DNA from: Mytilus trossulus
Taxonomy: Eukaryota
Direction of reading: 5' to 3'
Length of the DNA stretch: 64,000 nt
Assembly (NCBI RefSeq): GCF_036588685.1
Contig: NC_086376.1
Location: 91,863,630-91,927,629, forward strand
The notes beneath the pieces were generated by a model. The model was not told the origin of the DNA and did no database searches. It worked only from the letters and a program-made list of their open reading frames with translations. The position numbers were made by a program, and so were the translations under genes. Of this stretch, positions 1 to 64,000 are shown piece by piece (position 1 is the stretch's first letter; every line of letters begins with the position of its first letter).

Positions 1-550
1 AGGGTAAAATGCAGTTTTTGGCTTATAACTCAAAACCCAAACCTTAATAGCAAATCTGATTGGGTTAATATTGTTCATTTGGTCAAGATCTATCTGCTCT
101 GAAATTTTCAGATGAATTGGACAACTGGTTGTTAGAGTGCTGCCCCTGAATTGGTAATTTTAAGGAAATTTTGCTTTTTTGTTATTATCTTGAATATCAT
201 TATAGATAGAGATAAACTGTAAACAGTAATATTTTTCTGGCAAAGTAAGACCTAAAAATAAGTCAACATGACCAAAATGGTCAATTGGTCAATTGACCTC
301 TTAAGGAGTTATTGCCCTTAATAGTCAATTTTAAACAATTTTCATAAAATTTGTAACATTTTCCACTGAAACTACTGGGCCAATCATTTTAGATAGAGAT
401 AATTGTACGTAGCAAGAATATTCAGTAAAGTAAGATCTACAAACACATCACCATCACCAAAACACTATTTTGTCATGAATCCATCTGTGTCCTTTGTTGA
501 ATATTCACATAGACCAAGGTGAGCGACACAGGCTCTTTAGAGCCTCTAGT
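1..550 (+). mobile_element. Non-autonomous Helentron-associated (HINE-like) element, 3' part (5' end outside window)
   Basis: Collinear with 48655-49219. Ends with subterminal AGGTGAGC, hairpin AGGCTCT-TT-AGAGCCT (530-545) and CTAGTT, the usual 3' architecture of bivalve HINE/pearl-like elements. Confidence 0.7.
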
Positions 551-871
551 TATACATTGCTTTATTATTATTCTTATTTTTTTTTTATACTTTATACTCG
601 CTTGTATATTCTTTGGAAGCGTTTGACAGATCAACGTAGAATGTAGATAGATGTAGAACAGGATCTATGAAAAAATGAAGGCTGAAGGCTGAAACTTTTG
701 TTAACTCATTATAGGAGTTATTGCCTTTTAATGATATTTTTCACCATTTTTTTAGGGCATTTAACCATGTTAACACTGACAAACAAATGTAAAGAATAAT
801 AAAATTGTTTTATTTTTATTTATTTTTTTACTGTAATCAGTTGTCATGGTTGTAGTGCATGTATATGTACA

Positions 872-1167
872 GGTGTGATTGCCAATAAGACAACTTCTAT
901 AAGTATCGACAAAAAAAGCAAAACATCAATGTTAATTATATAACCAGTTTATATGTACATGCACAAAATGTACAAATGTATGTCACCAGTCCTCAACAAT
1001 GAGCCCCCCCCCCCCCTTATTTACTGGTGTGGTGTTATTGTCAATAAGACTATAATTATATGTATCAACAAAAAAAGCAAAACAACAATGTAAACAAATA
1101 TACATGTACAAATGTATGTCACCTTGATAAACAGTCTTCAATAATGAGCCCCCCCCCCCCCCCCCCC
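872..1167. repeat. Diverged direct duplication (~150 bp units, each ending in a poly-C tract)
   Basis: ...ccaataagac...aaaaaaagcaaaaca..aatg...aatgagcccccc occurs twice (about 872-1017 and 1027-1167). Confidence 0.7.
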
Positions 1168-1207
1168 GGGAAAAGCATACTTTGAAAAAAAAATTTGTAA
1201 AGCTACA

Positions 1208-1747
1208 TCTATAATACTAAAATTACGAGGTCCAATTTGTCAGCCGTCATCACGTAAAAACGATGAATCAAAGAATTCAACCTTATATATAACTAATATA
1301 GTACAATAGTGTTGATTAAAAATTACACCACTCCAGGCCCATTTGTTTTCCACGTAATTAATACTGCCAATAAATAAGAAGTTCCGAGTCGAGTCCGACA
1401 CCGATACCAATAGTATATTCAACTGTTACCTATTCCTACATCATCTGTATGTTCCGCATTTGACAGGCGCACCACCAAACGGTGTATTTAGAATTTTGCT
1501 GTATACTGTTAAAAAGTACTCCACGGCCCTTTTGTTTTGCAAATTAATAATATTACCAATAATTGATAGGTTCCAGGTCGACGGGTTCAACATGTTCAAA
1601 CAGAAAGATTTTGAAAACAGAGAAAACTGTGCATCTTATAATCGGTATGACTTGATCAGATGACAATACCAATACTAAAATAAGGCATACTCATAGTTAT
1701 ATACTTTGATTCAGTCACGGACCCGCAATATCACGGGTGTGTTCTAG
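1208..1747 (+). mobile_element. Non-autonomous Helitron (540 bp)
   Basis: Begins TC after an A (1207), ends CTAG (1744-1747) before a T, with subterminal hairpin ACCCG-caatatca-CGGGT (1721-1738). This is the canonical A|TC...CTAG|T signature without a TSD. Confidence 0.8.
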
Positions 1748-2159
1748 TGTTGTATAACATATGTATAAACTGATGAATTGTCCTGTATTATTCAACTTAC
1801 TTTATAGATCATGTAGATATTTGATAGATCTGGCATCAAATCTTTTTTTTTAAAAAGCAATAGTGAAAGAAGCCAGTACTGATACATAAACGTTTATGTG
1901 TGCACAAATAGTTCACAAAGATTGATCCAGAGAAAGCATACATGAACCATGCTTTTGGCCTCCCCCTTTTTAACTTTATATATAATATATATTTTTTGAA
2001 AGAGAAACTCATTCATGCACTATTTAGTTTAGTAAATATTATGCCTACACTTGTATACATAAATGTTTATACATGTATCCGACTGGTATAACACATAATG
2101 ATGATTGATTGTTATTTTATGTCCAGTGGCAAATATCAATTGAATACACTATAACTTAC

Positions 2160-2273
2160 AGTATTTGCCGGTATTTCCCAGTATTTGTCAGTATTTCCCA
2201 GTAAATACCGGTATTTACCACTGGCATGGTCAATACTAGTATACTAGTATTGACCGCTTTTTTGCCAACCTTG
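2160..2273. repeat. MITE-end-like fragment with GTATTT repeats and a perfect 28-bp palindrome
   Basis: Repeated (c)agtattt/ggtattt motifs; GGTCAATACTAGTA|TACTAGTATTGACC at 2228-2255; ends TTGCCAACCTTG. Confidence 0.5.
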
Positions 2274-2354
2274 ACTATAAGGTGTTAAGGTACATAACAG
2301 AATTGTACACAAGAGACCAAGTCAAAATATACTACATGTATCTGAATAAAGAAC

Positions 2355-3888
2355 TTAAATTTCTGCAAATTCATCAGGTTCTCTTATTAAGTCTGATCTT
2401 AAGTTCACAAGGGCTGAACATACAAGAAGAATGTCTTCAAAGTTTTTCAAGGAGGACACTGGAACAGTACTACTTAGAATTTTGAAAACTTTAAGTCTAC
2501 GAATCGCACGCTCCACATGAATTCTAACTCTTGCTATACGCCTGGTTGTTGTTAAATCCTCATTACTAAGTTGTGGTTTGCATTTTGTAAAGGCTGGAAT
2601 ATTTAGTTTGACTCTGAGTGGGAAAAGTAAATCATCAATTGTGAAACCCCTATTTGCCATTACCTCGTCTCCTGGCAAAAGATACTGACAAAAGCCACTT
2701 TTTTCTACTATGAATTTATCACTTGCCCTACCTCCAAAAGCCCGAGATATAAACATTATATGTCCATGAGGTGCAATGCCAACAAGATATTTTGCAGTAT
2801 TATGTGACTTGTAGTTACTATAAGTCTCTGACCTACTCTTAAGATTTGTTGGTCTCTGTATAAATGTCTCAGCACAATCAATTATCACAGTTGTACGAGG
2901 ATAATTTTCCCGAAAAGATTCGGGAATACAAGCTCGAATTGTTTCTCGTGGAAGCCAAACAACCAAGCCTTTAAGTTGTTCAGCAAGAACTGGCATCCAA
3001 GAATTAAATAATTTGCATGCCAAACTTTTTGAAATACCAAAGCGACGTCCTAAATCATCAAATATCAAATGAAGTTTTAACCTCATCAGTACAAGCAAAA
3101 GCTGATCTGCAATATCTAGTTGAAAATTGAATTGATTGTCTTCACGTAGTAATTCCACTAAAGTAAAAAAAACTTCCTTGGTTACACCAGTATATAATAA
3201 GGCGTCACTGTCAATCACAATGTTCGTATTTGCTGACATGGTCCCCCCTTCTATTTTACTCTAAACACCTTTCTCCTCAGTCAATAAAAGTTTTGTCTGA
3301 GTTGATGTTGTCTGAATGTCTGACCATTTTTCAGAATAAGGATGGTCGTTATAAATAAGATAGTCCGTCTCATCATACTGGGTAGATTTAGTAACAGTTT
3401 CAGGGAAAGCTACATTAAAACTACATGTAGCCTCGGGATACGTTTCATTGTCATCATTTACAGAAATGTCTAGAGCTTCAAAACCAGTAGAGTCCGACAC
3501 ATTATCGTCACCAGAATTATTCTCATAACTTAATTTTAGCTTTTTCACAGCCGTTTCACGACGTGCTAACTTGCGTCTGCCGGGTGTAACTTTACTGTCA
3601 TAACCAAGTTTTAATTTTGGATACGGATTTCTTTTTGTCGGCGCACCATCAAGAAAATGTTGGCAAAGTTTTTCTGTTAATTGCTTTTATCCACTCGAGT
3701 TTTGTTAATTCGTCAGAAGGCATCATATGAAACTTGTATGGGATCAAACAAGGACAGTCATTGTGCAACTCGTTGTGTAATTCACACATTGATTTTTTCC
3801 ACATCTGGAGTTTTCTACGATTATTTGTACAACTATTAACTGCACACGAATTGCCTCCACCTTTTTTATAACTTTCGGCGCTTTCCAT
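2355..3888 (-). pseudogene. THAP-HTH-DDE transposase (PIF/Harbinger superfamily, ISL2EU-like), disabled
   Basis: ATG at 3888 opens MESAESYKKGGGNSCAVNSC...W IKAINRKTLP. After a frameshift near 3660 it resumes as HFLDGAPTKRNPYPKLKLGY (THAP C-terminal motif). The TAG at 3261-3263 is in frame with the ORF 2355-3239, which carries HTH (QLLLVLMRLK...DLGRRFGIS) and DDE_Tnp_4 motifs (IIDCAE, YSNYKSHNTAK, GGRASD, VMANRGF, RIHVERAI). Confidence 0.85.
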
Positions 3889-4977
3889 AGTAAAATAAAT
3901 TAATAAATGAAAGAAATATAAATGTAAACAGAAAATCGATAATGTTTTGATCAATGCACGTGCTTTATTTTTCACGGTTGTAATGGCTGACCGGTCACGT
4001 GAGAGGTCAATGGATGCGCCCACGTTTTCTAGGTCAGTTGTAGATAAACCCGTCTATATTCTTGTAAACTTTGATAGATAAAAGAAAACTTTGAAAGGGA
4101 AAAATGTTGATGAGGATGATATCTAGAATTACACTATTACTGAAATTGATAGTTTAATAACTCTATAGGTGACTTTCTAGAATATAATATTAAGACATAC
4201 AAAACAAAACATGACTAATTATTAATCGACAAAGAAAAGTCAATTTATTATTTCCTGATTTGTGAGAAATTCTAACAGAGTTATATAGATCCATCCAATC
4301 AAAAAATCATATATTAAGATAACACAATTAACATGCACGAAAAAAAGTGTTATTGGTGAATCCAGGCCAAAAAGAGGGGGGCCTGGGTTGGAACTCCCCC
4401 ATTTGTTTGACAATCAATGCTTTTGAATTTTGACATGGTTGGACTCCCCATTTATACTTAGTTGACATCCCCCTCCCTCTCCCCTTTTAAAATGGCTGGA
4501 TCCATCCTGAGTGTGTGGTGTGTGATAAATAATTTGTCGGGAGATGACAGATTGTTAAAAACCATCTTTTAACAAATCTTGACTGAAAGATAAATACCTT
4601 AACAGGGGTGGAACTTTATTTCCATGTAAACTCTTTAAAAAAAATATACTTTTAGAACTGATTTAAAAGATTAAAAAATGTTGTGATTGCTAATCCCAAT
4701 AATAGGACATTTGGTCACTTCAAAAAAATTTCTAGAATATTAGCTCATAGGCTTTGGTTTAGAAAGAAAATATTGAATAAAATCAAGGATTTGTAAGGAT
4801 TCAAGGATTTGTATTTTGTCTAACTATACAAATCCTTAAAAAAATTAATAGTGATTGTCGATTTTTTTTTCAATTTTACACGGATTTAAATCTTGCTTGG
4901 TCCGAAATTGGTTCACATATTATAAATCTGATTTGAGTTATCTCCCTTGCGACCTCCAAATTTTGGAGTCTCCGAGG

Positions 4978-5068
4978 ATGTCGAGGATCGGGTACACTCA
5001 GGATATGCCCCCTCCCGGGGGATACAAGCCGATACAATATGAAAAAATAATGCCTAAACCAGGAAATG
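4978..5068 (+). CDS. NDUFA13: NADH:ubiquinone oxidoreductase subunit A13 (GRIM-19), exon 1
   Basis: MSRIGYTQDMPPPGGYKPIQY matches the QDMPPPGGY signature. GT donor at 5069, phase 1; 91 nt. Confidence 0.92.
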
Positions 5069-5665
5069 GTACTATTAAAATGCTATGAATTTTAATGTAG
5101 TCATGGTGTATTCGTAGCTAGCCTTATCACACAGGAATAAATCATATTTTATTTTTTAATCGTCATTAATGACATTATTCAGTTATTGGTATTCTGATTC
5201 ACTATTCAACGATGCATTTGTGATCAAAGATTAATCCAGGACCCCAGGATAGTCAATTAACATACATCTTTTCACAGATTTTTACCAGTAACTAAAATGA
5301 CACAAACATTTGTCAAAATATAATACCAATACATATAAAATAGTCTCAGGGACCTTCACGGCCTATGCACTTTTGCACCATACATGTTTGCACCTCACAA
5401 TATACCAGCCAATATCCGTTCGCACCCTACATGTTCAACCTGAATTTGATTTAGAAAATCATGATTGTTGATTTAAATTGCTTTGATGTTAATACTGCAT
5501 GTAATTAGCTTTGTATGATTAAAACCTTGAAGATTTTAAATGAAAAACACAAAAGATAATTGTTTTAACAGCTTGGCCCCTTTTACCTGAAACAATCAGC
5601 ACTAACCAAGACATTACGGATAAAAAAATATTTAAATGTTGTCATGGTTGTCAGAATCTCACTTA

Positions 5666-6238
5666 CAGTCAGGGGTACTACTTGTACAAGTTATTTTTAT
5701 TTACTTGAAGAAGTAATATTAATATACTTATATTAGTAAATTTTTATGATACTTTACCTTATACAAGTGAATTTTATTTACTTGTACAGGTAAAAAAAAT
5801 ATTGCCTGAGTTATGTCCCTTGAAAATTCAGATTATTTTTTTTACTTGTAGAAGTAAAAAAGTCATCCTATCTTGTCTTATTGAATTCTTATGATTTCTT
5901 TGCTCCAATAGAATTTTAAATTATCTTCCCTTTGCAGATGTCTTTATCAATTATTTAAGTGTAATTTCATGGACAATAAAAATCCCATTTGTCTGTTATC
6001 TTCAGAACACAGCTCATTTACAGATTCCAGATTCAATATTTTATTAGAGGCAAAAATTTTCATCTCAAAACTATATATGAATTTTGTGCGATTGTAAGAA
6101 AAGTTTACTTATACAAGTAAATTTTGAAAAATTTATGTGGAGATTATTTAAACATTATTTATTTATTAATATCGTGTATATTTTTTTTTACTTCTTCAAG
6201 TAAATAAAAACAACTTGTACAAGTAGTACCCCTGACTG
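5666..6238. mobile_element. MITE with ~51-bp TIRs and 5-bp TSD (ACTTA) in NDUFA13 intron 1
   Basis: CAGTCAGGGGTACTACTTGTACAAG... and its reverse complement end the element (1 mismatch). ACTTA flanks both sides (5661-5665, 6239-6243). Confidence 0.85.
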
Positions 6239-6439
6239 ACTTAATTTTAAAATACAGTTATAGCAATACACTTACCAAAACATGATTCTTTACTCAACAA
6301 AAAAAACAACAACAAAAAACCAGTATCTCTCAATGAATAATTTTTTTTAACAATACACAATCCAAAACATTATTTAGATTTATCCTACACACACACAAAG
6401 TTGTACTTTAACTTGTACATGTTCTTTAATTTATTTTAG

Positions 6440-6518
6440 CATTTTTAAAGTTAGCAGGATTGATTGGCTTCACTGGATTTGGAGTAATTTCCTATTATCA
6501 AACAAGAAAAATATGGAG
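6440..6518 (+). CDS. NDUFA13: NDUFA13 exon 2 (transmembrane helix)
   Basis: Acceptor ttattttag; (A)FLKLAGLIGFTGFGVISYYQTRKIW(R); donor AG|gtatgg; 79 nt and keeps frame. Confidence 0.85.
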
Positions 6519-7081
6519 GTATGGTTTAGAATTGATATTTATCACATAACAAATCTGCTTGATTATATGCCTGTTCATATTAATCTATTGAGCAAAGTTA
6601 TTTTAACATTTATGGAAGTTTTAAGTATAGTGATCCACGAAACTCCAGTGAAATCATGGATTTGAAGTTTATTCATACATTCCTTTTATTTTTATGTTCT
6701 CAAAATCGTTGTATTCAAATAATTGTAATCATTTGTACCAAATTTAACTTGTGATTATTCTGCCTGTAATGGGCGTCTTTAATTGACAGTAAAATATATT
6801 TGATTTGATTTGATTTTATAGCAATTGACAGAATATTTCTTTTGACAAATTTTCTTGAGTTTAAAATAAACTTTCATTCTAATTCATAGTTATATTCAGC
6901 TTAAAGTATATTATAATTTATAAATTATAGAAGTTTAATGCTTGGATTCAGATTGGTCGATTATCAGATAAATGTGTCACAAATGACTACAGATATACTT
7001 TACTGTCTAACTGAGAGTTCCACAATCTTTCATTACCTAATTGAACCAATATCTTTTTCCATCACCAGTAGGATATACAGC

Positions 7082-7357
7082 TTTTTATGCCCTGTATATG
7101 GGCCTTATAGTTTCTGGTCTGTGCTTCTGTTTGTTTATCCTTCCGTCTGTCTGTCCCGCTTCAGGTTAAAGTTTTTGGTCAAGGTAGATTTTGATGAAGT
7201 CCAATCAGCAGTGATCAGTTTGAAATTTGTTCCTTTTGATATGATCTTTCTAATTTTAATGCAAAATTAGAGTTTTTACCCCATTGTCATGGTTCACTGA
7301 AAATAGAAAATGATAGTTCAGATGGCGCATCTGTGTACAATGGACACATTCTTGTTT
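7082..7357 (+). mobile_element. Short HINE-like element with (GTCY)n microsatellite; related partial copy at about 7465-7630
   Basis: T-tract start ttttatgccc, ccgtctgtctgtccc microsatellite, shared caggttaaagtttttggtcaaggtag block, and 3' end gtgtacaatggacac-attcttgtt. Confidence 0.55.
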
Positions 7358-7938
7358 AGTTCCTTTATTTCTATTCAATCTTTTTATAATAACATATTTT
7401 TGTAAAAAAGCTTGTAATTTGAAACAGATAAGTGAAAATTCTTAAGAAGGTTCTGTAAATCCAGACATTAATTATGTTTTCTGGTCTGTGTGTCCATCCA
7501 TTTGTTAGTCTGTCCCTCCGTCTGTCCGTCAGTTCGTCCTGCTTTAGGTTTAAGTTTTTGGTCAAGGTAGTTATTGAGGAAGTTGAAGTTAAATCAACTT
7601 GAAACTTATTACACATGTTCCCTATGGTTTGATACATATACATGTACTTGTATGAAAAATTCCTGAAATCACAATAACAAATCTTGCATTTTTTATCATT
7701 CTTCAAAATTCCCAATAATTTCTGAATTTCTAAAATTGTGATGTTTGAAAATGTACACAGACAATCATAATTGGGTTGAAAGTTTAGGACCTCTTAAATT
7801 ACCTAGTCTAAAACAATTATTGCAGTTTAAATATTTGAGCAGCAGGCCTTACAGCTTTTTGCATTAAGTTTGTGAGAACCAGTTCTTTTTGTCATTAAGT
7901 CAGTATTTAAACATAAATTTGAAAAAAGTAGTTTTTTT

Positions 7939-9165
7939 TTGTCGAGCCTGCATCTTTTGTTGCAGAAAGCTCGACAAAGGGATAGTGATCCAGCGGCGGC
8001 GGCAGCAGCGTTAGCCAACTTCTTAAAAGTTTCATATTTTAGAAGGTGGAAGACCTGGATGCTTCATGCTTTGTATATAGATGCCTCATGTGACGAAGTT
8101 TCCATCAGTCACATGTCCAATGTCCTTGACCTCATTTTCATGGGTCAGTGACCACTTGAAAAAAAAGTTCAGATTTTTTATAATGTTGAATTCTCTCCTA
8201 TTATAAGTAATAGGATAATTATATTTGGTATGTGCGTACCTTGCATGGTCCTCATGCCTGTCAGACAGTTTTCACCTGACCTCGACCTCATTTCATGGAT
8301 CAGTGAACAAGGTTAAGTTTTGGTGGTTAAGTCCATATCTCAGATACTATAAGCAATAGGGTTTGTATATTCGGTGTATGGAAGGACTGTAAGGTGTACA
8401 TGTCCAACTGGCAGGTGTCATCTGACCTTGACCTCATTTTCATGGTTCAGTGGTTATAGTTAAGTTTTTGTGTTTTGGTCTGTTTTTCTCATATTTTATG
8501 CATTAAATCTACTATATTAGTTGTATGGAATGATTGTAAGGTGTACATGTCTAGCGGGCAGATGTCATCTGACCTTGACCTCATTTTCATGGTTCAGTGG
8601 TTATAGTTAAGTTTTTGTGTTTTGGTCTGTTTTTCTCATATTCTATGTAATAGGTCTACTATATTTGTTGTATGAAATAATTGTAAGGTGTACATGTCTA
8701 GCGCACAGATGTCATCTGACCTTGACCTTATTTTCATGGTTCAGTGGTCAAAGTTAAGTTTTTTAGTTTTGGTCTCTTTATCTAATACTATAAGCCATAG
8801 GTCAACTATATTTGGTGTATAGAAATATTTTATGAACTATATGTCAGTGGCGCAGGTTTTATTTGACCGTGACCTCAAATTTGACGGTTCATTACACAGT
8901 GTTAAAATTTTTGGTTTTTGTCTATTTTTATTAAACTATAAGTAAAAGGTCAACTATATTTGTTGTATGGAAGCATTGTTAGCTGTTCATGTCAACCTGG
9001 CATCTGTCCTTGACCTCATTTTCATGGTTCATTGGTCAGTGTTTAGTTATCTTTGTTAATGTTAAGTTCATGTGACAGTTGTGATAAAGCTTTATACTTA
9101 GGACTATCAATGCAATATCAATGATTAGTAAAGAAGGCGAGACATTCCAATGTGTGCACTCTTGT
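7939..9165 (+). mobile_element. HINE-like element with internal 147-bp tandem repeats (NDUFA13 intron 2)
   Basis: Inserted in a T-run. 5' inverted pair GTCGAGC...GCTCGAC, (GGC)n microsatellite, core GTCATCTGACCTTGACCT at 8417, 8564 and 8711 (period 147), 3' AGGCGAGAC...CTCTTGT. Related fragments at about 11572-11800 and 47600-48345. Confidence 0.7.
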
Positions 9166-9351
9166 GACTACTTTTTGTCTCACTTGAGGGAGTCAAAAAG
9201 CAGGACATAGGTATGCTAGTTCTGGTTTCGATGGTGGCGGCAACAAAGTATTAGTTTGTGATTATGTCTAGTTTTAAACTTTATGGTGAACTACTAGTTG
9301 TAGGTCACAGATAAGTCAATGGTATTTGGTATGCATTTGTATTATGTATAA

Positions 9352-9480
9352 AGAGATATAGGAAGATGTGGTGTGAGTGCCAATGAGACAACTCTCCATC
9401 CAAATAACAATTTAAAAATTAAACCATTATAGGTTAAAGTACGGCCTTCAACACGGAGCCTTGGCTCACACCGAAGCCTT
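9352..9480 (+). repeat. Dispersed repeat family (AGATGTGG..TGAGTGCCAATGAGACAACTCTCC)
   Basis: Further copies at about 34716-34870, 39393-39440, 50135-50570 (tandem and inverted), 52300-52470 (-) and 55360-55640 (-). Confidence 0.75.
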
Positions 9481-9685
9481 GGCACATCTCATTTCCAATG
9501 GAGATTGTTTAGCCAAGTACCTTCAGCAATGGTGATTGGTCCATGGACTCTTAATATTTGCAAAACTCACATGCTAAGGTGTACAGTGTAACTTGTGTTG
9601 CTATTTTAATTTCAACAGTTGTGTTATTGAAATTACAAAAAAGCAATACATATCTCTGTGATAACAGTTTATTTAATTCTTTCAG

Positions 9686-9757
9686 ATTAAGAAGGGTGGA
9701 ACAGAATGATGCTAGATTTGCTGTAGAACCACTCATTGCTGCAGAGAGACAAAGAAG
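9686..9757 (+). CDS. NDUFA13: NDUFA13 exon 3
   Basis: Acceptor tctttcag; LRRVEQNDARFAVEPLIAAERQR (cf. vertebrate [24 protein letters not shown]); donor AG|gta; 72 nt. Confidence 0.92.
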
Positions 9758-10088
9758 GTATTTTGAAGTTAAAGATGAATGTTTTATTAACTATTCCTTA
9801 CAAAATTTTATTCAAAATGTAGATAAAATTTCTGTAATGTGTAAAGTTGTCCATATTATGTACAAAGGAGATTGACCTTACATTTGTACTAACTGTACAA
9901 GGAAAATTTTTCGCACACGTTTCTTAGCTTCTGTGAAAAGGAATTATCAGTAATGCTCCAATATAATTAAGCATGGAAATGGGGAATGTGTCAAAGAGGC
10001 AACAACCCAACATAAGAGTAGAAAACAAACGAAAGGCTACCAATGGGTCTTCATATGACATTGACAAATATACAAATGTTATTTTCAG

Positions 10089-10293
10089 TACAATGATGCA
10101 TTGGAGGAAAGTCAGAGATGAAGAGAATGAACTGATGAAAAATGTCCCACATTGGAAAACTGGTACCTTATATGGAGAACCAGTCTTTTACAATAAACTG
10201 GGCAGATTTGTGGAACCTAATTTTGCAGAATACTATGCTCATGTTAGTTCTAAAACAGCTGTTAGGCACAGAAATGAAGCACGCAGACATTAA
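10089..10293 (+). CDS. NDUFA13: NDUFA13 exon 4 (last); spliced CDS 447 nt = 148 aa
   Basis: Acceptor attttcag; TMMHWRKVRDEENELMKNVPHWKTGTLYGEPVF...H*. The TAA overlaps an AATAAA. The four exons sum to an open frame. Confidence 0.92.
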
Positions 10294-10879
10294 ATAAACA
10301 GATTATTAGTTTCTGAAATTATATGTATGAATGTAATTATAAATGTTTGTTAAATACAAAATGACATACTTTTATTTGATATTTATTTGATCCAAATCCA
10401 AACCCAAATGTTTAACAAAATGTTGACTTCTATATACATGTACTTCTATGGGAAGAGACCAATGCCATTGAGCCACAACTCCACTGACACCATACAAAGT
10501 CAGATATATTTGTGATAAGACATCATCATGTATAAATGTAGTGTTTGGTACTTCCTAAATTTGTCTTTAAAACATTTTTTTTTACCAGACAACACCCATT
10601 TTTTGAGAAAATATTCAGATTCTGTGACTGTTATTGGTCTGTTTATCATTCACTTTCGCACATGCTCAGTAAGTTCTGGGTTGAATCCCAATACCATGAA
10701 TACTGGTAATCTTCTGCAAAGGTTTAAAAAAAACCCCTCTTTCCTGTGGGTTAGCAATAGTTTGCAGTATTATAGATTAATGACTGTTTATTTTATTGAC
10801 CAATTAGAATTTTCAAAGTATCTGGAAATTAAATGAAGTGTTAACGTTCATATTAAGTTCTTTTGACGTGTCATTGTTG

Positions 10880-11482
10880 GCATGACACTGGTTATGTTCT
10901 TCTCATATATGTTATGATGGTATGATACTAAACCCCTAACGGGAAGGATTGTGCCTAATGTTCATATGATGAATTCATAATCTTTCAATCAGTTTAATTG
11001 AAGTCTGGAGCTGGCATGTCAGTTAACTGCTAGTAGTCTGGTGTTATTTATGTATTATGGTCATTTTGTTAATTTTCTTTGGTTACATCTTCTGACATTA
11101 TACTCGAACATCTCTTGAACTGAATTTTAATGTGCGTATTGTTATACGTTTACTTTTCTACATTGGCTAGAGGGGAAGGGTTGAGATCTCACAAACATGT
11201 TTAACCACTCCACATTTTTGCGCCTGTCTCAAATCAGGAGCCTCTGACCTTTGTTAGTCTTGTATTATTTTAATTTTTGTTTCTTGTGTACAATTTGGAA
11301 ATAAGTATGGCGTTTATTATCACTGAACTAGTATATATTTGTTTAGGGGCCAGCTGAAGGACGCCTCTGGGTGTGGGAATTTCTCGTTACATTGAAGACC
11401 TATTGGTGACCTTCTGCTGTTGTTTTTTCTATGGTCAGATTGTTGTCTCTTTGACACATTCCCCATTTCTATTCTCAATTTT
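10880..11482 (-). repeat. Dispersed ~600-bp repeat family (AATTGAGAATGGAAATGGGGAATGTGTCAAAGAGACAAC end)
   Basis: Homologous to 12375-12942 (-), 23773-24090 (+), 53960-54352 (+) and a fragment at about 9973-10050. Confidence 0.8.
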
Positions 11483-11903
11483 AAAGAAAAAAGACACTCC
11501 ATTGCACTATGTTGCAATTTTTGCAAATCTATAGCTTAATTGCCTCCCTTGAACAGATCCATTATTTCATTTTTGTCTCGCCTGCACAGAATGCAAAACA
11601 TATTGATTACAATCTGGCTACAGATTAACAATTTGTACAAAGGTTTATATTTCAGAAGGTAGAAGATCTGGATGCCTCATACCTTGTATGCAGCTGCCAT
11701 AGATCATAAACTATCTGTCTGTTATATAAAAATTACCATTATCCTCAACCTCATTTTCATGGTTCAGCAACTGTTGAAAAAAAGATTTTTTTTATATTCA
11801 CTGTTATATAGCCTTAGCCGATTTGGCACAACTTTTTGATATTTTGGATCCTTAATGCTCTTCAACTTTGTACTTGTTTGGCTTTATACATATTTTAATA
11901 TGA

Positions 11904-11947
11904 GTGTCACTGATGAGTATTATGTAGACAAAACGTGCGTCTGGCGT
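11904..11947 (+). ncRNA. Type I hammerhead ribozyme motif, degenerate (GAAA to AAAA; stem II mismatch)
   Basis: GTGTCA CTGATGA GTA-ttatgta-GAC AAAAC GTGC GTC^ TGGCGT. Confidence 0.7.
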
Positions 11948-12266
11948 ACTAAATTATAATCCTGGTAACTTTGATTACTATTTACACGACTGGGTCGATG
12001 CCATTGCTGGTGGACGTTTCGTCCCCGAGGGTATCACCAGCCCAGTAGTCAATACCTCGGTGTTGACATGAATATCAATAATGTGGTCATTTTTGTAAAT
12101 TTCCTGTTTACTAAAATTTGAATTTTCGAAAAAAAATAAGGATTTTCTCATCCCAGGCATAGATTACCTTAATTAATAGCCGTATTCGGCACAACTTTTG
12201 GGAATTTTGGATCCTTAATGCTCTTCAACTTTGCAGTTGTTTGGCTTTATAACTATTTTGATATGA

Positions 12267-12310
12267 GCGTCACTGATGAGTCTTATGTAATCGGAACGCG
12301 CGTCTGGCGT
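12267..12310 (+). ncRNA. Type I hammerhead ribozyme motif, degenerate (GAAA to GGAA; stem II damaged)
   Basis: GCGTCA CTGATGA GTC-ttatgta-ATC GGAAC GCGC GTC^ TGGCGT. Stem I GCGUCA pairs with UGGCGU. Confidence 0.72.
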
Positions 12311-13349
12311 ATCAAACTATAATCCTAGTACATTTAATAACTATCTTATCGGAAATAAAAGCATATTATTCTAAAACCAGTTGTTTGCATGATAAAGGTT
12401 AAGTTCTCATATATTATATGATGATATGATACCAAACCCCAAACGGGAGGGAATAAGTTGATTTAATTGGGGTCTGGAGCTGATATGCCAGTAACTGCCA
12501 GTAGTCCTTTGTTGATTTATGTGTTATTGTCATTTTGCTATGTTTCTGTGTTGCCTATTCTGACATTGGACCCGGACTTCATTTATCTGAGTTTTGCTGG
12601 GATTATTGCAGTTTTTTTGTTTATTCTACATTGGTTAGAGGTAAAGGAAAGGGTTGAGAACTCACAAAACATGTTGAAACCCGACGCATTGTTGTGGATG
12701 TTCCAGGTAGGGAGCATCTGGCCTTGTTAGTCTTGTATATTATAAGTTCAATTATATGTTTGAGTTCAGTGTGCCGTCCACTTTCACTGAACTATTGCAC
12801 ACTTTTCTCAAGACCAGCTTGATGCTGCCTCCTGGTAAGGCTTTTTTCACTGTGTTTAAGACCCAGTGGTGGAAATCGGGGTTTTCCGCCTTTTGGTCGG
12901 GTTGTTAACTCTTGACACATTCCCCATTTCCATTCTCAATTTTATCGTCAATAACACTGGTCTTATTAAACTCAATGAGAAAAATATCCCCGCAGATATC
13001 ACACAATAAAATTGTTTTTGTGCGTAAAGCAAAATATATAGACTGCTCAACAACGAAATAAAGTATTGACAACTCATGTGGAAACTCAACATATACGTCC
13101 ACGGCACTTACCAAAGAGTAAATTTTGAGCAATAATTTATGAAATGGAATGTCAACCAAAGATGAAAACTTGATCTTCCATCACTTTGCTTGATACCTAA
13201 ATCACATTGGTGTCCTTACGCACCACATTAGATTGCTCGAGCTATCGAGTGTCCCACGAAATAACATCAGTTTTATCAGGAGTTAAATCCGGGTTTCAAA
13301 GTTACCATGAGGGCATGCATCTACCTGATGTAGGGTTAGTGTAAATAGC

Positions 13350-13525
13350 AATAAAACCCGGTTTAAACCACCATTTCCTACGTTGAAAAAATGTCTGTTT
13401 TAAATCAGGAATACGAAAGTTGGTATTCACTCATTTGCCGATGATGTGTTCGAGCTTTTGAATGTGGACTTTGTACTTTCTGATAAGAATTTTCCTTGGT
13501 TGTCGATATTTTTGTTATTTTACAT
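13350..13525 (+). mobile_element. SINE fragment, probably Nin/Deu-domain type
   Basis: Conserved block AAAACCAGGTTTAATCCACCATTTTCTAC...AATGCCTGTACCAAGTCAGGAATATGACAG recurs at about 24680-24840, 26850-27280, 35030-35215 and 54670-54875. The family name is from recall, not a search. Confidence 0.55.
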
Positions 13526-13844
13526 TTTATGAACAAATTTTATTTTCTACCCCTAACCTAGTATTCTACCTTAAATTTTCGACGGTAAAGATGATTTCCT
13601 ATCAATAATTAAAGCAAAGTTTGTTGACCAAGTTAAAAAACAGCCGCATCTTTCTTGGCCGAGTTGAAATAAGGCTGCATTTGTTGACTTACATCTAGGG
13701 ACGGTTAGGAACATGAAAGGTATTTTTCAGCTCTAATAAGAATATTTCCATTTACTAAGAATATAGCAAAATTACAACAGCGTACGAGGAAGATATGGAA
13801 CCAATGTTTCGCAAAATTATAAAGTTGAAGTTATCGACTCGAAG

Positions 13845-14036
13845 GCATGTGGAGCAGGATCTGCGTACCCCTCCGGAGCACCTGAGTTTTTGGTGGGGTT
13901 CGTGTTGTTTATTCTTTAGTTTTCTATGTTTTGTCATGTGTACTATTGTTTGTCTGTCTTTTTCATTTTTAGCCATGGCGTTGTCAGTTTGTTTCAGATT
14001 TATAACTGTCCCTTTGGTATGTTTCGTCCCTCTTTG
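13845..14036 (+). repeat. Dispersed repeat (GTGGAGCAGGATCTG...CCGGAGCACCTGAG...TTTCGTCCCTCTTT)
   Basis: Similar blocks at about 21700-21900 and 36078-36226. At 21.7 kb it follows a Penelope-like RT relic. Confidence 0.6.
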
Positions 14037-14669
14037 ATAAACGTCTTTGCTACTTGGTTTTTTATTCGAGACTCACTGATGAGTCTGTTGTAGAGGGACG
14101 TGTGTCTGTCGCGAACTCAAAATTTCAATCCTGGTATTTATGAAGAGTTTATTCAATTGACTGTTATTGAATTTTTGAACCTGAGCTAACCACGTATATG
14201 GAACAATTATCGTAAACACAATTCTTTAGAGCGATTGATTTTGCCATTTTATTATAATTTGTTTTTGAAAATATTGCCCGGATTTCGGTGTTTTTTGTTA
14301 TTTTACTTTTGCTGAACCTTCACACAAATCTTATTATGTTTAAAAGTTTTATTTGAATCTTTGTAATTTTAAAGAATGTAGCAGGGTTAAACATGTTTGG
14401 AATGCTCTATAACAACCTGGTATAACGACACAACACATGGAGCCGGAATTGCAAGAAGCACAAAAAAAAACCCAACTAACTAATAGAAAAAATAACACAA
14501 AACACAGATATAAAAAAATGTACATATTTAAATGAATCATTGTTATAAATCACAAATAAACATTAAAAAGAGCAAATAATGATACAATATAAAGGACTGT
14601 TTTATCATTTTAAAATATTATGTCAAAAACTACAACTTACAACAGCCCAGTACTTCTGTCTGGACATGC

Positions 14670-14952
14670 ATAATCATTGAAATGGTCATATTTATAACTT
14701 AGCCGTTTACAAAACCTTGATTTTTTTTTAATACTAAGGCTTTTACACCTCAGGAATAGAGGGATATATTACCACAGCTGTATGTGACAATACATGTAGG
14801 AATTTGTGGTCTTCAATGCTCTTCAACTTCGTATTTGAATTGGTCTTTTTAACTATTTTTATTGAAGTGTCACCAATGAGTCTTTTGAAGATGAAACGCG
14901 CGTCTAGCGAAAATTAAAAAAATCAATTCTGGTATCTATGATGAGTTAATTT
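14670..14952 (+). mobile_element. Retrozyme-like repeat, second subfamily, degenerate hammerhead at about 14867-14909; another fragment at about 14050-14153
   Basis: GTGTCA CCAATGA GTC-ttttgaa-GAT GAAAC GCGC GTC TAGCG. Upstream aatgctcttcaacttcgta is shared with other copies. Confidence 0.65.
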
Positions 14953-15806
14953 GCCTTTGGTATTAATAAATAGATAAATAAACTCTTTCATCAAACTTTA
15001 AAAAAATCACCATTGAAACGAAGTATATACCAATACACATTACATGTCTTAAATCACAAACACGAGGTTTCAAGGTACATTTGTTTACCTGTTAAAATGT
15101 TGCCATTAAAACTCACATTGTAATATAGGATTTTCTTTTTAAGCTTTAATATTTGAAGGTGTTAATAAAGGCAATTGTAGTATAGCTCGGTTCAATAGTC
15201 ATAAATCGATTAAGCGAAAACAACTTTTGGGTTACACACTTAAATCGAGGGAATCCCTTAAACATGAAAAACCCGACAATGACGTATTGGAAAATTCGGA
15301 AGAAGTAACTCTGTGATATGTTTACTTCCGTAGTTTTTATGTTCTCAATGTAATGCTCTACTATACAAATTAAAATTCCCATAAAACTACTTAATGGTTC
15401 GTAGGTATCCGACAAAAGAATCCAATTAATACCTGTAATTACCTTTAAATGCTTGGACTATTTTTTAAATTATTAGTTGAATAAAACATTTATATGTATT
15501 CATTTGCCTTGTACCGACGTTGTAATGAGAGCACGTGCTATCACAATTTGTCATTTAGCTGACATGGGAAATGAGATATAAATTCGGTATGCCTTGCAAA
15601 TTTGCGAAAACCAAAAAAATAAATGAAAAGATATCTACAAAGAAAACATACCTACATTAATCCATCATGTGTATCAGAATTTTGTTCAAGATGTCATGCT
15701 TTTTAAAAAGACTCTTAACCTGTTATCTGGACGATGTTATTGTATATAGGACATATTTAGGAAATAAACGTTTATATCTGTTAAAAAACATTATTTTTAC
15801 ACTACA

Positions 15807-18299
15807 TCAAAAGAACCAAAGTCGAAGCTTTTGCCAAGCAAATTGGACTTCGTCCATCTCAACAGGCCATTGAATTAAAAGAACATCTTTCCAAATAGTC
15901 GAAAACTCAATTGGAATGGTGTCCAAAGGGATATCTCTTGTAATAACAACAATCTTCTGCAGATTTTTGGAAAACTTTTCATACTTAGCTCGCTCGATTT
16001 CAAAGCGAGTCCATTCATTTTTAACAATTGACGGTGTTACTAGAAATATAATGTGTCTGCATCTGTTAATAGACGTAGCTCTTTCACTAGCAATCGATTC
16101 GCCTACAATGAAATCTCTGTCTTCAAAGCACACTTTGAATCCCCATTCGTGCTCCACTTTCTCTTGCAATTCTTTTACAAAAGAAACGCAGTCATCTGAA
16201 TATGAAATGTAAACGTCATAATCAAAATTCAGCTCAAGACCTTTCTCAGCAAATCTCCGAAAATTTCGAAAGAGAAAGAACATTATCCTCCATCTGAAAT
16301 TGTATAATAGAGCAATGCAAAGCACACTCGATAAAACAGAAACCAATAATGAAATACCTATTTTGATCCAAACGGTATTATCGCAGTCAACGAAATAATG
16401 ATGTAAGTCTTCAGCGACATTTGTTGTATAGTTGATACTTTTTCTTGAAGAAACCCAACAAGAGTAATTACCATTGTTATCTAACTCTACTTTAGTTGTC
16501 AAAATCCAACGGAGAAATTTCGTTGTGTCACACGAACAAATTAATGGATTATTACTAAGATATAATTTAAAAGATCCATGTTTATTATGCATGTTATCAA
16601 TCCACACTCGTATATGCTTTCCAATTGTTGTTAATTGATTGTACGACAAATCAAGTTCATCTAGGCTTACAAATGTTGTAACAACCTCTGGAATAGTCTC
16701 AAGCAAATTATGAGATAGATTGAGGTGTTTTAGATTATGAAGTTGCCCGAGCGAATTGGCCTTGATTTTCCAGATATAATTATTCGATATATCCAAATTT
16801 ATTATGTTCGGACAAAACCTTAATATTGTTGTATTAGTTTGTAAAACATTGATCAAGTTTGTTTCTCTCAAGATAAGTGTTTTTAGATGGATTAAAAAGG
16901 GTATTTTTGCATCTCCAATTGTTTTTACTGAACTTATACCCGACAAATCCAAATGATCCAAACTATTAAATCCTTCCATAGTTATACGTGGAAAGAAATC
17001 GGTTTCAAAGTAAGATATTTCAAGGTGACGAAGGAAGCTATTTTTTGCCTTTAATTCTAGAAAAGAACCTTCAGTCATCATATGAGTTATTCTAAAAAAT
17101 TGAATTTGACTCGGAATTAACACTGTCATTGAATTATGCTGTCTTGCCCATTTACCTTGAACTTTTTCAACTCTTGTAACGTTATCCTTTGTTATTACGT
17201 TAAGGAAAGTCGGATTCTTGAATCCTAACGGGAAATATGAAAAATCTATTATTTTAATGTTGGTCATCTTGAAGGTAAACAAGACGAAATCAACTTCCCA
17301 GCTATCCACACTAAAACTATTAGCAGATATAATAACTGTTTCAAAGCACTCTGGACGTTGAAACAAAACTAACGATTTGTTTTTAACTAATATAATGTTA
17401 TTTGCGGATAAGTCCATTGTTTTAATACAGATTGTATATGTATATTTCATCATCTCTGGTGTAAGAATAACTGGATCAATTCTATGTTTTGAATCTGGAC
17501 GAGTTATTCCGCGAAAAAGAAGTGCGTCCATTGATTTATTCTGAAATGGACGAAGAATGTTTAGGGCCTGTGCTAAGTGAATATTGCTGTTAGTGAGATT
17601 TAGCACACTAAGATGTGGAAACGGAATTAAAACGCCACCTTCAATGACAACAAACTCTCTACAAGTTGTCATGTGGAATTCTCGTATATTTACCGGCAAT
17701 TCTGAAAATGTTTCATTGTAGAGATGGTTTACGTTGCAATAATCAAGTTTCAATACTTGTAAATTGTGCAGTTTCTTGAACTGCTGTCCAAACGTTGCAT
17801 TAAACACAAGATCGATGCTCAGCTCACGCAAGTTACTGAGTCCGCTGACGGGAATTTTATATGGATTGTAGTCTCGAGATTTCATATTTCTACTGATGTC
17901 TAAAACAGATAAATTATTTAGCGGCTCAAACACTCCTTGAGGATACGATTCAGACACATTTAGATAATTTCTAGACAAAGACAAATGTCTCAATAATGAT
18001 AAGCTACTGAAAGCCGTAGTATGTAACCATCTGATATCATTGTTATCAATTAGTAGGTATTCTAGATACTTATATCTACGAAACCCGCTGGCATCCAGAC
18101 GTGTCAGTCTATTATAACTTAAATCTAATTTCTTTATATCAGGTGGTAAATTCGTCGGAATCGATGTAAATCCTTGATGTTTACACGAAGCCTCTTTATA
18201 GCCCAACATATTTAGTGTGATATTGCATTTTGCAAACACAGTTCTATATGGAAACAGACATGTAATACACACAACTATGAACTTCCACATATTATCCAT
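15807..18299 (-). CDS. Toll-like receptor (single cysteine cluster type), paralogue A, 830 aa, intronless
   Basis: Signal peptide, LRRNT (C..C..QGFTSIP), multiple LxxLDLSxN repeats, LRRCT (NPLICSC), TM helix (IGISLLVSVLSSVLCIALLY), and TIR (YDVYISYS, DRDF..G, EWTRFE, WQKL). Confidence 0.95.
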   Translation of the reverse strand: MDNMWKFIVVCITCLFPYRTVFAKCNITLNMLGYKEASCKHQGFTSIPTNLPPDIKKLDLSYNRLTRLDASGFRRYKYLEYLLIDNNDIRWLHTTAFSSLSLLRHLSLSRNYLNVSESYPQGVFEPLNNLSVLDISRNMKSRDYNPYKIPVSGLSNLRELSIDLVFNATFGQQFKKLHNLQVLKLDYCNVNHLYNETFSELPVNIREFHMTTCREFVVIEGGVLIPFPHLSVLNLTNSNIHLAQALNILRPFQNKSMDALLFRGITRPDSKHRIDPVILTPEMMKYTYTICIKTMDLSANNIILVKNKSLVLFQRPECFETVIISANSFSVDSWEVDFVLFTFKMTNIKIIDFSYFPLGFKNPTFLNVITKDNVTRVEKVQGKWARQHNSMTVLIPSQIQFFRITHMMTEGSFLELKAKNSFLRHLEISYFETDFFPRITMEGFNSLDHLDLSGISSVKTIGDAKIPFLIHLKTLILRETNLINVLQTNTTILRFCPNIINLDISNNYIWKIKANSLGQLHNLKHLNLSHNLLETIPEVVTTFVSLDELDLSYNQLTTIGKHIRVWIDNMHNKHGSFKLYLSNNPLICSCDTTKFLRWILTTKVELDNNGNYSCWVSSRKSINYTTNVAEDLHHYFVDCDNTVWIKIGISLLVSVLSSVLCIALLYNFRWRIMFFLFRNFRRFAEKGLELNFDYDVYISYSDDCVSFVKELQEKVEHEWGFKVCFEDRDFIVGESIASERATSINRCRHIIFLVTPSIVKNEWTRFEIERAKYEKFSKNLQKIVVITRDIPLDTIPIEFSTIWKDVLLIQWPVEMDEVQFAWQKLRLWFF

Positions 18300-20143
18300 T
18301 CACTAGTTAATGCGAAATATATTCAATGCTTAAATACCTTATGTTAAATATTTAATTATTGCACAGACCAATGCTGTCATGGTCGAAAAAAGGTGCAATG
18401 ATTTAAAGGTTAAAGCCACTCAAGTGTTTAAAATTGTGATTATTTACATATTATGATCACAATAACCTGTTTAAAAGTAACTGAATACTGATACCACTTT
18501 CAACACGAATGACAAAACATTAAATATATACACACCGGGGTATCTTTTGTTTTCACAGGTAGTAATGCCGTCATACCGAGAAGAGATAATATAGTGACGT
18601 TGTTATGAAATAGAGTAGTATGATAGTGTTTTTTTGTAAAAGTCATATCAGACTTCAAATTGAAAAAAAGAAAAGATTTGAATATGTTTTATATAATTGA
18701 ATAGCTGTTTTACAACAAAACAAATGTACGTGAATTTTCTTGTTAAAAAATCTTTAATTATCAAAATCGTCATAAATATACTGCTATCATGTGTTCATCG
18801 CCGATATATTCTCGTATGCAGTGACCTGAACTATGAAACATTCTACATAACTAATGAACACATTTTGTTTTGCATTGACCTATGTAGGTTCGCACTTTGT
18901 AAATACAGCTGTTTAACAAACCACACCTCTTTTGGGAGATATATTATATTCATAGATATTTGGTTTTGTTTATGTACTGGGTTCCAGATATGATCTATTT
19001 ATGTCATCCAATAGAGACATAACTTGGGATCGTAACCAATATAGATACACATGGTAGCGGCGCAAAATGAATTTTGATGAAGACCTAAAGTGAAGGAGAC
19101 GTGGTTAATAATTTAAGTTTCAGTTTTAAATCTTAGACGTTTCGGGCATTTTAATGTTAAAAATACGCAACACAGTCCTGTATGTTTTGATCTATGAATG
19201 AAATCGTAGTGCATATCAACTTTCCATTCTGGGATAAATATGCTTTTTTTTTTACGAAACATCAAAGTAAATGTGGAAAAGTTTTAGCCGTAAAGGGATT
19301 TCTAATAGAAAATTGCATTGTCTAATTAACAAATGTGAAAATTGGGCGTCTTCACGAATGTTATCTCGAAATTGCAAAATAAAATCGGCATACATTAGTT
19401 GGTGATAGCGAAATAAGTAATGGTCAGTTCACCTGGAAACTCAACATGGACGCCCACGACACTAACCAAAGAGGAAGTTTGATACGTCCAATTTCCTTTT
19501 AATATTTACACTAAAAATGACTAACTCTATCTTCCATCATTTTATCTGGTAGCCGAATCCAGGATAGACCATTCACACACCGTTATATTGCTTTGTTTGT
19601 CAAATCGTTCAATTCAATGTGTGGTATATAGTCAGGTTTCAGAGTTGGTATGAACCAATTAAACTACATTAGTAAGGGGGGGAGGGGTGTCAAAGGGCAA
19701 CTAAAATGTGGATACTTAAAAATCGAAAGATCTGTTGGGGTATATTGATAACCTCAGTCTATTTACCATTGGAAAAACATAAGAAGAAAATATTGCCTTC
19801 ACTACAAGTACGTTAGTATACCCAATTTAAACTTAAAATCTGTGCAAAACTTTGTTTCATAAAACAAAATGGTCAAAGTAGTTACACACATATAGTTTAA
19901 GGAAAGGATAAAACATCATTTGTAAAAACGAAGACACTCTGATTCAAATAACTGATTTTGTGAAACTATAGCATTATCGAGATGCTTTGTGTTTTACACA
20001 ACATATTTGGGACGTTTTGATGAAGTGTTTGTTTTGATATATTTTTAGCTTTTTAGCTTTATCCTGTAAATAAAGATAATGTCCTATTATTATGAAATAC
20101 AAAGTCATGTGACTTAAGTTGTGAGTGACTATGATGACATTAT

Positions 20144-21280
20144 ATGAATAGAATATGTCCTTTATGCCAAAAAGAGTTGGAAGATGAATTCCATTTTTTC
20201 ATAACATGTTCAGAAATTAATAAAACTAGGATCAAAATGTTCGATGAAATTTCTAATATTGTCCCTTGTTTTAATTCCATGAGTGAAGAAAACAAATTTG
20301 ATTTTATATTTTCCTGCGAAGAATGTGATATTTTACTTATCATTGTTAACTACATAAGTGAAATGTATAATGAGAGAAACAATTATAATGTCAATATATG
20401 AACTGTGTAATGTATATTATAACATATTTTTTGATACATAAGCGTAATATTTTAATTGATAACTTTAAGGTTCATCATAACCTTTTTGCTAAAATGGCCG
20501 TATTTACACTCCAAATTTTACTCTGAGTACAGACTAACCTATACACCTGCAACAGTTTTAAGGGATGGCAGGAACTAGATATCTAAATTTTAAATGCATT
20601 TTATGTTTCAGAAAATTATAAACTTTTCTAGATTTTGCTATCCATTTTTTTTCGTTCCTGCAGAAGGTGCAAAAATTAACTAAGTAGTGAAAACGATTGA
20701 GAAGCTCCCCTCATATAATCAATGTTGTGAGTAGTATTGATTTAAATGGACAATAGATGGACAATAGACACCTGTAAACAATAGGTGTTTTAACAGGTTT
20801 AAACTGTGTAGCTGAGTGGACCGTATCAAATGAAACTCGGGTGTTTGTTTATTTTGATATCTTTTGCAGACTGGAGAAAAATGCACATCAAAATGCAGGT
20901 AAGTTTTTAATTTTCTGAAACGTAGACTTCATATAACTTTTATATATCTAGTTCCTGCCATGCCTTAAAACTTTCCTGGATGTACCAGTTTGTCTGTACT
21001 CATAGTAATTTTTGAGGTGTAAACACGGCCATATTTTTCAATTCCTTATGATGAACCTTAAAGAGGAGGCATGCTGTCAAAAAAAGTTTTATAATTAATA
21101 CTTTTAATCTATGTTTTTGTTTTTCTTTCAATGCTACATGTTTGTAGTGTTTAATGACTATCGTTTTGTAATTTTAATATGCCTGTCTGTTTGTTTGTTT
21201 TTGTTGTGTATTTTAGTAACAATCCTATTGTTTGGATTTCAAACTAATAAATATCTTATTCTTATTCTTATTCTTATAAT
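20144..21280 (+). mobile_element. 5'-truncated non-LTR retrotransposon (LINE) 3' end, interrupted by a MITE
   Basis: RICPLCQKELEDEFHFFITC is the C-terminal CCHC motif of LINE ORF2. The 3' end has AATAAA followed by a (CTTATT)n tail at about 21247-21278. Confidence 0.65.
20469..21057. mobile_element. MITE with TTAA TSD and GG...CC termini (Kolobok-like)
   Basis: TTAA|GGTTCATCATAA ... TTATGATGAACC|TTAA with long imperfect inverted arms (GGCAGGAACTAGATAT / ATATCTAGTTCCTGCC). Confidence 0.8.
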
Positions 21281-21344
21281 CTTGCGCCGAACATGAAATA
21301 CTAGATACCAAAGTTACATCTGCCTCATATCATGACTAACTACT

Positions 21345-21640
21345 ATGGTTGGTTGCGTAAGGATGATTTCAGCTTTCAATTTATTCAATTTATTTGTCTA
21401 TGTAACTTCATTACATTAGGGCCTGTATATGGAGTATTCATCTCCTAGTTGATACAATATTTCAAAACTTGTGTTTCTTATCATGATGTTTACCACTCAC
21501 AACAAAGCTATTGTACCAATGATTCAAATTTGAAAAGTTAAAGACGGACGCTATCACAGGTTAGTTGACTGTTAATGAATATCTATGTCACAGATGATCA
21601 GTAATATGTTCCTATTGTTGTAACCACTATCCGTATTTTA
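21345..21640 (+). pseudogene. Degenerate reverse-transcriptase C-terminal fragment, probably Penelope-like element
   Basis: DDFSF...PVYGVFIS*LIQYFKTCVSYHD resembles the PAYGVYISQLIRY..AC motif. A second relic lies at about 43270-43510. Confidence 0.55.
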
Positions 21641-23002
21641 TCTTGATAGTGACATCAAGAGAATTATCGTCAGCATGAGCAACACCATGAGTTCAACAGA
21701 CGTACCATCCATTGCATACCCTTTCGGTGCACATGGCATCACACTGGATTTTTTGTCGTGTTGGTGTTGATCAAATATAGTTTTTTCAGTATATTTTTTA
21801 GGTAATGAATGTGGAATCGTTTGACTCTTAATCGTTTTTCGTATTTTCGGTGGTTCTTTCAGCTTTTCTGAAACTGACGAGTTTTGAATATACACTTGCT
21901 AATTATTTATTTTTTATTTGAGTTGAAAACTCAAAAGCATTAAAGCATCATTTTCTTATTCTAATGTATTTTCAAAAGCCTTTTTGAGTTGTATCAGCCT
22001 TAATTAAAAAAGAACAACGTCAGGTACACATATTTTATTCATTAGGGCCATTTATTATTAGTATAACAATTTAGAATACAATTCTACCAAATTTGAAATC
22101 CCGCGCATCAAATTCAAATTATTACTTGTGTCGTTTGGTTTGGTAAAAAAAATATGCAAGTAACTTCCTCATTCATATTTTTAAACACAGATCATGGACT
22201 TTCCAAGATATAATACTACAAACAATAGCTTGACAAAATTCCCGTTTGAGCTTTTGAATGTATATCAAACATGGAAAAACCCGTCCAATGACGTAGTGGT
22301 AGGTTTAATAGAAATCAGGGTTCAGTATTTAAAGTGTACTTAACATTTTTTGAATCCTCATTATATATATGATAAAGTTCAAACATAAACTCATACAAAA
22401 TGATATGGTTTTTAATACTGTACACCAGACATGCGTTTTTAAACCATTATTTTCTTTTATTCTTCTTTAGTTTTATGATTCCGACATATCCTTTCCTATA
22501 GGTAAATTATCACTTCTAATACAATATCTTTCAAAGTCGTGTGATTTAAAGATCTCCGTAACCTGTTGGCAGCTATTGTTCGATTTATAACTACATGTAC
22601 CCTTCATGACAGACTCTAATCGTTAGATATATAAATATCTTTATTTACCGACCATTCAATTTGATACTACTTATATTCAATTGGTTTCCGTTTTTTCGTA
22701 CATATTCTAAGTATTTTTTTTCAGTGCTTTACAACAAGCGGTTGGTCATCCATATTATTTAACACAGCATAATCAGAGGAATAGTGAACAACGCTCTAGT
22801 TACATTTTTAACTAACATCTAATTTTAATAACAGTGCTCTAGCAATTAAATCAAATGGAACCAATGAGGATTACAAAAGTAGGTAATAAATCATTTCTTT
22901 TTTAACTTTTAAACATTCGGTTAAATGTATTTGTACGATCAATTACGATCCAACCATATTATTAGTTACATAGTGTGCTAGTGACCTAATACGGTATATA
23001 CG

Positions 23003-23078
23003 GTCACTGATGAGTCTTATGTAGACGACACGCGCGTCTGGCGTACTAAATTATAATCCTGGTACCTTTGATAACTAT
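23003..23078 (+). ncRNA. Type I hammerhead ribozyme-containing fragment (GAAA to GACA) inside an inverted-repeat element
   Basis: GTCA CTGATGA GTC-ttatgta-GAC GACAC GCGC GTC^ TGGCGT. One substitution from a perfect core. Confidence 0.75.
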
Positions 23079-25430
23079 ATGTAGCTTCGCTCTCATCCCA
23101 TATGGAATTTACTGACCCCATATATACCGTATTACGTCACTATCACACTTTGTAACGAATTTATCTTGCAGACTATCTTAACGTGTACAATGTAGTCTTG
23201 TGATCTATCAAAATACTGTTAACATTAAGAAAGTAAGTCCATTGATCCGACAAAAACAACAGCCAACGATAACAACATGTTAGGTTTAAATCTGTTTAAT
23301 GAATTTAATTCAACCTTAATCATCAATTTATTCATTTGTTGAAACCTTTAAGATTTTTATCTCAGTTCCGTTTTGTTTTTATAAAGGGACGTAACACGAC
23401 TATTAACTGTGTATGAAGTAAGCCCTGCCTCCCTACTACCTAATATGGAATGTAAAGGAACGTAACTCCACTACTAACCGTGTATGAAATAAGCCCCGCC
23501 TCCCTAATAACTTAATAGCAAATATACGTGGTCTTCACGCGGATGCTTTTAACCAATCACATTCCTAGACATGTATATAGGAGGTAAGATAATTGAAAAC
23601 TATTCTAACATTCTTTGAATTATTCCCATACATTTAACATATCATATAAAACACAACAAAGGAGTTTAGATAAAGGACAGTCAAGATCTTTTTTGAACAT
23701 TTTGGTATGAGACACATTTTGCACTTTACCATCTTTAAAAAATAAATACGAAAAGCATACAATTCCGACAATAAAATTGAGAATGGAAATGGGGAATCTA
23801 CCAAAGAGACAACAACCCGATCATAGAGCAGACAACAGCAGAAGGTTACCAACAGGTCTTCAATGCAACACGAAATTACGGCACCCGGAGGCGTCCTTCA
23901 GCTGGCCCCTAAACAAATATATACTAGTTCAGTGATAATGAACGCCATACTAAACTCCAAATTGTACAAAAGAAACTAAAAGTTAAAATAGTACCGGAAT
24001 AACCAAGGCCAGAGGCTCCTGACTTGGGACAGGCGCAAAAATGCGGCGGGGTTAAACATGTTTGTGATATCTCAACGCTCCCCCTATACATCTGTCCAAT
24101 GCAAATATCTGCATTAACTATTTTCTCTTTATTTTTTATACAAAGTATGTGGTTATGCATAAGCATTAAAATGTTCATGCATTACATGACTTTCGAGTTA
24201 TTTTAGTTTCAAAATTGGATGATTTATATAAAAACACAATTTGTTTTTTTTTAATTTCCGGAATTAATACCAGCTATAACTTTCAAACAAAAAGAGATAT
24301 TTCACCCCTTTTTGGCAACGTGTTCTATACTTTGAAGGCCTTTTAGTTAGTCCCTGAATTAAAGTTGGACTGCGATAAAAAAAAAAATGTATTATATACT
24401 AATTTATGCGTTCATCGTGTAGAACGCAACATGCGGGATATCGGCTATGCTCGACACGGGGTGGCGATTTGAAGTGGAGAAAAACTACTAAGAAAAAATA
24501 AAGTATCAAAGTTTCTTTTTAGACATTTGTTAGAAACAAATAATGTATTGCACGGAAGGAAATGAATCATTATATATTTCCTGCAAGCAGACGCAGAAAT
24601 TTTCAGTGCTCTCAAACACCTCTCTCTAGTTTTTCCTGTTGAAGATTTTAACGCTTCGTATACAAGTTTCAGGGTAAAAAAAACCTTTTTCTACATTTGA
24701 AAATGCCTGTACCAAGTCAGGAATATGACAGTACTTGTCCATTCGTTTTTGATGCGTTTTGTTATTTGATTTTGCCATCTGATTATGGACTTTCCAAATT
24801 GATTTTCCCCTGAGTTCAGTATTTTTGTGATTTTACTTTTTTTTACGATTTTTTCCTGGTAAAAATAAATTTTGACAAAAGAAAAACAGTATAATTTTTA
24901 TATTATTATTTTTCTTCTTTCAAGTTACTTGGTCTAAAATAAGAGAATTTCCTTTCACCTCTTATGTATTTATTCTGGATACAAGTATTGCATTTATGAG
25001 TTAGAAAGACAGTTTACTTAAACATTGTACTTGTTTACAAATAATAAATTAACTGTTTTAGCGATTATTCAAGCTCGTGAATATAACATGCATGTTAATG
25101 TTTCTAATATGTAATAACTACTTCTCTGAAGTTTAAAGAATTACACATCAGACAACATTGACAAAATAATAGTTTATTGAAAAAATATTTGATTTTCTAT
25201 TTAATACTCGTCAGTTTAAAATGCTTAAAGTGAAATTCGTCAGACAATGAGAACTAATTCAGTTATTTTTGGTAAAAAAAACGACATGTGTTTTATAACT
25301 AGGGTTGTTGTTCTCTTTGATACAGTAGCCAGCCTAAACAAATTGAAACAAATATCTTTATAATATTCAAAATATATGTGAAGATAAAGAATGTACTAGT
25401 AGTCATTATAATAAAATAGAGAATGGAAGT

Positions 25431-25665
25431 ACTGTGGTTTCATTGATATTCGTTGGATACCAATTTTCGTGGATTTCATGGGTACAGGAGAACCACGAAT
25501 TCAAATGTTCCTCGAATAACAAATTTTGTAAAGGACTGTAAACAGACTTTGCTTAAATCACGAAATTAAAAGATGCATGATAATCAGTTGCTATTATAAG
25601 TTGCATATTTGTTTTTTCTCGATCCACGAAAATTGGTTCCCACGAAAATAAATGAATCTACAATA
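25431..25665. mobile_element. Small TA-flanked MITE (Tc1/mariner-like); similar-style element at about 36732-36953
   Basis: TACTGTGGTTTCATT..TTCGT ... ACGAAAATAAATGAATCTACAATA imperfect inverted ends. Confidence 0.5.
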
Positions 25666-26271
25666 ATAATAATAATACTTTATTCCGAAAGCAATACAGC
25701 TTATAGGATACATATACACAATTTTACACCAATATAAGAATTTCACAAGAGATATATAATATGTATAAAAATAAATAGTCATTATGTATGTGTGATGCAG
25801 CATGCTTTTACACTGATTTGCTGTGTCTGATTTGCTGTGTTTGATATTTAAGTTGTAGTTTCTTCATGTTATATTAGGATTGAATACTTAGTTACTTAAA
25901 AAGAATATTTATATCTTATAAAAAAGTCCCTTTCTGTTGTTGTGGTTTCATATTATTTGTGCATTGTTATGATCTGGATCATGAATGAGAAAATGCTGTA
26001 GAATGTCAAATGAATATATTCTACGAACTGTTTTGCTTTCAAATAAAGTTATTATCATAATGAAATATTCAACACCGTTGACTGCTGAAATATACCATTA
26101 TGATTTATTGTTTATTAAATGCACGACATTTGAGCTGTGGTGGTTATTTGTCTAATTCACAATCATAACTCATCTCCTCATTTTAGATGATCAAATGTTA
26201 TAGTTTTCAGGTGTGTGGTAGATAGCTTTTTTGTCTTGTACCGACATACATTTAGTTAAAGATATCTCTAC

Positions 26272-26445
26272 TTTCAACACTACTGTGCTATTTCGTGGCC
26301 GTCAGTTTTAATGACGGAGGAAGCCAGAGTGCCCAGAAAACCACCAGTCTACGGTAAGAAAATTAACAATCCTAAGCAAGGAGTCGAGTTTACCTGTCCC
26401 GTGCGGGGTTCGAAATCACAACCTCTGTGTTGGTTGACTATTGAT
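26272..26445 (-). mobile_element. tRNA-derived SINE fragment
   Basis: The minus strand reads GAGGTTGTGATTTCGAACCCCG (B-box-like), followed by GGTGGTTTTCTGGGCACTCTGGCTTCCTCC, a common molluscan SINE core. Confidence 0.6.
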
Positions 26446-26724
26446 ATAGTAGTTCTAAAAACAAACTAAAAAAAACTATATAAAAAAAAATCTATCTTTA
26501 TTTATGGACAGAAAAAAATAAATGAGAAAAACCATCCGTCTGCTCTCCAGAAATCAAATTATTTTTTTTATCTTTTGTAGGTGTAATATCGCCAATTCCA
26601 TTAATATTCCACAATTTTCCTCTATCATTTTCACAGCTCTTATAATATTGTAAAGGAAGTATAACTTCTTGGAAACCAGCTAAATCATGACAACATTATC
26701 TTTGCAGATTTGCAACCAATGTTT

Positions 26725-27195
26725 GTTTTTAATGCTCTTTAACTTTTGTATTTGAAGTGCACTTAAAATGTTTTACTAAAGCGCCTCTGATACGAAACTC
26801 GCCTCTGACTTACGGCAGCATCATTGTAAATATAAGGAATTTGGTGAGACTGTCATCAAAGTGAGAGGTTAAGCGCTATAAAACCAGATTTAATCCACCA
26901 TTTTCTACATTTGAAAATGCCTGTTCCAAGTCAGGAATATGACAGTTCTTGTCCATTCGTTTTTAATGCTCTTTAACTTTGTATTTGAAGTGCACTTAAA
27001 ATGTTTTACTAAAGCGCCTCTGATACGAAACTCGCCTCTGACTTACGGCAGCATCATTGTAAATATAAGGAATTTGGTGAGACTGTCATCAAAGTGAGAG
27101 GTTAAGCGCTATAAAACCAGATTTAATCCACCATTTTCTACATTTGAAAATGCCTGTTCCAAGTCAGGAATATGACAGTTCTTGTCCATTCGTTT
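26725..27195. repeat. Near-perfect tandem duplication, ~234-bp unit
   Basis: aatgctctttaac... at 26731 and 26965; essentially identical apart from one T. Confidence 0.9.
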
Positions 27196-27773
27196 TTGAT
27201 GTGTTTTGTCATTTGATTTTGCCATGTGCTTATTGAATTTCCGATTAGATTTTCCTCTGAGTTCAGTATTTTTGTGATTTTACCCTAATGATTTTTCGTA
27301 GGATATTCTTGAATTCAACTTCCACTATAAAAGTAATAAAGTATGTTATTTTTAAGCATCTAAAGTCCAATTGGATTTGTCTCATTGACAATCAAACCAC
27401 ATCTCCTCATTTTATATGATCAAATTTTTAACTTCAGTTCAACGAGGAATATCTTGCTAACATGATCTTAATATATGCTAATTTTTAAACATTTTTTGTT
27501 TCAAATGGCTTTCAACTTCTTAATTGATGTGAACTTAAAACTGGTTTAATCCATCGCTACTGATACAAAACTCGCTTCTGGTTTTCAAAATTTTAAGATT
27601 TAATCAAGTTTTGAATGATGTTCTGAAAGTCACCTACTACTGTAAAAAATAAAGTAATGGTTTTTTTAAGCATCTAAAGTCCAATTTGTAAGAATTTAAT
27701 TTATAGCATAGTTAATTATTATAGTTACGGATCGTCCATTTGAAAATAGCGTTATTTTCTGTAGTTGAAATGT

Positions 27774-28078
27774 TGAAACCGAAAGATTGAAACTTATGTA
27801 ACAAACATTTAAACTTGTAAATAAAACAATACCAAAAGAGGGACGAAAGATACCAAAGGGACAGTCAAAAACAAATTATATCACAGCTACTCCCCTTATT
27901 GGAGAACATCATTTTGTTTTCAAACTGAAACCGAAAGATTGAAACTTATGTAACAAACATTTAAACTTGTAAATAAAACAATACCAAAAGAGGGACGAAA
28001 GATACCAAAGGGACAGTCAAAAACAAATTATATCACAGCTACTCCCCTTATTGGAGAACATCATTTTGTTTTCAAACT
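27774..28078. repeat. Perfect tandem duplication, 152-bp unit
   Basis: tgaaaccgaaagattgaaac... at 27774 and 27926. Confidence 0.9.
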
Positions 28079-28390
28079 ATTGTACGGTATTAATGTCAAT
28101 GAATGTTATACTTTTAAAATATGTATTTATTGCCATAAACAGTCCGTTACTATGAATGATTTTATTTTTTTCTCTTTTATAATTCTGTATTGCTTTTATA
28201 TAATTACAAGTTGAACCCTAAATATTAATGTGCTGTAAAAAATGATGAATGTATATATTCTATGATACGAAATATTTATGAACAAAGATATTATTATATA
28301 TTGATCAATATTTTGTTTTAATTGACATTTGGGATTATACAAGATTATAATTTTTTCAAATGATATTGTTTTCACTGTCATTTCTGTATG

Positions 28391-28727
28391 ATTTACAATC
28401 ACTGGGTCGATGCCACTGCTGATGGATTTTAATACCCCGAGGGTATCCACTGTGATGACTTCAGTTACTTAGTATCATTGATATGTTCAATTATAAATTG
28501 ACTATTAACAAACTTTGAACTTTTCTACCTCAGGAATAGGGTACCTTAGCTGTATTTTTCAAACTTGTAGGATCTTTTGGTCCTCAATGGTCTTCAGTTT
28601 CGTACTTTATTGGCCTTTTAAACTATTTTTGATTCGAGCGTCACTGATAAGTCTTTTGTAGACGAAATGGGCGACTGGTATAAACAAAACATCTCAATCT
28701 TGGTATCAATTATGAGTATATCTACAA
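28391..28727 (+). mobile_element. Single retrozyme-like monomer (~337 nt), second subfamily, degenerate hammerhead at 28638-28679
   Basis: Starts ATTTACAATCACTGGGTCGATGCC and ends ATCTACAA. Core GCGTCA CTGATAA GTC-ttttgta-GAC GAAAT GGGC GAC TGGTAT. Confidence 0.7.
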
Positions 28728-30102
28728 ACAGCTTTGTATTAGATAAAGGCAACAGTAGTATACCGCTGTTCAAAACTCATAAATCCAGGGACAAAAACCA
28801 AAATCGGGGTATCAAACTAAAACTGAGGGAAACGCATTAAATATAAGAGGAGAACAACGACACACCATTTAAATTAAGCCGGGGGATACATTCTATTATT
28901 GAGTATACGGGGATGTGCCAAAAAGATGGGTAATAATTTTCTGAGATTTTATAAAGCAATTACTTTTCTTTTTTAAAATGACATTCTATATCAAAATGCG
29001 TTTACGTTTGATACCTGTATATTGATTGGGGGCATGATCTACATATCATATGTAAATACGCTATTGGAAATCTCACATATATGATCACCAACCGATGTCA
29101 ATTCATATGCATATGTCTGTAAAAACTTATGGGTAGCTTTGTTTATAAATTATTAGTGAAGATATAGATTTAGTTGACGCATATTTTGAATATTGCATAT
29201 GGGTATAGATGCGTGCTTTCTTAAATATCTATATCACTATATTTACTGAATTTCAGGGAATGCTATATAGAAATCAGTACGTTTTTTAGGCAAACATGGA
29301 ACATTCCTATAAAAAAGTCAACGTAACCTCCGGGAGCATTATGATATCTATAGGAAAGCGACTTTAAGAATGCACAGGTGCACGTAAAAAGGACGTTGTA
29401 AAGGTAAAAATTTCAAAGTAGCGATAAATCAGTCAACACTTCAAGGTGTCTCTTAAACGTTATAGTGGTTCGAACTGAAATATATATTAGTTTTCATATA
29501 AAATGGATAAAGAAAATCAAAAGTAGCTGCTCTTTAGATTTGCATTAATGGGATCCAGACGCATCGCATGCCATGTGGTCTGGAGACATGCATCATACTC
29601 ATATCTAGGTGAAAAGACAAATTGTAAAAGTAATTCGGTTCTTTTGACAAATTTTATGCTAATTGAATTTATATTTGTTTTAAAATTACAATTCGATAAG
29701 TTTGCATTAAATAAATTGGTGCCTTTATGTCGATAATTAATACAACGAATATGTCGTAATAATATTATAAAGTGTTTTATTTGATAAAAACGTAAACTGA
29801 TAATATGAGACAATGTCTTATAAGCCTTGAATTTTCGTAACAACTATATAAAAAGGGATTGTGCTGCAATACACTCAGTTGTATGAAAACAATTATTGCA
29901 ATAATGATCCGCATGTTGTACATGAACAATGGTTTAGCTTGAATGCACAATTTTCCTTTGTCTGCATACCTTAAACGATGCAAAAAGAAACTTGAAAAGG
30001 AAAACTATTGGAATAACAAAAGTAATGAAAAAAGGTTTACACGTACAAAGGTTATGCATGGTTCACTATCCATTCGGTCGACGCTAGTACCATAATACCT
30101 TA

Positions 30103-32595
30103 TCAAAAGAACCAAAGTCGAAGCTTTTGCCAAGCCATTTGAACATCTTCCTTCTCACTCGGCCATTGAATTAAAAGTACATCTTTCCAAATAGTCGAAA
30201 ACTCCATCGGAACAGTGTCCAAAGGGATATCTCTTGTAATAACAACAATCTTCTGCAGATTTTTAGAAAACTTTTCATACTTTGCGCGCTCAATTTCAAA
30301 TCGAGTCCATTCATTTTTTACAATTGACGGCGTTACTAGAAATATGATGTGTCTACATCTATTTATTGACGTGGCTCTTTCATTAGCAATTGATTCGCCT
30401 ACAATGAAATCTCTATCTTCAAAGCAAACTTTGAACCCCCAGTCGTTCTCTACTTTCTCTTGCAAATCTTTCACGAAAGAAACACAGTCATCTGAATATG
30501 AAACATAAACGTCATAATCAAAATTCAGCTCAAGACCTTTCTCGGCAAATCTCCGGAAATTTCGGAAGAAAAAAAACATTATCCTCCATCTGAAATTGTA
30601 TAATATAGCAGAACAAAGCACACTCGATAGAACAGAAACCAATAATGAAATGCCTACTTTTATCCAGACAGTAGTATCACAGTCAACGAAATAAGGATGA
30701 AAGTCTTCAGCGACAGTTCTTGTATAGTTGATACTGTTTCTCGAAGAAACCCAACACGAGTAATTACCATTGTTATCTAACGTTACGTCAGTTGTCAAAA
30801 TCCAACGTAGAAGTGTAATCGATTCACATGAACATATAAACGGGTTAGTATTTAGATGTAATTGAAAGGTTCCATGTTCTTTGTGCTGGGAAGATATCCA
30901 ATCTAGTATATTCTTTCCAATTGTTGTTAATTGATTATGCGATAAATCGAGTTCGACAATGCTATAAAACGTAGTTACAACATCTGGAACAGTCTCAAAC
31001 AAATTATGCGATAGATTGAGCCGTTTAAGATTATGAAGTTGTCCAAACGATTTTGTTTCGATTTTCCAGATATAATTATATGATATATCCAAATTCATTA
31101 TATTTGGACAAAAACTGAATATTGATGAATTAGTTTGTAAAACATTGAACAAGTTTGTTTCTTTCAAGATAATTGTTTTCAGATGAATGAACGTCGGAAT
31201 TTTTCTGTCTCCAATAGTTAATACAGAACTGATTCCTGATAAATCCAAATACTCCAAACTATTAGATCCTTCAAAAGTCAAAAGTGGGAATATATTTGTT
31301 TCGAAGTAAGATATTTCAAGGTGACGAAGGGAGCTGTTTATGGTTTTTATTTCCCGAAAGGCATTTTTAGCCATAAGATGCGTTATTCTCAAAAATAGGA
31401 TTTGACTCGGAACTGTCACTGCAATTGGTATAACCCTTCTCCCCCATTTTCCTTTCACTTGTTCAACACTTGTATAGTTGTCTTTCGTTACTACGTCAAG
31501 GAAAATTGGATTTTTGAAACGTAAAGGAAAATATGAAAAATCGATTATTTTAATGTTAGTCATCGTGTATACAAATTTAAAGAAATAACCAGCCCAGTTA
31601 TCCAAACTAAATCTATTAGCAGATAACATAACGTTTTCAAAGCACTCTGGATGTTTAAACAGGACTAACGATTTGTTTTTAACTAATATAATGTCATTGT
31701 CAGAGAGGTCTAATGTTTTTATACAAATAGTTGATATATAACTCATCATCTCCGGTGTAAGAATAACCGAATCTAAGCCTTGTTTAGACTCAGCATGAGA
31801 TATTCCGCGAAACAGCAGCGCATCCATTGATTTTTTCTGGAACGGGTGTAATATGTTTAGGGCCTGTGCTAAGTGAATATTGCTGTTAGTAAGATTGAGC
31901 AATTTTAGACGTGGAAATGGAACTAAAACACCACTTTCAATGACAACAAAGTCTTTACACGTTGTCATGTGGAATTCCCGTATATTTACCGGCATTTCTG
32001 AAAATGTGTTATTGTATAAATGGGTAACGTGACAATAATCAAGTTTCAATACTTGTAAATTGTGCAGTTTCTTAAACTGATGTCCAAACGTTGCATTTAA
32101 AACTAGATCGATGCTCAGCTCACGCAAGTTACTAAGTCTGCCGACGGGAATTTTGTACGGGTTATAATTTATAGTTTTCATATTTCTACTTATGTCTAAA
32201 ACTGATAAACTCTGTAGAGATTCAAATACTTCATGGTGATACGACTGAGAAACAGACAGATTATTTCTAGACAAAGACAAATGCTTCAATAGTGATAATC
32301 CATGAAAGGCCTTATGATGCAACATGTTGATTGAGTTATGATCAATTATGATATCTTCTAGATACTTATATCTATAAAATCCGTTGGAATCCAGCCTGCT
32401 CAATCTATTAAAACTTAAATCCAATTTCATTATATCGGGTGGTAAATTTGTTGGAACCGATGTAAGTCCTTGGTATCTACATAAAGCCGCCTTATGGCCG
32501 AACAAATTAAGAGTAATATTGCATTTTGCAAACACAGTTATATATGGACAAACACATGTAAAACACAAAACCATGAAGGTGAACATATCATCCAT
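30103..32595 (-). CDS. Toll-like receptor paralogue B, 830 aa, intronless
   Basis: Same SP-LRRNT-LRR-LRRCT(NPFICSC)-TM-TIR architecture. Cytoplasmic part differs from paralogue A at about 13 of ~165 residues (counted by eye). Confidence 0.95.
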   Translation of the reverse strand: MDDMFTFMVLCFTCVCPYITVFAKCNITLNLFGHKAALCRYQGLTSVPTNLPPDIMKLDLSFNRLSRLDSNGFYRYKYLEDIIIDHNSINMLHHKAFHGLSLLKHLSLSRNNLSVSQSYHHEVFESLQSLSVLDISRNMKTINYNPYKIPVGRLSNLRELSIDLVLNATFGHQFKKLHNLQVLKLDYCHVTHLYNNTFSEMPVNIREFHMTTCKDFVVIESGVLVPFPRLKLLNLTNSNIHLAQALNILHPFQKKSMDALLFRGISHAESKQGLDSVILTPEMMSYISTICIKTLDLSDNDIILVKNKSLVLFKHPECFENVMLSANRFSLDNWAGYFFKFVYTMTNIKIIDFSYFPLRFKNPIFLDVVTKDNYTSVEQVKGKWGRRVIPIAVTVPSQILFLRITHLMAKNAFREIKTINSSLRHLEISYFETNIFPLLTFEGSNSLEYLDLSGISSVLTIGDRKIPTFIHLKTIILKETNLFNVLQTNSSIFSFCPNIMNLDISYNYIWKIETKSFGQLHNLKRLNLSHNLFETVPDVVTTFYSIVELDLSHNQLTTIGKNILDWISSQHKEHGTFQLHLNTNPFICSCESITLLRWILTTDVTLDNNGNYSCWVSSRNSINYTRTVAEDFHPYFVDCDTTVWIKVGISLLVSVLSSVLCSAILYNFRWRIMFFFFRNFRRFAEKGLELNFDYDVYVSYSDDCVSFVKDLQEKVENDWGFKVCFEDRDFIVGESIANERATSINRCRHIIFLVTPSIVKNEWTRFEIERAKYEKFSKNLQKIVVITRDIPLDTVPMEFSTIWKDVLLIQWPSEKEDVQMAWQKLRLWFF

Positions 32596-35500
32596 TTATC
32601 AAAAAATACGATAAAAATTATAATCCAAAGTTAAAATACTTCCTAGTATGAATATAAAGGTTCTTACTACACAATAATTTTGGCCACTAAATTAGACTCA
32701 ACTAAAATATGCATTTTGCCGTGCAGACAGACTGGAGCCAGCATTTAATAAAATTTGCAATTCAGTACAATACAATAATCTCATATATACATATGCATAC
32801 ATCATATATAATAGTATTTATACTAAGTAATTTAACACAAAACTTTGTGAACCAAAAAATATACTTCCGGCAACAATAGTAATAAATATCTATTAACTTC
32901 CAATAACATTCAAATGATAAATATCGTATTATGAATACCCGTCATAAACAGACACTCGCCGCCCAGGAAAAAACAACTTAAAAAGTTTGGAAACCTGCGC
33001 ACGGAGCAATGCAAGAACCGTTTCTGGGTAATGATGCCGTACTCCATCATGATCATGATTATATAAAAACACAATTTTTTATTCAAAAAAGGAAGTTTTA
33101 ACTATACGATGTCTACGGCTAGAATGACCACCTAGACAATTTGTTCACGAACCCGCGAAAAACAAATTAACATAACAAAACATTAGGTCACCTGACCTAT
33201 CGAATCATACATCATTGACCCATACAAAATATTATAGAAACTTTAAGACAGTATTTTTCCGCTATACTGCGAAACGCTGAAAAATATATTTACCTCTTGA
33301 AACTCACATTACCAGAACCATGATCTGGAAACACAATCTAGAACGTCGATCACGTGATTAATCGTGCGATCTTTATTCTAAACTAGTTTTGAATGATCAC
33401 ATTTTAGAATGATTAAATACCGATTTGTTTACAAGTTCATTTACGAATAATAGAAGGATTGTTTTACTTATCATGCGGTGCAATAGTTCTGCAAGATATA
33501 TTGACTTGCAGTTTCTTATACATTTTGAAAATAAAGGTTTGTAAGAAAATGACATACATTGTGCTATGTAATTTGTCATCTTTGGACCACTTAAAAATGT
33601 TTGCACTCTTTATTACGACCTGACGGGGTTATTTATACATAACAGACAGCCAGATGAATGTCTATATTTGCATCTAGGGTTTAATTTATTATTTAATAAA
33701 CAACATCTAATAAATTCTTTGCCAGTGTAGCTTCGGTTTTTGTTTTTATTATTTTACCTACTATTTTTCTTTAACACAAACATGGTGCTACTAAAATTAA
33801 AAGGACACAAGAAACCAAGGGGGATACAAAAAAACAGAAGTCGAATATAACAGCTGCTAGATTGATTGATTGAGTGTTGCTTGTTTAACGTTTAATTATC
33901 ATGTATATGCAGATTCATAAGAAATTTACAATTAAAACAATAGGTAGGTTCTGTAATATAGATTTGGTCGGTATAATGGGTATAAAATTTAGAATGCTAC
34001 TGAACAATGATGCTATATATGATATATACAAAAAAAAATATTTGAACATGCTTACATGGCTTCTCACAACAGTATTAAGGTCCTATGTAGTTAAACAAGC
34101 TAAATCTATGTGTACCTAAGCGCGGTTAGAATACAACTGATAAAAAGAAAAGAAAAACAGCAGTCATTTCAAATTTCATCGTGTGATTTTTATCGTATCC
34201 AGATCATTCAGAAAGCATTAAAGTGTTACAATTGAAGCAATACCATTTCTATTGTATACTATTATAAATACACTCCATAAGGAAACAATCATTTTCATAA
34301 TCTATAATCCTTTTTTATATGTTTATTGTGTTTGTATTCGTACCTGAACAACAATATACACTTTTACCAGCCTTAAAAGGCAAAACATACTCATCAGCGA
34401 ACATATAGTCAACATGGCAAAATTTGGTTTCATGTACGTGTACAAATTGGCAATACGTTTCTCGTTTTTCTTCTCACGATAAAATAGAAACAGGATTGTT
34501 AAAAAACTTGAAATCAAGATGATAATTTTGTTATAATTAAGCACTATCACACCAGAACTTCTCTGGGAAATATGATTTATTCTGCCGGAAGAACCTTACA
34601 AAATAGGTGATTTCATACCTAATTTTACGGTCATTTATCTATAAGTACATAAACATAATTTGTTGTTCTGCATTGTAGGGCATTGCCTATTATCATGTAC
34701 TGTATATTAAAAGAAATAAGAAGATGATGAGTGCAAATGAGACAACTCTTCGTCATAAAGTGTAAAACGAAAACAAATATTGGTCAACGGCATTCAACCC
34801 GGAGCATGGATTCACACCGAACAGAAAGCTATAAAGGGTCCAAAAATGGCTAGTGTAAATAAAAACGAAACCTGTGTATGGAATCTATTCTCTGAAAGTT
34901 ATTCAACAATATTGGAGTGGAGTAAAACATAGTAAGAGAAAACCTTCGGATTGATACATAACACAATATTTGACTGTTTACCTATTATATCTGTTTGTTT
35001 TCCTCACACTTTGTTGTCGATATTATGGAATGCTATGCGACTGTCATATAAATTAATGGCTTAGTTTGCTATAAAACCAGGTTTATCCCACCATTGTTTA
35101 CATAGAGAAAAGCCTTTATCAAGTCAGCAATAGGACAGTTGTTTTCTATTCGTTTGACGAGATTGAGCTTTTGATAATGCCATTTGATTAAGGACTTTCC
35201 GTTTAAAATTTCATTGCATAATGGCATGGATTCACCTGCATGGATTACCTTGGATATTAGTGTAAAACATAAAATAAGATTAACTCCATGATCTGCATGA
35301 TCATATAGGTACAAGGCACAAAAACAAATAACGACAAAACAAAATCAACAAAGTAACGATCTGAAAATATTCGAAATTACTTACAGCTGGTTCAAAGAAT
35401 AGATATGATGTAGAACCATCACTGGATAGCAATACATGTTATGTTACTAAATTATTGTATTTCTTTTTGTCAATTTTTGTAAATGTTGTGATAAAAGCAG

Positions 35501-37257
35501 AAATTTTCTAGTTCAGACAATTGTGGATTTTCGACTTACAAGTTTGAATGTTCATGCAGTGTATTGCGGCCTCTCTTTTAAAGATATTTGTCTATTATTG
35601 AATACTTTCTTTTACATTCGGCTTCCAAATATTCGATTTTTAGCATTCCTGATAAATCCAGAAAAGGGGATAGAACGATTGGGATCTATGTAATATTGTT
35701 TCCATTCTGTATGTATGTTCATCTTTGTATTTTGTCTTATATATTTTTTTATAATTAAGTTGACACAAACTCCACGTCCATTATTATTCCGAATAAAAAA
35801 AACAAGTCATGTTGATCAAAATTGTGTGTTTGAACTGAAAGTTAAATGGTCAATATTTTTTCTTTTACCTTTTAGAGTATTTCAACCCAAGCATTTACTT
35901 TAAATTAAAAAAGACCACAGACACTTCACACTAAATTAAAGAAAAAATATTTATGATAGATAAATCCCAAATCTAACTCAATCTTTAAATCATTTATGCA
36001 ACTGGAATAATAAGGCAAAAGGTGTGAATTAGCAAATCGAAGAAGTATTAATTCATCTATATATAAGATACTTTAATGTTCGTGTTGCTTAGTCTTTAGT
36101 TTTCTCTGTCTGTGTCTTCTGTACTATTATTTGTCTCTTTGTCTTTTTATTTTTAGCCATGACGTTGTCAGTTTATTTTCGATCTTTGAGTTTGACTGTC
36201 TCTCTAATATCTTTCGTCCCTCTTTTTTGGACGCAATTAAAATCCAAACGACATAGATTAAACGGTACGAAAACATAACATAGAAAACAAAAGACTTGGC
36301 ACCACAGAGGAGTAACCGAACCCCGGTCTACATGGGGCAACCGTCGTGCTGCTCATATGTAGTAAAAACCCGGAGATAAGTCAAATTTTTAGTAAGCATG
36401 TTATATTTGAGAGAAAGAGGGAACAATTTTAACATATCCTTCGTCATTTGGGAAACAAATATGCTATAACGTCAACCGTATAAAAAAAGAAACCTGTTCT
36501 TCTAACGTAAGACATTGACAATCAAGAAATAAATCATCATCTTGAATATTTCAGTTTGAGAGATGTCTTCGTTTGAATAAGAGTGTGTTTTACAAAGTAC
36601 AATGAATCTTCTCTAAGACAAGATACTAGTAACTATGTTGGGCAATTTTGGTAGATGTTTCACGTTATTAGCCGATTGCTCATTGTAAGCACGTATATAT
36701 CATTCATCAAAATATGAAAGTTCTGCTATATTACCGTATGGCGTGTTATTTACGCGGGCTGTACATTTTTGCCTCTTTTTGCGGATAGATCAAAATTGCC
36801 AAAATAAATTTCACCAATTTAAGTGTTCACGCACAGGTATTGATGAATTGAATCCGGCAAAATAATAACCGCCAACATATTTCGTATACCTTTTTTGTTA
36901 TTAAATGAATTTCGTGAAATTTTACACCTGCGAAAATGACCTATTATACAGTATCCTTTGTTTAAACTAAAATATAAAAGCAATTTTACAAGTTTAGAAT
37001 AAAATGACTAACAAGTATATATTCTCTTCGGTTTGTTCCCTTTTTAAGCGGTGTCAAATATTGTTAAGGTTTGCGATTAAGGGAAACACATGTAATGGTA
37101 AGTAAAACTCATTTCAATCCATAAGGTGTTTTCATACTATGATATTTAAATAGGAACCACTTGTGCAGCTATCGTATGTAAGATATTTGGTATGTAGTTC
37201 GCCTTATCTGGAGATTATTTTAACATTTCCTCTCAGTCAACATAAATCTACTGAAAT

Positions 37258-38521
37258 CAGACTTGGGGTCAATTACATTGGAATGTAATTAATTAAATTA
37301 CACATTACATTGCAAAAATGACCAATTACATCAATTACACATTACACTGTTTTTGAAATGTAATTAATTAAATTACAATTACTTTACTAAAGTAATTAAT
37401 TAAATTACACATTACATTTTGTCATGGTATTTTTTTAACAATCTTATACATGTATAAATAATGCATGTGTAAAATATTCATGTAAGCATAGTTTAAACGT
37501 TGCATTTGATAATCATTAGCTATTTTAATGTTTTGTCATTTAGTCTGAATCTCTCTGGTAATGTGGCAGATAATGCTTGATCAGAACATGGAAGTTCTAT
37601 GATCAGAAGATCATCATATTGAAAGGAGGGGGGGATTGGTTCCTATTCCTGCCAATACATCAAGGGGTATTTTGACATCTCAAAAATTAAGTCATTTAAA
37701 TTAAACATAATATAAATAAAGATATTATACATTTTAAAATCATAAATAATTTTTTTTTACGTTAAAAATATCAAAAAGTGTGTTTGTCACAATATTGAAA
37801 ATAATTTTTAATACAAATAATGTATGTATAATGTCTAAATATTAGCAATATTTTGCTAATTAGATAAAAATACATGTAATAGTGGCATTGCCCCTGGACA
37901 TTTTAATCTGATTAATTGCTGTTTGTTTTTACAGCTGTTAATTTTTATTTCTTTAATCCTTTTGTGTATACTTATTTGACAAAATGATTGTGTGCAGTGA
38001 TTTTAAATTCTAAATGAACTGTCTTTTTTCACAGTGACACTTTTTGGGGTTTTTGTTTAACAAGGTGATTAATTACTTATCAATCTATTTAGTTAAAAGA
38101 TCTTTCTTAAAAACTGAACACTAATATATGATTCTCACATTTTTTTAAATTTAAAATTAAATAATAATTATTAAAAAAAACATCTGTAGGTCAAATAAAT
38201 ATTAATATACATTGTGATTTCAGTATAAATTATAGACTTTATATATTGAAAAAGTATGTGATATCAATATTTGAAAAAAAAGAATTATTTTACAATTTAT
38301 ATTATAAAACACAAATCCTTATCTTTAACACCATAAAAGTATATGTAATTGAAATGTAATTCAAAAGTAATTGAGCATTACATGCTTTTTTCAATGTAAT
38401 TAATTATATTACCATTACATGTAATTAAAAAAATGCTCATTTACACATTACATTCAATTACATAGAAAATTGTAATGCATTACACTTAATTACCATTACA
38501 TTTTCAATTACCCCATCCCTG
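37258..38521. mobile_element. hAT-type MITE with 8-bp TSD (ACTGAAAT)
   Basis: ACTGAAAT at 37250-37257 and 38522-38529; CAG..TGGGGT / ACCCCA..CTG termini; dense ATTAC/GTAAT subterminal repeats at both ends. Confidence 0.85.
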
Positions 38522-40106
38522 ACTGAAATTGTACAAAACACGTACGAACGTAGGCAAATTACAATAAAGAATGAAATTCCTTGATCACAGGAATAAAACA
38601 AAACGAAATCTGCAACTTACCACTAAAAAAAACAAGAGAAACTACAGTTTTAAGCAAAATCTGAAAGCAAAATTGTAAAGAATTATTTCAAATCAAAATG
38701 CCTATCAATAGTTTAGGGTGCATTATGCGGATGATATTTGATGTCACTCAAGTTTAAGATAGGGCTCGAACCAATTCAACTTTAGTTGTTTTAATTGCGC
38801 ACTATCAGTTGTCAACACATCTGTTTTGTTATTGTCTCTAGACACCTTGGGTGCCAATAAACATTTTTTTAAATAGTTATCACAGGTTAAAGGACTTGTT
38901 GTTTTTCTAATCTCAGATATACCAACTGTCTTCCCTCTTTGAATAGTCTGGCTTCTACAAATAACTTTATGTGATCTGAATGACAACTAATGTTCAAGTT
39001 TGCAAGTTCGAAATAAAATTCACTTCGTTGTCAATTGTAATAATCAAAACAGATGAAGAGCTATGTTACCAAAAAAGAACCTTAAAATTCGCCTTATACA
39101 CTTTCAAATTTTCCTGAGATAGTTGATCAAATATCCGTTTGAAAATAGGACAATGCTTCAAACACCCTATTAACTTCATGAAAAAGATGTGAGGACGTAT
39201 TTATTATGTTAGTATATAAGGCGTGCATGCCTCCAGTCCCACAACAAAAACATGAGAAACAAATCTTTCTTTACCATTAAAAGAGTTAGAGTAGTTTCCC
39301 TTTGTATTGTATTCTATGATGATCGCTAAAATCAAATTCTTCTCTAACATATGTTTGATTTATCAATTTCTGCTTAAAATATTGATATAAAAAAGAAGAT
39401 GTGGTATGATTGCCAATGAGACAACTATCCACAAGCCCCATAAGGAGGAAGAAATCCATCTAGGAACATTAAGTTTTGCTTGGGCATTGGAGTGAATCAG
39501 ATGTTGGATAAGCATATCTCTAGCATATAGGCCAATTTTGATCAATTTAATGTAAATGCATTTACGGATTCTGATTTCGAATACTCGAATACAGAATTAA
39601 ACTAGTCCAGTTTGTTGTTCATAGAACTTTCATATCCTCTAGTTCGGCTCCCATTCAGAATCAACCAATATATATATATACAGAATTTATTTGACCCGAC
39701 CAAATGGTCTTGATCAATCATTTTACTTATATGATGAGCTTTGTATTTCTTTGAAAGAGGAATCAACTGAAGTAAAAGTGATATATGAAAATTGTATTTG
39801 AAATTATTCTTTGTCAACATACTTTGTAGGAAAAATGTCTATAATAACCAATTTTTCGTTTTGAAATGTTTGCCAATGAATGACAACAACAACCTTTATT
39901 ATGCGAAACAAACACTTATCGGTTTGTATTTTATTAGTTTGTAATTTAAATTTATACGTGTTTAGAGTTAAAATCGCTAAACTGAATCACGTGATCCATT
40001 TATATATATGTTGTTATCAGATCATTGTAACATAAGTTTGGTTGAAAGTAGATATTTGTTCAAACAAATCAGGAAGTAGTTGAATTGCAATCGCTTATAC
40101 TGACAA

Positions 40107-42596
40107 ATGGACAACATGTTACTTTTCATAGTTTTGTGTACTACATTTGTGCATCCATATAGAACTGTGCTTGCAAAATGCCATTTCACAGGAAAGGTTG
40201 GTTACATTGAGGCTTTGTGCAAACACCAAGGATTTACATCAGTTCCGAAGAAATTACCAAGTGACATAAAGAAACTGGATTTAAGTTACAATCGACTGAC
40301 CAGACTTGATGCCGACGAATTTTATAGATATAAGTATTTAGAAGAGCTAATAATTGATAATAACGTCATCAGAATGTTGCATTCTAATGCTTTTAATGGC
40401 TTATCATTATTGAGACATTTGTCTTTGTCTAAAAATAATCTGGATGTATCTAAATCGTATCACCATAAAGTGTTTGAGTCTCTACAGAATTTATCAGTTT
40501 TAGACATAAGTAAAAATATGAAACGTTTAAATAACAGCCCGTATAAAGTTCCCGTTAGTAAACTCCGTACATTGCGTGAGCTGAGCATCGATCTTGTTTA
40601 TAATGCAACGTTCGGACGGCAGTTCAAGAAGTTGTACAATTTACAAATATTGAGATTTGATTATTGCCATGTTAGTTATTTATACAATGAAACATTCATA
40701 GGAATGCCGGTAAATATAAAGGAATTCCACATGACCACTTGTAAAAACTTTGTCGTCATTGAAGGTGGCGTCTTAGTTCCATTTCAACATCTAAAAGTGT
40801 TGAATCTTACTAGCAGCAATATTCACTTAACACAGGCTCTGAATATTTTACATCCATTTCAGAATAAATCAATGGACGCACTTCTCTTTCGTGGAATAAC
40901 TTTTGCTGATTATAAACATGGCTTAGACGCAGTAATTCTTACACCAGAGATGATGAAATATATAAGAAATATCTGTATAAAAACACTTGATCTATCTGAC
41001 AATGACATTATACTAGTAAAAAACAGGTCGTTAGTTATGTTCAAACATCGAGAGTGCTTTGAAAACATTATGTTATCTGCAAATAGTTTTAGTTTGGATA
41101 ACTGGGCAGTTGATTTATTCATATTCTTATTCACGTTGACGAACATTAAAATGATTGATTATTCATATTTTCCATTACGGTTTGAAAATCCAGTTTTCCT
41201 TGACGTAATAAAAAGAAATAATCATACAACAATGGAACATGTGCAGGGCAAATGGAGGCGAAAGGTCATACCAATAACAGTAATCCTTCCAAGTCAAATT
41301 CAGTTTGTGAGAATAACGCATGTTATGGCTATAAATGCATTTAGGGAAATAAAAACAATAAATAGCTCCCTTCGTCACCTCGAAATATCTTACTTTGAAA
41401 CACATATCTTTCCACTTTTAACTGTTGATGGATTCAATAGTTTAGAGCATTTAGATTTGTCAGGAATCAGATCAGTTTTAACTATTGGAGAAAGCAAAAT
41501 TCCAGTTTTAATCCATCTTACAACACTTATCTTGAAAGAAACACACTTGTATGATATTTTACAAACTAATACAACAATATTAAGGTTTTGTCCAAATATA
41601 ATAAATTTGGATATATCATATAATTATATCTGGAAGATCAAAGCAAATTCACTTGGACAATTACTTAATTTGAAACAGCTCAATGTCTCTCATAATTTGT
41701 TTGAGACAGTTCCGGATGTCGTTACAACATTTAGTAACTTGATCGAACTCGATTTGTCATACAATCAATTAACAACAATTGGAAAGAATATACTAGAGTG
41801 GATTGATACCCAGAATAAAAAACATGGAACTTTTTACTTATATCTAAGTAATAACCCTTTAATTTGTTCGTGTGACACCACTCCATTTCTACGTTGGATT
41901 TTGACATATAAAGTAAAGTTAGATTATAATGGTAATTACTCCTGTTGGGTTTCTTCAAGAAAAGGTATCAACTACACAAGAAATGTTGCTCAAAACTTTC
42001 ATCATTATTTCGTTGACTGTAATACAACTGTGTGGATCAAGTTAGGCATGTCATTATTGGTGTCCGTTTTATCTAGTGTACTTTGTATTGCTCTATTGTA
42101 CAATTTTAGATGGAGAATAGTTTTCTTTTTCTTTCGAAATTTTCGGAGATTTGCTGAGAAAGGTCTCGAGTTAACTTTTGATTATGACGTTTATGTTTCA
42201 TATTCCGATGACTGCGTTTCTTTCGTGAAAGAATTACAAGAGAAAGTAGAGAACGAATGGGGATTCAAAATCTGCTTTGAAGATAGAGATTTCATTATAG
42301 GCGAATCAATTGCTAGTGAAAGAGCTACGTCTATTAACAGTTGTAGACACATTATATTTTTAGTAACTCCGTCAATTGTTAAAAATGAATGGACTCGATT
42401 TGAAATTGAGCGAGCAAAGTATGAAAAGTTTACAAAAAATCTTCAAAAGATTGTTGTTATTACAAGAGATATCCCTTTAGATGATATTCCAATGGAATTT
42501 TCCGCTATTTGGAAAGATGTATTTTTAATCCAATGGCCGACCGAGAAGGTCTATGTTCAAATGGCTTGGCAAAAGCTTAGACTTTGGTTCTTTTGA
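40107..42596 (+). CDS. Toll-like receptor paralogue C, 829 aa, intronless, head-to-head with paralogue B
   Basis: Same architecture; TIR nearly identical to A and B, ending WQKLRLWFF. Confidence 0.95.
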   Translation: MDNMLLFIVLCTTFVHPYRTVLAKCHFTGKVGYIEALCKHQGFTSVPKKLPSDIKKLDLSYNRLTRLDADEFYRYKYLEELIIDNNVIRMLHSNAFNGLSLLRHLSLSKNNLDVSKSYHHKVFESLQNLSVLDISKNMKRLNNSPYKVPVSKLRTLRELSIDLVYNATFGRQFKKLYNLQILRFDYCHVSYLYNETFIGMPVNIKEFHMTTCKNFVVIEGGVLVPFQHLKVLNLTSSNIHLTQALNILHPFQNKSMDALLFRGITFADYKHGLDAVILTPEMMKYIRNICIKTLDLSDNDIILVKNRSLVMFKHRECFENIMLSANSFSLDNWAVDLFIFLFTLTNIKMIDYSYFPLRFENPVFLDVIKRNNHTTMEHVQGKWRRKVIPITVILPSQIQFVRITHVMAINAFREIKTINSSLRHLEISYFETHIFPLLTVDGFNSLEHLDLSGIRSVLTIGESKIPVLIHLTTLILKETHLYDILQTNTTILRFCPNIINLDISYNYIWKIKANSLGQLLNLKQLNVSHNLFETVPDVVTTFSNLIELDLSYNQLTTIGKNILEWIDTQNKKHGTFYLYLSNNPLICSCDTTPFLRWILTYKVKLDYNGNYSCWVSSRKGINYTRNVAQNFHHYFVDCNTTVWIKLGMSLLVSVLSSVLCIALLYNFRWRIVFFFFRNFRRFAEKGLELTFDYDVYVSYSDDCVSFVKELQEKVENEWGFKICFEDRDFIIGESIASERATSINSCRHIIFLVTPSIVKNEWTRFEIERAKYEKFTKNLQKIVVITRDIPLDDIPMEFSAIWKDVFLIQWPTEKVYVQMAWQKLRLWFF

Positions 42597-45387
42597 TAGT
42601 GTATGAAGAAACCGGATTTAATAAAAATGTATATTATACGTCGTATAATATACCTATGTATTACATGTACTTATGCTATTGGATTTCATTTGTACATATT
42701 ATTTATTTCAAAGTGTCTTCTTTCGTATGTTTTTTTTCTGCAAGTCAAGCTAGATAAGAATGCACATAAATAACTTAGTGTATTGTAGATTCATCCTCCA
42801 AAGTGTGTTTTGTAAAGACATGATGCTCATGAGATATATTTTCAATAATAAAATAATGTTTGTTGTAGAGATGCTCTGATTTCATTGTTTTACAGTGAGT
42901 CAACAAAAAGGGTTATAAAATATCCCAGCTACACAAAAGAGTGACATAATAAACAATAAAAGAATCAGAAAACCATGTATAAAAACACACAACACAATCA
43001 CAAAAATATACAATAGGTATCAAATTTTCTTTTTCTTATTAGATACCTTGAACAATGAAAACAACACTCCTGCTAGAAAAACACATATGGTTTTACCAGT
43101 AAAAATCTGAGTTATTTCACATTGTCTGACCAATATCAAAACTGACGAATAATGGAAAAATAGAATGCGAGCCGTTCGTGACCATAGACGAGAACTTTTG
43201 GAGAAAGAAATTCTGTGAACATAGTTCCAACGATCGTTATGGAATCGCATTTCCGTTTAAGAACATGTGTAGTATATACCGCTAAGTTGACACAACATTT
43301 GATACCCTGCATTTCCTAAGTGATTTTCTTCATAGAGGTTTTTATGCTCATAAAGAAGCTGACAAACAAAGAATTTCAGTTTTTCAAGTTGAAATCATAC
43401 CTTTGACAATTTTACGGACTACATCACGAGTTGGTTGACCTCCAAAGAATATGTATTTCACAGATGATGACGGTATGTTCAAATTGTGGTCACTACAATC
43501 CCATCCTCTTTCCCTCGAATCAACCCTGTGGTCCATGGCCAAAAGAAAGGGGTAAAAATTCCGATCAATTGTCAAATCTTATTATCCTCCTTTATAGAGT
43601 TTGAATATTAAAGCATCAAGTGTTTAGGTTGAACTTTTTTGTATTGGTAAGCTCAACGGTACCAACTCGACACCAGTATACCTACATATACAGGTTTTTA
43701 GTTATGCCGCTTTGTTTGACGAGACTTGAGCGGGACAATTATTAAACAAATAACAAAAGTTGATATTTTTTTCCAATTCAAAATGATACGTGCCTCTGCA
43801 TAAATGCAATAAAACTTTTTTTTTTGTATTCCTGTGTATTTAAAATGAGTGATGTGATTTTTGTAATGAATTAATTGAATACTATATTATATCGCAAAAT
43901 GTAGATACATTACTCAAACAATAGAGACAATTGATTTATCGATTTTTTCCTGTTTCAGATTGACATTTTGACATATGGTTATGAATTCTCTTGGAGGGTT
44001 ATGCATGCAGACCAGGAGACCAGGAGACACTTACCCGATCGAGGCAACTAGTCTCTCCGATTTGGGATTTCATGCGATTTCCCAGTTTTGGTGCATTACC
44101 TTGATATTTAAGATATGGGATAGACTTGCAAGTGATAATATTCTACATGCATATGAATCTCTCACAATGAGTACTACTGTAAAATAGTTGATCCACACTT
44201 ATTTTCAATCTCGTTCAGGAAATTGATGATAACGAGATTTGAACATCGGTAAACTATTGCTGCCTTACTATATTATAGTCTTGTTCAAGTTTATATGTTC
44301 GTTTTATTTAATGCAATCTCTGCATTCATATTGAACAAATCACCCAAATGTCTGAAAGAAGCTTTAAAGCTTGGGGAGAATCGCTGGTGACTGAAAAATA
44401 AGTTTATCTCATTGCTTATTCAACAAACAAAATACACAACATAAAGCTTTATTTAGGTTCAAAGCGGGAGGGGAGTCGTCAGAATCCCTGAACCCCTGGC
44501 TACGGGTATGTTTACGGCGCCGTTGGATGAGATAAAAAAAAATAACAAGTAACCTTTTTATATCTGGGGCTGAATTGCAAGATATGGGATAGAAGTGCAA
44601 GTCATAATATTCTACATGTAAACGAGCAAAATCTATATAACAACTCTGTACAAACGCCCTGGATCTTGAAAACATGAGCATACTCGTACGCGTACCACGA
44701 AGGATCCACACCAACCATTTACAGCAAACAAGGTTAGATCCAAATAAAATAAACAAATCAATACTTAACTAACTGTTGTGTTGCTAACATTTTATCAATA
44801 CAAGGGCAATAACTATTATAGATTTTTGTTTTCATTTAAACTTGTTACATAAATATCCTACATGAATCTTTTACAATGATTACAAATGTAAAATGGTTGA
44901 TCAACACTTATTTTCAATCTCGTCCAAGAAATTGCTGATACCATCTTTTGATGTTTAAATTTTATAAAAGTAAGACATGGAGAAAAGGAGATCTTGGAAC
45001 GCTTACAATGCAATGTTTAATAGAATGTATATTCCATTGGACATCAAACCTTCCAATTAGTCCAGGAAAATGCTGATATATACACATGGAAAAAAGTATT
45101 GATTTTTTAAAACTTGAAAAATCAGCCTCTTATTTTGGATTGAATATGGTAAAATATTTGTAAAATAATATTGAACCTAGTTTATGATAACATTGGAATT
45201 TTAATGAACAAAAAATGTTTAAAAAAATGAATGATCTAACCACTATTTAAATAACAAAACGAAGTGTTTTAGTACAAAAAATACATTTTACAACTTTTAC
45301 TGTAGTCGAACTTTACAATGTATGACATTTAAAAATAAATCTTAAGATGATTGTTCATATTATGGTTGGTCGTCATACGTCAAAGAA

Positions 45388-45805
45388 TTAGTACTTTGTG
45401 CGCAGCCTCCATTCAAACGGATAACCGCCTCTTGATGTCTTCTGATTACTGCCATAACTCGACATATTTGTTGCTAAGGTAGCAGTAACCATTTCTGATG
45501 AAGGGCATTGTTTATTTCATGACGTGTTTGAACTGGGGTGTCCTTCTGTCCACTTTACGTCCAATAGTGTCCCATATATGCTCGCTATGGTTCAAATGCG
45601 GGCTACGATCTGATCAAGAAAGATGAACCGAATTCCATTGGAACAATGGATCTTCCTCCACGATGTTAATTTCCAATTTTGGCGAGCTCCGCACTACATT
45701 GGATACGGACAACTGTATGTCTGTTCGTAAGCAATGATCCCCGAAATGGTACGATCGCACGATAACCAGTAGCGATGAGTCGATCTCGAACAGTTCTTGT
45801 TAAAA
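45388..45805 (-). pseudogene. Tc1-family transposase relic with internal deletion
   Basis: RTVRDRLIATGYRAIVPFRGSLLTNRH (Tc1 second HTH/linker), then SPHLNHSEHIWDTIGRK (cf. SPDLNPIEHLWD) and ...RRHQEAVIRLNGG C-terminus, with stops and frameshifts. Confidence 0.75.
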
Positions 45806-47234
45806 GGTCCAGATTGAAATAAACAATTAATTTCCCCATAGGCGACAATGGTAGCCTTTTTCGAGATACAGACTATAGAAAGTTGATTTTGTTAACGAAA
45901 CCTTGCTAGAATAAAAGAAAAGTTATTAGGACAGTATTTTTTGGTCTAAAAAATATAGGTTCGCGTTGCTTTTCTTAGCGTATTTTGTACTTATCTCCCA
46001 TGCCTATCATTAATTTTGCCCTTAAAAATACGTGTCTTGTCCTAGCGTTGAAAAGTCATCTCAGTGCCTTTAGGGCTACGGAATAATTTTTATTTTGCCT
46101 TTTGTATAAAGCAGAGTGCACGAAGTCTCTATTAATAAAAAATAACGGGCGCACATATCGACCAATCAGGATTCGCCATACACTTAATTCTGAATACCAT
46201 GTTATGCTCAAAAAATGGCTGCGCCCATAAAATCTAATGGTGTATTGTAACCTTCATGTATGCCCACCACTTTCTTTTTATGATTGTATTGTATGCCATG
46301 GGTTTCCTTCTGACCATTCTTCATTATGCTTGATTTTCTCTAGCAGATGATAAAGGGTGTCTTCTTGATCTCGGGAGGTCTTACACACCATTTATGGCCT
46401 GATTTTTATTCTCAAAACGACTTATAGTGGGATGGTGATGACTAACAATACGTGCGGTTGTCACAGCGACATTCCTGCTTCTCTCATGCTGATTATCTGC
46501 CTTATTGCTGCAGTTTAGACTTGTGGAGGACCCATAACAAGGTTATTTAAAGTATTGTAAAAAATGAAAATAAAAACATCTGTTTTGCTGTTTACGGGTA
46601 CAGTACACGGGTGTCATTCGGTTTATCGAGAGAAATGGTCGTGAAAGAATATCTAACGGCGGTCAAGTATTGAGAGACGATCGTGAAAGTTCTGGTAACG
46701 GATCGAGAAAGACATTTAATCGAGAACACATATGAAAGTTCAGTAAATATTCTAATTTAATTAATTACACAGACACATTTACGACAAAATAAAACTGTCT
46801 GTCAAAATGGTTCAACATTATGATCAGTATGTCATAATATCCAGTTTCAAAAGAAACATAGTTATTACAAACCGACAAAAGACAGATTGCTTCTCGACAT
46901 TTCAATGACATAAAAAATGTAAACAAAACGATTTTTTTTCACAAATTCGACTAGATAAACTACGTTTATCAGAATAAGGGCATTGTATTTGAATTAATTA
47001 AACGGTTTTCATAGTTATTTTGTTTATATTTAATCTGAAACTTGGTAAATAAGGAATTATCTACACAAAATTAATTTTTTGGATCGTGAAGGATCACGTA
47101 CCGCATTTTTGAAGATCGTGAAAACTGGATCGTGAAAGATCTGATGATACGAAGACGTTCACATTATTCTTCCATTATATGATAATTGATATTTGTTATT
47201 GATATTGAAAAAGGCTAGATCGGTCAACATCCTC

Positions 47235-47527
47235 AAAAGGTTTAAGCCAAACAAGTAAAATGTTGAAGAGCATGGAGGATCCGAAATTCCAAAAAGTTGT
47301 ACCAAATAAGACTATGATAATCCTTAGTTTTTCGAAAATTCAAAGTTTTGTAAACAAAAAATTTGTATCAAATGACCACATTATTGATATCCATGTCAAC
47401 ATCGAAGTGTTGAATACTGGGCAGATGATACCCTCGGGGACGAAACGTCCACCAGCAATGGCATCGACCCAGTGGTGTAAATAGTTATCCAAGGTACTAG
47501 GATTATATTTTAGTACGCCAGACGCGC
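47235..47527 (-). mobile_element. Retrozyme-like repeat fragment (minus strand) nested in the CAC-ended element
   Basis: Reverse complement starts GCGCGTC^TGGCGTACTAAA and is collinear with 11935-12250. Confidence 0.8.
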
Positions 47528-48467
47528 AAATACATTAAAATTAGTATTTGGGAATTCGTGAACATGTTGTTTGTAAAATAGTTGGATGATAGTAGGATGA
47601 AGTTTTTTTTTTTGTCATGTGAAGTACTCACTTATCATGAGTTATAGGAAACCCATATTTTGTATATTGGATCCTATACTAAATGTCCGTCAGACAGGAT
47701 TCACCTGACCTTGAATTTGCCTCATTTCATGCATGAAGATTCATGTTAGTGGTCAAGTCCGTATCAAGGATTCGTTTAGCTTTAGGATAACTGTCTGTTG
47801 TTATGACTTTAAGGTGTATATTTTCGACTTTTGCATAGTTTCAACTTACATTGAACTAATTATCATGCATCATTCGGCAATGTTTGTTCTATGCTGTTTG
47901 GCCTTTTGAATATATACATTTTGTACGTGTATGCTATAGCGACAAGGTGTTTCGTGTATGGTGTACATGTCTGTCTGCATGTATTTTATATGACCATGAT
48001 GACTTCAATTGTGTTTGATTTATTAAATGATAGTAAGATGTCTATGCCTGGCTGTCGGTCAGGGTTCATATACTTTTGACCTTATGTTCCGAATTAATTG
48101 GCCAAGCATAACTTTCACAATTGTCAGTTTCTAAGGCACTGTAAGGATCGTTACACATGTATTTGGTGTACGGGATATTTGTAGAGATATGTATGGCATG
48201 GTTCATCTGACCATGACCTTTTTTTATGAGTCATTGACAATCTTAAGCGAATTCGACACTTTTAGTAAAACCCTTAATATTATAGACGTTCAACAAATAT
48301 ACTATGATCATAAGTTAAGCAAACAAGACATTACAGCATTTGCACTTTGGTCTCCTATAGCTAGTATGTCCTATATAGTTAAATCAATCCTTATCTGCGT
48401 TGTTTATAAAGAACTTAAAAAGTTCTGTTGCACAAAATGTTGGATATCGTTCAATCCAAAATTACAC

Positions 48468-49219
48468 AGGGCAAAGTGAGCTTTTCTCATCACTTGGCGT
48501 CCGTTGTCGTTAACTTTAACAACATTTCCTCTGAAACTACTGGGCCAAATTCAACCGAACTTGGCCACAATCATCATTGTATCTAGTTTAAAAAATGTGT
48601 GGCATGACCCCGCCAACCAACCAAGATGACCACCATTGCTAAAAATAGAACATAGGGGTAAAATGCCGTTTTTGGCTTATAACTTAAAAACCAAAGCATT
48701 TAGAGCAAAACTGACACGGTGTACAATTGTTCTTCGGGTCAAGAACTATCTGCCCTATAATTTGCAGATGAATCCGACAATCAGTTGTTGGGTTGCTGCC
48801 CATGAATGGGTAATTTTAGGGAAATTTTGCTGTTTTATCTTGAATATTATTAAAGATAGAGATAAACTGTAAACAGCAATAATGTACAACAAAGAAAGAC
48901 CTAAAAATAAGTCAACATGACCAACATGGTCAATTGACCCCCTACGGAGTTATTGTCCTTTATAGTCAATTTAACAATTTTCATAAAATTTGTAAATTTT
49001 TTTCTAACATTTTCCACTGAAACTACTGGGCCAAGTTCATTATAGATAGAAATAATTGTAAGCAGCAAGAATGTTCAGTAGAGTAAGATGTACAAACACA
49101 TCATCATCATCATCATCATCATCACCAACACACAATTTTGTCATGAATCCATCTGCGTCCTTTGTTTAATATTCACACAGACCAAGTCGAGCGACACAGG
49201 TTCTTTAGAGCCTCTAGTT
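48468..49219 (+). mobile_element. HINE-like element, near full length, nested in the CAC-ended element
   Basis: Starts ...GTGAGCTTTTCTCATCACTTGGCGTCCGTTGTCG; body and 3' hairpin match 1-550; includes a (CAT)n expansion. Confidence 0.75.
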
Positions 49220-52200
49220 CAACTTTCGAGGTTAAGTGTTGAATAGGAAAAAAGACAATAGCTTTAATGTTAATCCTTATCAAAATAGTAACAGACTGCA
49301 ACCACTTGCAGATTTATCAAATGGTAAAAGAATTACTGTTTTCTGATTACTAGTATTATGTCTGGTCACGCATTTTCTTTCACGATCAAAATAATACGTT
49401 GCCTGATCTTTCACGATCAAGATCGATGGAAATTCAACAAACTCAAGGTTTTTATAAACAAATTAACGCTTTTAATGGAAGAACATACTTTAATTTTACT
49501 GTACTATCAGATACACCAAAGATTAAATTTCAAATATATCATGATATTCTGAAATATGACCATTATAGGTACAAAAAGCGTGCTATTTGTAGTTAATTTC
49601 ATAGACACGCATTGCGTCTTTTGTGTTTTTTCAAAAAGTACTTCACATTCTCTTTATCTTCTTTCACAGTTATGTTGAGGAAGTTAAACCATTTTGACAG
49701 ACATAATTTTTTGTTCGGAATTGTTCCGCGTTTTGAAAACTAAGCGATTTTTTCAAAGATTCTGAACTAGAATGTACATTAAATGTCTTTCACGATCCGT
49801 TACCAGAACTTTCACGATCGTCTCTCAATACTTGACCGCCGTTGGATATTCTTTCACGATAATTTCTCTCGATAAACCGAATGACACCCGTGCAGTAGCA
49901 AGAACTTATCGAGTCAATATTTATTGATTAAACTCAGGTGATATTTAAATAATGTTCAACTAGTTCTATTTTAACAAATTGTATCACAATAAGATAAAGA
50001 GTGTTCTTTTAATTTCAATTTCAATTTGGTGTTGCAATATTTTTTTCCATGCCGTGTGAATATATTCTTTGATTTTGACAAGAAAAGGAGTTAACGTGTT
50101 TTATTCATGTTTAAGATACGCAATTATAAATAAGTAGATGTGGAATGAGTGCCAATGGGACAACTCTCCCTCCAATTAGATATAGGAAGATGTGGTATGA
50201 CTGCCAGTGAGATAACTCTCCATCAGCTATAGCCTATGGGAAGATATGGTATGAGTGCCAATGAGACAACTCTCCATCCAACTATATATAGCCTATAGGA
50301 AGATAGATTATACCGTTGGTTTCCTCGTTAGAATGGTTTTACACTAGTATTTTTTGTAGGCCCTTTATAACTTGCTGTTCGGTGTGAGCCAACGCTCCAT
50401 GTTGAAGGCCGTATCTTGACCTATAATGGTTTACTTTTTATAAATTGTTACTGGGATGGAGACTTGTTTCATTGACACTCATACCACATCTTCCTAAATA
50501 TATATGTGAGTGCCAATGAGACAACTCTCCATCCAAGTCACAATTTATAAAAGTAAACCATTAAAGGTCAAGTTCTATGAGTGACGTGAAAGTTTCTTAG
50601 CTTTTTTATATTATTTTTATTAACTTGAACGAATAGTTTGGGTATACGTAACGAGAGATCAAATTAAAAGGCAACGTATACGCAATTGGGAATATTTCGT
50701 ACTTTTATAAGATTGTGTAAACACAAGAACCTGAAAAAAATAAATGTTTCAAAAACGAACACAAAGATATAAAAATCAAGATAAAATTTGTAAAATGGAT
50801 CTTTAACTGTATTTCATTATCTTTAAATAGCGTTTTAATTGTCGAAAATCCGTCCTCAAAATGCGCTTAAAAACAAAGCTGGCATGGTTGTAAATATGTT
50901 CGTTTTAAATAATCATATGCAAATATTGAGGATCTCCATATTCTTAAACCTCTCACTTGTGTGACAGTTGTATGAAATTCCATAATATTGTAATATTGAC
51001 AACGATGTATGTACAAAACACACAGACATAATAAGTATAAAAGTCAAAAATAGGGGTAAAGCAATCAACGTTATGATATTTTATTAAAAGATATGAGCAA
51101 ATAAACCCTAATACGGATAAATCAGTATGCATGTGCAATTCTGAAAACGTTCTGCTGTCGATATAAATTAAAATTTATTATCAACCAACTAAGTACATTA
51201 TTGCCTAAAATGAATGTTTAATAAAAATTACATATTTTCTGTAATGGCCCTGTTTTTCAATAATGGCCTTATTACAATATTACAATATTACAGTGTATGT
51301 AAAGTGCGGATCCTAAAATATCATTTTTACTGTATATGCCTCAAATGTCTAATGTAGAATGATAAATAAACAGACGAACTTTTTTTAATTTTTGAAGAAA
51401 ATGAAGAAAATTAGTTAAAATGTATATGTTCAGAAATACATAATACTAATAAAACAAAGTAAGAGATGCGAGCGGGGTGTTATCGCGCCTAAAGCCATCC
51501 AGCTGTGAAATATATACCAAAATAGGTGAATATTTATGACATTTCACGAACAGATCGTGCAGGTGCTTTATAACTAACAGGTAAGATGTTGTTGCAGTAA
51601 AAACTATTCATTTTAATACAATTAATAGAGTTGTATAACGTGGAATATGTTTTGTCATTCAGTTTCTTCATATTTAACTAAATTCCACTATGGTGATTTC
51701 GTAATGCTAGTCATGTTTACTGTCGAATAATGATACTATTCTTTCATTTTCACTGTGGAGCGAATCATTAGTATTGTATATGCGGTGCATTTTCACTGTA
51801 TAATTTTTTTTTTATCTATTACAGCTCATTTCTTTAAGCATGAAGAGCAAGACTTTAGTTGACTTGCTTGCTTTTCTTTTATTGGATAATCATTATGGTA
51901 ACACCCAATTTAATTCAAATATTAAAAATACAGGTTAAACTATGCCTATTCATATTGTTTAAAAATGTCAATCTTATTTACAAAGATTGTATAAACAATT
52001 AAACAAACAAAGCAAACAAGCCAACCAAAGTTTTGCTTTACATGCAATAGGAAATTAGCTGTAAAGCATTAATTTAGCCGACTTGCTCAAACAATAGATA
52101 AAGTAAGAGAAAGATTTGATAAAAATTAACTTACGGAGGAATGTTTGGTTTTAAAACACTCTAATTAATTCAATAGAAATAACATTTATTTCAAATGTAT

Positions 52201-52581
52201 TCCATTTAGTTTCTTATAAAGCGTATAGGGATCTTCATCCTTATTTATTTTTATCCATTTCCATGACACTTCACCACTAATTCCGTACATCTTGATATAG
52301 ATTGAACCTTTGTTTTCCCGTTTAACAGGTTTTACACTGGAGCCCTTTATAACTTGCTGTTCGGTGTGAGCCAAGACTCCATGTTGAAGACCGTATTTTG
52401 ACGTATAATGTTCTACTTTTATAAATTGTGACTCGGATGGAGAGTTGTCTCATTGTCACATACGACATCTATATATGGCTCAAAAACGAAACGAGACGGG
52501 ATAAAAATGGATAAAAAAATCCACGCTACTTTTTTAATATATTTATAGTGGACTTAATATGAGTCAGAACAGAGTAAAATA

Positions 52582-52829
52582 GTGTGTCTCATTTGAGTTT
52601 AAGCGTGACGCCGGATTGCCGATTTTTTGCAAGCGTGACAGGTGAAAGTCAAATGATTGTGTTGTGAAAAACGAGAAATGAAGTCTAGCGGGACACGCAT
52701 AATTACAAAAAATGAGAACTGCATAGTATAAGCGGGATACGGGAATCTGACAAAACAATAAGCGGAATACGGGAATCTGCCAAAAACAGTAAGCGGGATC
52801 CGGTATCAGAACCCCCCAATGAGACCCCC
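52582..52829. mobile_element. Short GC-rich MITE-like element
   Basis: GTCTCATT / AATGAGAC inverted ends with internal AAGCGGGATACGGGAATCTG repeats. Confidence 0.45.
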
Positions 52830-55800
52830 AGAATAAGATATTTTTGTATATTCATCCTATTGTTACAGTCATGCCTTCAATACCAAATGTATCTGATCGA
52901 GCATTTTTTTATATTTTTGGTCCCTTTTTCAATTTTGTGGGGTCCAAATTTATAGACAAAAGTCCTTTAATATAGATATTAGGGATTCGTTGACATGCTT
53001 AATCTAGCCGTGTATCTAGTTTGGGGATTTTTTGCCTAGTTGCTGAAATAGCCTATATAGAGTTCCAAAGGGTCTTAAATCAACAAAAATGAATTGTAGC
53101 TTGCATTTCGTGTACAATAACCCAAATGTGTATGGTTTTACCTCTTCGGTAGTATCCATTCGCGGATCTAGAATTTTCATTTTGAGAATTGCTTTTGTTA
53201 CAAGTTTGAAAAGCTATATATTTGATGTAGAATGAATGAGGAGTTTGTATTTCAATTTGAAAATACATGTTTCATAAATCCTAAAGTCATCAACTATTTT
53301 TTTTCGTTTGTTGCAAGTGCATTTATCACATAATTCTACAATAAAAATTCCTCGCATCTTTGAAAATTCTACATTAATAATGACTGCACTAACAGTGATA
53401 ATTCATCGCATCTATAGTTAAAATGGACGCTTTCAATAATCGATATGCTATATTATGATGCTTTTATAACACTTATTTGAACTTTAATGCTATGTTTGTA
53501 TATTATAAAGACATATTACAATGAAAATATGTTAAAACTTATCTTCAAATCACTTAACTTGATATTTTCAAACATAAACAAATACAATTTTTCCCATGAT
53601 CCTTTATTCTACAATAGACATACCCGCATATAACAGTAAAAATGAACTAGCTGGATTCGCACTTTATATACACTGATATTATGGAATGTTATACAATTGT
53701 CGAGACCTATACGGCAAAACTTGAATCGGGGTCTCGAGGCCAATACAGCAAACCTTGAATCAATACCAGTGCCAATATAGAAACAGGCAGTTAATAACAC
53801 TATAATCTTTATCACTTTATAAAAAAAACAGATATTTATATTTGTTAAATAATTGTTTTTTATTGGTATTAAGATATTTGTGGTACTTGAACATTCTGTC
53901 ATTTTCGTATTCATTTTTTTCATTTTGATTTTTGCTATGTGATTTGTCTATATAAAATGAAAATTAAAAAAAGAAACGGGGAATGTGTCAACGCGACAAC
54001 AACCTGGCCATAGAGCAGACAACAGCCGAAGGTCAACATTGAGTCTTCAATGTAGCGAGAAACTCCCGCACTCGGAGGCGTCCATCAGCTAGCCCCTTAA
54101 GAAATATGTATACTAGTTCAGTGATAATGGACGTCATACTAAAGTCCGAATTATACACAAAAGAACTAAAATTAAAAATCACAAGACTAAGAAAGGCCAG
54201 GGGCTCCTGACTTTGGACAGGCGCAAAATTGCGACGGGGTTAAATATGTTTATGAGATCTAAACCCTCCCCCTATACCTCTAGCAAATGTAGAAAAGTAA
54301 ACGCATAACAATACGCACATTAAAATTCAGTTCAAGAGAATTCCGAGTCCGATGCCTATTTTATGTTTCTTCGTTTCATATATGAAGTGACTCTGTACTT
54401 ATACATCCCGTCATTGTGTTTTTTTACTATGGTAAAATTTGTGTATTCTTGTCTTTAATTTTTCAAGTACTAATATGATTGGTCTGTACATGGAAGTGAT
54501 ATTTAAATAACTTTCATGGTCTGTATGCAATAGTGTGCTTCTTTGTTACATGTTTGTATGTTTTTTAGTGATGAGGATTATAGCACAATGCTGACTGCTG
54601 TATTATTTGACATTGTTTACCTATTATGTCTGCTTGTCTTGTTCACGCATGCATCGTTGGAATATATAATGGAGTTTGATGCGACTGTCATACAAGTGAG
54701 AGGTTTGGATGAGCTACATCGTTTTCTACATGAGAAAATTCCTGTGCCAAGACAGGAATATGAAAGTTGTTATCCTTTCGTTTGATGTGTTTGAGCTTTT
54801 GATTTTCAGTTTGACTAGGGACTTTCCGGTTTGAATATTCCTCGTAGTTCAGTATTTTTGTGATTTTACTTTTTTTTACGTCAGGAATCTGTAATTCATA
54901 TTTTGTCATTGTTTCATGACGTCATATTTGCTTTCGTAAACTTTTGTTATACATAAGGTCGTTACTATGTCAGTTTTCTCACCTGAATTATTGTACAGTT
55001 TTCATGACGAGGCCTTTTATACTAGTAGTCGACGGTACGGGTTTTTCCTAATATTTGAAGGTCGTATGATGGCTTACAATTGCTTACCACCACTTAGTTT
55101 ATCTCTGGTGGTCAGTTGGGTAAATGGCAATCTTACCACATCTCATTTCTATACGGAACTGGTTTTTAAAACAAGTATCCCCGGTTTATAAAGGGATTAT
55201 AATGTGTGGCAAAGTTCCGTTATATGTGCCATGCATATACGTGCTATATATATGTTGTTGTTTGTGTTTTCGCCTGGTAGTCAGTTTTTGAGTGTGATAT
55301 GTTTTTCTATCAAATATCTAAGATTACTCATATTATCTGAGATGCGTTAATCATTTATTTCCTAAGTCAGAAATCTGATGTTCAGTGGATATCCTCTGTT
55401 TATGTGGTTCATACATGTTTCTCGTTTCTCGTTTTTTATATAGATTAGACCGTTGGTTTTCCCATTTGAATGGTTTGACATCAGTATTTTTTGTGGCCTT
55501 TATATATAGCTCGCAGTTCTGAGTGAGCCAAGGCTCCGTGTTGAGAGCCGTTTCTTGACCTATAATGGTTTTCTTTTATAAATTGTTACTTCAATGGAGA
55601 GTTTTCTCATTGACAGTCATACCACATCTTCCTATATCTATTTATATCTACAGAACGTTATTTTCTTCATTTAGCGGTTCAAACTTAACGCAATGCATGA
55701 ACGAATGCCGACAGATGTGCATTGTTGAAACAGATATCGATGATAGTGAAATAGTCTTGTCTTGTTTACACTCAATGAGGTGGAAGAATTTGTTTAAATA

Positions 55801-58800
55801 TAGTGGTAGTTAAATTATCTCTTAGATAGTTTAATTTGCACAAGGGTGATACCGATTGAAAATTAAAAAAAAAATGGAATTTTTATCTCGATAATTGGGC
55901 ACAATTGAAAGAAAGTTGGCAGGAAGTGTGGAAATTTAAGTAAAATCAAAATTTCCACATAATTTTACTTGAAAGTAATATCACCATAAATATTTAGAGT
56001 TTGGTCTTATTAATTATCGTTGATTAATTAGCGTTTCAGGTTACACAATTTACATACTGACCTTTATTTATCCTTCAACGTAGTTAAATACAAGGACAAT
56101 ACTATCAATATAAGTAAATAGCACGTAATCAATCTATACTGCAAGTTATGGTTTTTGACCCAGAAGCGTTGGGTAGCTGTCTCAATACTGTTTAACATAC
56201 ATATCGGAGACATGTACATATCGTACCAACAATTTATATGTATAAACAAATTGCAGATGTGTTTGTTGTGCATACAAGGTGTTTTAACAATTAAATATTC
56301 AAACATTGTAAAACTCAATTAATTGAAATTAGCTGTTAAATTACAGACATTTGAGTAGTACGTGTAATTGCTACAATCACAAGAAAATGGCTTAACACGC
56401 GAAATACAGAGACAGTCTTATAAAGATCTATTCAAAATGACTGTTTATGTTCAAAAGTTGTTATCAGAATAAATTACAAAAACAAAAGTAAGACCGAACA
56501 TAAAAGACTTACAGTAAATGACGCTTAGAGATAAAAGAAGCAAATAAACCCTATACATCACATTGGTAAAGGGATTCGGCACATGTGAAAGCGGGAGGAC
56601 ATGATGACGAGTTTACGTCTTTAGAATGCGTTTTCTATTTTGTTTTTTACATTTCAATTTTATTTAAACTGTTTGAAAATATCTTTTAATATTTTATTAA
56701 ATCAGTGGATATGCTAGTAAGTCTGAGAACTGTAAGATTTGTCTTTTGATAAACTTTATCGCATTTTTATGATTTTTGTCGATATTTGTACTTCTAGCTA
56801 TTCTCATAAATATTAAAGCTTACTCATGATTATGCAGTGAAATCACAATAAAAGGTAGGACAGTAGTGTGTATTTGGAAAATTTTAATGAAAAACGGCAT
56901 CTCAAATGAATGCGATTGATATAATTTTGAAAATATGTGACCAAAAACCCGGTGTCAATTTCACATGACGGCGACTATTAACAGAAAGCCAACCTCAATA
57001 ATTCATAAAAAAAATGCATCCGTATGGAAATCTGATACCAACCGTAGTTGATTTATATTTAAAAGTTTCACTGAATTTCTCAAAATGTGAGGACAAGAAA
57101 TGTTTGTTATTTATCAGTTGTGGTTAATTATCGAAATAGAAATAATTAACTTATCTGATACCGCTAACTACATGATTGGGTTTACAAATTACTATAGGGT
57201 ACCGACGCTACAATCACTCATCAATCCAGGTTGAAATAGTTTATCTTGTCAAAGCGTAATTACTTATCTTAGCGGGGTATAAAGGGTAGAAAATTTAAAA
57301 TAAACATACACGACTCTAACGCCGAGTTTTAATCTTGTTAAATCAGATTGTCTTTTTAATACGGTTAAGGCTTTCGCTAGAGTACGTTATCAGACTTTCC
57401 CTAATTCTTATAAAAACATTGGCGTTCCAGTCATTTCATTTGAAACGGACATGCGCCAGTCGTACGGCTTAAATATTTCTTTAATTCTAGAGTACTTTAC
57501 TACTCATTCTTTGACAGCCAGTGAGTAATATATGTGCTGGTAGTACCAATATCAATTAGTGATCTTCAAAACTTCCGATAATTTAAACTTTTAGTTAACA
57601 TCAAAAGTTTGTTATATCACAGAAGAAAGTTTTATGTACATTTTACACGTTGGATTTATGAGATTGTTATAACCAATCAAAAGTGTCCGTTTCAAGACGA
57701 CCAAACAGGATTAGTTAGAACCTTTGTCGCGGTTCAGCATTATCTGACTATATGACTTGAATAACTAAAAAAATATATAGTATTTGACTATTTATTCACG
57801 GAAAGTGTATAGATAAGACATTAGTGGAATATACAAGTTATATACTATATGGACGCTTTCTTAAATGTAATTTTCCAGTTCAAGGATTGCAACATATTAG
57901 TGAAAAGGATTTTTAGATTTATGTAGATAAATGGATGTGAAATACTGAAACATAAGTCTTGATTATATGACTTAAATAACAAAAATGTGAATATATATAT
58001 AAACAATTACTTAATGTGCTCGTATCAGAAAAATGAGGCCTAAACTACAAGACTTCCAGAGACTTCTTTTTTTCTTTATTCTCCTAATAAAGACAGTTCA
58101 ACCGTCTTGGTGGTAAGTTGACATTTTTAAATTACTTTATCTTTAAATGTTTAATTTGTATCTCAATCTATTTGTAATCACAATTGAGTCCGATATTTTT
58201 TTTCTATAAAACGATTTTCAGATTTTTCACGAAAAACTTCTTCTTGAAAAAAACTAATAAGTGAAATAAATGGATTATACATTGAAAAAATAACTTTTGA
58301 AAGCGTTCTATCCAACAGAAGATTTTATTTAGTAGAGAGAACGTTTATCGTGTATAAATCATATGAAAAGGCATTTTTGATTTTTGTTTGTAGTAAAGTG
58401 AATTTGACGTTTTATCTTGGATACTGATAAACTACACTTGGACATTTAGATGAATAGCCTCTCCTATATTCATTTAAATAAATTTCCAGAAAGACTTTTT
58501 TGCTGGTATAGCCAGATTTTTCGGTACAGACTTATGTCATCCAAAATTCAATTATACTTTTGTCCTTGTTTTTAATTATTATTGTCAAACCCAATAAATA
58601 TTCTCTATGTTGAAGGCTTCTAATTTTTAATTTTAATTGAATCGGTGATATGGGTTCCTAATTGAGGTACTATTGGTACTCTTCACTGATATAAACCATC
58701 TTGAAATTTATAAAGCAATATTTCAAGTACCCCTTTTTCAAACTTCAATGTTAATGAAATACGTCTAAGTAAATTTTAATCATTAAAATTGTATTTAAAG

Positions 58801-61800
58801 AAAGGTGTGAATTCATTTTATTAAAATATTTTGAAACTAACATTATTAAGATATTGAAAACATCTAGACCTAGAATAGTAAATATGATATGATAACTGTA
58901 TTATCATAACGCCTAAACCAATTATCAATTAATAAACTGGACTATGTAACATTCATAATAACAATTACTGTGCAATTCATCTTTAAAAAAAAAGGCAATT
59001 GTCAATTTGAAAATTTATTCAACTGAAATATCAAAGTTGTATAGATGCAGTCTTAACTTTTACAACATTAATCATTTTTGTCCATAAAAAAACCTACAAA
59101 ATATAGGAAAACGTGTTAAGTTAGGACTCTAAATAAGATGAGAAATTTATTCGAATTTTACACCATTTCTTTAGAAAGTTTATCTCAAAACATAGGCCAT
59201 TTGTTGGAAAATTTCGAAATATTCGTCGTGACTTATTAATTTTCAAATTTTACCGTTTTTAATAATTGCTTTCGAACTCATTGGCTTTTAAGATTACATT
59301 TCTGGCAAATGCACTACACATTCTGACTGTCTGCACGTTATTCAAAATATAGATTAACATTTGAAATCTTTGAACAGATGAAGAAACATGTATAATTTCT
59401 CTTTCATCTAGACGTTTCGCTTGTTTCTGCATCAAAACAACGAAACCAAATACGCTGTAATTACCAATTACCAAAATAATATTTTCATAATCTATTGAAA
59501 GATTCCAGATGCAAATAATATAATGTTTTATCAAATTATTTTACCAACGGAAAATAAAAAAAGCATGTATAGTGATAAATGTATCATATGATAACTTTTC
59601 ATAATTATTTAAGACTCCATAATTGCATTGGTATGTCCTTCGTTTAATTCATAAATCCTTTCTTCGTGGGTTTCATAATTCTTTCTAGCTATAACGAGTT
59701 ATCATATTTAATGCGACCTAAGATTTGCCAAGATAAGAGTTGGAACTCTATATATAAAAAAGGTAAAAAAATGTTCCGTTTTCCTGTTCATCATTTATTC
59801 ATGGGTTGACTCGGGTTAAGTAATCGTTTCACTCTGAGTCTTATGAATCGACAGTAAAACCAACACTTAAGGGGAGCTTCCATTCGGTTGTGAAGAATGC
59901 ATAAATATGCATTCACGTCTTGCCGAAATTAAGGCGTATAATGTAAACTGTCAAAAAAGTTTGAAAACTTATGAAAAAGTATAAAAAATTGAATCATGAT
60001 GTTGTCCTTTTTACACATACGTTCTTTTAATAGTACATTTATATTTGAGAATTAGAGATCACAGCCCCTCCCCAACCTCCTCACCACATGATGACCGTGA
60101 CGATCCTCTCAATGTTTAATGATTGAGTGTGTTGCTAGATTAATGTCCAGCTGCAAATATTTCACGAACGTTTAAGAAAAGAACTATTGTTTACTTCATA
60201 ATCTTTAAAAAATCCCAAACGGCACGCGAAGTAGAATTTTAATCGAAATAAGGGTACCCACAGTAACCGTGACATTACCCGACCAGGAATTAAAATTGTC
60301 GCGTACTTTGCGGGGAAGGCATAATTAGTTTTAAGATTTTATTCCACTTTTTTTTGGCTTAAAAATGCTAAAGAACGTGGTTAACGCTACCAATCTGCCT
60401 GAGGTTCCTGTCGACAAACACGTCAACTTTCCCCCTGATAAATATTGGAGTATATTGTTTATTTCCATACATATATCACTATAATATAGATAAATTGAAC
60501 AAATAGATTTATCACACAGAAGCCGATATCATTTTACACCAAACCGGGTATATTACAATAGTTTATTTGGAATGTGCGATATAACAGAATTATTGGATTA
60601 TGAGTTATGTAATATAGAAGGGATGATAAGTTCTTCAGGGTAGTTTGGCAGATGTATAGACCAAAGGCGACAGTTTTGTGTAAATTTGTTTGAATGAGTC
60701 GAGATATACCCGTCGTGAAATCAAATTAAAATGATGCTAGCGTTATTTCAAGGCTGGTTTTGCAAGACTGTTCTTGACTATTTGAATATGTCAAGAGAAC
60801 TTATCATATGTACATTTGCATGATTACCATTAAATTCCAATTATGCTATCAGATAACAATATTTTTATAATATATTGTAAATGCCATCTTGTTCAATTTA
60901 AGACTATCGATAATATTTTCCCACACTGTACAAATATCCATTAAAATGTCACTAACTTGTTAAAATAGGATTAGGTAATCCTTTCCGTCTTGTAACAATA
61001 ATCCATTAAGTGATTAATTAAACTTTAATTCCTAACTGAAATTGACACTTTTTTTTCATTTATAAATTTGTTGTCGTTTTAGTCGAAAAAAAAGAAAGAA
61101 AATTTCTTTAAAAGCATAATCAAGAAGTCTTCAGAAGTATCAAAAAGGGGAAGGGGTGTCAAAAACAAATCAGGCATTTTTAAGAAAGTATAAAAAAGGG
61201 GGGAGAGGGTATGAAAACATAATTAATTAGCACAAGAAACCCCTAATGACAGAAAACATCCAAAATACATGAAACGAACATATAATCGTTATTACAGCAA
61301 ATTTCTTAAGTGGCAACAAGAAGATGGATGGACCATTCTCGTAATAATCAATCAATTGTTTAAAACAGTTGTACAGATTTTGATAACAAAGCCAGCTGCG
61401 TACAATCTGGTTGTTTGTAAATTATCAATCATCCCAAAATCAGACAATTACAGACATTTATATTTTGAACATCTTGATGAAAATAAACTAAACAATACCT
61501 GGAATATTGTTTTAAATTTCGTACCTGTCTATCATAAGAAATAAGATCGTTAAAATATTATTTTTCATTTTCTGTTCATGCATTTAAAACACTCGCGAAC
61601 TTTTAAAACATTAATTTCTGTCTGTGTTTCACGGTTCACTTTTGTAAGCTATTTTGCGCCATGCAGATACATGCATTATTGCTGCAGTATGAATATCGCC
61701 TACACATGTACAGGTTTTACATACAAAGAGCATGTCGATGGCAAGTGTAAAACCTCTTTTGCAACACAGTCCGTGAAAGATTTGCAACCTAACATAAGGA

Positions 61801-61819
61801 AGACTGCAAAGACACAAAT

Positions 61820-62728
61820 CATTCACACCGAATTACACAGTAAACATTAAGATTCACTAACAGATCACACAGAAAACATCAAGATTCACTAACAGATCAC
61901 ACAAAGTACAAAACATTCCAGGAGCGGATGCAGGAATTTTCGAAAGGGGGTGCTAACCCAGGGCAAAAGGGGGGGGGGGGGTGCAAAACATATGTCCCGA
62001 TACAAATGCATTGATCGGCAAAAATAAAGGGGGGGTGCGCACCCCCGGAACCCCCCCTCTGGATCCGACACTGCATTCACACCGAATTACACAGAAAACA
62101 TCAAGATTCACTAGCAGATCACACAAAGTCCAAAACATTCACACCGAATTACACAGAAAACATCAAGATTCACTAACAGATCACACAAAGTACAAAACAT
62201 TCACACCGAATTACACAGTAAACATCAAGATTCACTAACAGATCACACAAAGTACAAAACATTCACACCGAATTACACAGTAAACATCAAGATTCACTAA
62301 CAGATCACACAAAGTACAAAACATTCACACCGAATTACACAGAAAACATCAAGATTCACTAACAGATCACACAGAAAACATCAAGATTCACTAACAGATC
62401 ACACAGAAAACATCAAGATTCACTAACAGATCACACAGTAAACATCAAGATTCACTAACAGATCACACAGCAAACATCAAGATTCACTAACAGATCACAC
62501 AGTAAACATCAAGATTCACTAACAGATCACACAGTAAACATCAAGATTCACTAAAAGATCACACAGTAAACATCAAGATTCACTAACAGATCACACAGAA
62601 AACATCAAGATTCACTAACAGATCACACAGTAAACATCAAGATTCACTTACAGATCACACAGTAAACATCAAGATTCACTAACAGATCACACAGTAAACA
62701 TCAAGATTCACTAACAGATCACACAGTA
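61820..62728. repeat. Minisatellite: 32-bp unit plus 62-bp (32+30) higher-order unit
   Basis: ACACAG(T/A)AAACATCAAGATTCACTAACAGATC repeated. The first half alternates with ACACAAAGTACAAAACATTCACACCGAATT. Confidence 0.95.
61919..62073. mobile_element. 155-bp GC-rich MITE with 5-bp TSD (CATTC) inserted in the minisatellite
   Basis: CATTC|CAGGAGCGGATGCAG ... CTGGATCCGACACTG|CATTC. The uninterrupted unit reads AAAACATTCACACCG. Confidence 0.85.
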
Positions 62729-62917
62729 CAAATCACAATCCAGAAGAGTAAAAAAACATAACTAAATAAAATGGTAAAAAGGGACCTGACGTTGGTCTCC
62801 ACGTGTGTAGGGAAGATGGGACTCATGTCATGCTTTTTTATAACCTTTTTGGTTGATTTATTTTGTTAATAACTTAATATCTTTATTAGAGATTGTTAGT
62901 ACCAAATGACTGTCAAC

Positions 62918-63074
62918 AAATAATGGCTCCATATAAATAATGGCTCCATATAAATAATGCTCCATATAAATAATGGCTCCATATAAATAATGCTCCATAT
63001 AAATAATGGCTCCATATAAATAATGGCTCCATATAAATAATGCTCCATATAAATAATGGCTCCATATAAATAAT
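62918..63074. repeat. Minisatellite, 16/17-bp unit (AAATAATG[G]CTCCATAT), ~9 copies
   Basis: Read directly from the sequence. Confidence 0.95.
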
Positions 63075-63100
63075 TCAAATGTAAAGTAAAGAATAAGATG

Positions 63101-63572
63101 GCCTTTTAGTTGAAATGGTATATAAAGTATTGTAAAATCTGTATCAGGAGCCTTTGGTTGAAATGTCACAGTATAAAGTATTGTAAAATCTGTATCAGGA
63201 GCCTTGAGTTGAAATGGTATTAAGTATTGTGAAATCTGTATCAGGAGCCTTTAGTTGAAATGGTATAAAGTATTGTGAAATCTGTATCAGGAGCCTTTAG
63301 TTGAAATGGTATAAAGTATTGTGAAATCTGTATCAGGAGCCTTTAGTTGAAATGGTAAAAAGTATTGTGAAATCTGTATCAGGAGCCTTTAGTTGAAATG
63401 GTATAAAGTATTGGGAAATCTGTATCAGGAGCCTTTAGTTGAAATGGTATAAAGTATTGGGAAATCTGTATCAGGAGCCTTTAGTTGAAATGGTATAATG
63501 CATTGTGAAATCTATATCAGGAGCCTTTAGTTGAAATGGTATAAAGTATTGTGAAATCTGTATCCGGAGCCT
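63101..63572. repeat. Minisatellite, 46-bp unit, ~10 copies
   Basis: GCCTTTAGTTGAAATGGTATAAAGTATTGTGAAATCTGTATCAGGA repeated. Confidence 0.95.
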
Positions 63573-64000
63573 ATAAATGACTATAATATAAATGATGCCT
63601 CCCACTTTTAGTCTATAACACTCATATAACTTCGTAGTCTTTGCAACTCATATGACTTAATCGTCATTTTTTTCGTAGCATAAGAACGTTACCCCCACTT
63701 TCATAGGTTTATAGGACTGATAATGGCGTAAATACTACATGTATAGGTGAAACACGAAAAAGACAACGCCTACATTTTTAGTGGTATAAAAACCTGTATA
63801 TTTTGCTGGTTTAGATGTTTTATCATCGTCACAGCCGAGGCAATTAAGACTTCAAATTACGTTTGTTGCTTCCTCGAGGTTGCCTCTGCGCTATGCACGC
63901 GGCATTTAATTGTCAGAGCAAAGACTGTTTCATTTTGAATCAGCACATTATGATTCTAAGTTCAGGTAAAACTACTGGTCTTTTTGTGGACTGTTAGATT

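What the first reader, a model, noticed from the sequence alone, without database searches (positions are those of the whole stretch)
11811..12344. Hammerhead-ribozyme retrozyme family (363-nt tandem unit) scattered through the window
Seen: a dispersed repeat whose cross-copy consensus is GCGTCA-CTGATGA-GTC(loop)GAC-GAAAC-GCGC-GTC^-TGGCGT. This folds as a type I hammerhead: stem I GCGUCA/UGGCGU, CUGAUGA core, 3-bp stem II, GAAA, a minimal stem III that is the palindrome ACGCGCGT, and a GUC cleavage triplet. Copies lie at 11904, 12267, 14070, 14867, 23003, 28638 and 47235-47527 (-), in at least two subfamilies. The two tandem motifs are 363 nt apart. Known: tandem type I hammerheads with palindromic stem III cleave as dimers and release monomers that circularise (non-LTR retrozymes, reported from several metazoans including Mytilus). 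Inference: these are genomic footprints of a self-cleaving circular-RNA element. Each copy here has a different core lesion, so active masters must lie elsewhere.
Basis: partly seen in the sequence, partly recalled or inferred. Interest (0 to 1): 0.75.

Follow-up and report, generated by a model that had tools for sequence, protein, structure and literature searches.

The report
Decayed mussel hammerhead retrozyme copies
These are decayed copies of a mussel repeat that carries a hammerhead self-cutting RNA motif, most likely the already published Mytilus retrozyme whose intact members would release small RNA circles; the one fresh hint is that most copies end at the same spot, likely where copying back into DNA begins.

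Summary
The repeat is real. The window is Mytilus DNA. Six type I hammerhead motifs lie where stated, each with its own core lesion. Among family reads from two RNA runs, 90-98% carry the canonical base at the five lesion sites listed for the two tandem motifs. A related contig holds an intact core (Rfam Hammerhead_1, E 1e-5). Family RNA is abundant and strand-biased. This matches the M. galloprovincialis retrozyme of Cervera & de la Peña 2020 (two families, 350-390 bp, circular RNA), so it is very likely already known; I could not compare sequences directly. Corrections: the family unit is about 355 nt (363 includes a private insertion); the 47-kb copy has no core; the published mussel motif cleaves as a monomer; junction reads cannot prove circularity. 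New hint: 5 of 7 insertions end 40-49 nt after the cleavage site, beside a conserved hairpin, while 5' ends scatter. This suggests a fixed internal start of reverse transcription, as in Penelope-like elements. The scan earlier noted a sea-squirt retrozyme (e1-6788282) but nothing like this sequence.

The parts
11812..12346 (+). Retrozyme insertion, subfamily A, about 1.5 units: starts 127 nt before the first cleavage site, ends 40-43 nt after the second
   Evidence: 466 of 524 columns identical (89%) to the natural tandem array in L001; end mapped
11904..11947 (+). Type I hammerhead motif 1, predicted dead (G12>A at 11930, stem II C>A at 11919); cleavage site after 11941
   Evidence: Rfam RF00163 17.2 bits; family reads carry the canonical bases in 90-96%
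12267..12310 (+). Type I hammerhead motif 2, predicted dead (A13>G at 12294; stem II broken at 12290-12291); cleavage site after 12304
   Evidence: RF00163 20.5 bits, E 0.031; family reads canonical in 96-98%
11942..12304 (+). Site-to-site monomer, 363 nt, 38% GC, non-coding; family unit about 355 nt
   Evidence: no ORF of 120 aa or more overlaps it
11986..12049 (+). Predicted GC-rich hairpin starting about 45 nt after the cleavage site, just 3' of the shared element end
   Evidence: z -1.8 to -2.4 in 4 of 5 copies, z +0.2 in the decayed 28.4-kb copy; 2 of 25 pairs change on both sides, in one sequence, L002
12170..12178 (+). Private 7-nt insertion of this copy
   Evidence: reads leave out 7 nt at 12170 or 12172; absent in L001
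14059..14156 (+). 5'-truncated subfamily B copy, decayed core; ends at about +46
14640..14952 (+). 5'-truncated subfamily B copy (U4>C, G5>A); ends at about +42
23003..23078 (+). 76-bp subfamily A fragment (A14>C); ends at +40; lies between 32-bp inverted arms of another element
28391..28730 (+). Subfamily B copy of one turn with internal deletions; begins at +39 and ends at +45 to +49 (G8>A, U16.1>A)
47244..47527 (-). Subfamily A copy without catalytic core (-6 to -57); an exception to the shared 3' end
   Evidence: 258 of 282 columns identical to L001
26731..27048 (+). Very decayed remnant (stem II region lost), present twice inside a 233-bp, 99% tandem duplication; weak match
   Evidence: nhmmer E 0.0013 and 0.015 with the A query, not found with the B query

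Best explanation
The locus is a decayed 1.5-unit copy of a high-copy, non-coding Mytilus repeat with a type I hammerhead motif, most likely the published mussel non-LTR retrozyme, whose intact members would be transcribed, self-cleave and be ligated into circles of about 355 nt, and would likely be copied back into DNA by a Penelope-type reverse transcriptase. Shown here: the repeat, the host genus, an intact core in the read majority, abundant strand-biased family RNA, and lesions in all window copies. Published for M. galloprovincialis: monomer self-cleavage, circular RNA, and circle formation by RtcB in vitro. Inferred: new copies arise by target-primed reverse transcription that starts at a fixed internal site 40-49 nt downstream of the cleavage site, just 5' of a conserved GC-rich hairpin that would bind the enzyme. 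Copying then runs back across the cleavage junction and stops at variable points, which gives fixed 3' ends, variable 5' ends and partial tandems. This locus is predicted not to release its own monomer, because both cores are hit.
For: Host: window TLR and THAP/DDE proteins cluster at 90% with Mytilus proteins only, among named members. Core: at 11919, 11930, 12290, 12291 and 12294 the canonical base is read in 0.895-0.977 of covering reads in both RNA runs, e.g. 1171 of 1309 and 2534 of 2605. L001 holds a motif with no core lesion, RF00163 33.3 bits, E 1e-5, 355 nt from the next motif. Stems I-III are paired in 91-94% of cells, against 28-52% for the whole structure when slid. RNA: 6534 of 8.71 M and 11029 of 7.34 M reads lie on the unit; first mates on the - strand exceed + by 5.3-8.6 fold in mid-unit and 2.2-3.9 fold at the motif, which in most stranded libraries means ribozyme-sense RNA. 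Literature: about 5000 type I HHRs in two families, 350-390-bp repeats, kobs about 0.1/min and circular RNA on northerns in M. galloprovincialis; construct Mg353. Ends: 5 of 7 insertions end within +40 to +49, simulated P about 5e-5 under uniform ends, while 5' ends lie at -6, -35, -48, -84, -127, -246 and -316. L002 also seems to end near +46 (weak alignment, score 29). Reads show heterogeneous loose ends at the same unit position: 190 reads at 11982 in X22 with agreement 0.41, and 221 contigs at 12344 in X2 with agreement 0.40. A purified Penelope-type enzyme starts internally, downstream of its hammerhead, and genomic ends match those starts.
Against: Circularity was not shown here: no sharp read starts or ends (table 6), and go-back joints occur in the DNA run too. 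Library strand chemistry is not stated, and the organism of these runs is not shown to be the window's species. No covariation beyond shuffles in the hammerhead stems (173-469 of 500 shuffles reach the observed values). The hammerhead fold is not the minimum-energy fold even in the intact copy (-6.3 versus -13.7 kcal/mol). The intact copy scores just under Rfam's gathering cut-off (33.3 versus 34). The L001 monomer folded as a circle is no more stable than shuffles (z -0.5; the window monomer gives -2.2). The end clustering rests on 7 insertions with 2 exceptions. The two copies behind TLR genes could be one duplicated insertion; their flanks do not align, but if merged, 4 of 6 gives P about 0.001. 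The 12344 loose ends fall where the reference copy itself ends, and the depth step at +40 is confounded by subfamily B reads. No target-site duplication of 6 nt or more at 6 of 6 insertions tested. No Penelope ORF among the 8 ORFs of 120 aa or more, and no genome to search.
Confidence: 0.88

Rival explanations
1. The repeat is a non-autonomous Penelope-like element derived from a pseudo-LTR. It moves through uncleaved linear tandem transcripts, and the circles are by-products rather than transposition intermediates.
For: In the anole element PAc, hammerhead mutants do not impair insertion and unprocessed RNA is the main template. Xenopus retrozymes are homologous to PLE pseudo-LTRs. The five copies with the shared end all cross the cleavage site intact, which an uncleaved precursor explains as well as a circle. 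No read ends pile up at the site.
Against: Circles dominate mussel retrozyme RNA on northerns. Reads from the presumed sense strand cover the whole unit more evenly than the other strand (mid-unit/motif 0.67-0.70 versus 0.28-0.32). No autonomous partner was seen. This rival differs from the best reading only in the template.
Confidence: 0.3
2. It is a separate Mytilus retrozyme family, not one of the two described in 2020.
For: No direct sequence comparison was possible. The window's species was not fixed. A third variant upstream of 11989 appears in 246 reads with 0.89 agreement.
Against: Same genus, two similar subfamilies, a 355-nt unit inside 350-390 and close to Mg353, a high copy number and abundant RNA all fit the description.
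Confidence: 0.1
3. The cis motif cleaves only as a double hammerhead through the palindromic stem III.
For: The stem III octamer is self-complementary, with a duplex of -13.3 kcal/mol. The monomer stem III has only 2 pairs and a tetraloop.
Against: The cloned mussel repeat cleaves at about 0.1/min with one motif; the same paper calls a 2-bp stem with a tetraloop the more stable, invertebrate-like form, and the review says most invertebrate motifs cleave as monomers.
Confidence: 0.12
4. It is an ordinary dispersed or satellite repeat whose likeness to a hammerhead is chance or a dead relic.
For: All 6 window motifs are broken, there is no Rfam hit window-wide, and no covariation.
Against: The lesions differ from copy to copy and the read majority is canonical. 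An intact copy matches all 45 positions of RF00163.
Confidence: 0.02

Closest known systems
Mytilus galloprovincialis non-LTR retrozyme (Cervera & de la Peña 2020, PMC7229834; GenBank MN642551-MN642576)
   Same: Host genus, type I hammerhead, two similar ribozyme families, unit of 355 nt (published 350-390; construct Mg353), GC below 45%, non-coding, tandem organisation, abundant RNA
   Different: Sequence identity not tested. The window copies are decayed and mostly 5'-truncated. The parts of the paper I read do not map element ends.
Rfam RF00163 Hammerhead_1 (type I)
   Same: Full 45-position match, including the GAAACGCGCGUC stem III region; 33.3 bits for the intact L001 copy
   Different: Window copies score 17-21 bits, below the gathering score of 34.
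Penelope/Poseidon-clade PLEs, e.g. PAc of Anolis (PMC11167929), and PLE-derived vertebrate retrozymes (bioRxiv 10.64898/2026.07.22.740005)
   Same: Type I hammerhead, partial tandems, 5' truncation, and genomic ends fixed downstream of the hammerhead
   Different: No ORF. The hammerhead here keeps a helix III. The end lies 40-49 nt after the cut, against about 85-92 nt in PAc (my subtraction). No autonomous partner was identified.
Amphibian satellite-2 type / axolotl retrozymes (HHR_Amex1, HHR_Amex2)
   Same: Tandem units of 330-350 nt with a type I hammerhead and a short helix III
   Different: Those cleave well only as dimers; the mussel motif cleaves as a monomer.

Membership tests
Type I hammerhead ribozyme (family level) | CUGANGA, GAAA and UH core intact | tested here: met
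   No lesion in L001b; read majority canonical at the 5 listed lesion sites. Not met in any of the 6 window motifs.
Type I hammerhead ribozyme (family level) | Three helices with helix I open | tested here: met
   Stem I 6/6, stem II 4/4 and stem III 2 bp in L001; 91-94% of cells paired, but no covariation above shuffles; RF00163 E 1e-5
Type I hammerhead ribozyme (family level) | Self-cleavage after UH | not testable with these tools
   Published for a M. galloprovincialis repeat; reads show no end at the site
Metazoan non-LTR retrozyme | Type I hammerhead in head-to-tail units of about 150-450 bp | tested here: met
   363 nt here, 355 nt in L001
Metazoan non-LTR retrozyme | Non-coding, GC below 45-50% | tested here: met
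   38% GC; no ORF of 120 aa or more
Metazoan non-LTR retrozyme | No LTR, PBS or PPT; no 4-bp plant-type TSD architecture | tested here: inconclusive
   No LTR-like arrangement in the copies; no TSD of 6 nt or more at 6 of 6 insertions; PBS, PPT and 4-5-bp TSDs were not searched
Metazoan non-LTR retrozyme | High copy number and transcribed | tested here: met
   7 insertions in 64 kb; 53,547 contig records laid in one DNA run; 0.075% and 0.15% of reads in two RNA runs
Metazoan non-LTR retrozyme | RNA accumulates as monomeric circles | not testable with these tools
   Junction letters equal the tandem DNA; go-back joints occur in both RNA and DNA runs
M. galloprovincialis retrozyme of Cervera 2020 | Mytilus host, two similar families, 350-390-bp unit | tested here: met
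M. galloprovincialis retrozyme of Cervera 2020 | Sequence identity to the deposited circles | not testable with these tools
Non-autonomous Penelope-like element | Homology to the pseudo-LTR or 3' end of an autonomous PLE | not testable with these tools
   No genome held; no RT ORF in the window
Non-autonomous Penelope-like element | Fixed ends downstream of the hammerhead with variable 5' truncation | tested here: inconclusive
   5 of 7 ends at +40 to +49; small sample; a second end 30-40 bp away (the optional tail) was not seen

The most novel reading that the evidence does not exclude
Mussel retrozyme copies share one 3' boundary 40-49 nt downstream of the hammerhead cut, right before a conserved GC-rich hairpin. 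This marks an internal reverse-transcription start by which a Penelope-type enzyme primes on an end-less RNA circle, giving a genomic footprint of how animal retrozyme circles are mobilised and a handle for finding their autonomous partner.
Probability: 0.45. Interest if true: 0.5.

Novelty: already known. Interest (0 to 1): 0.27.

Why it matters
The element itself is very likely the published mussel retrozyme, so it confirms rather than extends what is known, and the copies here are predicted dead. What could matter is the shared end. A 2020 review states that metazoan retrozymes show no conserved motif pointing to the retrotransposon that moves them, and a circle has no free 3' end to prime from. 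A fixed internal start beside a conserved hairpin would name the likely enzyme-binding site and can be tested at once on any Mytilus assembly.

Tried and rejected
No whole genome is held, so there is no genome-wide census. The window-wide Rfam scan gave only 3 sub-threshold miRNA-family matches on other repeats, rejected as chance. Pattern scans: viral contigs gave 0, 0 and 1 hits; the one hit, L004, lacks the CUGANGA half and is a chance match in GC-rich DNA. Genome contigs gave 0 and 0. Metagenome contigs gave 3 loci. Free folding of 7 motif copies (9 stretches) did not return the hammerhead as the minimum-energy fold. An extension of stem I beyond a 4-nt bulge is possible but weak (71% of cells paired) and is not claimed. 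The TSD search was negative. Go-back joints as proof of circles were rejected because they occur in DNA contigs too. Expression of this very locus is not supported: 47 of 6534 and 53 of 11029 reads are 99% alike or more. RNA rows X15-X20 had small word shares; only X16 was laid, and none is used for habitat. The scan's own notes held nothing by sequence or place. PMC10886601 passages were irrelevant.

Full report
Setting. The window is AT-rich (28-37% GC) and holds three single-exon LRR-TIR genes and a DDE_Tnp_4 transposase remnant. Exact look-up puts these proteins in clusters whose named members are all Mytilus, on a 96-Mb contig. No whole genome was available.

Observation. BLAST, nhmmer and the repeat finder recover the family at 11812-12346, 14059-14156, 14640-14952, 23003-23078, 28391-28730, 47244-47527(-), and weakly at 26.7-27.0 kb. 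A natural intact 44-nt motif finds 5 window sites with 5-8 substitutions and none in 50 of 50 shuffles. The 47-kb copy has no core at all. The 363-nt spacing is right for this locus, but reads remove 7 nt at 12170-12172 and the natural array in L001 has a 355-nt unit.

Is the family core intact? I scanned metagenome contigs with a motif from outside the ribozyme, so as not to select for intact cores, and got 3 loci. Of their 4 motifs, 1 has no core lesion, 2 have one lesion and 1 is heavily decayed. The intact one matches Rfam Hammerhead_1 over all 45 positions (33.3 bits, gathering 34, E 1e-5). I then laid 4 of the 24 listed runs (2 raw RNA, 1 DNA contig set, 1 RNA contig set) on 11780-12420 at 80% likeness. 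At the five lesion sites listed for the two tandem motifs, the canonical base makes up 0.895-0.977 of reads in both raw RNA runs. No difference at the CUGAUGA segments appears among the rows shown; 43 rows were not shown. The stems pair in 91-94% of cells but show no covariation above shuffles in 8 closely related, decayed copies, and the hammerhead fold is not the minimum-energy fold. The structural case thus rests on the motif match, not on folding.

Expression. Family reads are 6534 of 8,710,588 (0.075%) and 11029 of 7,335,232 (0.15%) records. First mates on the - strand exceed those on + by 5.3-8.6 fold in mid-unit and 2.2-3.9 fold at the motif, which in most stranded libraries means ribozyme-sense RNA; the chemistry is not stated. 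Under 1% of reads are 99% alike or more, so they come from other copies, and the runs' organism is not shown to be the window's species. No read starts or ends pile up at the cut. Go-back joints occur in DNA contigs as well and reflect the tandem unit; a ligated junction has the same letters as tandem DNA, so such reads cannot show circles.

Comparison with what is known. Cervera & de la Peña 2020 (PMC7229834; I read parts 1-4 of 6, the whole main text) describe about 5000 type I hammerheads in two similar families in M. galloprovincialis. They lie in 350-390-bp repeats, a cloned repeat cleaves at about 0.1/min, circles are abundant on northerns, and RtcB circularises about 30% in vitro. Its supplement, which holds the motif and clone sequences, could not be read, so identity with the published family is inferred from genus, unit length, two subfamilies and abundance. 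At this locus both cores are hit, at G12 and at A13 plus stem II. G12 is the general base of the hammerhead (established knowledge, recalled). In a double hammerhead each site uses one copy's whole core (recalled), so pairing in cis is not expected to rescue cleavage.

A shared 3' end. Measured from the cleavage site, the 3' ends lie at +40/43 (12344-12348), +40 (23078), about +46 (14156), +42 (14952) and +45/49 (28726-28730). The exceptions are the 47-kb copy (-57) and the 26.7-kb remnant. The 5' ends scatter from -6 to -316, and the 28391 copy begins at +39, making one turn. Five of 7 ends within 10 nt of a 355-nt unit has a simulated chance of about 5e-5. If the two copies behind TLR genes are one duplicated insertion (their flanks do not align), 4 of 6 gives 0.001. 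The census used whole natural units of both subfamilies as queries, so it was not restricted to motif-bearing copies. Reads leave the unit into mixed sequence at the same position (190 reads at 11982 in X22; 221 contigs at 12344 in X2; agreement about 0.4), though the second count falls where the reference itself ends and subfamily mixing confounds depth. Directly 3' of this point is a predicted GC-rich hairpin, found in 4 of 5 copies (z -1.8 to -2.4), with 2 of 25 pairs changed on both sides in the one subfamily B sequence. No TSD of 6 nt or more was found.

Mechanistic reading. Frangieh et al. 2024 (PMC11167929; parts 1-2 of 4 read, the main text) show that a Penelope-type enzyme nicks AT-rich DNA and starts reverse transcription inside the RNA, in a stem-loop downstream of the hammerhead, and that genomic ends match those starts. 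Hammerhead cleavage was not needed for insertion there. Craig et al. 2021 (PMC8557442; passages) describe partial tandems and a 30-40-bp tail in PLEs. Li et al. 2026 (bioRxiv 10.64898/2026.07.22.740005; parts 1-3 of 5, the whole main text; supplements closed) link vertebrate retrozymes to PLE pseudo-LTRs but do not map ends in the text read. I infer that the mussel element is copied from a fixed internal start near +40 to +49, back across the cleavage junction, on a circle or an uncleaved multimer; my data do not tell these two templates apart. Section 7 of the review leaves the partner open. Six answered literature searches (listings only, except for the papers named) showed no paper that maps retrozyme ends in mussels. 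The library lacks most subscription papers and I could not see the supplements, so this is weak evidence of novelty. I also saw passages of bioRxiv 10.1101/721605 and PMC10886601, which added nothing.

Verdict. The element is very likely already known; interest 0.27. The shared 3' end is a small, testable lead (probability 0.45, interest 0.5 if true).

Noticed in passing
window 15807-18299(-), 30103-32595(-), 40104-42596(+): Three single-exon 830-aa Toll-like receptor genes (LRR and TIR domains shown for the first), 82-84% alike in DNA; a local expansion typical of Mytilus clusters.
   Followed up: partly
window 2355-4053(-): PIF/Harbinger-like transposon remnant: a DDE_Tnp_4 plus HTH_Tnp_4 ORF, with upstream frames interrupted by a stop; relatives are annotated as 450-520-aa THAP-domain proteins.
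   Followed up: partly
window 22972-23149: The 76-bp retrozyme fragment lies between 32-bp inverted arms (91% alike) of a MITE-like element; the left junction shares a short microhomology with the ribozyme's stem I.
   Followed up: partly
window 26725-27201: 233-bp tandem duplication, 99% identical, joining a decayed hammerhead remnant to another dispersed repeat; possibly very recent or an assembly duplication. A 152-bp, 100% tandem duplication lies at 27774-28078.
   Followed up: no
reads laid before window 11989 (run X22): 246 reads share a different sequence upstream of the GC-rich hairpin (agreement 0.89): a third expressed variant of the family.
   Followed up: no
window 8272-9036: 147-bp tandem array (5.3 copies) with related fragments at 11733 and 47.7 kb; it resembles the internal repeats of non-autonomous DNA elements (recalled, not tested).
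   Followed up: no
window 50353-50572, 9330-9475, 52348-52459, 55505-55646: A dispersed repeat family with long internal inverted arms gives sub-threshold Rfam miRNA hits; likely MITE-like hairpins.
   Followed up: no
window 62089-63572: Adjacent minisatellites of 32, 17 and 46 bp.
   Followed up: no
window 14640-14952 and 28391-28730: Both long subfamily B copies lie 0.9 and 1.4 kb downstream of TLR genes, on the opposite strand, each followed by a copy of the same other repeat; the direct flanks do not align.
   Followed up: partly

Follow-up and report, generated by a model that had tools for sequence, protein, structure and literature searches.

Copies of a small hammerhead repeat in the mussel Mytilus trossulus mostly share one 3' end, inside a TATTTAC motif about 41 nt downstream of the predicted ribozyme cut. 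The original prediction had placed the start of integration or reverse transcription at such a defined internal site and not at the self-cleaved end, and this is supported by the fixed 3' end, by 5' ends that vary and cross the cut site, and by a junction peak at +41 in three DNA runs. We consider it probable (about 0.7) that the fixed end is where copying starts on an uncut or circular retrozyme RNA, performed by a Penelope-type (PLE) reverse transcriptase/endonuclease supplied in trans. A start site resolved to a single base would give the PLE hypothesis junction-level support, rule out priming at the self-cleaved end and make a long-open step of retrozyme spread testable; for annotators, the real 3' end of the element is now located.

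The element and its copies

The window, the whole 64,000-nt stretch of M. trossulus DNA that we analysed, contains copies of a ~355-nt type I hammerhead element (Table 1) that fits the published account of the mussel non-LTR retrozyme and is likely that element. In Mytilus galloprovincialis this retrozyme is described, in the main text of PMC7229834, as type I hammerhead repeats of 350–390 bp that form two families with thousands of copies, are expressed, self-cleave and yield circular RNA; the monomer cloned there is named 353, against 355 nt here, and the two are likened by description. Cut to cut, the unit measures 355 nt in metagenome locus L002 and 363 nt in the window, inside the 150–450 bp of tandem units in metazoan non-LTR retrozymes, and head-to-tail unit joints are present in all four public runs (three DNA, one RNA). 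Run labels, 'mollusc metagenome' and 'gill metagenome', agree with a mussel retrozyme. Full-length RF00163 matches in the cleaner relatives L002, L004 and L006 score 33.0–33.3 bits (E 1e-5; gathering score 34); window copies score 17–21 bits, and at the gathering threshold RF00163 has no match within the window.

No stop-to-stop frame of at least 120 aa overlaps a retrozyme copy in the window, and the few 70–105-aa frames that do overlap copies have none in common between copies. Among the eight long window frames scanned there was no PLE protein; three 830-aa frames considered for that role were rejected as Toll-like receptors. The retrozyme is transcribed, with 5,663 reads in ~6% of RNA run X22 covering 28 of 28 bins and showing an apparent strand bias. 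RNA reads crossing the unit joint are equally compatible with circles or multimers.

Table 1. Retrozyme copies and associated features, in window coordinates
Feature	Position	Strand	Evidence
Subfamily-1 copy, ~1.5 units	11811..12344	+	self-BLAST, nhmmer (11807-12346), alignment
First type I hammerhead, degraded, predicted cut after 11941	11904..11947	+	RF00163 17.2 bits, E 0.37
TATTTAC motif with fixed end, here internal to tandem	11979..11985	+	loose-end table
Predicted long stem and short hairpin	11989..12067	+	folding
Second type I hammerhead, predicted cut after 12304	12267..12310	+	RF00163 20.5 bits, E 0.031
Subfamily-2 fragment, 5'-truncated, cut 14106, stops at site (+47)	14060..14153	+	alignment, nhmmer
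Subfamily-2 copy, ~0.85 unit, cut 14904, stops at site (+48)	14645..14952	+	alignment, nhmmer
Host inverted-repeat element	22961..23160	.	self-BLAST (88% over 43 nt), arm alignment
Subfamily-1 76-nt fragment, cut C 23038, stops at +40, within inverted-repeat element	23003..23078	+	alignment
Weak degraded fragment, ends near +10, exception	26962..27048	+	nhmmer E 0.0015
Subfamily-2 permuted monomer, both ends at site, triplet GAC	28391..28727	+	alignment, nhmmer
Subfamily-1 copy, exception	47234..47528	-	alignment, nhmmer

A common 3' end in assembled copies and raw reads

Five of seven independent window copies have 3' ends inside one TATTTAC motif or at most 6 nt beyond it, 40–52 nt after the cut; in simulation, five of seven ends fall into any 10-nt interval of a 355-nt circle with a chance of about 8e-5. 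Both subfamily-1 copies stop 40 nt past the cut, at the coordinates originally given (12304 to 12344 and 23038 to 23078), the larger of them being a 5'-truncated partial tandem whose +40 end is counted from the second hammerhead. Between the cut and the TATTTAC site subfamily 2 has a few more nucleotides than subfamily 1, so that its +47/48 falls in the motif found at +40/41 in subfamily 1; two subfamilies of differing local sequence have this homologous end motif in common. The range of about 47–50 nt originally given for subfamily 2 holds for 14153 and 14952, but the end at 28727 lies at +52 and overshoots the homologous point, at which it had been placed, by about 6 nt, and the triplet of that copy, taken to be GUC, is GAC (28673–28675). 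The minus-strand copy at 47528–47234, which begins ~7 nt before the cut, runs through the site and stops before the next hammerhead, is the exception it was said to be; a second exception, at 26962–27048, had been missed. This second fragment sits in another repeat and has a duplicate at 26725–26814 (nhmmer E 0.017), made by a 233-bp tandem. Two poor copies, this one and L007, end near +10.

A pattern scan of metagenome contigs gave eight loci, and four of five ribozyme-anchored copies with a visible junction end at the TATTTAC site; L002, L005 and L008, where the anchored copy runs to the contig end, were omitted from this count. When all further fragments are counted, five of nine end at the site, the exceptions being L007, whose end at +11 to +23 coincides with a join that looks chimeric, another fragment in L001, and two joins inside L008. 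A binomial P for these loci (5e-6 for 5/9) was not relied on, as it assumes uniform ends and overstates because ribozyme anchoring favours nearby ends. DNA pattern scans of viral contigs and of genome contigs gave no match. Across the ten junctions that we read, the flanking bases differ and the end carries neither a poly(A) nor a repeat tail; the flanks are unrelated, so that the copies have no master-locus read-through in common.

The monomer at 11815–12176 served as reference for three DNA runs (X1, X2 and X3) and RNA run X22, each drawn from a different one of four studies. In the listed part of the loose-end table (24 of 1,980 rows), 3'-side ends with long unrelated flanks occur in DNA only at 11982, in the TATTTAC motif (+41, ±1), where 306 of 46,737 contigs in X1, 198 of 38,408 in X2 and 212 of 62,051 in X3 have a loose end (clip agreement 0.37–0.39, median length 214–255 nt; contig depth in the DNA runs does not serve as a copy number). 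In RNA run X22, loose ends lie at 11982 (216 of 5,663 reads; 0.40 agreement) and at 11984 (185 of 5,663; 0.45 agreement). Of the 3' junctions with unique flanks in the rows listed, the one at +41 is the strongest in each of the three DNA runs and in the RNA run. The remaining 3'-side rows listed are alignment breaks that run on as element sequence (agreement 0.52–0.92). The cut site is not among the 24 of 1,980 rows listed, which places cut-site junctions below 103–151 per run, provided that the listed rows are the top six per run; nor do those 24 rows include a second start site 30–40 nt away, as in a PLE tail. The contrary pattern of 3' ends spread uniformly or piled at the cut has thus been tested in part and did not appear: three DNA runs, each from its own study, have a peak at +41. 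X1 is possibly from the same source as the window, and the X2 and X3 peaks are independent of X1. In the RNA run, minority-strand depth drops at 11983/11984 from 540–677 to 235–283 without recovering, and the cut itself shows no step.

By contrast with the fixed 3' end, 5' ends are spread over the unit and extend upstream through the cut site, and partial tandems are found at 11811–12344 and in L002. The circularly permuted monomer at 28391–28727 is real as sequence, but the listed DNA rows show no 5' pile-up at the TATTTAC site. By arithmetic, one 5' end within ~10 nt of the site among eight two-ended copies has roughly a 1 in 3 chance, so that this single case could be coincidental and does not by itself show once-round-the-circle copying. 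A row of 252 X22 reads clipped before 11989 was rejected as a 5' pile-up, its clipped letters being a homologous element variant (agreement 0.88). Informative letters shared between tandem units number one in the window tandem and 3–4 in L002, leaving circle and multimer indistinguishable.

Proposed copying mechanism and its alternatives

We propose that a Penelope-type reverse transcriptase/endonuclease, acting in trans, would nick target DNA, bind the predicted stems directly 3' of the site and begin copying at about +41, beside an AC-rich tract. The enzyme would then proceed upstream through an intact or re-ligated ribozyme and halt at variable points, so that fragments, monomers and partial tandems would all have the same end; the ribozyme would serve to produce the monomer or circle, and not the primed end. 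Since copies begin at varying points and extend across the cut, copying probably started internally on an RNA that was uncut or circular, and a self-cleaved linear monomer primed at +41 would be expected to yield 41-nt copies only. The predicted stem and hairpin at 11989..12067 start 7 nt past the fixed end and are a candidate enzyme-binding module; covariation in the stem is weak (2 of 31 pairs), and folding of the whole unit against shuffles gave z of −2.85 and −0.54, with no consistent gain. More tentatively, the template may be a closed, viroid-like retrozyme circle, on which a telomerase-related PLE enzyme would bind the stem, start at +41 and roll round, writing monomers or multimers. 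If so, rolling-circle reverse transcription of an animal ribozyme circle would have its first genomic footprint in the fixed end, which would define the minimal cis signal for integrating a small circular RNA.

Target-site duplications, which the original prediction had proposed to seek in the flanks, did not emerge: none of eight two-ended copies beat a random-pair null, in a comparison of low power on old copies; in PLEs, too, such duplications often escape notice. As to the AT-rich or ATT target preference of PLEs, five window 3' flanks are 50–75% AT against a 68% background, and an AT-rich consensus of the 11982 flanks is uninformative on target choice. Within the inverted-repeat element at 22961..23160, the left arm ends at a shared GTCA where the 23003 fragment starts. 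For at least 16 nt of the right arm the mirrored partner is absent, from which, assuming symmetric arms, we infer a target deletion in this one case; the deletion and the 4-nt 5' microhomology fit target-primed insertion.

A fixed 3' end with 5' truncation is equally predicted if a minor linear transcript, terminated or processed exactly at +41, was copied from its true 3' end by LINE-type target-primed reverse transcription, and majority-strand RNA depth does dip to 949–1051 just past the site. However, depth is back to 1332–1558 by 12010–12048, no site of many molecule ends is listed in the RNA data, the motif has just three T with no tail at the ten junctions, and the unrelated flanks show no common master-locus read-through; we regard such a transcript as an unlikely source. 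Rolling-circle elements have one fixed and one variable end, form tandem units and lack target duplications, and all of these features match the copies here, as they would if the fixed end were the origin of Helitron-like rolling-circle DNA transposition and the ribozyme a passenger. Helitron termini start with TC and end with CTRR, and insertion is clean at a fixed dinucleotide. At the ten junctions, inspected by eye, neither TC start nor CTRR end is present at the site on either strand and the flanking bases vary, while the 23003 insertion apparently deleted target DNA and the strand with the fixed end is expressed and ribozyme-sense, as in the PLE arrangement, all of which makes a Helitron-like origin very unlikely.

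We give similarly little credence to the site as a hotspot of later breakage or microhomology recombination that trims tandem arrays in AT-rich sequence. The ends do wobble by 0–2 nt within an AT-rich motif, in a genome that is 68% AT, but many other AT-rich tracts in the unit have no listed peak, and trimming should leave many copies starting at the site, where no 5' peak is seen among the DNA rows listed. The chance that the peak is an artefact, caused by alignment to the reference copy or by contig assembly, is close to negligible: although mismatches private to the reference make clip rows elsewhere (11841, 12057) and contigs often break in repeats, the letters clipped at 11982 are long, unrelated and not element sequence, the peak recurs in raw reads, and the ten junctions followed letter by letter in assembled sequence concur.

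Relation to known retrozymes and Penelope-like systems

Both the element and the PLE mechanism are known, and what is new is the junction evidence joining them. PLEs were proposed as the partner mobilising the mussel retrozyme (PMC7229834, Cervera and de la Pena 2020), in a main text that, unlike the present analysis, contains no genomic end mapping or priming site; in a passage of PMC7761336, animal retrozyme repeats are said by their describers to reveal no motif of the mobilising machinery. Kinship between retrozymes and PLEs in Xenopus was reported by Li, Clavereau and Pollet (2026, bioRxiv 10.64898/2026.07.22.740005), who concluded on the same partner from co-occurrence and pLTR phylogeny, mainly in vertebrates; that study names no mollusc, maps no ends and describes the mechanism as still to be worked out. 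We found no prior report mapping retrozyme ends in a literature search whose coverage left subscription papers and Repbase largely outside, and a curated non-autonomous Penelope consensus with the same end may exist.

Canonical PLEs carry a hammerhead near the 3' end, and non-autonomous derivatives such as MRC1 are head-to-tail, pLTR-forming, 5'-truncated and non-coding, as here, according to the sections of PMC8557442 that treat them. The MRC1-type derivatives belong to the Chlamys clade, in which hammerheads are mostly lacking, and their likeness to an autonomous family is shown in those sections. By analogy, the retrozyme may work like a non-autonomous PLE, which its fixed 3' end, 5' truncation and partial tandems fit, without being classed as a member.

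The idea of an internal start is not new in kind and has its precedent in a PLE, a class that the original prediction does not mention: Poseidon of Anolis (PAc), whose reverse transcriptase initiates in vitro inside the RNA, downstream of the hammerhead, at an AC-rich stretch (PMC11167929, Frangieh et al. 2024). Its genomic ends coincide with these starts, its main substrate is uncut RNA and no ends lie at the cut; internal start, AC-rich sequence and ends on the start would be shared with the retrozyme. PAc is autonomous, with two starts that define a 30–40-nt tail, whereas the retrozyme has no ORF and its small RNA is reported to circularise. The +41 start is a precise prediction for the existing in vitro assay, comparing circle, uncut dimer and cleaved monomer. 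With the PAc start stated as 111–118 nt into the ORF and the cut at 26 (PMC11167929), arithmetic places it at about +85–92 and the nearer start at about +45–60, against the one visible site at +41 here.

Ends of copies in the window and in metagenome contigs

Self-comparison, together with a profile search using a natural tandem from a metagenome contig (L002, cut-to-cut unit 355 nt), identified seven independent pieces of one repeat in the window. The ribozyme is a type I hammerhead, with full-length matches to Rfam RF00163 at three metagenome loci (33 bits, slightly below the gathering score; E 1e-5) and weaker matches in the degraded window copies. The repeat has every retrozyme property that we tested, and its size, ribozyme type and two subfamilies indicate that it is probably the mussel non-LTR retrozyme of PMC7229834. 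The labels of two runs name mollusc or gill samples.

Repeat pieces and other annotated features of the window
Feature	Position	Strand	Basis or description
Repeat piece	11811-12344	+	self-comparison, profile search
Repeat piece	14060-14153	+	self-comparison, profile search
Repeat piece	14645-14952	+	self-comparison, profile search
Repeat piece	23003-23078	+	self-comparison, profile search
Repeat piece, weak, duplicated at 26725	26962-27048	+	self-comparison, profile search
Repeat piece	28391-28727	+	self-comparison, profile search
Repeat piece	47528-47234	-	self-comparison, profile search
Toll-like receptor frame	15807-18299	-	LRR + TIR, 830 aa, uninterrupted
Toll-like receptor frame	30103-32595	-	LRR + TIR, 830 aa, uninterrupted
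Toll-like receptor frame	40104-42596	+	LRR + TIR, 830 aa, uninterrupted
Transposase frame	2355-4053	-	DDE_Tnp_4 + HTH_Tnp_4, 301 aa, two adjacent upstream frames
Tandem, 233-bp	26722-27201		99% identical

Counting from the predicted hammerhead cut, both subfamily-1 copies stop at +40, exactly where the original prediction placed them. The shared end claimed for subfamily 2 stands for the copies ending at +47 and +48, in or at the motif TATTTAC, but not strictly for the third, which ends at +52, up to 6 nt beyond it; because subfamily 2 is slightly longer, all three correspond to the same motif or to at most 6 nt past it. The 28391 copy carries GAC where a GUC had been reported. The minus-strand copy is indeed an exception, its end lying away from the motif, as does that of a second one absent from the prediction, the weak fragment at 26962. 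Five of the seven window ends fall inside one 10-nt window (simulated chance ~8e-5). The proposed inspection of flanks revealed no target-site duplication above null in eight copies.

The anchor of our metagenome scan lay upstream of the cut, so that copies stopping at the cut were also detectable. Eight loci were recovered, three of which reach contig ends; the junction falls inside the motif in four of the five where it is visible (L001, with ~9 nt of positional uncertainty, L003, L004 and L006), and a second L003 copy also ends there. The fifth, L007, ends between +11 and +23 at a chimeric-looking join, and a second L001 fragment and two internal L008 joins are likewise off the motif. At L008 120-335 (minus strand), a composite copy has the ribozyme start fused directly to sequence lying ~5 nt before the fixed site, possibly by deletion or template switching near it. 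In L005 and L007, low-coverage marine metagenome contigs, retrozyme sequence is fused to bacterial-looking coding DNA, probably through chimeric assembly.

Junctions in sequencing runs

We aligned 4 of 24 listed runs to a monomer with the site central: three DNA runs, X1-X3, from three organism codes, and a run of raw RNA reads, X22. Position 11982, which lies at +41 relative to the cut, has loose 3'-side ends in 306, 198 and 212 contigs of the respective DNA runs, with long flanks (median 214-255 nt) that are mutually unrelated (agreement 0.37-0.39). Among the 24 of 1,980 rows listed, this is the sole 3'-side end with unrelated flanks in each DNA run, and the remaining 3'-side rows run on as element sequence. 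Consistent with the original prediction, those 24 rows show no pile-up of ends at the cut: position 11941 is absent from them on either side. If they are the top six per run, counts elsewhere do not exceed 136, 103, 120 and 151, and in the DNA runs the peak surpasses any place outside those rows by a factor of 1.8 to 2.3 or more. The window itself may derive from X1; the result holds with X2 and X3 alone. The fixed end is real and general over the organisms tested.

In the RNA run, 216 reads have a loose end at 11982, and 185 have one at 11984. Its minority-strand depth falls ~2.3-fold over 11983/11984, stays reduced thereafter and shows no step at the cut; majority-strand depth dips and then recovers. 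Assuming strandedness, we read the minority strand as host transcripts sampling genomic copies and the majority as whole-unit element RNA. At window position 11989, the segment immediately preceding the site occurs in 252 RNA reads as a third sequence variant, which suggests an expressed third subfamily absent from the window. Intermediate-frequency variants at 11839-11988 and beyond (e.g., 11873, 11890, 11949, 12052 and 12080) are alike in the three organism codes, indicating that the subfamilies are older than the split between these or span it.

Probable initiation at an internal site

The single fixed end lies on the 3' side of the ribozyme-sense strand, 5' ends are scattered, and copies crossing the cut and partial tandems are present. 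These observations support the earlier proposal that integration or reverse transcription is primed at an internal site, and initiation of the kind used by Penelope-like elements (PLEs) can now be named as the mechanism, with a probability of about 0.72. The fixed end would be the point where cDNA synthesis begins, on a circle or uncut multimer; priming at +41 on a linear monomer left by self-cleavage would yield 41 nt only, so the template must stay joined over the cut. A processed RNA end used for LINE priming is an unlikely account of the same end, rolling-circle DNA transposition and a breakage hotspot are each less probable still, and an artefact is the least credible.

Internal initiation has a precedent in a Poseidon PLE, in which reverse transcription begins at internal points of the RNA that lie downstream of the hammerhead, genomic ends coincide with internal starts and uncut RNA is the main substrate (PMC11167929). 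PLEs have been proposed as retrozyme partners with circles as templates, no priming site being given in the parts of those papers available to us (PMC7229834, PMC7761336), and a 2026 preprint that maps no ends lends support from phylogeny, chiefly in vertebrates (bioRxiv 10.64898/2026.07.22.740005). We found no published report of a fixed retrozyme end in a search outside of which lay Repbase, most subscription papers and two supplement sets. The result is what a PLE specialist would expect, and it turns an open question on retrozyme spread into a single-base prediction. The repeat works like a non-autonomous PLE, although membership awaits a matching autonomous family; the window's long frames (three Toll-like receptors and a DDE transposase) include no partner enzyme.

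An AC-rich tract starts 2-3 nt past the site and may be comparable to the AC-rich stretch within which the anole PLE starts. In both monomers that we folded, linear or circular, a stable stem is predicted from +48. One of them leaves the site mostly unpaired (0.8), and in the other it is half paired (0.4). Enzyme binding by this stem would be a guess, as covariation is weak.

The 28391 copy starts and stops at the site, as originally described, and is compatible with copying once round the circle. We treat it as a lead: finding one permuted copy in eight is not unusual by chance, and the DNA rows within the 24 of 1,980 listed contain no 5' peak to match it. The 23003 fragment lies inside an inverted-repeat element. 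At least 16 nt that have a mirror copy in the right arm are missing from the left arm, which has GTCA in common with the fragment's start; this single case fits target-primed insertion with deletion.

Other features of the window

The three receptor frames, ~82% alike in DNA, form a cluster that has retrozyme copies interspersed among its genes and around them. The transposase frame is probably part of a broken Harbinger-type element. The 233-bp tandem, either a recent duplication or an assembly artefact, contains a degraded retrozyme-like fragment with most of ribozyme stem II gone, fused to a dispersed repeat with further copies at 24683, 34967, 50946 and 54604. Positions 2-551 are repeated at 48656-49219. 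Further tandem repeats comprise a 152-bp exact duplication (27774-28078), possibly an assembly artefact, a 147-bp satellite of 5.3 copies (8272-9036) and 32-, 17- and 46-bp minisatellite arrays (61835-63572).
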